In this document: piece by piece, positions 1-39,844 of the stretch
How positions within the stretch are numbered: position 1 is the stretch's first letter
How the letters are laid out: every line of letters starts with the position of its first letter
Sequence record: DRR378314_1618
Reading direction: 5' to 3' (one strand)
Length of the DNA stretch: 39,844 nt
Notes under the pieces: model-generated
Databases searched by the model: none
What the model saw: the letters and a program-made list of their open reading frames with translations, nothing else
Told to the model about the DNA's origin: nothing
Position numbers and translations under genes: made by a program

Positions 1-128
1 ACTGGGCTGGGGCATCGAGCTCCGCCCGATTAACCACTGCCTTGCAATTGGCGAAGCGGAGGCCGCGCGCAGCGAGTAGGCCTGGCTTCGGCCTCACCGG
101 GAAGCTCAGCGCGGGGTTTCAACGCAAA

Positions 129-389
129 CTAGCCTCGCGCAGTCTTACCTTGCGTCATTTGGCGTTCGTGAAACTGGTTCATATGCTCAGCAACACGCTG
201 GCGAGCAGACTCAAGCTCTTTCCAGGCTTCCTGAAGCTCGGCCAGATCCTCCTCAGCGGGTGCCTGGTCCTGGGTGCCGCTGTCGAGGTCTTCATAGGCG
301 GCATCGATGCGCTCCGCAACGTCCTGATACTTTCTCCAGGCTGCTTCGTACCGTTCCCGTTCTGTCTTCCATTCGCGAGCATTTATCAT
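129..389 (-). CDS. Small hypothetical protein, acidic and predicted helical/coiled-coil (86 aa)
   Basis: ORF 129..425; ATG at 389 is preceded by a GGAG RBS; sequence MINAREWKTERERYEAAWRKY...; no family recognised. Confidence 0.6.
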   Translation of the reverse strand: MINAREWKTERERYEAAWRKYQDVAERIDAAYEDLDSGTQDQAPAEEDLAELQEAWKELESARQRVAEHMNQFHERQMTQGKTARG

Positions 390-502
390 GGCTTGTCTCC
401 AATTGATGTGTGCGTGACTTAGCATGATGAATTTTTGCCTCTATACGACCATCACGTTTGGGCAGTACACCGTTCTTTCAACCATCCCACCGGTAATCCC
501 CC

Positions 503-1435
503 TCATACCCCACTCTCAATCGCCACGCTGGACCGCATCACGGCCTTGTCCCGCCCCGGTGGTGCGCCAAACAGCTTGCGGTAATCGCGGCTGAACTGGG
601 ACGGGCTTTCGTAGCCGACCCGGTAGCCAACACTCGCCACTTCCTGATCGCTTAACAGCAGCCGCCGGGCCTCCTGCAGGCGCACCAGCTTCTGGAATTG
701 CACGGGCGTTAACCGGGTGATGCTCTTGAAATGCCGGTGGAAGGTCGCCGGGCTCATACTCGCCATCGCCGCCAGCTCGGCCACCCGAAAGGGTTGTTGG
801 TAGTTCGCCTGCATCCAGGCGGTTACCCGGCCAATACGGGCGGTGTCGCTGTCTTTCAGGCCGATCTGCTGCAGGGCCGGCCCCAGCGGCGAACGCAATA
901 CACGCCAACAGATTTCCCGACGGACAAGCGGTTCCAGCACTTCACGGTCATCCGGTTGATCCAGCAACCGGAGCAGGCGGATGACAGGATCGTACAGGTC
1001 ATCCGGCATCCCGGCCGTGGACAGTGCCGGCTGTTTTGGGCCCCGATACGCCATGTCCGGATGGGTCACCAGCAGCTCGGAAATCATTGCCGGATCAATC
1101 GACAGGCTCAGCGCCAGATACGGCTTATCGGGGGCGGCCTGCACGATCCTGGAGTTCACTGGCACATTGACGGACGCCAGCAGGCACTCGCCCTGTTGAT
1201 AATGAAAGGCCGACTCCCCTACCGCCGTCACCTTGGCCCCCTGCAATACGATGCAGAACGAGGTCTGGTAAAGGGCCCGGATGGTGCCGCTGGGTTCCAG
1301 GGCGCGGGTCAGGCGTAAGCCGTTGATCGCGCTCTCCGGGCCATGGGCCTGCCATTGCTGCTCGACAAGATCACGGAGCCGGCTCAGGGATGGGTTGTCC
1401 GGTTGCATTGGAATCACGTTGGGCTGGGCGGTCAT
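503..1435 (-). CDS. AraC family transcriptional regulator (AraC_N/YqhC-like N-terminal domain)
   Basis: ATG at 1435 with AGGAGG RBS; N-terminal LYQTSFCIVLQGAK motif; C-terminal double HTH (ASMSPATFHRHFK...VGYESPSQFSRDYRKLFG); divergent from an aldo-keto reductase. Confidence 0.93.
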   Translation of the reverse strand: MTAQPNVIPMQPDNPSLSRLRDLVEQQWQAHGPESAINGLRLTRALEPSGTIRALYQTSFCIVLQGAKVTAVGESAFHYQQGECLLASVNVPVNSRIVQAAPDKPYLALSLSIDPAMISELLVTHPDMAYRGPKQPALSTAGMPDDLYDPVIRLLRLLDQPDDREVLEPLVRREICWRVLRSPLGPALQQIGLKDSDTARIGRVTAWMQANYQQPFRVAELAAMASMSPATFHRHFKSITRLTPVQFQKLVRLQEARRLLLSDQEVASVGYRVGYESPSQFSRDYRKLFGAPPGRDKAVMRSSVAIESGV

Positions 1436-1514
1436 AGTGGCCTCCTGGTCTGATGGGATCATAGACTGTCCGGCGCCGAACTTCTGTAGGGCCATCCCCG
1501 AGGCGATATCAGGT

Positions 1515-1550
1515 TGAGAGGATTGTGCAATTCTCTGAGAGTTTCCGCCA
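1515..1550 (+). promoter_or_regulatory. Putative AraC-family operator: TGAGAG direct repeat at 21-bp spacing
   Basis: TGAGAG at 1515 and 1536 in the divergent intergenic region; ~21-bp half-site spacing is typical of AraC sites. Confidence 0.4.
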
Positions 1551-1631
1551 GCCCGATTCGCCATGCGTAACCTAGTATGAACCCACGGCCCTGCTCCGGC
1601 AGGTTCTTCCATTACGAAGAGGTGATCGGCT

Positions 1632-2717
1632 ATGACAACGCCCAACCTACCCCAATCCACCCATGACGCACCCCTGCGCCTGCGGACGCTGGGCAACTCG
1701 GGGCTGTTTGTATCGGAACTGTGCCTGGGCACCATGACCTTCGGCGGCGGGGACGACATGTGGGGGCTGATCGGCCAGTTGCAGCAGGAACAGGCCGATG
1801 AGCTGGTAAAGACGGCCCTGGACGCGGGCATCAACTTTATCGATACCGCCAACGTGTACGGCGGTGGTGCCAGTGAGCGAATCGTGGGCCAATCCCTGAA
1901 GAATCTGGACGTCCGCCGCGAAGATGTCGTACTGGCCACCAAGGTGCTCGGCCCGATGGGCGACGGCCCCAACGCCCGCGGCGCCTCCCGGGGCCACATC
2001 ATGAGCGAGTGCAAGGCCAGCCTGCAGCGACTGCAAACCGACTACATCGACCTGTACCAGATCCACGGTTTCGACCCGGCCACGCCGATAGAGGAAACCC
2101 TGGAGGCGCTGAATACCCTGGTACAGCACGGCCATGTCCGTTACGTCGGCCTGTCAAACTGGGCCGCCTGGCAGGTGATGAAAGCCGTTGGCATTACCCG
2201 GGCCCGCCGCCTGTGCCCGATTCTGTCACTGCAGGCCTACTACACCCTGGTGGGCCGGGATCTCGAACGGGAAGTGATCCCCATGCTGGAGTCCGAGAAC
2301 ATCGGCCTGATGGTGTGGAGCCCACTTGCGGGCGGCTACCTCTCCGGCAAGTACGAAGGGCCGGACGTCTCCGAAGAAAACCGGCGCGCCAAGTTTGATT
2401 TCCCGCCCGTGAACCGGGAGCGTGGCAGTGCGGTCATCGCCGTGATGCGGGAGATTGCCACCGGCAAGAAGGTCGACGGCCAGCCGGTCAGCGTGGCTCA
2501 GATTGCGCTTGCCTGGCTGCTGCACCAGAACGCCGTGACCAGTGTGATTGTCGGAGCCAAGCGGATAGACCAGTTGCGGGACAATCTCCTGGCGGCACAG
2601 ATCCGGTTCTCAGCCGACGAACTGGCAGCCCTGGATGAGGTCAGCCGCCTGCCGGCGGAGTATCCGGGCTGGATGCTGGAGCGACAGGGGGCGTATCGGG
2701 CGCATATGAAGGCGTGA
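1632..2717 (+). CDS. Aldo/keto reductase
   Basis: LGNSGLFVSELCLGTMTFG, FIDTANVY, LATKV, DYIDLYQIH, WSPLAGG and VIVGAK motifs; GAGGTG RBS. Confidence 0.95.
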   Translation: MTTPNLPQSTHDAPLRLRTLGNSGLFVSELCLGTMTFGGGDDMWGLIGQLQQEQADELVKTALDAGINFIDTANVYGGGASERIVGQSLKNLDVRREDVVLATKVLGPMGDGPNARGASRGHIMSECKASLQRLQTDYIDLYQIHGFDPATPIEETLEALNTLVQHGHVRYVGLSNWAAWQVMKAVGITRARRLCPILSLQAYYTLVGRDLEREVIPMLESENIGLMVWSPLAGGYLSGKYEGPDVSEENRRAKFDFPPVNRERGSAVIAVMREIATGKKVDGQPVSVAQIALAWLLHQNAVTSVIVGAKRIDQLRDNLLAAQIRFSADELAALDEVSRLPAEYPGWMLERQGAYRAHMKA

Positions 2718-2726
2718 TATTCGGCG

Positions 2727-2762
2727 CTGCCCCGGCGTTACAGGTCGGGGCAGGCTGTTTTA
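2727..2762 (+). terminator. Rho-independent terminator between convergent AKR and GFA genes
   Basis: CTGCCCCGGC / GTCGGGGCAG stem followed by GCTGTTTT. Confidence 0.6.
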
Positions 2763-2784
2763 CCTGAAAGCAGTTGGACTCCGC

Positions 2785-3219
2785 CTATTCAGCCACCTCG
2801 ACCCCACTACCACCCATTTCCGAAGGCACATCCTTCAATTTCGGAAGGCCATCCCGGATTCGCAGCACAGCCTCCTGATAGTGAACGTGCACGCCGGGTT
2901 GATAAGGGAACTCCGGAATGATCCCAGCGTAGACATCCGTCAGCCCCATGGAAGGGTGCTCGGTGAACAGGTGACCGCCACAGGTTTTGCACCATTTACG
3001 GCTGCTTCCCGGTGTCTTGTTGTAGGTGCCGATGTTGTCTGAGCCCTGTTGGATGGAAACGGCGTCTGGCTTCCACAGGGTGAATGCATTCACCGGACTG
3101 GCCGACCAGTGCCGGCAGGATTCGCAATGGCAATAGCCCATGGCTTCCGGATTACCCCTGACGGTTAATTGGACCGCCCCGCAGAAACAGCTTCCGTGGT
3201 AGACCTTTTCTTCGTTCAT
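2785..3219 (-). CDS. GFA (glutathione-dependent formaldehyde-activating, CENP-V-like) family protein
   Basis: GSCFCGAV, YCHCESCR and KWCKTCG zinc-binding motifs. Confidence 0.92.
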   Translation of the reverse strand: MNEEKVYHGSCFCGAVQLTVRGNPEAMGYCHCESCRHWSASPVNAFTLWKPDAVSIQQGSDNIGTYNKTPGSSRKWCKTCGGHLFTEHPSMGLTDVYAGIIPEFPYQPGVHVHYQEAVLRIRDGLPKLKDVPSEMGGSGVEVAE

Positions 3220-3255
3220 GACACATCCCCCTCATTGGTTTCGTCCCATGTCTCC

Positions 3256-4194
3256 CTATTCATTGAAGCTGACCGGCCTTTGCGGCCGGGTGTTCACCTG
3301 CAGTGAGAATATGTCCGGCCGGGCATAGTGGCCGACAATATCCAGGCTGCGCCTTGCCGCGTTCACTTCGGTGACGTCAATGTCTGCCAGCAGCAGGCCG
3401 GTCTCCTTTCGCAGGGGGCCGGCTACGATTTCCCCGGCGGGCGAAATGACCACGGAATCACCGCAGTTAATCCATTCTTCCTTGTCCGGATACAGACGGT
3501 CAACCTCCGGAAAGTCATCGGGCAGATCGCTTGCGCGCAGCACATTACCGGCGCCGAGCACCCAGCACCCGCCTTCCCTGGCAATGTGCTGAAGGGTGCG
3601 AAGCCAGCGGTCGCCGCTGTCGTAGGTAGGGGCGATGTAGATATCGATGCCTTGGGCGAACATCGCGTAGCGCGCCAGTGGCATGTAGTTTTCCCAGCAC
3701 ACCAGTGACCCGACCCGGCCAACGGGAGTGTCGATGACTGTCATGCCGCTGGCATCGCCGAAGCCCCATACCATGCGTTCCGGGTTGGTGGGCATGAGTT
3801 TGCGGTGGCAGTTCTGCAACGTGCCCTCGGGGCTGATGGTGATTACCGAGTTGTAGAGGGTGGCGCGGCTGGTGTCTTCGTCGCGTTCGTCGATACCGCA
3901 CACGATGGTCACCTGCATTTCTCTGGCAACCTCCAGCAGGGGGCGCAACTGGTCAGAGCCAAGCTGGACAGCGTTGTCCAGCAGGCGCCGGTGCAACTGC
4001 TCAGAGAGCCCCCAGTCGCCGCCCGGTTTCAGCCGCCATATCCAGGCGGGATAACCGGGGATGAAGGCTTCCGAGAAAACGATCAGCCGGGCTCCCTGGT
4101 TGGCGGCGTCCTGCACCAATTGCACTGCTCTTGCGATGGTCTTTTCCCGGTCCAGAAAGACCGGTGGTTCCTGAACGATGGCGAGCTTGATCAT
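3256..4194 (-). CDS. Nitrilase (carbon-nitrogen hydrolase family)
   Basis: Catalytic triad motifs FSEAFIPGYP, HRKLMPT and VCWENYMP; C-terminal DIVGHYARPDIF; ATG at 4194 with GGGG-rich RBS. Confidence 0.92.
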   Translation of the reverse strand: MIKLAIVQEPPVFLDREKTIARAVQLVQDAANQGARLIVFSEAFIPGYPAWIWRLKPGGDWGLSEQLHRRLLDNAVQLGSDQLRPLLEVAREMQVTIVCGIDERDEDTSRATLYNSVITISPEGTLQNCHRKLMPTNPERMVWGFGDASGMTVIDTPVGRVGSLVCWENYMPLARYAMFAQGIDIYIAPTYDSGDRWLRTLQHIAREGGCWVLGAGNVLRASDLPDDFPEVDRLYPDKEEWINCGDSVVISPAGEIVAGPLRKETGLLLADIDVTEVNAARRSLDIVGHYARPDIFSLQVNTRPQRPVSFNE

Positions 4195-4252
4195 AGTGTT
4201 CCCCTTTCCCGTGGTGTCTGGAATCACTATCCCCCCGGCCCAGTGCGGGCGA

Positions 4253-4293
4253 TAGTCCAGAAAGTGGAGCGCCAGCGGCACTGAAAAGGACTA
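4253..4293. promoter_or_regulatory. Possible HxlR-type operator (TAGTCC...GGACTA inverted repeat)
   Basis: TAGTCC at 4253-4258 and GGACTA at 4288-4293 in the divergent nitrilase/HxlR intergenic region. Confidence 0.3.
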
Positions 4294-4338
4294 GGATGAA
4301 AGTTCGGGGCACTCACGCCGCCCAGGGAGCCAAAGCCC

Positions 4339-5016
4339 ATGACCAACTATGGACAGTTCTGCACCGTTGCCCGGGGCTCGGAAATACTCGGGGAGCGATG
4401 GACACCGCTGGTGGTGAGGGAGCTGCTGTGTGGCAGCACCCACTTCAACGAGATACGGCGGGGGTTGCCAAGAATGTCAGCAACGCTCCTGGCCCAGCGT
4501 TTGAAAAAGCTTGAGGAAGTGGGCGTGCTTCGCCGCGTGCAGGAGGGCAACAACCAGGAGTATGTGCTTACACCGGCCGGTGAGGAATTGCGCCCGATCA
4601 TCCTGGCCATTGGTCACTGGGGGGCACGATGGATTGGCAGCCGCTTGCAGGCAAACCAGCTCGATGCCGGCTTCCTGATGTGGGATATCCGCCGTTTCGC
4701 ACACATTGACGAATTCCCCTCTGACCGCAAAGTGGTCATTCACTTTTTCCTGAACGACGCCCGGCAACGGGAGCGGCACTGGTGGCTGGTGGTTGCCAAC
4801 GGCGAGATCGACCTGTGCCGTGAAGATCCCGGCCACGAACTGACCCTGGTGGTCGAGGCCAGCGTCGCCAGCCTGACCGAAATCTGGACCGGCGACAGCG
4901 ACCCGGATGCCGAGCAGCAGGCGCGCCGCCTGCTCGTGCGTGGCGGCAGGCGGGATACTCGGGACCTATGGCGGTGGCTGGGGCGGAGTGTGTTTGCCGC
5001 TAGCAAAGCCCGCTGA
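4339..5016 (+). CDS. HxlR family winged-helix regulator with SCP2-like C-terminal domain
   Basis: YGQFCTVARGSEILGERWTPLVVRELL...FNEIRRGLPRMS; C-terminal WWLVVANGEIDLCREDPG. Confidence 0.9.
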   Translation: MTNYGQFCTVARGSEILGERWTPLVVRELLCGSTHFNEIRRGLPRMSATLLAQRLKKLEEVGVLRRVQEGNNQEYVLTPAGEELRPIILAIGHWGARWIGSRLQANQLDAGFLMWDIRRFAHIDEFPSDRKVVIHFFLNDARQRERHWWLVVANGEIDLCREDPGHELTLVVEASVASLTEIWTGDSDPDAEQQARRLLVRGGRRDTRDLWRWLGRSVFAASKAR

Positions 5017-5078
5017 AAAAGGGCCAGCGGGTGGAGGAGGGCCAGCGGAACGCCTTTAAACAAGTTTCGCATCTTCTG

Positions 5079-5125
5079 CCGTAACAAACCCGTAACAAGC
5101 CTGAAGCACAATCTGGTGTATACCA
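5079..5125 (+). promoter_or_regulatory. Pho-box-like repeats, -10 element and PhnR/GntR operator of the HAD gene
   Basis: CCGTAAC-aaac-CCGTAAC (5079-5096), 10 nt, CACAAT (5107-5112), then TGGTGTATACCA (5114-5125). Confidence 0.7.
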
Positions 5126-5137
5126 AAGGAGTGCTAC

Positions 5138-5803
5138 ATGCTTGCGATTTTCGACCTGGATGAAACCCTGATTCGCGGAGACAGTTCACAGTTGTTCACC
5201 GAATTTCTCCGTGCCGAAGCTATTGATATCACCCCCGATTCCGAAGCCAGGGACATAGCATTCATGAGGGCCTATACCGACGGCCATCTGGATCTCCAGG
5301 ACTACATGGAATACAGCCTGGCTCCTATTCGGGGTTGGCCGCGGAACGAGGTGGAGGCGCTGATTGATCGGTTCGTTACGGAAGTGATCCCTCCCCGCGT
5401 GCTACCTACCGGCCAGGAACGGGTAGCCTGGCACAAGGCCCAGGGGCATGAGGTACTGATCATCTCCGCGACGGGAGAACACCTGGTCTCTCCCATCGCC
5501 CGACACCTTGGCATTGATGACGACATCGGCGTGCAGGTGGAATGGCAGAACGACAATCTCAAAGGGACCATCGGAACACGGCGCCCCTTCAGGGACGGCA
5601 AAGTGTCTGCCCTCAAAGAGTGGATCGCCGCCCGGTCAGCCACCCCTGAGAAGGTCTGGTTCTACTCGGATTCCCACAATGACCTCCCCCTTCTGCGCTC
5701 GGTGGACTATCCCGTTGCCGTGAACCCGGACTCGGTTCTGGAAGACTATGCCAGGCGACAGGGTTGGCGTGTGCTTATTGATAGAGCTTCGCCCTCCCCT
5801 TAA
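5138..5803 (+). CDS. HAD-IB (SerB-like) family hydrolase/phosphatase
   Basis: AIFDLDETLI, IISAT, DGKV and FYSDSHNDLPLL...AVNPD motifs; AAGGAG RBS. Confidence 0.92.
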   Translation: MLAIFDLDETLIRGDSSQLFTEFLRAEAIDITPDSEARDIAFMRAYTDGHLDLQDYMEYSLAPIRGWPRNEVEALIDRFVTEVIPPRVLPTGQERVAWHKAQGHEVLIISATGEHLVSPIARHLGIDDDIGVQVEWQNDNLKGTIGTRRPFRDGKVSALKEWIAARSATPEKVWFYSDSHNDLPLLRSVDYPVAVNPDSVLEDYARRQGWRVLIDRASPSP

Positions 5804-5819
5804 ATAGGCGGGCGAGCCA

Positions 5820-6725
5820 TTACCCCAGAACCACCAGCAGCAGACCTGCAAGAATGATCAGCACACCCAGAATCTTGGGCGCGTGCAGGGGTTCCGCAAG
5901 AAAATACCAACCCAGTGCAACGCCGATAGGTATGCTGACCTGCCGGAAGGCCACCACGTAGCTGACGTCATCCGCATAGGCCATGGCCCAAACCACCAGC
6001 GCGTAGGTTCCGAGGATCAGTACTCCCGCTGCCATGGTACTGCGCCAATTCGAGACCAGTTCCCTTAAAAGCCGTCGTTCGGTTACTTGCAGCCCCAGGC
6101 CAAGGCTAAGCCACCCTAGGGCTGACCATGCCTGGAGGATCACAAACACCAGGGCCACCTCCGCATCCAGTACGATGCCTGCCAGCAGGTCTCGCATCTG
6201 GCCGGTGGCATTGTCGTCGACGAGCGAGTATCCGGCGGTACTGGCGGCGGCCAGGAGGGCGAACAGGGTGGCAAGGTTGCGGTAGTTGGCCAGGCGAAAA
6301 TCCCGGAACCGTTGCATTGGCAGAATGATGCATCCGGCCACGATCAGAACGATACCGGCAACAGCCGCGGCGGTGATGGTTTCAGTCGTTCCCAGGAACA
6401 GGGTTCCAACCAACAGGATCAACAGGGGCGAGGATCGCGCCAGCGGATAGACCACTGACAGTTCGCCATGGCGATAGGCCGCGGCCAGGCAACTGAGATA
6501 GGTTGCCTGGAAAAAACCGGTGGCAACCACCAGCCACCAGATGCCCGAATCCAGTTCACGCAATAGTGGGCGGTAGTACACCAGCACTGGCAGGGTCAGG
6601 AGCGCGCCCCACAGGGTGCTGTACCAGAAGAACGCGCCGCTGGGGCTGACCTTCTTACCAAACAGGTTCCAACCGGCATGGGCGAGTGCGGACACCAGAA
6701 CAATAACAATCGCCGTAGAGGTCAT
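5820..6725 (-). CDS. EamA/DMT family membrane protein, phosphonate-utilisation-associated type
   Basis: ~10 hydrophobic segments; SALAHAGWN, AYRHGELSVVYPLARSSP and VSYVVAFRQVSI; last gene of the AEP transporter operon. Confidence 0.85.
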   Translation of the reverse strand: MTSTAIVIVLVSALAHAGWNLFGKKVSPSGAFFWYSTLWGALLTLPVLVYYRPLLRELDSGIWWLVVATGFFQATYLSCLAAAYRHGELSVVYPLARSSPLLILLVGTLFLGTTETITAAAVAGIVLIVAGCIILPMQRFRDFRLANYRNLATLFALLAAASTAGYSLVDDNATGQMRDLLAGIVLDAEVALVFVILQAWSALGWLSLGLGLQVTERRLLRELVSNWRSTMAAGVLILGTYALVVWAMAYADDVSYVVAFRQVSIPIGVALGWYFLAEPLHAPKILGVLIILAGLLLVVLG

Positions 6726-6744
6726 GGGGCTTCAGGCTGCGTGC

Positions 6745-8505
6745 TCATTCCACACCCTGCCGCCACGCCCGGGTAGAACGGTCCACCCAGAAACGCAGTA
6801 CCCCCTGGATGAGTTTCGCCACTGCACAGGTTGCCGTGATCAGGATGGCCATGGCCGCCGCCGGGGCGATATCACCGGCCTCGTCCATGTTCAGCACGGC
6901 CACCGAAGCCAACTGGGAGTCGTGGCCGTAAAGGAACACAACCGCTGAGACTGTGGTCATCGCATTTACGAACAGGTAAAGGGCGACATCCAGGATGGCC
7001 GGCAGGCACAGGGGCAAGGTAACCGTGAAAAGCACCCGCCATCGGGAGGCGTTGAGCGACTCCCCCACCGCCTCGAATTCCTGATCCAGTTGCTTCAGCG
7101 CCGTGACTGCCGTGAGGTGGGAAACCGCGTAGAAGTGCGTGACAGTGCAGAGGATCAGAATGAACAGGGTGCCGTAAATGCCATTAATCGGGTTGTCCGG
7201 GTGGTTGAAGAAAAAGATATAGGACAGCCCCAGCACAAGGCCGGGAACCGCCAGCGGCAGCAGCGAGAGAAACTGGAATACCCCGGCCAGCAGCCTCGAC
7301 TGTGGTGTTCGTTCCATCAGCCAGGCGTTAAAGAAGACCAGTGCGGTTCCGAGCACCATGGTGCCCAGGGCCATCTGCAGGCTGTTGGTGTAAGCCCCCC
7401 AACCGCCGCCATCCATACGGCCGAATTGGTAGTTGTTCAGGCTAAGGTCAAGGTTGTAGGGCCAGAAGGTAACGAACGACGCATAAATCGCCATGCCGAT
7501 GATGGCGAAAATGAACACCACGGTCGGCGTCAGCATCAGCGCTCCCACGGCGTCCCGATTGCGATCCTGGCGGGGCCTGTAGGGCACGGATCTGGCCGTG
7601 AAGCTTGCGGATTGTTTGCGCTGCACATAGCGGTCGGCGATGAATGCCAGCATGGCGGGCAATAGCAACAGCACGCTGACCACCGCGCCCATCTCGAATT
7701 TCTGCTGCCCGATCACCTGCTTGTAGATATCCGTGGCCAGTACGTCGAACTGCCCGCCAATGACTTTGGGCACGCCGAAATCCGTAATCACCAGCGTGAA
7801 CACAACAAACCCGGCACTCACCAGACCATAGCGGGCGCCGGGCACCGTTACTGTCCAGAAGGTGCGCCACGGGCTGGCCTTCAAAGCGGTGGCGGCTTCG
7901 TAATGGCGCCCATCGGCGTTGTCCATCGCCGTCAGCAGAATCATCAGGGCGTGGGGAAAGGTCCAGAAGCAGGACCCCATGATAATGCCAATGGGCCCAT
8001 AGATTTCAGCGCCGAACAGCCAGCTTTTCAGTACGCCCTGGTTGCCGAACAGGTACACCAGGCTGATCGCCGGCAACAGCGACGGCGCCAGGATCGGCAA
8101 CACCAGCACGCCACGAATCCAGCCGGTGAATGGCAAACGCGTGCGGGTCAGCGCCCAGGCCGCCATGAAGGCCAGCGAAACCACAATCACGGTGCTAAGC
8201 CCGGCCACCCACAGGGAATTGAAGAACGCGGATTCGATACCGCCGGTACTCAGGTAGTAGGCAAAGTTTTCCAGCCCGACAAATTCACCGGCTTTGTTCT
8301 CGACGCTCTTTGAAAGCAGTGTGTATAGGGGCGCGAGCACCAGCAGTGTCAGAACCACGCAACCGATTACCAGAAGCAGTGCAAACACCCAACGGCCGGC
8401 AAGCCTCCGGCGTAATTCCGCCAGGTTTGGCCAGTTGCGTGTGGTCGGTGTCGAAAGCGCGGGAGAATCAATCATGGAGAACTTACCAGGGTTAGACTCA
8501 GACAT
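6745..8505 (-). CDS. aepW: 2-aminoethylphosphonate ABC transporter permease (PhnU2/AepW, two fused permease domains)
   Basis: Two EAA loops (HYEAATALKAS, EFEAVGESLNAS); SLVYLFGNQG; DFGVPKVIGG; operon context. Confidence 0.9.
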   Translation of the reverse strand: MSESNPGKFSMIDSPALSTPTTRNWPNLAELRRRLAGRWVFALLLVIGCVVLTLLVLAPLYTLLSKSVENKAGEFVGLENFAYYLSTGGIESAFFNSLWVAGLSTVIVVSLAFMAAWALTRTRLPFTGWIRGVLVLPILAPSLLPAISLVYLFGNQGVLKSWLFGAEIYGPIGIIMGSCFWTFPHALMILLTAMDNADGRHYEAATALKASPWRTFWTVTVPGARYGLVSAGFVVFTLVITDFGVPKVIGGQFDVLATDIYKQVIGQQKFEMGAVVSVLLLLPAMLAFIADRYVQRKQSASFTARSVPYRPRQDRNRDAVGALMLTPTVVFIFAIIGMAIYASFVTFWPYNLDLSLNNYQFGRMDGGGWGAYTNSLQMALGTMVLGTALVFFNAWLMERTPQSRLLAGVFQFLSLLPLAVPGLVLGLSYIFFFNHPDNPINGIYGTLFILILCTVTHFYAVSHLTAVTALKQLDQEFEAVGESLNASRWRVLFTVTLPLCLPAILDVALYLFVNAMTTVSAVVFLYGHDSQLASVAVLNMDEAGDIAPAAAMAILITATCAVAKLIQGVLRFWVDRSTRAWRQGVE

Positions 8506-8523
8506 TCGGAACTCCGCAGCCCG

Positions 8524-9594
8524 TCATGCGGCGAAGCAATGCAGGGCGTCGGAAGGCAGGTTGAGGCAGATACAGCCACCAACGCGTAGATCAAGCCGAC
8601 GCGCGGAACGTGGGTCCACATCCACCACAAGGTCCAGCTCAATGTCACTCAGGCGAATGTGGGTGCGGATGAATGCGCCCAAATAATCCAGGGCCTGGAC
8701 CTCCCCTTCCCATTCACCATCGCCGCTGGGTAAGAGGTGGACATCTTCTGGCCTGATCGCCAGTTGGATACATCCCTCGGCTGTGGGCAACGGCCGAACC
8801 AGGTCCAGTTCCCGATTCCCGACCTTTACCCGTTGTCCATTCAGTGGGGCGCTGTCGATAAAGTTCATGGCACCGATGAAGGAAGCAACAAACGCCGACG
8901 CGGGTTGCTGGTAGATGTCCAGGGGCGTTCCCACCTGTTCGATAACGCCGTTGTTCATAACCACTACCCGGTCTGCCATCGCCAGGGCTTCTTCCTGGTC
9001 GTGGGTAACCATGATGGTGGTGACACCCAGTTGCTTCTGGAGGCTGCGGATTTCGCTGCGCAGGTGGTGGCGCACTTTGGCATCCAGCGCCGACAGCGGC
9101 TCGTCGAGCAGCAACAGCCCCGGCGAAGGCGCCAGGGCGCGTGCCAGAGCCACACGTTGCTGCTGGCCACCGGACAATTGGGCAGGGTATTTGCTGGCCT
9201 GGTCTTCCAGCCCAACCAGGGCCAGTAGCTCGTCGACCCGGCGACGGACCTGAGCCTTCGGCATGCCAATACTGCGCAATCCGTAGGCGATGTTGTCGGT
9301 GACCGTCATGTTCGGAAACAAGGCATAGGACTGGAACACAATGCCAAAATCCCGGTCCCTGGGCGGCTTCAGGGAGATGTCCGTCTCGCCCTGGTGGAGT
9401 ATCCCTCCACTCTGGTGCTCAAGCCCCGCAATGATGCGAAGCAGGGTGGTCTTCCCACATCCGGATGGCCCGAGGAAACACACCAACTCACCGGGTTCGA
9501 TGGTGAGATTGATGTCCTTCAGCGCGCAAAAGTCGCCAAAGAACTTGTTCACGGCCTGGATTTCCAGACGGCTTCCCTGGGTTTTGTGGTTCAT
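8524..9594 (-). CDS. aepV: 2-aminoethylphosphonate ABC transporter ATP-binding protein (PhnT2/AepV)
   Basis: GPSGCGKT, LSGGQQQR, LLLDEPLSALD and a TOBE-like C-terminus. Confidence 0.92.
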   Translation of the reverse strand: MNHKTQGSRLEIQAVNKFFGDFCALKDINLTIEPGELVCFLGPSGCGKTTLLRIIAGLEHQSGGILHQGETDISLKPPRDRDFGIVFQSYALFPNMTVTDNIAYGLRSIGMPKAQVRRRVDELLALVGLEDQASKYPAQLSGGQQQRVALARALAPSPGLLLLDEPLSALDAKVRHHLRSEIRSLQKQLGVTTIMVTHDQEEALAMADRVVVMNNGVIEQVGTPLDIYQQPASAFVASFIGAMNFIDSAPLNGQRVKVGNRELDLVRPLPTAEGCIQLAIRPEDVHLLPSGDGEWEGEVQALDYLGAFIRTHIRLSDIELDLVVDVDPRSARRLDLRVGGCICLNLPSDALHCFAA

Positions 9595-9622
9595 GGTACC
9601 CCCTGCTCTTGAATAATCTGGT

Positions 9623-9646
9623 GCGGCGCCCGAAACCGGGCACCGC
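9623..9646 (-). other. Intercistronic stem-loop downstream of the binding-protein gene (mRNA-stabilising or attenuating)
   Basis: On the - strand GCGGTGCCCG-GTTT-CGGGCGCCGC forms a 10-bp stem with one U-G pair and no U tail. Confidence 0.45.
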
Positions 9647-9680
9647 TTTGGCTTAACGGGCTAGCGCCCGATCCGCCGAC

Positions 9681-10694
9681 TCACTTTGCTTCGGATTTGC
9701 CGTCGTAGCGACGCGCCCATTCAGTCAGGATGGCCTCACGGTTGCTGGCCGCCCAACCAAAGTCGTTGTCGATGATCAGCTCGTCCGCGTTCTCCGGGAA
9801 ATACTTCACCGGCTGTGCCACACCTGGCATGCCCACGATGGCGTAGCCTTCGTTGTACATTTCCATGGCCTTGCGGGTGATGGACCAGTCAACCAGCGTT
9901 TGTGCGGCTTCCATCTTGTCCGTTCCATCAACAATGGCAGTCGCTTCCACTTCCCAGCCCAGGCCTTCTTCAGGGAACACCAGTTCCAGGGGTGCGCCCT
10001 GTTCCTTCAGACGGGCACCACGGAAGGCGAAGGAAACGCCGATGGTGGTCTCGCCGGAAGCCGCCATCTTGCAGGGCTTGGAACCGGAGTGGGTATAACG
10101 GCTGATGTTATCGTGCAGCCCATCCATGAATTCCCAGCCCTTGTCCTCACCCATCATCTGAAGCCAAGCAGAGACATCAAGGAAGCCGGTACCGGAAGAG
10201 TTCGGGTTTGGCATAACCACATGGCCCTGGTAAACCGGCTTGGTCAGATCCTCCCAGCTGGTAGGCATTGGCAGGTTGTTGTTCTCGGCTTCGATGGTGT
10301 TCACACAGATGGCGGCCATCCACGCATCCATACCCACCCAGGAAGGCGTTTCATCGCGGTCGCGGAACTTCGGAGACAGTTTTTCCAGCCCTTCCGGCGC
10401 ATAGGGAACCAACATACCTTCGTTTTTCAGCAGCAACAGGCTGGTGCCGGCCAGTCCCCAGACCACATCCGCCTGCGAATTCTGTTTTTCCGCCAGCAGG
10501 CGCGCCGTGACGACACCGGTGGAATCGCGAACCCAGTTGATCTTGATGTCCGGATGGTCCTCGTTGAAACGCTCGGCGTACTTCTTGAGGTCCTCTGCTT
10601 CAACCGCTGAGTACACGGTCAGTTCGGTCTGGGCATTGGCGTTGATGGCAACGGCAAGTGTGGTCAGGGCAAGGGCTTTCTTGAGGTGTTTCAC
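9681..10694 (-). CDS. aepX: 2-aminoethylphosphonate ABC transporter substrate-binding protein (PhnS2/AepX)
   Basis: GTG start with AAGGAG RBS; signal peptide; WVRDSTGVVTARLLAEK, MPNPNSSGTGFLDV, YTHSGSKPCK; adjacent to phnWX. Confidence 0.93.
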   Translation of the reverse strand: MKHLKKALALTTLAVAINANAQTELTVYSAVEAEDLKKYAERFNEDHPDIKINWVRDSTGVVTARLLAEKQNSQADVVWGLAGTSLLLLKNEGMLVPYAPEGLEKLSPKFRDRDETPSWVGMDAWMAAICVNTIEAENNNLPMPTSWEDLTKPVYQGHVVMPNPNSSGTGFLDVSAWLQMMGEDKGWEFMDGLHDNISRYTHSGSKPCKMAASGETTIGVSFAFRGARLKEQGAPLELVFPEEGLGWEVEATAIVDGTDKMEAAQTLVDWSITRKAMEMYNEGYAIVGMPGVAQPVKYFPENADELIIDNDFGWAASNREAILTEWARRYDGKSEAK

Positions 10695-10736
10695 GCAAGT
10701 CTCCTTTTACAGGGTCAGGTTGAGGCACTCTTTTTC

Positions 10737-10808
10737 TGGTCTATACCAGTTTCGATCACCACTACCTTAGGGCTATTTGATTGCAAAGACGTGACAGCCA
10801 TGTGACGT
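10737..10808 (-). promoter_or_regulatory. Pho box, -10 element and PhnR operator of the transporter operon
   Basis: - strand: ACGTCAC-atgg-CTGTCAC-gtct-TTGCAAT (10808-10780), 10 nt, TAAGGT (10769-10764), TGGTATAGACCA (10748-10737). Confidence 0.8.
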
Positions 10809-10823
10809 TTCCTTGGCCGTCGC

Positions 10824-11651
10824 TTACGGGCGCTCACCCGCTTGCAAGCGGCGACCGATATCGGCGAGCACGTTTGGCAAATCCGCAATGGAGTCAATCA
10901 CATAGTGAGCGGCTGACTGCGCCATAACACGGTGCCCGCGGGCGAGGATGTCCGCTCGCTCTGCGTCGTCGAGGGCGGAAAGCTGCTCTTCACTGAGCCC
11001 GACCGCATTCCCGGATGCCACCACCGCCACCGTCCACATGCCGGCGTTCAGGCCTTCTTCAATTCCCGTGGTGGTGTCGTCAACTTTTACGCAGCCCTGA
11101 ACGGCGGTAATACCCAGTTCGAGCGCATTCTTCAGGCTCATATGGGGTGCGGGCCTTCCCTGGGGCACTTCCGTTGCCACCACAACGCTTTCCGGTTCGA
11201 AGCCCTGGGTAGCCAACCCCGGCAGCATCACCTTCACCATTTCGCGGCTGTACCCGGTATTCACACCAAGCCTGATGCCCTGTTCACGAAGTTGCTCCTG
11301 CAGAGCCAGGGCGCCGGGAATCAACTTTGTGCGTTCAGCGATGGCGGCTGTTTGCAGCGGCAGGAAGGCGTCGTAGAGTCGATCAATATCAGGGCTTTCA
11401 GGCTCACTACCGAAGGTACTGCGCCACTGGTTACGGATTCGTGGCATGGCCAGCAGGCGGCGGATGTGTTCGCGTTTTTCGGTGCCCATGGGCTCACGGG
11501 CTTCCGCTTCAGACAGGTCGATACCCTCTGCTTCAAACAGCTTCAGAAACGCCTGGATGGGCGCCAGCGATCCAAAGTCCACGCAGGTGCCGGCCAGGTC
11601 CATAATCACCGCCTGGAGCGGCCCGGTGTATCGACGGGTGTAGGTATGCAT
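10824..11651 (-). CDS. phnX: Phosphonoacetaldehyde hydrolase (phosphonatase)
   Basis: DLAGTCVDFGS, PMGTEKREH (Schiff-base Lys), GRPAPHM and KVDDTTTGIEEGLNAGMWTV. Confidence 0.96.
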   Translation of the reverse strand: MHTYTRRYTGPLQAVIMDLAGTCVDFGSLAPIQAFLKLFEAEGIDLSEAEAREPMGTEKREHIRRLLAMPRIRNQWRSTFGSEPESPDIDRLYDAFLPLQTAAIAERTKLIPGALALQEQLREQGIRLGVNTGYSREMVKVMLPGLATQGFEPESVVVATEVPQGRPAPHMSLKNALELGITAVQGCVKVDDTTTGIEEGLNAGMWTVAVVASGNAVGLSEEQLSALDDAERADILARGHRVMAQSAAHYVIDSIADLPNVLADIGRRLQAGERP

Positions 11652-11670
11652 AACATTCTCCCTTCAGGAT

Positions 11671-12822
11671 TCAGACGGTTTCGAGGTTGTCCGGTGCGAC
11701 GGCGGGCGCCGGGACGGGTATCGACAGGCCGAGCTCCTGGCAGGCCTCGGCAATCGCGGTAATAACGGCGTCAATCTGCTCATCGTGGAGCTGGCCAATG
11801 CAGCCCACCCGAAAACTGTCCGCCACGGTGAGTTTGCCGGGGTAGATGAGAAAGCCACGAGCCTTGATCGAGTCGTAGAAGTGACGGAATTCAAACGCCG
11901 GGCTGTTCGGCGACAGGAAGGTGGTGATGATCGGCGACAGCCACTCATCCGCCAGCAAGGTCCGGAAGCCGATCTCACGAAGGCCAGCCACCAGGCGGTC
12001 TCGATTGCGGCTGTAACGGGCCAGACGACCGCTCACTCCACCCTCGGCTTCGTGTTCACGCATGGCCTGGAGAAAGGCAGCCACCACATGGGTGGGCGGG
12101 GTGTAGCGCCACTGCCCGGTTTTCTCCATGTATTGCCACTGATCATGGAGATCCAGGGACAGGCTGTGGCACTGGCCGGCTGAAGCCGACAACAAATTCC
12201 GTTCGACAATGGCGAACCCGAACCCCGGAACACCCTCGAAGCACTTGTTGGCGGAGGACACGAGGGCTGCACAGGGCAGCTCGGCCACATTGACCGGCAA
12301 GGCTCCAAAGGCGCTCATGCTGTCGATAATCAGGCGCTTGCCGGCCTCGCGGCACACCTCGGCAATGTCTTTGATCGGATTGAGAATGCCGGAGCTGGTT
12401 TCACAATGAACCACCACCACCTGTTCGATCTCGGGATGCTCTTTCAAGGCAACGGCAACTTCGTCGCCGCGCGGCGGGTGGTAATCCCCCTTATCAATGG
12501 CCAGATACGGGCGCCCCAACGTGTCGAGGATCTTGCCGATGCGCTGACCATAGGCACCATTCATCAGTACCAGAGTCGTACTGGCTGGTGGAATCACCGT
12601 GCCAAGCGTGGCTTCCACCGCGAAGGTGCCACTGCCCTGCATGGGCACGCAAACGTGGCTTTCCCTACCGCCAGCCACGTCGAGCAGCCGCTCACACATT
12701 TCGGCCGTTAGGCCATTGAAGTCGCCGTCCCAGGAGCCCCAGTCGTGCAACATGGCCTGTTTCACGGAGAGGCTGGTGGTCAATGGACCGGGAGTGAGCA
12801 AATAGGGATCTTTTGGGGTCAT
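11671..12822 (-). CDS. phnW: 2-aminoethylphosphonate--pyruvate transaminase
   Basis: [70 protein letters not shown] at 12822 has GGAG RBS (ORF call starts at 12834). Confidence 0.96.
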
Positions 12823-12839
12823 GAAGGTCTCCATCGGGA

Positions 12840-14072
12840 TTAGCCAGTGCGTTTCCGGGCGCGCGCCTCGGCGCAGCGGAAGATGAAATCGGGACTGCAG
12901 GAATCAATGGCTCCGAAGCGATCCAGGCGGAACGGTTCGGAGGGCACAAAGGGGCGCTGGTTGGTGGCCCGCTCAGCGATAAACCGCCCTATACCACCGG
13001 ACATGCCGATGCCCGCTCCGGAGCAACCGGTGGCGGCGATGAAACCCTCGACACCAGGCATAGAGTCCAACAGGGGAAAACCATCGGGGGTGTAGCTGGA
13101 CACATTACTGACGTAGTGAGCCAGCTTTAACTCGTCCAGCACAGGGAGCTGGGAGCGAAGAGCCTCATAGCCGCTTTCAAGAGCAAGCTCACCCGTCGGA
13201 TCGGTGTCGAAGCGAAAGCCCTGAAGGTTATCCGGTAAGGTTTTTGGATGAGCCACGACCGATTGCGGATCTCGCAACCCGAATAACAAGCCACCCACTT
13301 CCGGGCGCGCATAGGCGCCGCTATCGGGCAAAATGGTTATCGGGCCGTTGGTGGGCACCGACGGGTGCGGCGCTGATATCCAGTAATGACTGCGAACTGG
13401 CGCCATGCCAAGGTGGATATTCGCCTGCAGCGCCAGCGCAGTGCTCCAGGGGCCGGCCGCGTCAATAACGGTTCCGGCGGAGATCATTTCGCCGTCGGCG
13501 AGGCGCACGCCAGTCACCCTCGAGCCTTGCTGCAGGAGCTCGCTGACCGTTCGTTTGAGAAGAAACCGGGTGCCGTTTCGCCTGGCTTCGGCCGCATAGG
13601 CCAAGCAGAGCGTGTAGGGATCAATGTAACCATCATCCGGCAACCACAAGGCGGAGGTCTCGGACGTCAGCTCAAGCCAGGGAGCCAGCCGCATGCCTTC
13701 ACCCGCGCTGATCTGCTCCGCGGACACACCGGCATCCGCTGCCCGTTGCGCCATCTGCTCGATCTGCTGCCGCCCCTCCGGTTTGGCTGACACATTCAGG
13801 CTGCCCACCCTTCGCAGGGGCAACGGTTGGCCAACGCTGTTTTCCAGCTCGTCGATGGCACGAAACGTTTCCATCACCATGGCCGTCAGCACCCGGTGGG
13901 GGCGAACCCGGGTCAGCAATGCCGCTGCGTGGCTGGTGGTTTGTTCACCCAGCCCGTGGCGCTCAACAACGACAACACCAAGGCCAGGCGTCCGGCTCAG
14001 GTATCGGGCTATGGCGCATCCAAGGATGCCGCCGCCAATGACGACGATATCCGGATGATGGGTTGTGGGCAT
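12840..14072 (-). CDS. FAD-dependent amine oxidoreductase (DAO family, resembling the sarcosine/dimethylglycine dehydrogenase FAD domain); candidate N-methyl-AEP oxidase
   Basis: [31 protein letters not shown] and [10 protein letters not shown]; first gene of the phnWX operon. Confidence 0.85.
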
Positions 14073-14090
14073 GATTGCTCCTCGCTCATC

Positions 14091-14146
14091 TGGTATAGAC
14101 CAGTCTGGCGAGAAACTGTGACGGTTTTATGAATACCCGATGACAG
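14091..14146 (-). promoter_or_regulatory. Pho box, -10 element and PhnR operator of the oxidoreductase-phnW-phnX operon
   Basis: - strand: CTGTCAT-cggg-TATTCAT-aaaa-CCGTCAC (14146-14118), 10 nt, CAGACT (14107-14102); operator TGGTATAGACCA on + strand at 14091-14102. Confidence 0.8.
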
Positions 14147-14169
14147 GACCGTGTCGCAGGGCTGGGTGA

Positions 14170-14898
14170 TCAGTTGACCTCGACCTGAATGCTCAGGGCG
14201 TCGTGCAGCCAGAATTCTTCATCAAACTCCACGAAGCACCCTTCGGCGTCGTGACTGCAACGGGTTACGTAGAGTCCAGCCGTACCTGCCGTCACGCCGA
14301 TCGCATTTGCCTGCGGATCAACCAGAGCCGTCGGGTACATTTCAATGCGCTTACCCTGCAATTCCACCCCGTATTGCTCACGCAGCAGTTTCCAAAGGGA
14401 GCGATTGAAGTCATAGGTTTCAATGCCTGGCAGGCGTTTCGGGTTCAGGTAGATGTTCTCGACCAACACCGGTCGACCATCGATCTGCCGGCGCCTGCGG
14501 AGCCATACAATCGGGTCGCCGACGGCCAGGCCGGTTTTCACCGCGAGCCAGGCATTGATTTCAGTGGGTGTGACATCCAGGGTTTCGGTCGCCGGAACGC
14601 GCCCCTGGGAGGTGACATTATCGGAGAAACTGTAGTCCTGGGTGGGTTTGTAGATCAGCCGTGGCGGCGAAACAAACCAGCCTCGCCGGTTGGAACGGTA
14701 TATCCTGCCCTCGGCTTCCAGCTGGGCCAGCGCCAGCCGGGTGGTCACACGCGTGGTGCCGTGTTCATCCGCCAGGATCCGCTCTGAGGGCAGACGGGTA
14801 TTGGGCGTTAACGACCCCTCCTCGATCTGGATCGCCAGTTGATCCCGCACTCTCATATACAGAGGCGCGGTGCCTTCCCCGACCAACCGCTCTTGCAT
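14170..14898 (-). CDS. phnR: GntR/HutC-subfamily (UTRA) phosphonate utilisation regulator
   Basis: ATG at 14898 with GAGGAG RBS; RLPSERILAD...TTRVTTRLALAQLEAEGRIYRSNRRGWFVSPPRLIY; UTRA domain ending EFDEEFWLHDA. Confidence 0.88.
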   Translation of the reverse strand: MQERLVGEGTAPLYMRVRDQLAIQIEEGSLTPNTRLPSERILADEHGTTRVTTRLALAQLEAEGRIYRSNRRGWFVSPPRLIYKPTQDYSFSDNVTSQGRVPATETLDVTPTEINAWLAVKTGLAVGDPIVWLRRRRQIDGRPVLVENIYLNPKRLPGIETYDFNRSLWKLLREQYGVELQGKRIEMYPTALVDPQANAIGVTAGTAGLYVTRCSHDAEGCFVEFDEEFWLHDALSIQVEVN

Positions 14899-14929
14899 AC
14901 TCTCGCTCCTCAGTTCAACAAAACCATCC

Positions 14930-14963
14930 ACAATAGGACCGCAAGGTGACGCCAGTATGACAA
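14930..14963 (-). promoter_or_regulatory. Pho box and -10 element of phnR (no operator palindrome)
   Basis: - strand: TTGTCAT-actg-GCGTCAC (14963-14946), 10 nt, TATTGT (14935-14930). Confidence 0.72.
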
Positions 14964-15017
14964 AGCACCGGCCTGTTTCGTACCGGGCGCTCGTGCTGTC
15001 CCGCCCCCGCTCCAATG

Positions 15018-15053
15018 AAAAAACCCAGGCCCGGTAAAACGAGGGCCTGGGTT
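15018..15053 (-). terminator. Rho-independent terminator of the metallophosphoesterase gene
   Basis: - strand: AACCCAGGCCC-loop-GGGCCTGGG followed by TTTTTT. Confidence 0.8.
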
Positions 15054-15085
15054 CTGACGGCTACTCTGCCGTGAAAACGGCGATG

Positions 15086-17515
15086 TCAGTACAACAGGTT
15101 TAGGGAGAGGTTGTCGAAGTAGACGTCGTTATCGCTGCCTGCTTTGCGCTCGCCACCCATGTAAACCCTGATGCTGCGAACACCGACAGGCAGGAATCCA
15201 TCCAGCCCCTGCGTCTCCCAACTTTTAACGGAAGAACTGGTTCGTGTTGCCGATTTGCCCCACTCGATCGGCTGATCGCTGCCATCCAGCAGTTCTACCC
15301 TGAGTTCGGGCACATCGTCGGCGGACCAGGTGGTCATACGGGCTGAAAGCTCAATGTAAACCTTACCGGCATCGATATCCGCCCCATAACCGGAGACATC
15401 CACAGTTTGATAGGCCGTGTCGGTACAACAGTCTCCAGGCTGACCCTGCCCAAAACCACGCCCCGCGAAGTAAAAGTCCCCCTCATCGGCGGCGAAACCG
15501 CCGTTGTTGGTCGCAGTGATCGCGCTGATGAGGCCACCTGTAAGCGTCCACCCAGTAAGATCGCCCGCTTCGGCATCACCGTTGGCCAGCAGATTGGATG
15601 TCCGGGTACCGGCCAAACTGAAGCTGTAACTGTTGCTCCACGTCGACCAGTTCATCTGCTCATCGCGGACTCTGGCACGCCAGTAGTAAGTGGTACCGGG
15701 TTTGAAGCTCAGCGTGTGGCGCGGCTGGCCGCCGTATGCATCGTAGGCCGAGGTATGGGTATTCTGTGAGTCAAAGCGCTTGTTCCAGCGGTAATAGTCA
15801 TCCCCGCCCGGGCGCACGGTCTGGCTGTCCAGCAGCGCGGACAGATCAAGCCGGAAGATGTCTGCCCCTTGCTGGGTATCGACCGCTTCATAACCGAGGT
15901 ATTCATCGCCACCTACGCGAGATGCCTCGTCATAGAAAAAGTTTTGCCGCCGGGTTTCGTTGCCCCAGATGTCGAACACCGTGCCCTCGAAGGTTTCGCT
16001 CTCGGAAACCTGCCACTGAACTTCGTGGACCTGCTCGGGCGCACCGACGTTGATGCCCAGCTCGATCTCCGTCGCGGACAGCTCGCCAGTACCTGCGGTA
16101 GCCTGCGGCAGGTTGTCGTTCGTAGCCGCAGCGAACGTTACCTCGTCCACCACCTCGAAGTCCGTGTCTCCGTCGTAACCGCCTTTCTTGCGCTGCAGCG
16201 TCACCGAAGCCTCGGGGCCGAACCGATAGGTCAGCACGCTGTAGCCGAACTCGCTCCGGCTAACCTCAAAGGTGTCGTAGTCGCTGATCTGATTGTTCTG
16301 GTGGTCAGCACTGTCCAGCGGTTCAATATACCCGGAGGCGCTGGCCGCATTGAGCCACAAGTGCGGTGTATTCAGGGACTGCCCTCGTGAGTAGGCATGT
16401 GTGTGACCAAAGAAGTGACCTGTCACGGCCCCGGTGTTTTCACTGTACTGTTCCAGCTCTGACACCATTTCGCAGGAGCCAATACTCTCCCCAACGTTCC
16501 ACATTTCTGACAGACAGCCGTGGTGGAACATCCCCATCACAAACGTCTTCTGCTGTATCTCGGCATCCCTCAGGGTTTCTCGCAACCACTGGCGCTGCAC
16601 CGCCAGCGTCTCACGGTTAAAGCTGCCATGGGCACCCGATATCGGATAGCTGTCCAGGCCGACCAGGCGAAGGTCCAGATAGTCCAGAAAATACCAGTGG
16701 TCTTCGTAACCAACAGAACCATTGTCAGGTGGTGACATGTAGGTTCGATAGAGTTCCAGCTCGGCGTTGGAGTAATAATCATGGTTGCCAGGTACGGTGA
16801 CCAGAGGCACGTAGGGTGTGATATCGGCCATCCGCCCGAACAGCTGCTCTCGCCAGTGCGACCGTTCGCCACCGGTCTGTACCACGTCTCCCGAGATGGT
16901 GATGGCGGCAATATTCTCGGCACAGGTCTCGGGCTGGGAGCCGTCGCATTCCTCCATCATGAAACCGGCGGAGACCACGTTGTTCAGCACGACCTCATAG
17001 ATTTCCCGGTCCAGTTGGGTGTCGCTCAGGGCAATGAATCGGGCTTCGGTGACATCATCGCTGTCATTGGGCCAGGTCTTGAAGGCGAACGCCTGGGTTA
17101 CTCGCTGGTTGTCCTCGACGTCCTTAGTGGTTACGTAGTACTCGTAAAGGGTATTGGACACCAGGCCCGACAGGACCGAGCGGTAAACCAGCCCATCCGC
17201 GGAGTGAATCTCTGCTTCAACTTTCTTGAATTCCTCACCCGAACCGAATGCACGGGCCCATACTTCCGGCTCGGTGTTCTCGGTTTCAAACATCACCGTC
17301 ATGGTGTCGCTTCCGGGTGCCTGCAAATAAGGCCGAACGATGAAGTCCGGACTTTCAGCGGCTTGCGGCGGTGGCACGGCAATCGGATCAGGATTGCCGG
17401 GCACTTCCGCGCCCGGACCAGGATCAGGATCAGACTTTGAATCAGAACCGTTGCATCCTGCTAACAACAGCGCAGAAGCGCTCAAAGCCAGCAAGGTTCG
17501 GTAAGAGATGAACAT
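15086..17515 (-). CDS. Lipoprotein metallophosphoesterase (purple acid phosphatase/calcineurin-like), with FN3-like and C-terminal beta-sandwich (CBM/FBA-like) domains, 809 aa
   Basis: ATG at 17515 with AAGGAG RBS; lipobox LLLAG-C; Pro-rich linker; PYLQAPG N-domain; LSDTQ, GDVV, GNHD, MFHH and GHTH motifs; TYYWRARVRD; NLLANGDAEAGDLTGW...YFDNLSL. Confidence 0.85.
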   Translation of the reverse strand: MFISYRTLLALSASALLLAGCNGSDSKSDPDPGPGAEVPGNPDPIAVPPPQAAESPDFIVRPYLQAPGSDTMTVMFETENTEPEVWARAFGSGEEFKKVEAEIHSADGLVYRSVLSGLVSNTLYEYYVTTKDVEDNQRVTQAFAFKTWPNDSDDVTEARFIALSDTQLDREIYEVVLNNVVSAGFMMEECDGSQPETCAENIAAITISGDVVQTGGERSHWREQLFGRMADITPYVPLVTVPGNHDYYSNAELELYRTYMSPPDNGSVGYEDHWYFLDYLDLRLVGLDSYPISGAHGSFNRETLAVQRQWLRETLRDAEIQQKTFVMGMFHHGCLSEMWNVGESIGSCEMVSELEQYSENTGAVTGHFFGHTHAYSRGQSLNTPHLWLNAASASGYIEPLDSADHQNNQISDYDTFEVSRSEFGYSVLTYRFGPEASVTLQRKKGGYDGDTDFEVVDEVTFAAATNDNLPQATAGTGELSATEIELGINVGAPEQVHEVQWQVSESETFEGTVFDIWGNETRRQNFFYDEASRVGGDEYLGYEAVDTQQGADIFRLDLSALLDSQTVRPGGDDYYRWNKRFDSQNTHTSAYDAYGGQPRHTLSFKPGTTYYWRARVRDEQMNWSTWSNSYSFSLAGTRTSNLLANGDAEAGDLTGWTLTGGLISAITATNNGGFAADEGDFYFAGRGFGQGQPGDCCTDTAYQTVDVSGYGADIDAGKVYIELSARMTTWSADDVPELRVELLDGSDQPIEWGKSATRTSSSVKSWETQGLDGFLPVGVRSIRVYMGGERKAGSDNDVYFDNLSLNLLY

Positions 17516-17530
17516 CGGACTCTCCTTTGT

Positions 17531-17602
17531 TGGTATATACCAGAATTGGTACATACCAATTTAAGGGGATTAGATGTCATTTCGGTGATCTTTATGTTGC
17601 GG
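17531..17602 (-). promoter_or_regulatory. Tandem PhnR-type operators, -10 element and degenerate Pho-like repeats of the metallophosphoesterase gene
   Basis: TGGTATATACCA (17531-17542) and TGGTACATACCA (17547-17558); - strand TAAATT (17563-17558), preceded at 10 nt by CCGCAAC-ataa-AGATCAC-cgaa-ATGACAT (17602-17574). Confidence 0.75.
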
Positions 17603-17733
17603 GGCTCTTAAAAATGTATCGGATTTACCGAGGAACCGCCTCCGCCACCTCAGGCGGTCTGCGCCGAGCTTGTGGAGAGCTGGTAATGTCGGGATAGGGC
17701 GTGGCGAATGCTTGTCCGGCGCAGAAGCCGTAA

Positions 17734-18222
17734 TCACTCGAGGTTGACGAGTATCTCCATCGGTTTCTCATCGCAGTTGTGCCCGGGCCCACCACGGTCC
17801 ACCACCAGGAATTCTCCCTCGCGGTCCAGAACCGAATGGACCGCATGCCAGGTACCCGCCCGGTAGTTAATGCCCTGGTGCCCGTCGGTGATGAACGCCC
17901 GCACGCTCTGCGGGTCAATCGCATCTCCGGGTGGTGCCACCACAACCAGGAACCGCTCGCCACGCAGGGGGATGAACGCCTGGCTGCCAAGAGGGTGACG
18001 TTCCAGGCATTCAACCGCCAGAGGCACCTGTACCGGCTGGCTCACGAAGATGCTGATCAAAGGCCTGGCGCCCTCTCCCAGGAGCTCAACGCTGGCTAGG
18101 TCGTGGTGGCGCTGTGTTCGCCCGCCATTGATGGGGAATGAGCTGGCACGCCGACTATCGATCACGTCGCCGAAGGGCGTGAAGGCTTCCAGAGTGAGCG
18201 GCTGGGCTGTCAGGTTCAGCAT
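17734..18222 (-). CDS. allA: Ureidoglycolate lyase
   Basis: PLTLEAFTPFGDVI, INGGRTQRHHDLA, ERHPLGSQAFIP, QGINYRAGTWH, FLVVDRGGPGHNC. Confidence 0.94.
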   Translation of the reverse strand: MLNLTAQPLTLEAFTPFGDVIDSRRASSFPINGGRTQRHHDLASVELLGEGARPLISIFVSQPVQVPLAVECLERHPLGSQAFIPLRGERFLVVVAPPGDAIDPQSVRAFITDGHQGINYRAGTWHAVHSVLDREGEFLVVDRGGPGHNCDEKPMEILVNLE

Positions 18223-18243
18223 CGTTGTCGTCCTTAAACGGGT

Positions 18244-19092
18244 TCAGCGGCCACCGAAGCCGTTGAGTTTCATGTGGCGGTTAACATCTTTGTACAGCAG
18301 GTAGCGGAACCGGCCCGGGCCACCGGCGTAACAGGCCTGGGGGCAGAAGGCCCGTAGCCACATGTAGTCGCCGGCCTCTACTTCAACCCAGTCCTTGTTG
18401 AGCAGGTACACGGCCTTACCTTCCAGTACGTACAGGCCGTGCTCCATCACGTGGGTTTCCGCGAACGGAATCACGCCGCCCGGCTGAAACGTCACGATGT
18501 TCACGTGCATGTCGTGCCGCATGTCGCTCTGGTCCACGAAGCGGGTGGTGGCCCAGCAGCCGTTGGTGTCGGGCATTTCAATGGGCTCTACGTCGGCCTC
18601 GTTGGTGACGAAGGGTTCGGGATGATCAACGCCGTCAACGGCCTCATAGGCTTTGCGGATCCAGTGGAAACGCACCGTGGAGGCGGCGTCATTGCGCACT
18701 TGCCAGTCACAGCCCGGCGGAATGAACGCGTAGCCGCCCGGTGTCATCGTGTGGGTCTGCCCCGCCAGGGTCAGGGTCAGCTCACCCTCCACCACAAACA
18801 ACACGGCTTCCGCGCCCGGATCCACTTCCGGCCTGTCGCTGCCGCCGCCCGGTGATACTTCCATGATGTACTGGGAGAAGGTTTCGGCAAACCCGGACAG
18901 AGGGCGCGACAGTACCCACAGGCGTGTTTTGTCCCAGAACGGCAGATAACTGGCCACGATGTCCCGCATCACGCCCTTTGGAATCACCGCATAGGCTTCG
19001 GTGAATACCGCGCGGTCGGTCAGCAACTGTGTCTGCGGTGGGTGCCCGCCCGTTGGCGCGTAGTAGAAAGGGGGCGTTTGTCGATTGGTCAT
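18244..19092 (-). CDS. allE: (S)-ureidoglycine aminohydrolase, bifunctional allantoicase/UGlyAH-type bicupin
   Basis: YYAPTGGHPPQTQLLTDRAVFTEAYAVIP; ETHVMEHGLYVLEGK; RYLLYKDVNRH. Confidence 0.92.
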   Translation of the reverse strand: MTNRQTPPFYYAPTGGHPPQTQLLTDRAVFTEAYAVIPKGVMRDIVASYLPFWDKTRLWVLSRPLSGFAETFSQYIMEVSPGGGSDRPEVDPGAEAVLFVVEGELTLTLAGQTHTMTPGGYAFIPPGCDWQVRNDAASTVRFHWIRKAYEAVDGVDHPEPFVTNEADVEPIEMPDTNGCWATTRFVDQSDMRHDMHVNIVTFQPGGVIPFAETHVMEHGLYVLEGKAVYLLNKDWVEVEAGDYMWLRAFCPQACYAGGPGRFRYLLYKDVNRHMKLNGFGGR

Positions 19093-20030
19093 CAGAGTGC
19101 TCCGGAATCAAAAGGGTGGTGCTTTACCCAGTGCTGGGCGATGTCCACACGCCGTGTCACCCAGACACGGTCGTGGGCTTCAATATGGTCGAGGAAGCGC
19201 TGAAGGCCCCGGAAGCGACCTGGCCGGCCGATCAGCCGGCAATGCAGCCCGACAGAGAGCATCTTCGGCGTGTCTTTCCCCTCTTCGTACAGCACATCGA
19301 AGGCGTCCCGCAAATACTCGAAGAAATGGTCTCCGGTGTTGAATCCCTGCGGAGTGGCAAACCGCATGTCATTAGTGTCCAGCGTGTACGGAACGATCAG
19401 GTGGTTGTGCAGCTCGCCGCTGGAATCGCTCTGGCGGGTCCAGAATGGCAGGTCGTCGCCGTAGTAATCGCTGTCGTACAGGAAGCTGCCCTCGTCCAAT
19501 AGCAACCGCCGGGTGTTGGGGCTGTCCCGGCCGGTGTACCAGCCCATGGGCTTCTCACCATACAGTTCCCGGAAGATGTCGATGGCACGCTGCATGTGTT
19601 CGCGCTCGATCTCCTCGGGAATGTTCTGGTAGTGAATCCAGCGCCAGCCGTGGCAGGCCACTTCGTGGTTCAGCTCCCGGAACGCCTGCGCCACCTCGGG
19701 GTTGCGCTGCAGGGCCATGGCAACGCCAAACACGGTCAACGGCAGGTCGCGGCGCTCAAACTCGTTCAGCAGGCGCCACACTCCCGCCCGGGAGCCGTAT
19801 TCATAGATAGACTCCATGCTCATGTGCCGGTCGGCAAAGGGCTCGGCACCCACGATCTCCGACAAAAATCGCTCGGAGTGGCTGTCCCCGTGCAACACGC
19901 AGTTCTCGCCACCCTCTTCATAGTTGAGCACGAACTGGACGGCCACCCGCGCCTGGCCCGGCCAACGCACCTCCGGTAATGCACGGCCGTAGCCGATCAG
20001 GTCACGGGGGTATTCCGGCGTCATACTCAT
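19092..20030 (-). CDS. puuE: Allantoinase PuuE (polysaccharide deacetylase fold)
   Basis: YPRDLIGYG, QFVLNYEEGGE, ESIYEYGSRAG, ACHGWRW, GWYTGR, PYTLDTNDMRF, GLHCRLIGRPGR. Confidence 0.96.
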   Translation of the reverse strand: MSMTPEYPRDLIGYGRALPEVRWPGQARVAVQFVLNYEEGGENCVLHGDSHSERFLSEIVGAEPFADRHMSMESIYEYGSRAGVWRLLNEFERRDLPLTVFGVAMALQRNPEVAQAFRELNHEVACHGWRWIHYQNIPEEIEREHMQRAIDIFRELYGEKPMGWYTGRDSPNTRRLLLDEGSFLYDSDYYGDDLPFWTRQSDSSGELHNHLIVPYTLDTNDMRFATPQGFNTGDHFFEYLRDAFDVLYEEGKDTPKMLSVGLHCRLIGRPGRFRGLQRFLDHIEAHDRVWVTRRVDIAQHWVKHHPFDSGAL

Positions 20031-20098
20031 AAATACGTGTCCTCAATCGACTTCGAGGGTTTGATTGTGTGGCTACTTATCACCACGACGTCACATTA

Positions 20099-20108
20099 TT
20101 GTATACGA
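20099..20108. promoter_or_regulatory. GntR (FadR-type) operator TTGTATACGA upstream of puuE
   Basis: Near-palindrome that recurs at 20260 and 24869. Confidence 0.6.
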
Positions 20109-20258
20109 AAAAACCGATTTCTGTGACAACCTGCCGATACTCATCCCGCCAAGTCCGCACCCTAGCGCCTTGAAAACCAGGCCAAGCTATCGATTCAGGC
20201 TCTATTATTGCCATTTTTCTGCAACAAAAACTTGCAGGATACGGGGGGCACGTTCTAA

Positions 20259-20270
20259 ATTGTGTACAAT
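20259..20270. promoter_or_regulatory. GntR (FadR-type) operator ATTGTGTACAAT upstream of the racemase
   Basis: Near-perfect palindrome matching the 20099 and 24869 copies. Confidence 0.62.
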
Positions 20271-20312
20271 TACTTATTGTTTTGTTCACCACATATTTCA
20301 ATCGGGGAAACC

Positions 20313-21062
20313 ATGCACATCCGAATTATTAACCCCAACACCACCCGCGCCATGACCGACACCATCGGCGCGGCGGCGGAAAACGTGGCGGCGCCGGGTA
20401 CACGCATCACCGCTACCCAGCCCGCCAGCGGCCCGGTGTCCATCGAAAGCCATTTCGATGAAGCCGTCAGCGCCGTGGGCGTTGCCGAGGAGGTGTTGGC
20501 CGGGGAACGGAGCGAGGACACCGTTGATTCCTACGTCATCGCCTGCTTTGGCGATCCGGGCCTGCTGGCCGCACGGGAACTGACCCGGGCTCCGGTCATC
20601 GGTATCGCGGAAGCCGCGTTCCATGTCGCCACCATGATCAGCACCCGCTTTTCGATTGTGACCACCCTGGGCCGCACCGGCATCATCGCGGAACACCTGC
20701 TGGAGAACTACGGGTTCAGCCACCATTGCCGGCGCGTACGCGCGGCGGAAATCCCGGTGCTGGATCTGGAAGAGAATGCGGACGTGGCGGTGCAGCGCCT
20801 GGTGGAGGAATGCCGAAGGGCCAAGGAGGAGGACAACATTGGCGCCATCGTGCTGGGCTGCGGAGGCATGGCAGACCTGACCGACTATCTCACCGAAGCG
20901 GTTGGCCTTCCCATCATTGAGGGCGTTACCGCGGCCGTCAAACTGTCTGAGGCCCTGGTGGGATTAAACCTCGGCACCAGCAAGCACGGCGACTTGGCGT
21001 TTCCGCGCCCGAAGCCGTTTACCGGTCGTTTTGAAAGCTTCTCGAACCTGAATATCCAATAA
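20313..21062 (+). CDS. hpxA: Allantoin racemase (hydantoin/Asp-Glu racemase family)
   Basis: MHIRIINPNTT, GPVSIESHFDE, IACFGDPG and VLGCGGM (two catalytic Cys), TSKHGDLA; allantoin cluster context. Confidence 0.88.
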   Translation: MHIRIINPNTTRAMTDTIGAAAENVAAPGTRITATQPASGPVSIESHFDEAVSAVGVAEEVLAGERSEDTVDSYVIACFGDPGLLAARELTRAPVIGIAEAAFHVATMISTRFSIVTTLGRTGIIAEHLLENYGFSHHCRRVRAAEIPVLDLEENADVAVQRLVEECRRAKEEDNIGAIVLGCGGMADLTDYLTEAVGLPIIEGVTAAVKLSEALVGLNLGTSKHGDLAFPRPKPFTGRFESFSNLNIQ

Positions 21063-21168
21063 GACAGAACAAGACATAACACCGCCAATAGATCTGATGC
21101 AGTTCTAACTATAAAGCCCCTAACGCCACATCGGGGCACACACATCTACACCCAGTACGGAGTGGACA

Positions 21169-22533
21169 ATGACACTGCATGCACAACGAGAATGGGGGGT
21201 GCCCGACGAAGCACCCGATACCGCCACCAAGGCGCTCGGGGACGAGTCCCTAGCTCCCCAGAACACCCGCATCATGGGGAAAACCTCCTACCTGCTGGCC
21301 TGGTTTGGAGGTTGCGTTTCCATCGGCACCTTCACCATGGGGTCCAGCGTGGTTGGCACCCTTAACCTTCTCCAGGCGACGGTGGCCATTGCCATTGGCT
21401 GCTTCATTATCGGTGCAGCCCTGGCACTCAACGGCGCCGCCGGTTACAAGTACGGCATTCCGTTCATGGTGCAGGCCCGCAGCGCGTTCGGATTTTCCGG
21501 AACCCGTCTGCCGGGGCTGGTAAGGGCTGTGCCGGCAATCGTGTGGTACGGCTTTCAGAGCTGGATCGGCGCCGGTGCCCTGAACATGGTGTCCGCAACC
21601 CTGTTCGGCTTCGACAACCTGATATTCTTCTTTATAGCGTTCCAGTTCCTGCAGATTGCGCTCTCCGTGACCGGCTTCCAGGGCATCAAATGGCTGGAGA
21701 ACATCGGTAGCGCCTTTATCCTCGCCTCGCTGGTTTACATGTTCTACAGCACAGTACAGCGATACGGAGACACTCTCTCCGCCAACCTGTTGACCATGGA
21801 AGGCTCCTGGGGCCTGCCCTTCTGGGGCGCGACGATGCTGTTCCTCGGCATCTACAGCACCATGATCCTGAACGTGAGCGACTACGCCCGTGAGCACAAA
21901 CACGGCACCGGCCCGGGCCTGCTGACGACTCTCTATTCCATGTCCATCCTGCCCTGCACTCTGTTTATGGGCCTGATCGGCTACATGGTGTCCGAGGCCA
22001 CAGGCATTGCGGATCCAATCCAGGTCTTTGCCAATGCGGTGGACAACACGCCTCTGCTGATGACCACCCTGATGTTCATCGCCTTCGCCCAGGTCACCAC
22101 CAACGTTCTCAATAACGTGGTGCCACCCACTTACGTGTTGATGGATGTCTTCAAACTGACGTTCAAGAAGGCAACGGTCATTGTGGGCCTGCTGGCGTTC
22201 GCGACCTTTCCCTGGGAACTGGTCAAGGACGGATCTGCGGCCGGGCTTCAGATCTTTGTGCAGACCTACTCCGCCTTCCTTGGGCCGATCTTTGCGGTGC
22301 TGGTGGTTGACTACTACCTGATCCGGGGGCGGGAACTGAATCTGGACCACCTGTACAACCCAGATGGACCCTATCAGGGCGTCAACTACGCAGCTCTGGC
22401 CGCTACGGCACTGGGTGTCATCGTTGCCCTTAGCTTCTCTGCCGTGTCCTGGTACGCCAGCCTGATTCCTGCGGGGCTGAGCTATTACCTGCTGATGAAG
22501 CACTGGCCCGCCTGTCAGCGCTTCCGCGACTGA
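21169..22533 (+). CDS. NCS1 nucleobase:cation symporter (allantoin permease candidate)
   Basis: AGYKYGIPFMVQARSAFG, WYGFQSWIG, LNVSDYAR, VLVVDYYLIR. Confidence 0.9.
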   Translation: MTLHAQREWGVPDEAPDTATKALGDESLAPQNTRIMGKTSYLLAWFGGCVSIGTFTMGSSVVGTLNLLQATVAIAIGCFIIGAALALNGAAGYKYGIPFMVQARSAFGFSGTRLPGLVRAVPAIVWYGFQSWIGAGALNMVSATLFGFDNLIFFFIAFQFLQIALSVTGFQGIKWLENIGSAFILASLVYMFYSTVQRYGDTLSANLLTMEGSWGLPFWGATMLFLGIYSTMILNVSDYAREHKHGTGPGLLTTLYSMSILPCTLFMGLIGYMVSEATGIADPIQVFANAVDNTPLLMTTLMFIAFAQVTTNVLNNVVPPTYVLMDVFKLTFKKATVIVGLLAFATFPWELVKDGSAAGLQIFVQTYSAFLGPIFAVLVVDYYLIRGRELNLDHLYNPDGPYQGVNYAALAATALGVIVALSFSAVSWYASLIPAGLSYYLLMKHWPACQRFRD

Positions 22534-22561
22534 TCAAGCCCCCTACACAACGGTGACACTC

Positions 22562-24022
22562 ATGAAAGACAGTGAACTGAACATCCGCCAGATCGACCCG
22601 TCGCTCTATAACGAAGACTTGGCCCCGATCCCTCACAGCAAGCGCACCTGGGGCTGGTTTGAGATCTTCAATGTCTGGTCAAACGACATCCAGAGCCTCT
22701 TCGGTTACACCCTCGCAGCGTCTCTCTTCCTGACCTACGGGCTGAATGGCTGGGCGGTGATGGCCGCCATCATCCTGGCCGGCTTTATCGTGATGGTCCT
22801 GGTAAACCTTTCCGGAAGGCCCAGCGTCAAGTACGGCATTCCGTTTCCCGTGCTCAGCCGGGCGAGCATGGGGGTCCGGGGCGCCAACTTCCCAGCCATG
22901 CTGCGCGGCATTGTCGGGATTTTCTGGTACGGGGTGCAGACCTACTTTGCCTCAACCGCCGTCACGCTGCTGATCACCGCCTTTTACGGTGCCGGTGATG
23001 GTGCAACGTTCCTTGGCTTGTCCGGCGTTGCCTGGCTCTCGTTCGTGATTGTATGGGTCTTCCAGATAGCCATTTTCTGCAGCGGGCTTCAGTACATCCA
23101 GCGCTTCCTGAACTGGGCCGGGCCGTTGGTCTACCTGGTGATGGTGGCGTTGATGATCGTTGTGTGGACCAAAGCGGGGGATCAGCTCCTGCCTGCGGTG
23201 GGCACGATTTTCAGTTCCAGCGGCGATGAAACCGTCAACCCTGTGGGTGCTTTCATGGCCATCGTGGGCACTATGGTGGCCTACTTCGCAGCAGTGGTGA
23301 TCAACTTCGGCGATTTCACGCGATTTGTAAGGAGCGAGCGGGAAATGAAACTCGGCAATCTGCTGGGGCTACCCCTGAACGTCGCGTTCTTTTCGTTCAT
23401 CGCCCTGATCATTACCGCAGGTACCATCGTGCTGTTTGGCGAACCACTCACCAATCCGACAGAAATCGTGGAGCGTGTGGATTCCGTGGCCCTGACCATC
23501 ATTGCGGCGCTGACCTTCTTCGCAGCAACAGTGGGGATCAACCTGGTGGCCAACTTCATCCCACCGGCCTACGATCTCGCCAACCTGTTCCCCAGCAAGA
23601 TCAGCTTCCGGGTCGGTGGCCTGATCACCGCAAGCATCGCCTTCTTCGTGGGCGCTTTATGGGTGTCTGTGATCAGCCAGATCGGGGTGCCCGGTTTCGT
23701 GAATGCCCTTGGCGCCATCCTGGCTCCCTTTTACGGCATCATTGTTGTGGACTACTACCTGATCAAGCGCCAGAACCTGGATATGGAGCAACTGTTCTCC
23801 GCCAGCCCGGACGGCGCCTACCACTACACGAAAGGTTGGAACACCCGCGCACTGATGGCCTTTGGCCTGGCGGCGCTGTTTTCCATCTCGACGGTGCTGG
23901 TGCCGGCGCTCAGTAGCCTGGGTGGCTACGGCTGGCTGATTGGGGCGGCTCTGGGGGGTGTATTCTATCGCCTGCTAATGCCCGGAAAGCAAGCCCTGGC
24001 CGAACTTCAGACACAAGGCTGA
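22562..24022 (+). CDS. NCS1 nucleobase:cation symporter
   Basis: SLYNEDLAP, KYGIPFPVLSRASMG, WYGVQTY, NFGDFTRF, INLVANF, VDYYLIK; alternative GTG start at 22553. Confidence 0.92.
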   Translation: MKDSELNIRQIDPSLYNEDLAPIPHSKRTWGWFEIFNVWSNDIQSLFGYTLAASLFLTYGLNGWAVMAAIILAGFIVMVLVNLSGRPSVKYGIPFPVLSRASMGVRGANFPAMLRGIVGIFWYGVQTYFASTAVTLLITAFYGAGDGATFLGLSGVAWLSFVIVWVFQIAIFCSGLQYIQRFLNWAGPLVYLVMVALMIVVWTKAGDQLLPAVGTIFSSSGDETVNPVGAFMAIVGTMVAYFAAVVINFGDFTRFVRSEREMKLGNLLGLPLNVAFFSFIALIITAGTIVLFGEPLTNPTEIVERVDSVALTIIAALTFFAATVGINLVANFIPPAYDLANLFPSKISFRVGGLITASIAFFVGALWVSVISQIGVPGFVNALGAILAPFYGIIVVDYYLIKRQNLDMEQLFSASPDGAYHYTKGWNTRALMAFGLAALFSISTVLVPALSSLGGYGWLIGAALGGVFYRLLMPGKQALAELQTQG

Positions 24023-24033
24023 TCCGGGCTCCT

Positions 24034-24072
24034 ACGCGCCCTCACTCACATGAGTGGGGGCGCGTCGTTTTT
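24034..24072 (+). terminator. Rho-independent terminator between the convergent NCS1 and GntR genes
   Basis: ACGCGCCCTCACTC-ACAT-GAGTGGGGGCGCGT followed by CGTTTTT. Confidence 0.7.
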
Positions 24073-24076
24073 ACCA

Positions 24077-24829
24077 TCAGGTCCCGACCGCGAAGATATC
24101 CCTCAGATCAGGCGTTTCCTCCGGCTCATCAAAGATCGACAACGACGCCTCAATCGACTTGAGATGCCGTTCCATAAAGTCACTCGCCTTGGCGCCATCG
24201 CCTGACGCCAGCAGTTCAATCAGATTGTCGTGATCATGTGACTCGCAGCCCAGGTGACCGGAATTGCCGTAGACGGCCAGGATCAGCGACGACCGGGAAC
24301 ACAGCTGGCCCACAAATCCGGCCAGTGTCTTATTGCCGGAGATCTCCGCAAGACGGGCATGGAAAGTGGCCGAGAGTTTGATCGCAACCCGCTGCTCACG
24401 GTTACGGAGCGCTTCTCTCTCTTCCCGTGCCATCACGCGGAGTTCCTGCACATCGGCAGCGGTAATGCGTTTGGCGGCCGCTTCCATCAGGGCGCACTCA
24501 ACCATCTGCCGGGCTTCGAACACATCTTTTGCCTCATCCACCGAAGGCCTCGTAACGCTGGCGCCCCGGCGTGGGGTGAGCGTTACCAGTTGCTCAAGCG
24601 CCAGCCTCTGCAGAACCTTGCGAATGCCGGTACGGCTGATACCGAAGACATCGGCCAGTGCATCTTCCCGCAACCGAGCCCCAGGCTTGAGACGGTGCTC
24701 GATGATGGCCTCCGAGATCGACCGATAGATAGCATCCAGCCCCTTACCTCCCGATGTCTTCGACCCGGGCGCTGCCTCCGCCTGCTGGCCCTTTGAGGTA
24801 GACTCCGCCATCTGCCGGCTTCCACTCAT
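24077..24829 (-). CDS. GntR family (FCD domain) regulator of the allantoin cluster
   Basis: IIEHRLKPGARLREDALADVFGISRTGIRKVL; FHARLAEISGN; HDHDNLI. Confidence 0.92.
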   Translation of the reverse strand: MSGSRQMAESTSKGQQAEAAPGSKTSGGKGLDAIYRSISEAIIEHRLKPGARLREDALADVFGISRTGIRKVLQRLALEQLVTLTPRRGASVTRPSVDEAKDVFEARQMVECALMEAAAKRITAADVQELRVMAREEREALRNREQRVAIKLSATFHARLAEISGNKTLAGFVGQLCSRSSLILAVYGNSGHLGCESHDHDNLIELLASGDGAKASDFMERHLKSIEASLSIFDEPEETPDLRDIFAVGT

Positions 24830-24868
24830 TACGCTCTCCCGTGGTTACTGATCCAATATTGCCTTCTA

Positions 24869-24878
24869 TTGTATACGT
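24869..24878. promoter_or_regulatory. Autoregulatory GntR operator TTGTATACGT
   Basis: Same motif as 20099 and 20260, 40 nt upstream of the GntR start. Confidence 0.55.
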
Positions 24879-25023
24879 TCTGAATGCGGCAGGGCGACAA
24901 CCGCGCCGGAAACGGGGCCGGTGGGTGTTCGCCAATACGTGATTGGGGACACCGCTTGTCAGCAAGCCACCATCATGCTTCACTTTCCGGGTTCGAGCCT
25001 ACGCCCCAACCGGAGACTATCCT

Positions 25024-25710
25024 ATGCCCACCCCTGTCACTGCCCGTTCAATAATGCCATCCATTCCCCGGCGGCTTTGGCTGGTGTTGCTCAGTGTTGT
25101 GCTGCTGGGTGGGTGCTCCTCGCTGTATTACGACACCATGGAAAAGCTCGGGTATGAGAAGCGCGACATTCTGGTCGACCGGGTGGAAAACGCGCGAGAC
25201 AGCCAGAACGACGCCCAGGAGACGTTCCGCTCGTCCCTGGAGCGTTTCCAGAGCGTGGTGGATACGCCCGATACTGAGCTCAAGGAGCGCTACGCTGAGA
25301 TCAGCGATGCCTACGAAGACAGCAAGTCCAGCGCGGAAGATGTCCGCGACCGTATCAACAAAGTGGAAGACGTTGCCGAAGCCCTCTTCGATGAATGGGA
25401 GGATGAACTGGGCAAGTACGAAAGCGACTCCCTGCGCCGCAGCAGCGAACAGCAGCTTGATGAAACACGCACCCAGTACAGCCAGTTGATCAGCCGCATG
25501 CACGATGCCGAAGAGCGCATGGAGCCGGTGCTGCAGGCGTTTCAGGATCAGGTGCTGTATCTCAAACATAACCTGAACGCCCAGGCGATCGGCTCGCTGG
25601 AGAACGAGCTGGTGGGTATCCGCCAGGACGTGGATGCGCTGATTCGTAATATGGAAGAGTCGATTGCGGAATCTGAGGCGTTTATCCGGCGTTTTCGTGA
25701 CGGCGGTTGA
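25024..25710 (+). CDS. DUF2959 family coiled-coil lipoprotein
   Basis: Lipobox LLGG-C; YYDTMEKLGYEKRDILVDRV; QVLYLKHNLNAQAI; start uncertain (25024 or 25054). Confidence 0.85.
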   Translation: MPTPVTARSIMPSIPRRLWLVLLSVVLLGGCSSLYYDTMEKLGYEKRDILVDRVENARDSQNDAQETFRSSLERFQSVVDTPDTELKERYAEISDAYEDSKSSAEDVRDRINKVEDVAEALFDEWEDELGKYESDSLRRSSEQQLDETRTQYSQLISRMHDAEERMEPVLQAFQDQVLYLKHNLNAQAIGSLENELVGIRQDVDALIRNMEESIAESEAFIRRFRDGG

Positions 25711-25736
25711 TGAGCTGACATCCTCAAGGAAATGAT

Positions 25737-26687
25737 ATGAACGGTGAACCGGTTCTGTTTGCCCTGGAAGGTAGCCAGGAATTTGGTCATGCCGTGGCCT
25801 CGCAGCTCGGCATCACTCTGGCTGCCCATGAGGATCGCAACTTTGATGATGGCGAGCACAAGTCCCGGCCGCTGGACAGCGTGCGCAGCCGGGACGTTTA
25901 CGTTCTGCTCTCCCTGTTTGGCGAGGACGACTCGAGCGTTAACGACAAACTGATGCGCCTGCTGTTTTTTGTCGCGACGGTTAAGGATGCCGGCGCGAAA
26001 CGCGTGACCGCCCTTCTGCCGTATCTGGCCTATGCCCGCAAGGATCGTCGTGGTAAAAGCCAGGACCCGATCACCACTCGCTACGTAGCGCAACTGTTCG
26101 AAGCCATGGGGGTAGATTGCGTGGTGGCACTGGAAGTTCACAACCAGGGCGCCTTCGACAACGCGTTCCGCTGCCAGACAGTGCATCTGGAAGCCCATGC
26201 CCTGTTCGTCAACACACTCATGGAACACGTGGGTAACGAGCCGGTGGTGATTGTGTCCCCGGATGCCGGTGGCACCAAACGCGTCGACCGGTTCCGGGAC
26301 GCCTGGGCCGATGCCGCCGGCGAACAGCCACCCACCGCCTTCCTGGAAAAGCACCGCAAAGACGGCGAGGTCACCGGCGACGCTGTCGTTGGGGATATGA
26401 CGGGCAGGGTTGCCATCATCGTCGACGATATGGTCGCCAGCGGCACCACCCTGCTACGCGCTGCAGAGGCCTGCAAGAACAAGGGGGCCACAAAGGTTTT
26501 CGGGGTGATCACCCACGCCCTGTTCGGGCCGGGTTCAGAGCAGCTTTACCGCGCCGGCGCGATGGACCAGCTTTTCATTACAGACAGCGTGACTCCGCAG
26601 CGGGCACCGGACGGCCAGGGCCAGGTGACCACCCTTGCGGTTGCCGACCTGTTTGCACAGGCTGTTCGGGAGTTGCATACAGGCTGA
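25737..26687 (+). CDS. prs: Ribose-phosphate pyrophosphokinase (accessory paralogue)
   Basis: FDDGE, PYLAYARKDR, VSPDAGG, IIVDDMVASGTT, THALF, ITDSV. Confidence 0.88.
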   Translation: MNGEPVLFALEGSQEFGHAVASQLGITLAAHEDRNFDDGEHKSRPLDSVRSRDVYVLLSLFGEDDSSVNDKLMRLLFFVATVKDAGAKRVTALLPYLAYARKDRRGKSQDPITTRYVAQLFEAMGVDCVVALEVHNQGAFDNAFRCQTVHLEAHALFVNTLMEHVGNEPVVIVSPDAGGTKRVDRFRDAWADAAGEQPPTAFLEKHRKDGEVTGDAVVGDMTGRVAIIVDDMVASGTTLLRAAEACKNKGATKVFGVITHALFGPGSEQLYRAGAMDQLFITDSVTPQRAPDGQGQVTTLAVADLFAQAVRELHTG

Positions 26688-26706
26688 GTGCTACGTTCAA
26701 AAGCGG

Positions 26707-26733
26707 TGTCGATTTCACATGCTCCAATCCGAC
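26707..26733 (+). promoter_or_regulatory. ECF42-type sigma promoter (TGTCGA-N17-CGAC)
   Basis: GGTGTCGATTTC...CGACTA, with the same spacing as the copy at 38053 upstream of the YciI gene. Confidence 0.55.
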
Positions 26734-26869
26734 TATGGACTGAGCGAACACAGAGGAGATGCTTGCGGGCGCTCCGCAGTTGCAGGACTATCTCAAGGCA
26801 ATGTACGCCCGCCCCACAGCTCCGCCAACGATCGCTGAAGCATTCGCTGCGATGGAAAGCAGCGGCTGA
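26732..26869 (+). pseudogene. 3' fragment of a glutathione S-transferase gene
   Basis: Manual translation TMD*ANTEEMLAGAPQLQDYLKAMYARPTAPPTIAEAFAAMESSG* resembles GST C-termini of the TLDWAN...MYARP.AP..IAEAFA type; not in the ORF track. Confidence 0.6.
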
Positions 26870-26917
26870 GGGTTAACAAGGGTATTGTCCACGGTCTTCG
26901 GAAACGCTTCGCCTCAA

Positions 26918-27619
26918 TCACACCTCACTCCAGCGTTCCGCACCCAACCAGCGACTCAAGGCTGTGGCGCCTTTCGCAGTCACTTTTAATTCGCGACGTG
27001 CCTCACGACGTCGCAGATAGTCGTTATCGAGCAGGTGATTGCAAATTTGCTGTCCCAAAGGGCCGGCTATGTGAAACCGGCGCTCGCTCCAGTCGAGACA
27101 TGGTCGACACAAAGGCACGGAGTTAACAGATTGGCGCTGGCCGAACGACAAACCAATGGGCGCCAATGCCGCCTGCAGCCGGTCTGTTAGAGCGCCCCCA
27201 TCAGGTTCGAGCACAATGGCTTGCTCTGCCACCAAATAGTCTGCAACGGCAACACCCAGGCGACCACCAAGATGGTCGTAACACATCCTTGCCCGCCTCA
27301 TGCCGGGATCGCGTGGGCCGGTATCGACCCTGGGCGGCTTCCGGCCCAACGCGGCGACCTGCATGATACCCTCCAGCATTGTCGCTACCTCTCTTGACGC
27401 CAGGCGATGGTAGCGATGCCGCCCCTGTTTCAGCAACACCAACAACTCCGCCTCAATCAGAAGCGACAGATGACCGCTGGCGGTCTGGGGAGAAACCCCT
27501 CCAATTCTCGCCAACTCATGCGCGGTATACGCACGGCCGTCCATCAGCGCCAGCAACATGGTAGCGCGCGCTGGGACTCCCACTAGTGATGCTATGCGAG
27601 CGATTTCGTTTGTGTTCAC
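26918..27619 (-). CDS. ArsR/SmtB family regulator with C-terminal Cys-containing domain
   Basis: PARATMLLALMDGR, QTASGHL, QGRHRYHRLA, ARMCYDHLGG, CRPCLDWSERRFHIAG; GTGA overlap with the upstream gene. Confidence 0.9.
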   Translation of the reverse strand: MNTNEIARIASLVGVPARATMLLALMDGRAYTAHELARIGGVSPQTASGHLSLLIEAELLVLLKQGRHRYHRLASREVATMLEGIMQVAALGRKPPRVDTGPRDPGMRRARMCYDHLGGRLGVAVADYLVAEQAIVLEPDGGALTDRLQAALAPIGLSFGQRQSVNSVPLCRPCLDWSERRFHIAGPLGQQICNHLLDNDYLRRREARRELKVTAKGATALSRWLGAERWSEV

Positions 27620-27963
27620 GGGTTATGATGAGCCTTTGAATCGTTAGGCGCTGCTGATCGATCAGAAAGCCCATAATCCCGCACAACTTCCGCCACTCTC
27701 AACCGATAGTCGGAAAAGATCTCACTCCGCCCTTTTGCCTGGGCGTGACGATGGGCTTCCATGTTCCGCCATTGCGCAATGGCGGCTTCATCCCGCCAGA
27801 GTGACAGGGACAGTATCCGGCCAGGGTGCGTGAGGCTCTCGAAACGCTCAATGGATATGAAGCCGTCTATTTGTTCTAACAGCGGCGCCAACGCGGCTGC
27901 TTCATCGAGATATTCGGCGGTTTTACCCGGGCGTGGTTCCAACTCAAATATCACTGCCAACAT
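27616..27963 (-). CDS. Antibiotic biosynthesis monooxygenase (ABM) family protein
   Basis: MLAVIFE, IDGFISIERFESL, HRHAQAKGR, DYRLRVAEVVRDYG; ATG at 27963 with GGAGG RBS. Confidence 0.9.
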   Translation of the reverse strand: MLAVIFELEPRPGKTAEYLDEAAALAPLLEQIDGFISIERFESLTHPGRILSLSLWRDEAAIAQWRNMEAHRHAQAKGRSEIFSDYRLRVAEVVRDYGLSDRSAAPNDSKAHHNP

Positions 27964-27964
27964 T

Positions 27965-28324
27965 TTAGATCTCCTCCACAGAGTCAGAGCAACGACGTGT
28001 TGAAGGTACATTCAGGGTGCCTTCGGCGGCTTCCACAAAGCTGCGCTCCTCCCGCAGTATAAAGCGCTGGGATTCAGCGAGCGCAAAGTTCCTTTTTCCG
28101 GCCTCATCCGCCTTCAGGCGACACCGATACGATTCGTAGCTTGCAAGAGAATCGAACCCGATAAGGCCCCAGGCGATGTCATTGGTTCCTTCCGAGGGCA
28201 GGAAGTAGCCGATCAAGTCACCGCCGCAACGCGGAATGATGTCACCCCAGTTTTTGGCGTAAACTTTAAACTGCTCTTTCTGGAACGGGTCTACCTGATA
28301 GCGAATGACGCAAACGATGGGCAT
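27965..28324 (-). CDS. NIPSNAP family protein
   Basis: [56 protein letters not shown]. Confidence 0.9.
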
Positions 28325-28381
28325 TGAGAGCCTCCTGAACCGTTGGTTTAGGTGCCTATTGTGCAACTTAATTCAGTGCGA

Positions 28382-28405
28382 ATGCTTCGCTGTGGACCGA
28401 AGTGA
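28382..28405. promoter_or_regulatory. Probable ArsR-type operator (CTTCG-N8-CGAAG)
   Basis: Inverted repeat in the NIPSNAP/methyltransferase divergent region. Confidence 0.4.
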
Positions 28406-28453
28406 ATCCGGGACAGATTTTACCGAAAGCCTGCTTACAGGAGCGTTTGCACG

Positions 28454-29068
28454 ATGAAGGCCTCAAAGGAATTCTGGGACAAGAGCGCAGCCCGATATGC
28501 GAAGAGCCCGGTCCGTGACGAAGAAACCTACCGGAAGAAACTGGTCATCACCCAGGAGTATTTCCGGCCAGACTGGTCGGTACTGGAATTCGGCTGCGGT
28601 ACCGGCAGCACCGCCCTGATTCATGCACCCTACGTGAAGGAAATTCTTGCCACCGACCTATCCGGCAAAATGCTGGATATCGCCACCCAGAAAGCCCGCG
28701 ATGCCGGTGTCGAGAATGTGCACTTTCAGCAGGGCACCCTGGAAAGCCTGGCTCTGGAGCTGGAAAGCTTTGATGCCGTGCTGGGGCTGAATATTCTGCA
28801 TCTGCTGGACGACCCGGTAGCGGCCATTTCCCGGGTTTACGACGCGCTGAAGCCCGGAGGCATTTTTGTTTCCAGTACCGCGCTGGTGGGCGAACTGATG
28901 ATACTCTGGCGACTGCTGATTCCAGCCATGCAAGCGGTGGGGCTAGCGCCCTTTGTGAATCGCTTTTCCCGGCAGGCGTTGGTGTCGATGTTGGTCAATG
29001 CCGGATTCAGTATCGAGCACGAATGGCAGCCGGATAAATCGTCGGTATTTGTGGTTGCGCGGAAGTGA
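28454..29068 (+). CDS. Class I SAM-dependent methyltransferase
   Basis: FWDKSAARYAK, VLEFGCGTG, FDAVL, LKPGGIFVS. Confidence 0.92.
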   Translation: MKASKEFWDKSAARYAKSPVRDEETYRKKLVITQEYFRPDWSVLEFGCGTGSTALIHAPYVKEILATDLSGKMLDIATQKARDAGVENVHFQQGTLESLALELESFDAVLGLNILHLLDDPVAAISRVYDALKPGGIFVSSTALVGELMILWRLLIPAMQAVGLAPFVNRFSRQALVSMLVNAGFSIEHEWQPDKSSVFVVARK

Positions 29069-29086
29069 GCATCCGCGCGGACACTC

Positions 29087-30448
29087 TCAGGCCGGCGCCC
29101 CATGCTCAACGCCACTAATCTGCTCCCACTGTTTCGCCAACGCAAGCATGCGGTAGTCGCTGTACCTCGGGCCAGCAAAGCTGATACTGAATGGCAAGCC
29201 GTCAGACCGCATTCTCCCGGGCACCGAAACCACTGACAGGTCAAGTAGATTGCCAAAATTGGTGTAGTACGCCATGTTTCGGTTAAGCACCAAGGGGTTG
29301 GCTTTCACGTCGTCGCACCGGTAAAGCGTACCAGCCGTTGGCATCAGCAAGCAGTCAAAGGGTGCCAACCGCTGATGGACCTCAGCTTTGAGCTGATTCA
29401 ACCGGGCTAGATCCGACCATATCTGGTGAGGGGTTACCGTTTCGCCTTTCAGAATACTGTCTGCGACCACTCCATTCACAGTGTCCGGGTTCTCTTTGAT
29501 GAATTCGCCCACCGAATCAAACCGTTCACTGATGAAAGCCCCATCGAACAGCATGGCTCCCGCCTCTGTAAACGGGCTGAAATCTATCGGCCGGATACGG
29601 GCGCCCTGGTCTTCAAGTCGCTTCAGCAGGCTCTTGAAGCAGGCCTCGGCCTCTTCATCCTCAAAGAATTTTAAACTGGCAGCGTCAGGAATTGCGATCA
29701 ATGTGTTTCTCAAATCGGGCGCCAGGCCGCCCAACAGGCATTCGGCTTCGTTGTGCGCCATGAGTTTGCGAAACACATAGTCTGCCTCAGTCGCGGTGCG
29801 GGCGAAGACGGGTATGCAGTCGATGCTTTTGTTGGCGTAAACCATGCCCTCACTACTGAGGAGGTGCGGCGTCGGTTTGAAGCCAACAATATTGCACATG
29901 GCGGCGGGCAGGCGCCCGGAACCACCGGTATCGCTGCCCAGTGAGAAGGTCACGCAGCCATTGGAAACTACCACGCCGGACCCGGAACTGGATCCGCCCG
30001 GAATATAATCCGGATTAAAGGGGCTGACCGGGTGAGGGTCGCTGCGCACCCCCACCACACCAGTGGCGAATTCATCCATGGTGTTTTTACCGACCAGCAT
30101 CGCGCCCAGATCCAGCAGATGCTGAACCACCGGCGAGGTGGTTGTGGATAGACTCTTGTAATCCGGGCAGCCTGCGCACAGCGGCAGCCCTTCAACGTGG
30201 ATATTGTCCTTTACGGCAAACGGAATTCCGTAAAGCGGCAGGTTGGGATCCAGGCTTGCCAGGTGATCGGCGCGGGCCAGCAACTCCGCCTCCGGCACCT
30301 GACAAATCCATTCAGCACGCGAGCTTCTTTCGCTGATTCGGCGCAGCACCTCCTCAGCAACCTGCCTGGGGACAAATCGCCCCTCTCGGTAGCCTTCCTG
30401 TAGGTGAAACAGGTCCAGGCCCTGGTATGACGTTAAAGAAGCTCGCAT
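29087..30448 (-). CDS. Amidase-signature enzyme related to the allophanate hydrolase (AtzF) N-domain
   Basis: LPLYGIPFAVKDNI, GKNTMDEFATG, GGSSSGS, GSDTGGSGRLPAA, YYTNFGNLLDL; 453 aa, no AtzF C-domain. Confidence 0.85.
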   Translation of the reverse strand: MRASLTSYQGLDLFHLQEGYREGRFVPRQVAEEVLRRISERSSRAEWICQVPEAELLARADHLASLDPNLPLYGIPFAVKDNIHVEGLPLCAGCPDYKSLSTTTSPVVQHLLDLGAMLVGKNTMDEFATGVVGVRSDPHPVSPFNPDYIPGGSSSGSGVVVSNGCVTFSLGSDTGGSGRLPAAMCNIVGFKPTPHLLSSEGMVYANKSIDCIPVFARTATEADYVFRKLMAHNEAECLLGGLAPDLRNTLIAIPDAASLKFFEDEEAEACFKSLLKRLEDQGARIRPIDFSPFTEAGAMLFDGAFISERFDSVGEFIKENPDTVNGVVADSILKGETVTPHQIWSDLARLNQLKAEVHQRLAPFDCLLMPTAGTLYRCDDVKANPLVLNRNMAYYTNFGNLLDLSVVSVPGRMRSDGLPFSISFAGPRYSDYRMLALAKQWEQISGVEHGAPA

Positions 30449-30492
30449 GTCTGAATAATCCCTTCGGTTATGGGTGAATGGCGCTTAGCCGG

Positions 30493-31500
30493 TTATTCAA
30501 CAACGGTTTCCAGGTACTCAGGCACCAGGAAGTTTTCGAAGGTTTCCCTCGAAGGCACCATTGGCAATCGCTTCTGTTCGTGGAGGAAGGTGGAGGTGGA
30601 AATCAAGGTATCCACGAACTGGCCGCGTTTTTCGCTGTCGCCGATGTATTCCGCCGTCAGTTGCTCATCGCAAGGAACCATTTTGGTGCCCTTCATCATG
30701 CGTTCAGCATCTCGGAGCTCCAGTTGAAGCTCTTTGGCGATGATCTCCGCCGTCTCCGCCGGATTATTCAGCCAGAATTCGATGCCTTTGCATTCGGCGC
30801 GGACAAACTTCTCGACGTAGTCCGGATACTTCTCAGCAAATTCGTTCATCACCACACCGACGTCCCAGGTGGGATAGCCACGCTCCGCCATGATGCCGGA
30901 GGTCATGAACAGGTTCGCATCGCCTTCCAGAACCCGTCCAAGAGCTGGTTCCCAGAACCATGCCGCGTCGATATCACCACGAAACCAGGCCTGAGCGATG
31001 TCGTTGGGCCGGAGGTCGATGATCTTCATTGAGGCAGGATCGATACCTTCGTCATTCAGCGCGTTTAACAGCAGGTAATGGGTGGTGGAGCCGAAAGGCG
31101 CGGCAATGGTTTTGCCCTTGAGATCGTCCAGGCTCTTGATATCCGCTGAAGTGCGAACGGCCATGGCCTCAACATAGTCGAGCATGTTCAGCACCATGAT
31201 TCCCTGAATGGGTAATCCCCGGGTGACTCCGATTGCCGTGGGTGGGTTACCCAGACCACCAAAGTCCACCTGATCCGCCGCAATGGCACGCAACATATCT
31301 CCGCCACCACCGACGTTGATGTAGTTAATCTCTACGCCGGGCATTTCCTCCTGCACCAGGCCCAGTGACTTGGTCACCAATTGGGCGTTGACCAGATTCA
31401 AGTAACCAATGGTTACCTCTTCCGGCGCGCCTGCCTGGGCCTGAGCGGCCCCGATACTGAGGCCAAAGGCTGTTACGGCTGAGAGTACAAAAGTCTTCAT
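30493..31500 (-). CDS. ABC transporter substrate-binding protein, TauA/NMT1-like
   Basis: Signal peptide; VTIGY, DLKGKTIAAPFGSTTHYLL, RGDIDAAWFWEP, GYPTWD. Confidence 0.88.
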   Translation of the reverse strand: MKTFVLSAVTAFGLSIGAAQAQAGAPEEVTIGYLNLVNAQLVTKSLGLVQEEMPGVEINYINVGGGGDMLRAIAADQVDFGGLGNPPTAIGVTRGLPIQGIMVLNMLDYVEAMAVRTSADIKSLDDLKGKTIAAPFGSTTHYLLLNALNDEGIDPASMKIIDLRPNDIAQAWFRGDIDAAWFWEPALGRVLEGDANLFMTSGIMAERGYPTWDVGVVMNEFAEKYPDYVEKFVRAECKGIEFWLNNPAETAEIIAKELQLELRDAERMMKGTKMVPCDEQLTAEYIGDSEKRGQFVDTLISTSTFLHEQKRLPMVPSRETFENFLVPEYLETVVE

Positions 31501-31531
31501 GTCGTTCTCCTTACGGGTTTTTGATGGTCAC

Positions 31532-32407
31532 TCAATGGGTTTTGAGCTTGGTCCAGGGCATGATGATCCGGCCTGTGAGCTTGAGAATCAGGTCCAGTGC
31601 CATACCGGTGATTCCCAGAACAATCAGGCCCATGATGACGATGTCGCCCAACAGGAACTTGGCGGCATCCCAGATCATCCAGCCAATACCCGCCGTGGCT
31701 GCGACAATCTCAGCTGCAACCAGAACGGTGTATATGAATCCGAGTGAGATCCGCATCCCGGTGAGGATGGTGGGGCCGGAGCCGGGCAGATAGACTTCCC
31801 GGATGAGGTCCCAGCGGCTGGCGCCCACCGAGCGCGCCGCGCGGATGTAATTCGGGTTGATATCCGACACCGCCGAAATGGTGGCGATGATGATGCCGGG
31901 CAGGCCGGACAGAAAAAGCAGGGCCAGCTTCGATGATTCACCAATGCCCAGCCACATCACCAGCAGGGTGTAGAGCCCCAGCGGCGGCAACGGTCGGTAG
32001 AATTCGATGATCGGGTTGAACACCCGGTGAGCCGATCGGGAGGTTCCCATCATCACACCCAACGGAATACCGACCAGGCAGGCCGCGGCAAAGGCGGTCA
32101 GGATGCGGTAGAGGCTGGTGGCAATGTGCTCTAGCAAGGTTGACCCCTGATAGCCCACAGTCGCCACTTCGACGAACGACTGCCAGACACTGACCGGTGA
32201 TGGCAGGAACAGGGGGTTGGCCCAGCCCATAGCGGTTACCAGGAACCAGGTACTGATTACCACCACAACCGTCAGGAAGGACAGGTATTTACCGTTTTCA
32301 ATGTTCTTGCGAATCAGCGGAGGCATTCGCATCTGCCGCTGGGGTATCCCGTCGTCAAAGGAAATTGCCCGCGGGGTGACTTCGTTATGAATACCCATGG
32401 TGTTCAC
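31532..32407 (-). CDS. ABC transporter permease, TauC/SsuC-like
   Basis: FLPSP, EFYRPLPPL, WLGIGESSK, AARSVGAS, LVAAEIVAATAGIG; start uncertain (GTG 32407 or ATG 32398). Confidence 0.9.
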   Translation of the reverse strand: MNTMGIHNEVTPRAISFDDGIPQRQMRMPPLIRKNIENGKYLSFLTVVVVISTWFLVTAMGWANPLFLPSPVSVWQSFVEVATVGYQGSTLLEHIATSLYRILTAFAAACLVGIPLGVMMGTSRSAHRVFNPIIEFYRPLPPLGLYTLLVMWLGIGESSKLALLFLSGLPGIIIATISAVSDINPNYIRAARSVGASRWDLIREVYLPGSGPTILTGMRISLGFIYTVLVAAEIVAATAGIGWMIWDAAKFLLGDIVIMGLIVLGITGMALDLILKLTGRIIMPWTKLKTH

Positions 32408-33691
32408 CTACTCTGCAACGCCGAGAATGTTGGGGATGGCCAGCGCCAGTACCTTCATGGCGGCCACCGATTTGGTAATCGAAATGCTTTCGTTCACCGG
32501 AGACCAACCGTCCTCGCCAGGCCCGAAGGTCACCGCGTTCATGCCCGCCTCGCGAAAACGGATGGTGTCGTTGAAAGCGTTCTTGCGATTGGGGATCGGG
32601 GCATCACCGAGAACCTCGCGATAGGCCGCAGAAAGGGAGGCGTTTGGCTCTTCCTGCATCGGCACGGGCTCCGTTCCGCTCACGAACAACGAGCCAGGTA
32701 ACTGGGCCACCTCAAACTCAGTGCTCTCATGGCCGGTAAGGGCCTCGGCAACGGTTGCGGAAATATCCTCCACCACGGATTCAATGGTCATTCCTGGAAG
32801 AATGCCGACCACGGCCAGCGTCAATTCGCAGGAATCGGGAGTGAACTGCATTTCGCCGGGAAGACCGCCCGCCATCCTGACTACGCAGGCACAGGGCGGT
32901 GTATGACCCGGAAACTCCGAGGGCGTATGGCGGAAGGCCATCTTGTTGATCACGGGTACCAGCTCTGACGCTTCGCTGATGGCATTCACGCCGGTGTCTG
33001 GCCGCCAGATGTGAGATTTGATTCCCCGCACCACCAGCCGAACCAGACAATGCCCGGAGTTGGCGACCGACAGGTTCATGCCCCAGTCGTCTGAGCCTTT
33101 GCCCCACGCGGTTGGCTCGATGGTTATGGAATGGTCCGCCTTGATGCCGATGGTTTTGGTGAGATAGATGGAGCCGTGTACCCCGTCTTTTTCCTCGTCC
33201 ACCGTGTAACAGCAGATCAGGTCGCCCTTAAACTTCACGCCGCTTTCCAGCACGGCTTTAACCGCCAGCAACGAGGCCGCCAGATTGGCCCGGGTATCCG
33301 AAGTCCCCCGGCCGTATATCCAGTCGCCATGGCGGGTGGCCTTGAAGGGATTACCGTCACATTTGTCCCAGCGATCGGGCTCAACCGCCGGGTAGGTATC
33401 CAGATGGTCGTTGATCATCAGTGATGGACCACCACCCTCCCCCTTCAGCACGCCAACGATGTTCGGGCGCTTGGGCTGTGAGTAGTATTTGCGCACCTCG
33501 AAGCCCATGGCTTCGAGTTTGCCCGCCACAAACAGGGCGTAGGCTTCTTCCTCACCGGCCGGGATGTCGGGGTCCAGCGGATTGGTGGAATTGGGCTGGC
33601 CAATCGCAACCATCTCGGTGGTCAGTTCGATCCATTCCTGCTCGTCAATCCGGTTGATCAGGTCGGTTTTCAGGGTCTCGTTCAGGGTCAT
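32408..33691 (-). CDS. M20 family (ArgE/DapE-like) metallo-amidohydrolase
   Basis: RPNIVG, NDHLDTYP, YGRGTSD, VDEE, IEPT, GIKSH; C-terminal GWSPVNESI. Confidence 0.85.
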   Translation of the reverse strand: MTLNETLKTDLINRIDEQEWIELTTEMVAIGQPNSTNPLDPDIPAGEEEAYALFVAGKLEAMGFEVRKYYSQPKRPNIVGVLKGEGGGPSLMINDHLDTYPAVEPDRWDKCDGNPFKATRHGDWIYGRGTSDTRANLAASLLAVKAVLESGVKFKGDLICCYTVDEEKDGVHGSIYLTKTIGIKADHSITIEPTAWGKGSDDWGMNLSVANSGHCLVRLVVRGIKSHIWRPDTGVNAISEASELVPVINKMAFRHTPSEFPGHTPPCACVVRMAGGLPGEMQFTPDSCELTLAVVGILPGMTIESVVEDISATVAEALTGHESTEFEVAQLPGSLFVSGTEPVPMQEEPNASLSAAYREVLGDAPIPNRKNAFNDTIRFREAGMNAVTFGPGEDGWSPVNESISITKSVAAMKVLALAIPNILGVAE

Positions 33692-33708
33692 GCTTCATCC
33701 TCACAATG

Positions 33709-34470
33709 TCAGATAGGGGTGTTCACAATTTTCAGACCCAGGACTATCAGCGTTGAAAGCATCAACAGGGTCGTCATCACGTCAAAAAGGAGATCCGGCA
33801 GCCGGCGAGATACCAGTTGGCCAATCAACACGCCCGCCAACGTGGGTATCAGGTAGAGCTTCACGCCGTTCATAACGGTGTCCGAAAGACCACTGAGTGC
33901 CACGGATATAATCAACATCCCGCTGTAAGAGCCCACCATCAGTGCAAAAACTGTCGCCCTCACCCGCGCTGGATCTATGCCCCTGCTCCTCAGAAACACC
34001 AGTGCCAACGGACCAGGCATGGCGAGGGTTGCGCTCATCACTCCGGACGCCATGCCGTAGACGAGACTCGCGCGGTCCCTGGCTGGAGTCTCTGGGGCGA
34101 CCTCCTCCGGGCCGGCACGCTTTGCCTGGGCGCAGACATATCTGACAAAGCAATAACCCAGCGCAATGAGAGCAGCGATTCGTATCGAATTCATGGAGGC
34201 CAATAGCAACAATCCGCTGCCAATCACCAAGCCCACGAGCGTCCCCGCTGCCAGCTGGCTGAGCTCTCGAAACATGACTCGTCGCCGCAAAAAGGGCGCG
34301 ATGGTTGCCACGATGACTAGCGTCAGCACTCCAGTAATCTGTATCGCGTCCACCGGCTGGTAAAAGGCCAGCAGCATGGGCGCGACAATCAGACCAAACC
34401 CCAGCCCCGTGGTGATCTGCACTACAGCCCCCAGAAAGCAGACAACCAGAATTAGCGATTCCATCGACAT
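33709..34470 (-). CDS. TauE/SafE (sulfite/sulfonate exporter-type) membrane protein
   Basis: GAVVQITTGLGFGLIVAP, GMASGVMSATLAMPGP, RVRATV; ~8 hydrophobic segments. Confidence 0.82.
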   Translation of the reverse strand: MSMESLILVVCFLGAVVQITTGLGFGLIVAPMLLAFYQPVDAIQITGVLTLVIVATIAPFLRRRVMFRELSQLAAGTLVGLVIGSGLLLLASMNSIRIAALIALGYCFVRYVCAQAKRAGPEEVAPETPARDRASLVYGMASGVMSATLAMPGPLALVFLRSRGIDPARVRATVFALMVGSYSGMLIISVALSGLSDTVMNGVKLYLIPTLAGVLIGQLVSRRLPDLLFDVMTTLLMLSTLIVLGLKIVNTPI

Positions 34471-34478
34471 AACTGGCC

Positions 34479-35294
34479 TTAAAAGGTGCGCAGGCTTTCA
34501 GCACGAATAATCTCCATGCAGTCCCGTTTGATGGCCAAAAACTCAGCTTCGGATGAGATCATCTGGGTTCTCGGTCGGGGTAGCGGGTTGGCGATGTCTT
34601 TCACGATCCGTCCTGGCGACGCACTCATCACCAGAATGCGGTCAGAGAGAAATATGGCCTCGTCCACGTCATGGGTGACGAACACCACCGTGGTGCCAAA
34701 CTCTTCCCAAAGGTTCAGCAGGTTTTCCTGCATCATCAGGCGGGTCTGGTAATCGAGAGCGGCAAAAGGCTCGTCCATCAGCAAGACCCTGGGAAAGGTC
34801 GCTAAGGCGCGCGCAATGCCCACACGCTGCTGCATGCCGCCGGAGAGTTGATCGGGATAGTGGTGCTCATACTTCTTCAGACCAACCATCTCGATAAAGT
34901 GGTTAACGGTGCTGTTCGCCTCCACGTCCCGGATCAGCTTCGGGCCCAAGCCGATATTGGCTCTCACGGTTTTCCAGGGCAGCAGTGAGTGCTGCTGGAA
35001 CACCATGCTGCGATCCGCTCCTGGCTGCTCGATAACATTGCCATCCAGCAACGCTTCACCGCCGGTAGGTTTTACAAAACCGGCAATCACATTTAGCAAG
35101 GTGGACTTGCCACATCCGGACGGCCCCAGAACGCAGACGAATTCACCGGGGTTAATCGTCAGACTGGTGCTGGACAGTGCCACCGTTTGACCGGCATCCG
35201 AGTTGTAGATAACTTCCAGATCGTCTGTCCGAAGCTCACCCCTGTCAGTGGCTGTCCGGGGCTTGGCTTTCTCGTTTTGCATCGCTGTGTTCAT
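34479..35294 (-). CDS. ABC transporter ATP-binding protein, TauB/SsuB/NitT-like
   Basis: GPSGCGKST, MVFQQHSLLPW, LSGGMQQR, LMDEPFAALD, THDVDEA, SPGRI, LPRPR; start uncertain (35303, 35294 or 35282). Confidence 0.92.
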   Translation of the reverse strand: MNTAMQNEKAKPRTATDRGELRTDDLEVIYNSDAGQTVALSSTSLTINPGEFVCVLGPSGCGKSTLLNVIAGFVKPTGGEALLDGNVIEQPGADRSMVFQQHSLLPWKTVRANIGLGPKLIRDVEANSTVNHFIEMVGLKKYEHHYPDQLSGGMQQRVGIARALATFPRVLLMDEPFAALDYQTRLMMQENLLNLWEEFGTTVVFVTHDVDEAIFLSDRILVMSASPGRIVKDIANPLPRPRTQMISSEAEFLAIKRDCMEIIRAESLRTF

Positions 35295-35315
35295 AATCAA
35301 CAACCTGTTACTGGA

Positions 35316-36068
35316 TTAACCCAGGTGAGCCCGGTCGATTTCCATACCGAAACGGAACCGGTCACCGCGATAAAAGAGGTTTTCATAGAGCAGAGGCTCG
35401 CCAGAGCCATCCAGAATTGTTCGCTCGATGTGCAGTGCGGCGCTGCCCGGCTCCATGGTCAGAAAGCTGGCAAGCTCTCCGTCACAGATCATGGATTCGA
35501 GATTGACCCGGGCTGACGCGATGGCGATCCCACAGTCGTTTTCAATCACATCGAACAGATCCCGCTGTTCGAGGTCGGCATTGTTAAAACCGTCACTGAC
35601 GTGGGTGGGCGCATAGGTGATATCGAAGGCAAGGGGTTCGCGGTTCAGGTATCGCAGCCTCTGAATCCGCGTAACACGAGCCCCAATGGGGAGCCCGAGG
35701 CAACTCGCCACGTTATCCTTGGGTGTTTCTGTGGTGATCGAGATCAACTTGGAAAACGCTTCCTGGCCAATGCTGGCAGCGCTTTCGCCAAAGCCTTTCA
35801 ACGTCGACACATCAAACTGGGCTTTGGGCATGGACACAAACGTGCCCTTGCCATTGATCTTGAATATCAGGCCGTCCCGCTGAAGTTGACTGAGCGCCTG
35901 ACGGATGGTGATGCGGCTGACCGAAAACGCCTCGATCATCTGTCTTTCACTCGGCAGTTTCTGGTGAGGCGCATAGGTACCGTCCAGAATTTTCCGCCGG
36001 ATGCTCTCTTTGACCTGCTGGAAAAGAGGCATCGGTAGCACACTTACATCGCTGAATTGGTTTTCCAT
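35316..36068 (-). CDS. GntR/HutC-subfamily (UTRA) regulator
   Basis: PLFQQVKE, KLPSERQM, VSRITIRQAL, GKGTFV; UTRA domain ending FYRGDRF. Confidence 0.92.
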   Translation of the reverse strand: MENQFSDVSVLPMPLFQQVKESIRRKILDGTYAPHQKLPSERQMIEAFSVSRITIRQALSQLQRDGLIFKINGKGTFVSMPKAQFDVSTLKGFGESAASIGQEAFSKLISITTETPKDNVASCLGLPIGARVTRIQRLRYLNREPLAFDITYAPTHVSDGFNNADLEQRDLFDVIENDCGIAIASARVNLESMICDGELASFLTMEPGSAALHIERTILDGSGEPLLYENLFYRGDRFRFGMEIDRAHLG

Positions 36069-36087
36069 ACCCGTCTCGTCACAACCT

Positions 36088-36095
36088 GTTATAAC
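36088..36095. promoter_or_regulatory. HutC-type operator core GTTATAAC
   Basis: Palindromic GT-N-TA-N-AC just downstream of the sigma54 promoter. Confidence 0.55.
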
Positions 36096-36111
36096 CAGTT
36101 ACATTAGGTTT

Positions 36112-36127
36112 TGCATAGGCTGTGCCA
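36112..36127 (-). promoter_or_regulatory. Sigma54 (-24/-12) promoter
   Basis: - strand TGGCACAGCCTATGCA, i.e. GG-N10-GC with TGGCAC. Confidence 0.82.
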
Positions 36128-36146
36128 GACCTGAAAATATATTATT

Positions 36147-36159
36147 TTTCAGTTATTTA
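36147..36159. promoter_or_regulatory. IHF-like binding site in an AT-rich tract
   Basis: TTTCAGTTATTTA versus WATCARNNNNTTR (one mismatch), between the promoter and the enhancer. Confidence 0.5.
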
Positions 36160-36223
36160 ATAAGATTCCGCAAAGAAAATGATGGTGGGAAACTGCGCTG
36201 CTGTGACACACAAAAGTGAGGTA

Positions 36224-36240
36224 AGCACTTTTTGTGTGCA
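36224..36240. promoter_or_regulatory. NtrC-like enhancer site
   Basis: AGCAC-TTTTTGT-GTGCA matches GCAC-N7-GTGC, ~100 nt upstream of the -24 element. Confidence 0.6.
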
Positions 36241-36352
36241 TTATTCAGTGTGGAAAGGGATTTGGCGGAGTAACCTGTCCTAATCCATAACCAGTCGAGC
36301 CATAAGAAGTGAATCCGGCGAATTTCAACCCGGTTCGCTCATGAGGTTTTAT

Positions 36353-36562
36353 ATGAAACAAGTACCCCAGAAACAGTCCGGCACCAGCGGCTACTCCTGG
36401 AAACTGTCCGCCGTTGCAGCCGTGGCTTCGGTCATTGGTGCCGTGGTTACCTTCGGAGAAGTGTCGCTGATTGTCACAGGGTTGATTCTCCTTGCCGCTG
36501 TAGGATGGGGCTTTACCGCGAGAGATAATAAACAGGAGGCAGATAGCCGCCAGAACGATTAA
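36353..36562 (+). CDS. Small two-TM hypothetical membrane protein (69 aa)
   Basis: GAGG RBS, ATG at 36353, two hydrophobic stretches. Confidence 0.55.
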   Translation: MKQVPQKQSGTSGYSWKLSAVAAVASVIGAVVTFGEVSLIVTGLILLAAVGWGFTARDNKQEADSRQND

Positions 36563-36637
36563 CATCTCAAGCAGTGCCTGCCTCAGTGGCGTGAACGGCT
36601 TAGGCATTCGAGCCAGCCGCACCGGGCGTTACTCCAA

Positions 36638-37915
36638 TCAGGAGCTACGGTCTGTACCTTCTACCGATGAATACCGGTATGGCTCACCCTCTTCGTTCTG
36701 AAGCTGGTAATCGTAGGCGGCCTGCAAACCGGATTCTTCCTCACTGCCCTCGTCGGGTTCCTGGTCTATGTGGCGCGGATAAAGGGGTGACAACAAAGCG
36801 ACCAGAATGCCAATCACTGAAAAGATCGCAAACGCATCCGAGTAGCCGAATTCCTTCACCAACACGCCGACCAGCGGTGACCCGGCCGCCTGGCCAAGCG
36901 ACACAGCCATGAACGGCAGTACGGGCCCCATCGATAGCCGGCCTGGCAACAGGCGGATGCCGGTCATCAGATAGAGCCCTGTCAGGCTCATGTACGCCAG
37001 ACCAAATACCAGGGCGGAGAATGCCGCAATCGCCAGATTGTCTGGACTGGCGGCGAGCAATGCCAGGCTCGCGGAGAGCATCATCAGCATGAATGCCTGG
37101 GTGATCGGCGGGTTATTGCGGTCAGCCAGATCCGCCACCACGGCACCCCCAAGACCCGCCACGCCAACCGCCAGCCACAGCCACCCGGTTGCACTGGATG
37201 GCAGCGCACCGAGGTTCACAGCCAGGTCAGGCGCGAAGATCCAGTAGGCCGCGGAGACGAAGCCCATCATGAAGGCAAACAGCGAGAGCCAGAACAGGCG
37301 CGACCATTGCCTGGCGCTGATCGGAGGTGCTGGTACCGCATTTGATGGCATCACACGCGACACTGACGGGATGAAAATCCACGTTGCAAATACCCCGATG
37401 ACCGCCAGAACCGCAAAAGCCCCATACGCGTAACGCCAGGCACCGGCCAGGAACAGAATCGTCGGCACGGCCAAGACCACACCGATGCTGGTGCCCGCGT
37501 TCATGACCGAACTGACCCGCCCATGCAGGGACCGTTTCACCAGTGCCTGCATGGCGGCCGTGAGGGCGGGCATCATCAGGCCGGTGCAGATACCACAGGC
37601 GAACACACCCACTCCGAGGGATAAAGCGCCGGAAGCCTGGCTGATCAGTGCCAGGCCGAAAGCCCCAAAACCACCGGAAAGCATGGCCGTGTTACGGGCC
37701 CCCAGGCGGTTAGCGGATAACGGAGCAACCATCGTGGCGAGCACGAAACTGATCAGCGGCATGGCACCGATGATGCCGATCACGTCCGGTGCCAGCTCCA
37801 GCTCTTCCCGGATGGGCGGCACGAAGAGGCCAAAGGCGAAACGCGCAAGCCCGTAGCTGATCGCTATCAGTGCTGCCCCCAGGAGGGCAAACGCAGTGCT
37901 TGAGGGAAATTTCAT
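36638..37915 (-). CDS. MFS transporter (YbfB/YjiJ-like)
   Basis: SYGLARFAFGLFVP; ~12 hydrophobic segments; acidic C-terminal tail; GGAGG RBS. Confidence 0.88.
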   Translation of the reverse strand: MKFPSSTAFALLGAALIAISYGLARFAFGLFVPPIREELELAPDVIGIIGAMPLISFVLATMVAPLSANRLGARNTAMLSGGFGAFGLALISQASGALSLGVGVFACGICTGLMMPALTAAMQALVKRSLHGRVSSVMNAGTSIGVVLAVPTILFLAGAWRYAYGAFAVLAVIGVFATWIFIPSVSRVMPSNAVPAPPISARQWSRLFWLSLFAFMMGFVSAAYWIFAPDLAVNLGALPSSATGWLWLAVGVAGLGGAVVADLADRNNPPITQAFMLMMLSASLALLAASPDNLAIAAFSALVFGLAYMSLTGLYLMTGIRLLPGRLSMGPVLPFMAVSLGQAAGSPLVGVLVKEFGYSDAFAIFSVIGILVALLSPLYPRHIDQEPDEGSEEESGLQAAYDYQLQNEEGEPYRYSSVEGTDRSS

Positions 37916-38052
37916 TCAACCTCCGCAAGGCCAGCATCCAGGGTTGGGACCTTTACCTGTCACATTGTAGCCAGCGTAACCTGCAGCGAAACCCCAAGCC
38001 AAACTTGTCTCAGTGATCACCGCGCCGGAAGAACGCGAAAATTTGTAGCGGG

Positions 38053-38079
38053 TGTCGATTTCCTTCTACCTCACACGAC
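38053..38079 (+). promoter_or_regulatory. ECF42-type sigma promoter (TGTCGA-N17-CGAC)
   Basis: GGTGTCGATTTC...CGACTA upstream of a YciI/DGPF-type gene, the usual ECF42 target class. Confidence 0.65.
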
Positions 38080-38119
38080 TAACCAGTGAACCCACCAATA
38101 ACCACTGGAGAAAGACGGT

Positions 38120-38692
38120 ATGAAATACATGTTGATGCGCAAGGCCGATGCCGACACCGAGAATGGTGTCATGCCCACAGAAGACCTCCTACAGGCGATG
38201 GCGAACTACAATGAGCGGATGACGCAGGCCGGGGTGTTTATGGATGAGAAACACCGTGCCCAGGATAAGCTGCCCCGGGAGATGAACCTACACGTGGCTT
38301 TTGGTGGCAACTGCCGGGAAGCGATGGAATTCTATGCGGAGGTGACCGGCGGCAACCTGGAAGGCGTGATTACCTATGGCGAAACGCCAGCGGCGGCGGA
38401 CGTGCCGAAGGAGATGCATGACCGTGTTGTCCATTCCTCCCTCAATATCCGCGGCCGCCGGCTGATGGGAGCGGATATGGCGGGAGACTGCTACCAGCCG
38501 CCCCAGGGCGCCCAGATTCACTTGGAATACGACAATGCGGAACAGGCGGAGCGGGTGTTCCAGGCCCTATCCGAAGGGGGCACGGAGATCATGCCGTTTG
38601 AGCAGACCTTCTGGGCGGATCGTTTCGGAATGATCAAGGATCGCTTCGGGGTCCAATGGATGATCAGCAGTGGGATTGAACAGTGCCAGTAA
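38120..38692 (+). CDS. VOC/PhnB family protein with a truncated N-terminal YciI (DGPF) domain
   Basis: MKYMLMRKAD...AMANYNERMTQAGVF (YciI start) fused to FGGNCREAMEFY...MPFEQTFWADRFGMIKDRFGVQWMI (PhnB/VOC). Confidence 0.75.
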   Translation: MKYMLMRKADADTENGVMPTEDLLQAMANYNERMTQAGVFMDEKHRAQDKLPREMNLHVAFGGNCREAMEFYAEVTGGNLEGVITYGETPAAADVPKEMHDRVVHSSLNIRGRRLMGADMAGDCYQPPQGAQIHLEYDNAEQAERVFQALSEGGTEIMPFEQTFWADRFGMIKDRFGVQWMISSGIEQCQ

Positions 38693-38716
38693 GCGACAAC
38701 AACAAGGAGTCTTATA

Positions 38717-39202
38717 ATGAACACGCGAGCAAAGAACACCGTATGCCTCTGGTACAACGGCGATGCCGAGGAGGCCGCAAACTTCTACGCCAGGACATTT
38801 CCCGATTCATCGGTGGATGCCGTAAATCATGCACCGGCGGACTACCCATCAGGCTCGGAAGGGGATGTACTCACGGTGGAGTTCACTGTGCTGGGCATTC
38901 CCTGCCTCGGGCTCAATGGCGGCCCCCTCTTTAAGCACAGTGAAGCGTTTTCCTTCCAGGTAGCCACCATGGACCAGGAGGAAACCGACCGCTACTGGAA
39001 TGCGATTGTGGACAACGGCGGCGAGGAAAGCGCCTGCGGCTGGTGCCGGGACAAGTGGGGCATTTCCTGGCAGATTACGCCGCAAGTACTGTCAGACGCC
39101 ATTGCCAGCCCCGACCGCGCAACCGCGAAACGGGTGTTCGAGGCGATGATGACAATGGGCAAGATTGATATTGCAGCGATTGAGGCGGCGCGTTTGGGTT
39201 GA
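38717..39202 (+). CDS. VOC family protein (PhnB / 3-demethylubiquinone-9 3-methyltransferase-like)
   Basis: CLWYNGDAEEAANFY, LNGGPLFKHSEAFSFQV, DQEETDRYW, CGWCRDKWGISWQI, MGKIDIA. Confidence 0.92.
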   Translation: MNTRAKNTVCLWYNGDAEEAANFYARTFPDSSVDAVNHAPADYPSGSEGDVLTVEFTVLGIPCLGLNGGPLFKHSEAFSFQVATMDQEETDRYWNAIVDNGGEESACGWCRDKWGISWQITPQVLSDAIASPDRATAKRVFEAMMTMGKIDIAAIEAARLG

Positions 39203-39277
39203 TGCTGATTGCTGGCAGACACACAGTCCATTAGGATTGCGTGATCGCCTTCGCGCAATGGTAGTCTGAGCTCCCCC

Positions 39278-39844
39278 TTGAAACGCCACCACACAATACG
39301 CATCCGCCCCTACCTGTGGTGTGCCATGTTCGCAGCCCTTCTGGGCTGCGCGGTAGCCGCACCAACAATGGCCGCCAAACAGCTCACGCTCAGGCTGGCC
39401 GGCGTTAACGATTTCGACTATCTGTCAGACCTGCTGACTCAGGTGCTGGAAGCAGACGGTTATCGCGTTGAAATAGTAGAGGTATCCGGTATACCAACCA
39501 CCCGCCTGGAGCGGATGCTGGAGAACGGAAAACTCAGCGCCATGATGCTGGGTGAAACACCCTCCCGCAGCGAACGCTTCCTGCAGGTGTCGGTGGCCAT
39601 GACCGATAACCTGATGAATCGGCGCGTTCTTTTCATCCCAAAAGGCCAGCAACGGCCGTATAACGATGTAAAGACACTCGATGATTTCCGGGACCTCGGC
39701 CTTTCGGCGGGCATGGGCGCGTCATGGCTTGACTACCAGATCTGGCAGGCCAATGACCTGCCTGTGATCGCTATGCACGGCGATTGGCGGCGGCTGTATG
39801 ACATGGTGGCCATAGGCAACCGGGGCATCGATTATCTTCCCAGA
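39278..39844 (+). CDS. Periplasmic solute-binding-protein-like gene, running off the window edge
   Basis: Manual translation is open to the end: signal-like MFAALLGCAVAAPTMAA, ...RRVLFIPKGQQ...VKTLDDFR...GMGASWLDYQIW...GNRGIDYLPR; start TTG 39278 or ATG 39326. Confidence 0.7.
   Translation, partial: MKRHHTIRIRPYLWCAMFAALLGCAVAAPTMAAKQLTLRLAGVNDFDYLSDLLTQVLEADGYRVEIVEVSGIPTTRLERMLENGKLSAMMLGETPSRSERFLQVSVAMTDNLMNRRVLFIPKGQQRPYNDVKTLDDFRDLGLSAGMGASWLDYQIWQANDLPVIAMHGDWRRLYDMVAIGNRGIDYLPR

Follow-up and report, generated by a model that had tools for sequence, protein, structure and literature searches.

A probable PhnR regulon for 2-aminoethylphosphonate utilisation in marine Marinobacter, with Pho-box-like promoters and a putative remnant of a paralogue's operator

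Introduction

Five palindromic boxes of one type stand ahead of aminophosphonate genes in a stretch of marine Marinobacter DNA, which raises the question of which regulator reads them and whether all five belong to the same one. In this study, we analysed this stretch over its full length of 39,844 bases (the window) and compared it with a main set of 22 related Marinobacter loci, whose PhnR proteins are 71–98% identical. The reading which we consider probable is that of a 2-aminoethylphosphonate (AEP) utilisation regulon, in which control by PhnR would be combined with Pho logic and the box at 17547 would be a remnant of an operator of GntR2, a paralogue of PhnR.

Results

Pfam and NCBIfam models returned the gene identities already given in the preliminary description of this DNA (HAD, AepX/V/W with EamA, oxidoreductase–PhnW–PhnX, GntR with UTRA, Metallophos with Pur_ac_phosph_N).

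5138..5803 (+), cytoplasmic hydrolase of the HAD-IB family with DxDxT at residues 6-10
5820..6725 (-), EamA/DMT membrane protein, PF00892, last gene of the aepXVW unit
6745..10694 (-), aepXVW, AEP ABC importer
6745..8505 (-), aepW, fused permease, TIGR03262 787.3 (above cut-off 593.25)
8524..9594 (-), aepV, ATPase, TIGR03265 492 (above cut-off 457.7)
9681..10694 (-), aepX, binding protein, TIGR03261 534.5 (above cut-off 392.75)
10824..14072 (-), catabolic operon of FAD amine oxidoreductase, phnW and phnX
10824..11651 (-), phnX, TIGR01422 above cut-off
11671..12834 (-), phnW, NF010006/TIGR02326 above cut-off
12840..14072 (-), FAD amine oxidoreductase, PF01266 (E 2.5e-60), first gene of the phnWX operon
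14170..14898 (-), phnR, HutC-subfamily GntR regulator (wHTH + UTRA)
15017..15056 (-), hairpin with T-run 3' of the metallophosphoesterase gene, intrinsic-terminator-like, read by eye
15086..17515 (-), metallophosphoesterase, 809-aa lipoprotein, purple-acid-phosphatase-like

The genes of the catabolic operon are spaced by 5 and 19 nt. The EamA protein scores highest in NCBIfam on TIGR03340, 'phosphonate utilization associated putative membrane protein', with 198 bits and below the cut-off of 288. The HAD protein matches PF12710, carries FDLDET at residues 5-10 and scores 151.2 bits on the HAD-IB model TIGR01490 (cut-off 98.3); two histidinol-phosphatase models are related and stay below their cut-offs (NF052360, 197.6 vs 280; NF052359, 193.6 vs 400), and this function was not assigned. 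While the HAD gene had been described as lying outside the cluster, four related loci beyond the group with PhnR at least 71% identical carry it co-directionally at the end of an aepXVW-phnWX-eamA string; it is a conserved member of these AEP clusters.

We placed the start of the metallophosphoesterase gene at 17515 (-) and not at the longest-ORF start 17554, because of the RBS AAGGAGAG and a lipoprotein signal (...LLLAGC). Its product combines Pur_ac_phosph_N (PF16656) and Metallophos (PF00149) domains with a middle part resembling FN3 and a lectin/CBM-like beta-sandwich at the C-terminus, and shows the motifs SDTQ, GD, GNHD, HH and GHTH, where motif I, SDTQ, departs from the usual form. Residues D165, D210, N244, H245, H331, H371 and H373 are invariant across 49 homologues. 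No match was obtained by sequence alone; the fold relation comes from comparison of an AF2 model (pLDDT 89.7), for which Foldseek gave plant purple acid phosphatases (3zk4, E 2.6e-20) and PhoD (2yeq) as best PDB matches. The hairpin behind the gene is absent from the output of a terminator-type scan, whose loop limit is 8.

A pattern search with TGGTNNNNACCA over the window gave exactly five matches, at the same positions and with the same sequences as described before. All are intergenic, 12–43 nt ahead of start codons, and four of the five have a TA centre.

5114..5125 (strand.), PhnR-type box TGGTGTATACCA, TA centre, directly 5' of the HAD-gene RBS, its end 12 nt from the ATG at 5138 (+)
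10737..10748 (strand.), PhnR-type box TGGTATAGACCA (coding strand) ahead of aepX, its end 42 nt from the GTG at 10694 (-)
14091..14102 (strand.), PhnR-type box TGGTCTATACCA (coding strand) ahead of the oxidoreductase gene, its end 18 nt from the FAD-oxidoreductase ATG at 14072 (-)
17531..17542 (strand.), PhnR-type box TGGTATATACCA directly 5' of the metallophosphoesterase RBS, 15 nt from the start at 17515
17547..17558 (strand.), box TGGTATGTACCA (coding strand) ahead of the metallophosphoesterase gene, 31 nt from the same start

As previously held, the boxes adjoin the gene of a HutC-type, PhnR-like regulator. Its product has an N-terminal PF00392 domain (E 8e-15) and a C-terminal effector domain, PF07702 (E 1.5e-28); the best NCBIfam match is TIGR03337 (phnR) with 251.8 bits, below the equivalog cut-off of 296.75, followed by the PhnF model with 95.9 bits. 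The gene adjoins phnW, phnX and the AEP transporter, a neighbourhood found again in the 22 related loci, and boxes of the form TGGT-N4-ACCA with mostly TA centres agree with the type predicted for the PhnR orthologous group in the compared part of a published table (PMC4494728). The reading that fits the five palindromes best is that of predicted operators for PhnR, the HutC-type repressor encoded beside them.

Conservation of the boxes, computed over the related loci, is high. A box stands ahead of the catabolic operon in 22/22 loci, directly ahead of phnW where the oxidoreductase gene is lacking, and ahead of aepX likewise in 22/22. The exact box recurs at the same HAD position in 14 of the 16 loci covering the HAD start, the other two (L015, L016) having a HAD gene without its own box. 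Even where PhnR is only 39–50% identical (L061, L062, L064, L066), TGGTCTATACCA, in gene-strand reading, is found ahead of aepX, and the TA-centred box is also retained at these genes where phnR is not linked to them (L047, L048, L050, L053 and the satellite locus L051). The TA box is thus kept at catabolic, transporter, HAD and metallophosphoesterase genes across Marinobacter, giving the conservation upstream of orthologues which the preliminary description had asked for together with a genome-wide motif scan. The scan returned 60 occurrences of TGGTVTABACCA in ten related genomes compared to 15 of the reversed control; 42 of the 60 lie in promoters of the regulon gene set, and the motif is rare elsewhere in these genomes. 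Among 13 inspected sites of the remaining 18, ten lie within long ORFs. One site outside the set precedes thrS, in a single genome only, and another of those inspected is CTAG-centred, elsewhere in the genome.

It is conceivable that the palindromes arose by chance or serve another end, for instance as terminators or as binding sites for some unrelated factor, TGGT-N4-ACCA being a common HutC-type core in many regulators (PMC4494728). However, dinucleotide-preserving shuffles of the window gave a mean of 0.57 such palindromes and none of 100 reached five, box positions are kept across the 22 aligned loci although the flanks diverge, and the genome-wide sites concentrate in the regulon gene set. 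We consider this explanation highly improbable and retain PhnR as the predicted reader.

Upstream of the boxes, we observed a second element which is missing from the promoter account of the preliminary description. The Pho box consists of 7-bp direct repeats with 11-bp spacing, replaces the -35 element and ends about 10 nt before the -10 element (E. coli consensus). Repeats resembling it are seen at all five promoters, that of phnR included.

5079..5096 (+), HAD promoter, Pho-box-like repeats CCGTAAC-aaac-CCGTAAC
5107..5112 (+), HAD candidate -10 CACAAT, 10 nt past the repeats, read by eye
10764..10808 (-), aepX promoter with three 11-bp-spaced repeats, ACGTCAC, CTGTCAC and TTGCAAT
10764-10769 (-), aepX candidate -10 TAAGGT
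14118..14146 (-), catabolic promoter, Pho-box-like repeats CTGTCAT-cggg-TATTCAT-aaaa-CCGTCAC
14930..14963 (-), phnR promoter, repeats TTGTCAT-actg-GCGTCAC, candidate -10 TATTGT, no PhnR box
17558-17563 (-), metallophosphoesterase candidate -10 TAAATT
17563..17591 (-), metallophosphoesterase promoter, weaker repeats AGATCAC-cgaa-ATGACAT

At the HAD promoter the repeats match GTMAY-N6-GTMAY (5081-5096) and are conserved in the alignment of related loci. Conservation extends to the aepX, oxidoreductase and phnR promoters. The pattern was chosen after these promoters had been viewed, and the metallophosphoesterase promoter fits it poorly and worse than the other four. With this post hoc pattern, three matches, at three of the promoters, were found in comparison to 0.76 expected, a modest enrichment which three of 100 shuffles reached; a looser pattern also matches two unrelated places. 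Repeats of the same type precede a PstS-family gene in 5/5 Marinobacter genomes. A simple sigma-70 consensus scan, on the other hand, found no promoter-like site at any box, and the earlier statement that each box lies at a '-10 element' consequently rests on hexamers read by eye: what stands of it are the conserved TAnnnT-like hexamers 10 nt after the repeats, with TAAGGT, TATGGT, TAATGT or TAAAGT ahead of aepX in most Marinobacter rows (exceptions L015, L016, L049, L051, L065).

The remaining question concerns the metallophosphoesterase promoter with its two boxes. Orthologues of the gene are present in 20 of 263 family genomes, and in 12 of these 20 loci a paralogue of PhnR, GntR2, is encoded divergently from it. 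The recognition helix consistently sets the two regulators apart (TTRVT[AT]R in PhnR vs VSRV[NS]AR in GntR2), as does the wing (RRGW vs R[IMVL]GW, the latter in 9/10), and the boxes associated with GntR2 are CG-centred. Presence of each regulator covaries with the box centre. The TA box 5' of the RBS occurs in 13/14 genomes with PhnR at least 71% identical and in 0/6 without, the exception being L055, which has the orthologue and PhnR yet no TA box; with the window included the counts are 14/15 vs 0/6 (Fisher p = 1.3e-4, for genomes which are not phylogenetically independent). The promoter-proximal box is NCGN-centred in 11/12 loci with GntR2 and in 0/9 without (p = 3.4e-5, with the same phylogenetic dependence), and among these nine GntR2-less loci it has another centre in six and is missing in three. 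The 17547 box, which had been taken for a PhnR operator, aligns by position with the CG-centred, promoter-proximal operator beside GntR2 and is homologous to this predicted operator of a regulator other than PhnR.

If all five boxes were working PhnR operators instead, the tandem pair, 16 bp apart from centre to centre, could bind two PhnR dimers cooperatively. This possibility, to which we give a minor though real weight, gains from the box at the 17547 position keeping both arms, TGGT and ACCA, in all six loci that carry it without GntR2 (window, L043-L047) while the centre drifts, and from the exact 12-mer at 17547, TGGTACATACCA, being a predicted PhnR site of Psychromonas, Vibrio cholerae and other vibrios in the compared part of PMC4494728. 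It is weakened by the homology to the CG-centred operator, by the centres AGGT, GGGT, GGGC and ATCT of GntR2-less relatives, unlike any Marinobacter PhnR box seen, and by L015, L049 and L051, which have a single TA box and no tandem pair. The 17547 box may still bind PhnR and not be a dead relic.

It would also be conceivable that the metallophosphoesterase gene lies outside PhnR control altogether, with a GntR2-type paralogue elsewhere in the genome reading both boxes and the TA box being a mere variant. The frequent neighbourhood of GntR2 and the gene speaks for such an arrangement, as does the scope of our GntR2 search in this strain, which covers the window only. However, no GntR2 gene or fragment is present in the window or in the metallophosphoesterase loci of the eight relatives without adjacent GntR2, and across each of these eight genomes not more than one PhnR-like match was obtained at E <= 1e-20. 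In addition, the TA box is restricted to genomes with close PhnR, and in L015 and L049 the metallophosphoesterase gene is divergent from phnR itself and has one TA box. We regard this arrangement as very unlikely. Recruitment of the metallophosphoesterase gene to the predicted PhnR regulon in Marinobacter is the reading which we retain.

Discussion

We propose a model in which a PhnR dimer would bind TA-centred TGGT-[ACG]TA[CGT]-ACCA palindromes that overlap the likely transcription start or lie shortly downstream, and would repress four units, namely oxidoreductase-phnW-phnX, aepXVW-eamA, the HAD-IB gene and the metallophosphoesterase gene. With Pho-box-like repeats in place of a -35 element, transcription should depend on two conditions, phosphate starvation acting through PhoB and an inducer, presumably derived from aminophosphonates, which releases PhnR. 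GntR2 would have been the original regulator of the metallophosphoesterase gene via CG-centred boxes; in Marinobacter this promoter would then have acquired a PhnR box, leaving the 17547 box as an operator remnant. The preliminary interpretation was largely right and needs correction as to the novelty of the motif, the 17547 box, the HAD gene, the Pho-box-like repeats and the role of the mycobacterial PhnF. In some relatives, genes of NPP-type lipoprotein phosphodiesterases stand behind the same boxes, with two such genes at satellite loci in one genome (G633) that have repeats and a box. The extra phosphoesterases behind the shared box, which may free AEP from larger molecules, are useful enzyme leads.

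The operator had been presented as newly defined. Suvorova, Korostelev and Gelfand had already predicted PhnR regulons of AEP utilisation from genome comparisons in 2015 (PMC4494728), whose supplementary file 1 (HutC sheet) we compared over rows 31-150 of 158 PhnR rows. These rows give TGGT-N4-ACCA sites for PhnR orthologues of Salmonella, Klebsiella, Vibrio, Aeromonas, Psychromonas, Caulobacter and Hahella, and the HutC consensus GT-M-TA-K-AC quoted earlier is confirmed in the same work. As in the window, a regulator of the same type adjoins phnWX and AEP-transporter genes, the palindrome is the same (e.g. CTGGTATAGACCAA for Salmonella STM0430 and Klebsiella) and several sites occur per locus. 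For Hahella two groups are listed, one with TA centres under HCH_03089 for the targets HCH_03088-03080 and one with CG centres under HCH_00465 for the target HCH_00466, and the HTH strings and boxes of these rows are identical to our loci L062 and L056. The compared part of the table holds no Marinobacter PhnR row ('Marinobacter' has 0 occurrences, and Maqu_ rows belong to other regulators) and, unlike our analysis, gives neither enzyme interpretation nor Pho boxes. The regulon type and motif are known; the predicted PhnR box beside that of a paralogue whose gene is absent from the window, at the metallophosphoesterase promoter, and the HAD gene's own box differ from the published table as far as compared.

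Dual control has precedents in Pseudomonas putida BIRD-1, where AEP genes are under PhoBR and substrate induction (Murphy et al. 2022, PMC9311074), and in Salmonella, whose phnSTUV-phnWX are Pho-regulon genes (Jiang et al. 1995, as cited in PMC9311074). Both nutrient stress and substrate act there on similar targets, aepXVW and phnWX, and our proposal for the window, unlike that for BIRD-1, is drawn from sequence only. The substrate regulators of P. putida are LysR-type activators (AepR), whereas the window has a HutC-type repressor. Another HutC-family repressor is PhnF of Mycobacterium smegmatis, on whose model the window PhnR scores much lower than on the PhnR model. Its reported operator is a 12-mer identical to the 14091 box. 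According to a review, PhnF controls phnDCE, a phosphate transporter without phosphonate transport.

The Peracchi group has described PbfA, the FAD oxidoreductases PbfB/C/D and an NAD-dependent racemase as ancillary enzymes in AEP clusters (PMC10590968, PMC12366243), of which the PbfB/C/D class oxidises N-methyl-AEP to phosphonoacetaldehyde. Term searches of both papers gave no match for HAD hydrolases, phosphoesterases, phosphodiesterases or GntR regulators; as far as these searches go, the HAD-IB hydrolase and the secreted phosphoesterases seen here are absent from the described set. The PF01266 oxidoreductase ahead of phnWX fits the PbfB/C/D class, as judged from domain and cluster context, and the window shares with these clusters the idea that recurrent neighbours would widen the substrate range.

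The putative operator and the genes behind it

A pattern search of the window with TGGTNNNNACCA returned exactly five matches, starting at 5114, 10737, 14091, 17531 and 17547, where 0.57 are expected on average and none of 100 dinucleotide-preserving shuffles reached five. The TGGT-N4-ACCA palindromes (boxes) of the preliminary description thus stand where it had placed them. All five are intergenic, 12 to 43 nt ahead of a start codon, and the gene names proposed for the units behind them agree with domain and NCBIfam matches. Upon allowing one mismatch, 38 matches were obtained (14.8 expected), of which those beyond the five exact boxes are scattered and mostly located within genes, and none lies upstream of phnR.

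Genes associated with the boxes in the window
5138..5803, + strand: HAD-IB hydrolase, behind the box at 5114
10694 down to 5820, - strand: aepX, aepV, aepW and an EamA protein; the three transporter models exceed their curated cut-offs
14072 down to 10824, - strand: PF01266 FAD oxidoreductase, phnW, phnX; PhnW and PhnX equivalogs exceed the cut-off
14170..14898, - strand: phnR, GntR and UTRA domains
start placed at 17515: metallophosphoesterase of 809 aa (Metallophos/Pur_ac_phosph_N), supported by a good RBS and by a lipoprotein signal with LLLAGC at its end

The best NCBIfam match of the regulator at 14170..14898 is the phnR model, with 251.8 bits, under the curated cut-off of 296.75. A hairpin followed by a T-run could be read from the sequence 3' of the metallophosphoesterase gene, which therefore stands alone, leaving phnR with its own promoter. 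The window holds a second HutC-type GntR and UTRA regulator at 35316..36068, heading a gene string at 29087-36068 (- strand) that encodes an ABC ATPase, a TauE-like protein, an M20 peptidase, a permease, an NMT1-like binding protein and an amidase. Since no TGGT-N4-ACCA box occurs in 29087-36068, this regulator must use another operator.

Conservation and rarity of the TA-centred box

The scan for relatives of PhnR gave 17 loci, all from Marinobacter and 73-98% identical, one of which (L017) carries only a truncated phnR without the cluster. PhnR of at least 71% identity is present in 24 of 263 family genomes, with one truncated copy, and a wider class-level sample contained a match at E <= 1e-40 in 3 of 400 genomes, one being the related genome G001 itself, with 1 further genome unscored. 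For 22 of the loci with full-length PhnR of at least 71% identity, the exact box was scored as TGGT-[ACG]TA[CGT]-ACCA. It stands ahead of the leading gene of the catabolic operon in 22/22 loci, ahead of aepX in 22/22 and, where the locus extends to the HAD gene, ahead of that gene in 14 of 16, so that the motif is conserved upstream of orthologues; in the alignment of the 22 loci, the box and a few promoter blocks are kept while the flanks diverge. Where the oxidoreductase gene is a remnant or missing, the catabolic box precedes phnW: in the closest relative (L001:10797-11082, PhnR 98% identical) an N-terminal remnant lies behind the conserved box and is followed by phnW, and in L008 the gene is wholly absent. 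The FAD oxidoreductase is a dispensable accessory.

In the two exceptions at the HAD gene (L015 and L016), this gene follows about 80 nt after an NPP-type phosphodiesterase gene on the same strand, ahead of which a one-mismatch box, TGGCATATACCA, occupies the usual position. Four further loci, L061, L062, L064 and L066, fall outside the group of at least 71% identity, as their PhnR is only 39-50% identical. They are arranged as one co-directional string of phnR, box, aepXVW, phnW, phnX, eamA and, as the last gene, HAD, with an oxidoreductase in one of the four. The box ahead of aepX reads TGGTCTATACCA on the strand of the gene, and L061 has a second box of this type ahead of phnW. The position of HAD at the end of these strings makes the hydrolase a regular cluster member and not, as had been assumed, an outsider to the pathway; in Marinobacter, the gene is inverted and has its own box.

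The concern that the motif might be common genome-wide was not borne out in ten Marinobacter genomes, where TGGTVTABACCA gave 60 matches (4-10 per genome) compared to 15 for the reversed control, and 42 of the 60 fall into promoters of the present gene set. Of the 18 remaining sites, 13 were inspected; the other five (G462 C9, G462 C10, two in G485 C3, and G633 C7:52849) bear the 12-mers TGGTGTACACCA or TGGTCTACACCA, which are those of six inspected intragenic sites in other genomes. Ten of the 13 lie within long ORFs, four of them at one spot of a conserved ORF of about 440 aa, and the other three comprise one site ahead of thrS, one CTAG-centred site before an unrelated gene and one ambiguous case. 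These extra TA-centred sites were ruled out as operators by their location within long ORFs and, for the thrS-upstream site, by its presence in one genome only. The latter (L040:3001-3012, genome G003) is an exact TGGTCTATACCA about 38 nt ahead of a gene starting MPVITLPDG, which we take to be threonyl-tRNA synthetase, and is probably a chance occurrence. The palindrome TGGTCTAGACCA at L084:4015-4026 (G561) is flanked by genes of the Exo_endo_phos and Nmad3 families, and its CTAG centre is unlike both the TA and the CG type of box.

A second HutC paralogue at the metallophosphoesterase promoter

The metallophosphoesterase has 20 orthologues (63-96% identity; 70% in L015) and one distant match among the 263 family genomes, and all loci were compared. 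In 12 of the 20 orthologous loci, a HutC-type regulator which is 34-36% identical to PhnR, termed GntR2, is encoded divergently from the metallophosphoesterase gene, and the intergenic region then contains two CG-centred boxes (TGGT-NCGN-ACCA), 79 nt apart and one close to each of the two genes. Where the best PhnR-like protein reaches just 40-51% identity (six genomes), this promoter has the CG-centred boxes alone. In genomes with PhnR of at least 71% identity, 13 of 14 loci carry a TA box immediately ahead of the RBS, separated by 4 nt from the proximal CG box upstream of it, L055 being the exception; including the window, this amounts to 14/15 versus 0/6 (Fisher p = 1.3e-4, for genomes related to each other). 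The genome G637, the only one whose metallophosphoesterase promoter is devoid of the TA box, also displays a box TGGTATCGACCA ahead of phnR itself (L065:10598-10609), which the window and most relatives lack.

The centre of the proximal box follows the presence of the paralogue: it is CG in 11 of 12 loci with GntR2 and in 0 of 9 without (p = 3.4e-5). The nine GntR2-less loci (the window, L043-L047, L015, L049 and L051) display ATGT, AGGT (two loci), GGGT, GGGC or ATCT as centre, or no box. No GntR2 fragment was found in the window or in the loci of the eight relatives, and a genome-wide search of these eight at E <= 1e-20 gave no second PhnR-like match. From box position and centre in relation to GntR2 presence, we infer that 17547 is the proximal operator of the paralogue by position and descent, with a drifted centre. 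The reading of all five boxes as PhnR sites holds for 17531, the PhnR-type box at this promoter, and is to be corrected for 17547, which by descent belongs to a regulator absent from the window. The two groups of regulators differ consistently in the recognition helix (TTRVT[AT]R in PhnR versus VSRV[NS]AR in GntR2) and in the wing (RRGW versus R[IMVL]GW in 9/10). PhnR may still bind 17547. All six GntR2-less loci in which this box is retained have both of its arms unchanged, and the 12-mer of 17547 is among the PhnR sites predicted for vibrios and Psychromonas in the accessible part of PMC4494728.

In the window, the place held by GntR2 in L001 and L004 is occupied by an allantoin/ureide-type gene set (17734-24829, directly upstream of the metallophosphoesterase promoter), with ureidoglycolate lyase, a bicupin, a polysaccharide-deacetylase-family protein, an Asp/Glu/hydantoin racemase, two NCS1 permeases and an FCD-type GntR regulator. 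In genome G633, the metallophosphoesterase gene is followed in tandem by that of a shorter paralogue (L048:10539-12572), which has a pair of boxes of its own, TGGTAGGTACCA and TGGTGTAGACCA.

The 12-mer of the 14091 box is presumably the reported PhnF site of M. smegmatis, as stated in the preliminary description. According to the accessible part of a review, the transporter controlled by PhnF of M. smegmatis carries phosphate and not phosphonate. The HutC consensus GT-M-TA-K-AC was stated by Suvorova et al. 2015 (PMC4494728), whose supplementary table, as far as accessible, contains predicted PhnR sites of the same type for Salmonella STM0430, Klebsiella, Aeromonas, Vibrio, Psychromonas, Caulobacter, Acinetobacter and Hahella, and no PhnR row for Marinobacter. 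Two regulators are given there for Hahella, one with CG-centred sites before itself and HCH_00466 and the other with CTGGTATAGACCAG ahead of HCH_03088-03080; L056 and L062 agree fully with these two rows in both HTH string and boxes. Operator and two-paralogue picture are therefore prior computational predictions, and TGGT-N4-ACCA is not a newly defined motif. Neither the regulator nor its motif is new as such.

Enzymes that accompany the box

The HAD protein, a member of subfamily TIGR01490, has the DxDxT motif. Its nearest named enzymes are HAD-IB histidinol-phosphatases, below the cut-off, its nearest PDB structure is the uncharacterised protein 3fvv, and nothing specific about its substrate was obtained from the PDB or the ESM Atlas (HAD / putative histidinol-phosphatase clusters). 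With low confidence, it may be regarded as a cytoplasmic phosphomonoesterase acting on an amino-alcohol phosphate.

For the metallophosphoesterase, all 89 homologues bear generic annotation and none is a named relative, no NCBIfam model matched, and comparison of the sequence with solved structures gave only a weak 34-residue match. In the structural model (pLDDT 89.7), the first ~460 residues match plant purple acid phosphatases and PhoD, and the last ~170 match sugar-binding beta-sandwiches (F-box sugar-recognition domains, glycoside hydrolase modules). The metal ligands are invariant in 49 homologues.

A separate hint is offered by genome G633, which contains two tandem genes for NPP-family lipoprotein phosphodiesterases (PF01663; L080:3630-7273), one of the two with a concanavalin-like lectin domain. 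Each gene is preceded by an exact TA-centred box of the PhnR type, by a -10 and by Pho-box-like repeats. Four more Marinobacter genomes (G462, G005, G528 and G479) have orthologues in the same layout with one-mismatch boxes, and the NPP orthologue adjoins the HAD gene or a HAD copy in four of the five genomes, including G462, G005 and G479. Since the NPP genes of G633 and the enzyme of the window lie behind the same boxes, secreted phosphoesterases of two unrelated folds appear to have been drawn into one regulon. A satellite locus far from phnR (L051, on contig C12 of G462) comprises the metallophosphoesterase gene and one additional copy each of aepX and HAD, all three with a TA-centred box, and an adjoining NPP-type phosphodiesterase gene. 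In L091 and L094, from large genomes with GntR2 but no close PhnR, TGGTGGAGACCA is found about 190 nt ahead of an NPP-like homologue (36-37% identity) and might be bound by a further regulator of the HutC type.

Pho-box-like repeats upstream of the boxes

In the alignment of related loci, direct repeats spaced by 11 bp are conserved upstream of the PhnR boxes.

Direct repeats in the promoters of the window
oxidoreductase: CTGTCAT-cggg-TATTCAT-aaaa-CCGTCAC
aepX: ACGTCAC-atgg-CTGTCAC-gtct-TTGCAAT
HAD: CCGTAAC-aaac-CCGTAAC
phnR: TTGTCAT-actg-GCGTCAC
metallophosphoesterase: AGATCAC-cgaa-ATGACAT (weak version only)

Read by eye, a hexamer whose second base is A and whose sixth is T lies 10 nt past the repeats, giving the candidate -10 elements TAAGGT and TATTGT, CACAAT at HAD and CAGACT at the oxidoreductase promoter. 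Repeats followed by a -10 after 10 nt are the layout of PhoB-dependent promoters. The pattern GTMAY-N6-GTMAY, chosen after the sequences had been seen, has three matches in the window, each of which falls within one of these promoters and is oriented correctly (0.76 expected; three reached in 3 of 100 shuffles), and a looser pattern adds the oxidoreductase promoter together with two unrelated places. As an outside check, GTAACAAAG[CT]TGTCA[CT] is present about 95 nt before the start of a PstS-family gene (TIGR02136 match at 130-140 bits, below the cut-off) in 5/5 Marinobacter genomes.

The earlier placement of the boxes at or just after a -10 holds for the candidates read by eye, but a consensus sigma-70 scan of the window found no promoter-like site at any box. 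Counted from these candidates, the box and the -10/start region overlap in front of HAD and the oxidoreductase, and at aepX and the metallophosphoesterase the box lies roughly 9-20 nt downstream of the start; both would be repressor positions. At the phnR promoter, the repeats are present and the PhnR box is absent.

Proposed model and comparison with known systems

The proposed PhnR regulon of four units, including two additional phosphoesterases, was largely right, apart from the novelty of the motif, the box at 17547, the treatment of HAD and the Pho boxes, which would constitute a second, overlooked input. To our knowledge, characterised pathways for 2-aminoethylphosphonate (AEP) begin from the free compound. 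Much natural AEP is bound in lipids and glycans, according to the accessible parts of PMC8316502 and PMC9311074, and secreted phosphoesterases with lectin-like modules, found in the window enzyme and in one of the two NPP-type genes examined, would fit the AEP release step suggested in the preliminary description. In the literature searched, as far as its text was accessible, no paper tied a secreted phosphoesterase to an AEP regulon, and the accessible text of the Peracchi-group papers PMC10590968 and PMC12366243 holds no mention of such enzymes.

We tentatively propose, as a possible but rather doubtful joint reading, that in Marinobacter secreted lipoprotein phosphoesterases under joint control of PhoB and PhnR free AEP before import. 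The purple-acid-phosphatase-like and NPP-type enzymes would cut AEP off phosphonoglycans or phosphonolipids outside the cell, the released AEP would then be imported by AepXVW, and a phosphorylated amino-alcohol taken up along with it would be the substrate of the HAD-IB hydrolase. The metallophosphoesterase promoter would represent a regulator hand-over, in which a PhnR box was gained next to the paralogue's operator and the paralogue was subsequently lost.

The chief value of the analysis lies in a short list of candidate enzymes for liberating bound aminophosphonates and in this hand-over case between HutC paralogues. Three uncharacterised enzyme types, the purple-acid-phosphatase-like lipoprotein, the NPP-type and the HAD-IB enzymes, accompany the PhnR box across several gene arrangements and are concrete candidates for the release, for which ordinary assays suffice. 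The paired promoters could also show, as a natural test case, how two HutC paralogues discriminate operators in which only two central bases differ.

From the promoter layout, the regulon likely follows AND-gate logic. Outside phosphate starvation, no unit would be made; under starvation, PhnR would be made and would repress the structural genes as long as no ligand derived from an aminophosphonate is present. Experiments in Pseudomonas putida have demonstrated two-input control of this kind; there, as described in the accessible part of PMC9311074, the substrate regulators are LysR-type AepR activators, and the same source ascribes two-input logic also to the Pho-regulon phn genes of Salmonella.

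Follow-up and report, generated by a model that had tools for sequence, protein, structure and literature searches.

Which enzyme could free aminophosphonates from their esters is the question raised by this locus. To our knowledge, the known pathways for 2-aminoethylphosphonate (AEP) begin with the free acid. A large part of natural AEP is tied up in lipids and glycans; PMC8316502 names phosphonolipids and phosphonoglycans, and a 2017 paper assigns the ester cleavage by postulate to alkaline-phosphatase-like enzymes. The window analysed here is a 39,844-nt stretch of Marinobacter DNA (sequence record DRR378314_1618), in which the gene for a predicted exported metallophosphoesterase (MPE) lipoprotein lies beside the genes of AEP catabolism (Table 1). 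MPE is a good candidate for a phosphonate-freeing enzyme because its repressor sites are shared with the AEP genes and because the link is kept in distant bacteria.

Table 1. Coordinates of the MPE gene, its predicted domains and signals, and the phosphonate genes of the window.
Feature	Position	Strand	Evidence
MPE CDS, exported lipoprotein, 809 aa, including stop	15086..17515	-	ORF list, translation, Pfam, AF2
MPE ribosome-binding site AAGGAG	17522..17527	-	read from sequence
Predicted signal peptide, lipobox L-A-G-C, Cys21, Asn at +2	17453..17515	-	read from translation
Low-complexity G/S/D/P tether, residues 22-52	17360..17452	-	pLDDT <50 at residues 20-38
Purple-acid-phosphatase-type N-terminal beta domain, residues 53-150	17066..17359	-	PF16656 32.6 bits; aligned to kidney bean PAP
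Metallophosphoesterase catalytic domain, residues 154-465	16121..17056	-	PF00149; Z 26 to mammalian PAPs; motifs
FN3-like middle part, partly helical insert, residues 466-636	15608..16120	-	weak FN3 profiles; AF2 secondary structure
C-terminal beta-sandwich, Fbs1/FBA glycan-binding-domain-like, residues 637-809	15089..15607	-	Z 17 to 8zuh, 3wso, 2e31, 2e32
MPE intrinsic terminator	15018..15055	-	folding
Proximal MPE operator TGGTATATACCA, -27 from ATG	17531..17542		palindrome scan, conservation in Marinobacter
Distal MPE operator TGGTATGTACCA, -43 from ATG	17547..17558		palindrome scan, conservation in Marinobacter
PhnR-like GntR/HutC regulator, longest ORF	14170..15015	-	TIGR03337 251 bits, below cutoff 296.75
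Operator before FAD oxidoreductase (DAO) and phnW	14091..14102		palindrome scan
FAD-dependent amine oxidoreductase (DAO), Pbf-type candidate	12840..14072	-	profile matches
PhnW, AEP-pyruvate transaminase	11671..12834	-	NCBIfam 546.7 bits, cutoff 296
PhnX, phosphonoacetaldehyde hydrolase	10824..11651	-	NCBIfam 335 bits, cutoff 220
Operator before phnS2	10737..10748		palindrome scan
PhnS2-PhnT2-PhnU2, putative AEP ABC transporter	6745..10694	-	NCBIfam
EamA membrane protein	5820..6725	-	best NCBIfam match phosphonate-associated TIGR03340, 198 bits, below cutoff 288
HAD-IB hydrolase	5138..5803	+	operator upstream; orthologues in other phn clusters
Operator before HAD-IB gene	5114..5125		palindrome scan

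The complete open reading frame of MPE spans 15086 to 17554 on the minus strand, and translation likely starts at the ATG at 17515, with AAGGAG upstream, giving 809 aa. The protein begins MFISYRTLLALSASALLLAGC, and the LLAGC read from its translation (lipobox LAGC, Cys21) agrees with the bacterial-lipoprotein pattern L-[AS]-[GA]-C. The lipobox is common to the homologues in Marinobacter and Photobacterium, and signal peptides or T9SS tails are present among the MPE homologues. Downstream of the gene, folding detects an intrinsic terminator (-37.9 kcal/mol, z -3.98) whose stem comprises 13 pairs and which has a U6 run; a simple promoter/terminator scan found none 3' of MPE because the loop measures 10 nt. 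No sigma-70 promoter could be placed with confidence in the upstream region. An 809-aa lipoprotein with its own terminator, as described in the initial annotation, is thus borne out.

Among the neighbouring genes, the true start of the PhnR-like regulator probably lies about 40 codons inside the longest ORF, because its homologues align from residue 39-46. The role of the Pbf-type FAD oxidoreductases is taken from the accessible text of PMC10590968. The transporter scores as PhnS2/T2/U2 in NCBIfam; the initial annotation had named the uptake system AepX. The HAD-IB hydrolase is likely a further member of the regulon. An orthologue 34% identical to it adjoins phnW in Paraglaciecola, and another Marinobacter phn cluster has both a HAD-IB orthologue and the operator.

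In Pfam, MPE matches Metallophos (PF00149, 42.7 bits, cutoff 21.5) at residues 196-375 and Pur_ac_phosph_N (PF16656, cutoff 30) at residues 63-147; an Ig_Rha78A_N match at 603-634 falls below cutoff. The NCBIfam search gives no family for MPE, the ESM Atlas matches are only clusters of 'metallophosphoesterase family protein', and neither Pfam nor NCBIfam yields an alkaline-phosphatase-superfamily or sulfatase match, the fold being that of a metallophosphoesterase. A single-sequence PDB search returns only 34 residues of the C-domain (8xmz, 643-676). The AF2 model is confident (pLDDT 88.4, pTM 0.81) and confirms the alpha/beta sandwich fold (Z 26, rmsd 2.6 over 265 residues against 1ute). The stretch from residue 52 to 621 of the model matches kidney bean purple acid phosphatase (PAP, Z 26); for residues 637-809 the matches are the sugar-binding domains of Fbs1, Fbs2 and FBG3 (Z 17, rmsd 2.5-2.7, 159-161 residues, 19-23% identity). 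The middle part gives profile matches to cytokine-receptor FN3 domains (E 2e-4 to 3e-2), which are weaker evidence, and the SMPDL3A and acid sphingomyelinase (ASMase) alignments extend into it, to approximately residue 578.

All catalytic motifs are found in MPE (SDTQ, GDVVQ, GNHD, HH and GHTH), corresponding to the five calcineurin-like ligand blocks Dx[HG], GD, GNH[DE], H and GHxH. These motifs are kept in 89-90 of 90 homologues, and across 49 sequences no variation is seen at D165, D210, N244/H245, H331 and H371/H373. Gln167, His367, Arg377 and His385 are further invariant residues. Block I takes the form SDxQ with an invariant Gln, at a position where many members of the calcineurin-like superfamily have His. 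In the alignment with lupin PPD1, the tyrosine of the PAP motif GDxxY corresponds to a non-conserved position of the MPE family, occupied by Q213 in MPE and by Tyr in 4/90 homologues; MPE thus has the N-domain of a true PAP (PF16656) and lacks the Tyr ligand of the Fe(III)-tyrosinate chromophore. By its motifs, MPE is a member of an uncharacterised family marked by SDxQ / GDxV / GNH[DE] / HHPxxSExW / GHTHxYSRG. The domain layout given in the initial annotation agrees with Pfam and the AF2 fold search in its PAP-type N-domain and calcineurin-like core, its statement that the GDxxY tyrosine is absent holds, and its C-terminal beta-sandwich resembling carbohydrate-binding modules can be specified as an Fbs1-type glycan-binding fold. 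Its FN3-like segment is retained on weak profile matches.

Upstream of the MPE start, two perfect palindromes TGGTATNTACCA begin 16 bp apart, at -43 and -27, just as had been noted at the outset. With up to two mismatches allowed, the palindrome has 17 matches in the window against 4.6 expected, a number reached in 0/100 shuffles, and near-perfect copies occur in the 39.8 kb only before MPE, the DAO gene, phnS2 and the HAD gene. The proximal site (-22 to -29) is located upstream of MPE in 12/12 Marinobacter loci and the second site (-40 to -45) in 9/12; the operator-bearing loci include four without adjoining phn genes (L002, L105, L108 and L109). PhnR most likely binds the two palindromes of MPE and represses it. 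A paralogue of PhnR, GntR2 (33-35% identical), adjoins MPE divergently in five relatives (L001, L101, L105, L108 and L109) and could be the true MPE regulator in those relatives; in the window, the site that corresponds to GntR2 of L001 is filled by a 7.3-kb allantoin island (17616-24953). Such an arrangement would suit a situation in which GntR2 or a similar HutC-type regulator with a different ligand binds the operators, the tie to AEP is a leftover of gene order, and the substrate of MPE is unrelated to phosphonates. We regard this as very unlikely, as the best family match of GntR2 is still PhnR (194 bits) and the operator is retained in L002 and in Paraglaciecola, whose genomes each encode just one PhnR-type regulator (threshold E<=1e-20 for L002, where a remote phn cluster carries the same motif). 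The pbfA linkage in the Flavobacteriaceae, described below, is moreover independent of any operator.

In the gammaproteobacteria, the Paraglaciecola hydrolytica homologue (31% identical) has a perfect palindrome at -27 and a Pho-box-like site, and its neighbours are phnX, a TIGR03329 aminophosphonate oxidoreductase, two TonB-dependent receptors, HAD-IB, phnW, DUF5690 and phnR. The tie to AEP catabolism, in regulation and in gene content, is strongly supported and extends beyond what the initial annotation proposed, with operators in each of the 12 Marinobacter copies as well as in Paraglaciecola. Upstream of the Thalassolituus orthologue (65% identity) there is just a Pho-box-like site, which fits general phosphorus scavenging. 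The Photobacterium orthologues (40% identity) have no operator and adjoin ttr and cus genes; the phn cluster of the same genome does carry the palindrome motif. A Photobacterium histidine kinase with a Phosphonate-bd domain was considered as a phosphonate link and rejected, since it groups with adjacent 4Fe-4S and NrfD-type reductase subunits, a set that we take to be a TtrRS/TtrBCA-like tetrathionate system.

Among 151 Marinobacter genomes, MPE is present in 10 and PhnX in 15. All 10 MPE carriers have PhnX, compared with 5/141 of the others (Fisher p = 2.4e-12, shared ancestry ignored). Of 162 confirmed homologue loci, 80 were examined; an initial tblastn test with the Marinobacter Phn proteins located phn genes in 2/80, and the subsequent clustering of neighbours exposed loci with pbfA and SusCD. 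None of the searched phosphonate genes lies within 10 kb in 70/80 loci. In a midpoint-rooted FastTree phylogeny, the deepest split has members linked to phosphonate genes on either side. The initial annotation had named linkage of the homologues as a check; a link to phosphonate genes is seen in Marinobacter, Paraglaciecola and the Flavobacteriaceae and is missing at the 70 loci. As a family, the homologues are not unlinked to phosphonate genes, because the operators are conserved and PhnX and pbfA co-occur with MPE.

In the Flavobacteriaceae, a short MPE of 506 aa is encoded 60-130 bp downstream of pbfA (NF049939, 682 bits, cutoff 525) in the order SusC-SusD-NPP-...-PbfA-MPE-AP-superfamily, with a PhnX-like hydrolase and a TIGR03364 oxidoreductase nearby. 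These short forms are without the Fbs1-like C-domain. Among 251 Flavobacteriaceae genomes, 22 carry MPE and 16 carry PbfA; PbfA is found in 14 of the 22 carriers, directly adjacent in 12, versus 2/229 non-carriers (Fisher p = 1.2e-15, shared ancestry ignored), the count leaving out the doubtful matches L046 and L053, which are 27% and 43% identical to PbfA. The remaining 8/22 carriers have no PbfA at the threshold used, and a Pfam tally of 123 neighbour proteins at 14 short-form loci without pbfA reveals no recurrent phosphonate family. A 347-aa alkaline-phosphatase-superfamily protein and a Kriegella aldehyde dehydrogenase were considered as PhnA or PhnY; the assignment was unsupported and the PDB sequence searches were uninformative. 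Adjacency and co-occurrence in the Flavobacteriaceae thus stand alongside the co-regulation of MPE with AEP catabolism in Marinobacter and Paraglaciecola.

The Flavobacteriaceae loci also contain two alkaline-phosphatase-superfamily enzymes, which, together with the Pho-box-like sites of Thalassolituus and Paraglaciecola, the 70 loci without phosphonate genes and the closest folds of MPE (PAPs and PhoD), would fit a general extracellular phosphate-ester hydrolase. Such a mono- or diesterase would act on nucleic acids, phospholipid head groups or phosphoglycans, yield inorganic phosphate or small phosphate esters, and have joined the phosphonate regulon only through shared scavenging of biomass. 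This explanation appears unlikely, yet carries appreciable weight. The Marinobacter gene has no Pho-box-like site upstream and has the operator of the AEP cluster in its place, it is confined to PhnX-bearing genomes, and the Flavobacteriaceae gene lies directly between pbfA and the next gene; there is no evident reason for a phosphate-releasing enzyme to follow C-P catabolic genes so closely.

The reading that MPE is a phosphodiesterase-type hydrolase freeing aminophosphonates from esters has, in our estimate, about an even chance of being correct. On this reading MPE is an exported metallophosphoesterase with a binuclear centre and a lipid anchor, and its gene is repressed at two palindromes of the PhnR type. 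Free AEP is presumed to release PhnR from the operators, and MPE would then be co-produced with PhnW, PhnX, the FAD oxidoreductase and the transporter for AEP. The enzyme would most likely hydrolyse the P-O ester bond of aminophosphonate monoesters, a phosphodiesterase-type reaction in chemical terms, and its candidate substrates are esters of AEP, N-methyl-AEP and hydroxy-AEP with sugars, glycerol or ceramide. Substrates that bear glycans may be held by the Fbs1-like domain at the C-terminus; once released, the aminophosphonate would enter the cell and be cleaved by PhnW and PhnX. We infer the cellular face of the lipoprotein; if it faces the periplasm, polymers would be out of reach. The ester-cleaving chemistry is plausible, since phosphodiesterases and a sphingomyelinase belong to this fold superfamily (SMPDL3A/B, ASMase, GpdQ and PPD1); against it, the best structural matches of MPE are the PAPs (Z 26), which are phosphomonoesterases.

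The top Foldseek match is lupin PPD1 (E 4e-21), a diphosphonucleotide phosphatase/phosphodiesterase, and SMPDL3A, available as a structure with bound CMP, reaches Z 21. These matches would suit a nucleotide pyrophosphatase/phosphodiesterase releasing AEP and a nucleotide from CMP-AEP-type activated phosphonates, or acting on other nucleotide diesters, from lysed cells; CMP-AEP is reportedly the activated AEP donor. We consider such an activity very unlikely, since these nucleotides occur inside cells and little of them is probably available in the surroundings, and since the SusCD/TonB receptors and the glycan-binding-like domain indicate larger glycoconjugates.

Beyond the release of aminophosphonates by the Marinobacter enzyme, we tentatively propose, at somewhat below even confidence, that the SDxQ metallophosphoesterases, as a family, supply the phosphonate esterase missing from the marine P cycle, and were recruited independently into the PhnR regulons of gammaproteobacteria and into a SusCD 'phosphonate utilisation locus' of the Flavobacteriaceae. 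This locus would combine SusCD, an NPP-like phosphodiesterase, PbfA, MPE, an AP-superfamily enzyme, an FAD oxidoreductase and a PhnX-like hydrolase, and the SDxQ enzymes would act on phosphonoglycans and phosphonolipids, liberating AEP, hydroxy-AEP or N-methyl-AEP. If true, MPE would add a first step to aminophosphonate mineralisation, provide a marker gene by which to trace the use of phosphonate conjugates, and define a metallophosphoesterase subfamily with an unusual motif I Gln. MPE is a concrete, clonable candidate with comparison sets in the PhnR-controlled, Pho-controlled and PUL-embedded forms. In the full texts searched, no metallophosphoesterase is described as part of an AEP cluster; the supplementary tables of the cluster surveys (PMC8154272, PMC10590968 and PMC12366243) lie outside this scope and may list one.

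Compared with known systems, MPE shares the N-terminal beta domain and binuclear core of the PAPs (kidney bean 4dhl/1kbp, pig/human 1ute/2bq8, wheat phytase 6gja and lupin PPD1 3zk4), with Z 26 over 265-364 residues, profile E down to 2.6e-13, 15-19% identity, and the ligand motifs GD, GNH[DE], H and GHxH in common. The PAPs are mainly phosphomonoesterases. Unlike them, MPE has no GDxxY Tyr, has SDxQ with the invariant Gln, and possesses a lipid anchor as well as two additional domains, one FN3-like and one Fbs1-like. In ASMase and SMPDL3A/3B (5i81, 5ebb and 5kar), as apparently in MPE, a further subdomain is packed on the core, and the Z scores (21 for SMPDL3A/B, 19.5 for ASMase) are below those of the PAPs. 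These enzymes cleave a phosphodiester that joins a head group to a lipid or nucleoside, and the reaction proposed for MPE is of this type, whereas MPE has no saposin domain, a different motif I ligand and only 14-20% identity.

GpdQ, the glycerophosphodiesterase of Enterobacter aerogenes (2dxl and 3d03), is a bacterial metallophosphoesterase like MPE (profile E 3e-8, Z 19), and it hydrolyses phosphonate monoesters as well as diesters. It is cytoplasmic, and its 274-residue chain consists of the core and a small C-terminal part, without the PAP N-domain, FN3-like and glycan-binding-like domains of MPE. The phosphonate monoester hydrolases (PMH/PEH) of Rhizobium and Burkholderia catalyse the reaction proposed for MPE with an unrelated fold, that of the alkaline-phosphatase superfamily, and with a formylglycine nucleophile (for PMH, according to the title of Jonas 2008). 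In the accessible text of PMC5649143, PMH/PEH and PhoD are proposed to cut phosphonate esters from marine polysaccharides; in the accessible phosphonate literature, no PMH/PEH inside an AEP catabolic cluster was found reported. PbfA, PbfB/C/D and PbfF are recurrent extra genes of phnWX/phnWYA clusters that feed relatives of AEP into the core pathway (accessible texts of PMC8154272, PMC10590968 and PMC12366243), and MPE would be another such recurrent ancillary gene. The Pbf enzymes are cytoplasmic and their substrates are free aminophosphonates, whereas MPE, as a predicted exported enzyme, would act one step earlier, on the conjugates.

Two perfect copies of the PhnR-type palindromic operator TGGTATNTACCA lie upstream of the metallophosphoesterase (MPE) gene, at 17531 and 17547 (-27 and -43 from the ATG), and nowhere else in the window, in agreement with the two operators 16 bp apart reported in the initial annotation; the separate terminator assigned to the gene was also found. 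One-mismatch copies lie upstream of the oxidoreductase gene preceding phnW (14091), of phnS2 (10737), and of a HAD gene (5114). With up to two mismatches, the window contains 17 matches versus 4.6 expected, a number reached in 0 of 100 shuffles. The source of the window is Marinobacter, judged by the Marinobacter names on the nearest homologues and loci.

Coordinates of the genes and sites discussed, in the window and in related loci
Feature	Locus	Coordinates	Strand	Remark
Allantoin/hydantoin island	window	17616-24953		7.3 kb
Three allantoin-pathway genes	window	20030-17734	-
MPE gene	window	17515-15086	-	ATG at 17515; then terminator
PhnR-like GntR/HutC regulator	window	15015-14170	-	longest ORF; TIGR03337 251 bits, below cutoff 296.75
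FAD amine oxidoreductase	window	14072-12840	-	12910-13975 absent from L001
PhnW	window	12834-11671	-
PhnX	window	11651-10824	-
PhnS2/T2/U2 transporter, three genes	window	10694-6745	-
EamA protein	window	after PhnS2/T2/U2	-	best NCBIfam match TIGR03340 (phosphonate-associated), 198 bits, below cutoff 288
HAD-IB hydrolase	window	5138-5803	+	operator at 5114 (5114-5803 together)
HAD-IB hydrolase	L009, Paraglaciecola	17327-18001		34% identity
HAD-IB hydrolase	L087, another Marinobacter	3083-3751
Region holding GntR2	L001, Marinobacter	9066-9903
GntR2	L108, Marinobacter	11378-12100
571-aa ORF	L108	12060-13775		after GntR2
Tandem MPE paralogue	L105, Marinobacter	10010-12079		643-aa ORF
Pho-box-like site	L009	9882-9898
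Pho-box-like site	L003, Thalassolituus	9881-9897
pbfA-linked MPE loci	Flavobacteriaceae	L037 2228-15840; L038, L048, L044, L045, L067, L070, L033

The HAD-IB hydrolase (PF12710; top NCBIfam matches, under cutoff, are histidinol-phosphatase models) is, with its PhnR-type operator, a likely second regulon member without an explanation, and in Paraglaciecola and another Marinobacter it is again found next to phn genes.

Among the 12 Marinobacter loci (the window, L001, L002, and L101-L109), the proximal operator is present in all, a second in nine, and a third, near -120, in eight, namely the five bearing GntR2 and three without it. GntR2, a PhnR-like HutC paralogue with 33-35% identity to PhnR, which is still its best family match, is encoded divergently upstream of MPE in five relatives (L108, L101, L105, L109, and the L001 genome). 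In four of the 12 genomes, MPE is situated away from the phn genes, at a syntenic YebC-GATase-MPE-...-TetR-FMO-patatin site; one of these has its phn cluster on another contig, where phnW, phnS2, and the HAD gene are each preceded by the operator motif, and encodes a single PhnR-type regulator at E<=1e-20. In the window, the place held by GntR2 in L001 is taken by the island (allantoinase PuuE, cupin, ureidoglycolate lyase, hydantoin racemase, two NCS1 permeases, and a GntR/FCD regulator); hence, PhnR is the best candidate for binding the MPE operators. Conversely, L001, a 96%-identical relative, has no FAD oxidoreductase gene. At the phn-unlinked site of L108, the ORF following GntR2 has no Pfam or NCBIfam match. 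The shorter tandem paralogue in L105 (64% identity over residues 20-634) has its own upstream palindrome, TGGTAGGTACCA, and L109 (G106:C10) contains an in-frame TGA near the MPE 5' end with the operators kept, possibly a pseudogene or a sequencing error.

The MPE gene shares its operator with the 2-aminoethylphosphonate (AEP) catabolic cluster in Marinobacter, and in three lineages it is associated with genes of C-P catabolism. Of 151 sampled Marinobacter genomes (a gene missing from a draft genome may still be present), 10 contain MPE and 15 contain PhnX, which occurs in 10/10 MPE carriers versus 5/141 non-carriers (Fisher p = 2.4e-12, ignoring shared ancestry). In Paraglaciecola hydrolytica, a perfect operator lies at -27 from the MPE gene (31% identity), which is accompanied by a TIGR03329 aminophosphonate oxidoreductase, phnX, two TonB-dependent receptors, the HAD-IB orthologue, phnW with an operator of its own, a DUF5690 gene, and phnR. 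Pho-box-like direct repeats (CTGTMA-N5-CTGTMA) are located just upstream of MPE in Paraglaciecola, there farther from the gene than the operator, and in Thalassolituus, as the sole match in each 22-kb locus. The coexistence of this site with the PhnR operator suggests dual phosphate and phosphonate control in Paraglaciecola; the Thalassolituus copy (65% identity) has the Pho-box-like site alone.

The family is small, with 110 matches at E<=1e-30 among 1.84 billion cluster representatives. Linkage of homologues to phosphonate genes, which the initial annotation named as a check, was seen in Marinobacter, Paraglaciecola, and eight Flavobacteriaceae loci; in 70 of the best 80 of 162 confirmed loci in species-representative genomes, none of the searched phosphonate genes was found. 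The Photobacterium copies (40% identity), among what are presumably tetrathionate-reductase and copper-efflux genes, have no operator, although the Photobacterium phn cluster uses the same motif. Such unlinked homologues, together with the Pho-box-like sites and a fold resembling purple acid phosphatases (PAPs), favor the main rival explanation, in which MPE is a general phosphate-ester scavenger merely sharing regulation; we consider it rather unlikely. In a midpoint-rooted FastTree tree, comprising 83 sequences once seven fragmentary rows had been dropped, phosphonate-linked MPEs occur in both branches of the deepest split.

In the eight Flavobacteriaceae loci (Leeuwenhoekiella, Flagellimonas, Allomuricauda, Mangrovimonas, and one MAG), a 506-aa short form of MPE without the C-terminal Fbs1-like domain lies directly 3' of pbfA, in the order SusC-SusD-NPP-like phosphodiesterase-...-PbfA-MPE-alkaline-phosphatase-superfamily protein. 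The PbfA representative reaches 682 bits (cutoff 525), the others being 71-91% identical to it, and the NPP-like phosphodiesterase bears PA14 and chitobiase-C domains. In the three Leeuwenhoekiella loci, a TIGR03364 FAD oxidoreductase accompanies these genes and a PhnX-like hydrolase is encoded within the locus; in Flagellimonas and Mangrovimonas, for each of which one genome was searched, the hydrolase gene lies a short way before SusC. Across 251 Flavobacteriaceae genomes, short MPE occurs in 22, PbfA in 16, and both in 14, directly adjacent in 12 of these; PbfA occurs without MPE in two and MPE without PbfA in eight (Fisher p = 1.2e-15, ignoring shared ancestry and with the same caution for draft genomes). 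This looks like a dedicated utilization locus for conjugated aminophosphonates, and no published description of it was found in the literature searched. A passing mention in PMC11345257 of an expressed Maribacter SusC/D pair, neighbored by alkaline phosphatase, FAD oxidoreductase, and phosphonatase-like hydrolase, looks like the same locus type.

The preferred reading, held with about even confidence, is release of aminophosphonates from esters followed by uptake and cleavage. Free aminophosphonate would lift PhnR repression, and MPE on its long tether would cut the P-O bond by which AEP-type phosphonates are attached to a sugar, to glycerol, or to ceramide, with the Fbs1-like domain helping to hold glycan-bearing substrates. 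The product would be imported by PhnS2T2U2 and cleaved by PhnW/PhnX, and the FAD enzyme of the window may deal with N-methyl-AEP, a compound handled by PbfB/C/D according to PMC10590968. The presence of TonB and SusCD receptors in the other lineages suggests that the substrates there exceed the size limit of porins. The proposed P-O cleavage is phosphodiesterase chemistry, which is performed in the fold superfamily by sphingomyelinase, SMPDL3A, GpdQ, and PPD1. All the features described in the initial annotation are confirmed, and its interpretation is partly supported: there is a strong link with phosphonate catabolism, and the chemistry is still a proposal. PMC5649143 postulates that phosphonate esters carried by marine polysaccharides are cut by PhoD- or PEH-type enzymes. 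Full-text search, with term-matched passages of PMC10590968, PMC12366243, PMC8154272, PMC10574752, PMC8316502, PMC9381506, PMC13576164, PMC5649143, and PMC11345257, found neither a metallophosphoesterase described for AEP clusters nor an enzyme reported to free AEP from conjugates; supplementary tables of cluster surveys may list such a gene. MPE is a directly testable candidate for this long-standing gap.

Translation from the ATG, preceded by AAGGAG, gives the 809-residue lipoprotein proposed initially, with an N-terminal signal peptide and the lipobox LLAGC. Pfam matches above cutoff bear out its PAP-like N-domain (Pur_ac_phosph_N, residues 63-147) and calcineurin-like catalytic domain (Metallophos, residues 196-375), and the metal-ligand blocks are all present and invariant across the family. 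The AlphaFold2 model, built from 49 homologues, is confident (pLDDT 88.4, pTM 0.81), with no disorder apart from the signal peptide and a tether rich in G/S/D/P (residues 20-38). Residues 466-636 correspond to the anticipated FN3-like segment, with weak profile matches and a partly helical insert in the model. The predicted C-terminal beta-sandwich resembling carbohydrate-binding modules (residues 637-809) is similar to the Fbs1/Fbs2/FBG3 sugar-binding domains (Z 17, rmsd 2.5-2.7, ~160 residues, 19-23% identity). Judged from these features, MPE is an exported, lipid-anchored binuclear metallohydrolase. The model aligns with kidney bean PAP over residues 52-621 and with mammalian PAPs over residues 154-465 (Z 26); next come SMPDL3A/B (Z 21), PhoD (Z 19.6), acid sphingomyelinase (Z 19.5), and GpdQ (Z 19). 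Compared with PAPs, however, the GDxxY tyrosine is missing in MPE, which reads GDVVQ as first noticed, and is present in only 4/90 homologues; block I is SDxQ, with the glutamine invariant in 89/90. MPE is therefore PAP-like in fold and not a true PAP, and it belongs to an uncharacterized family.
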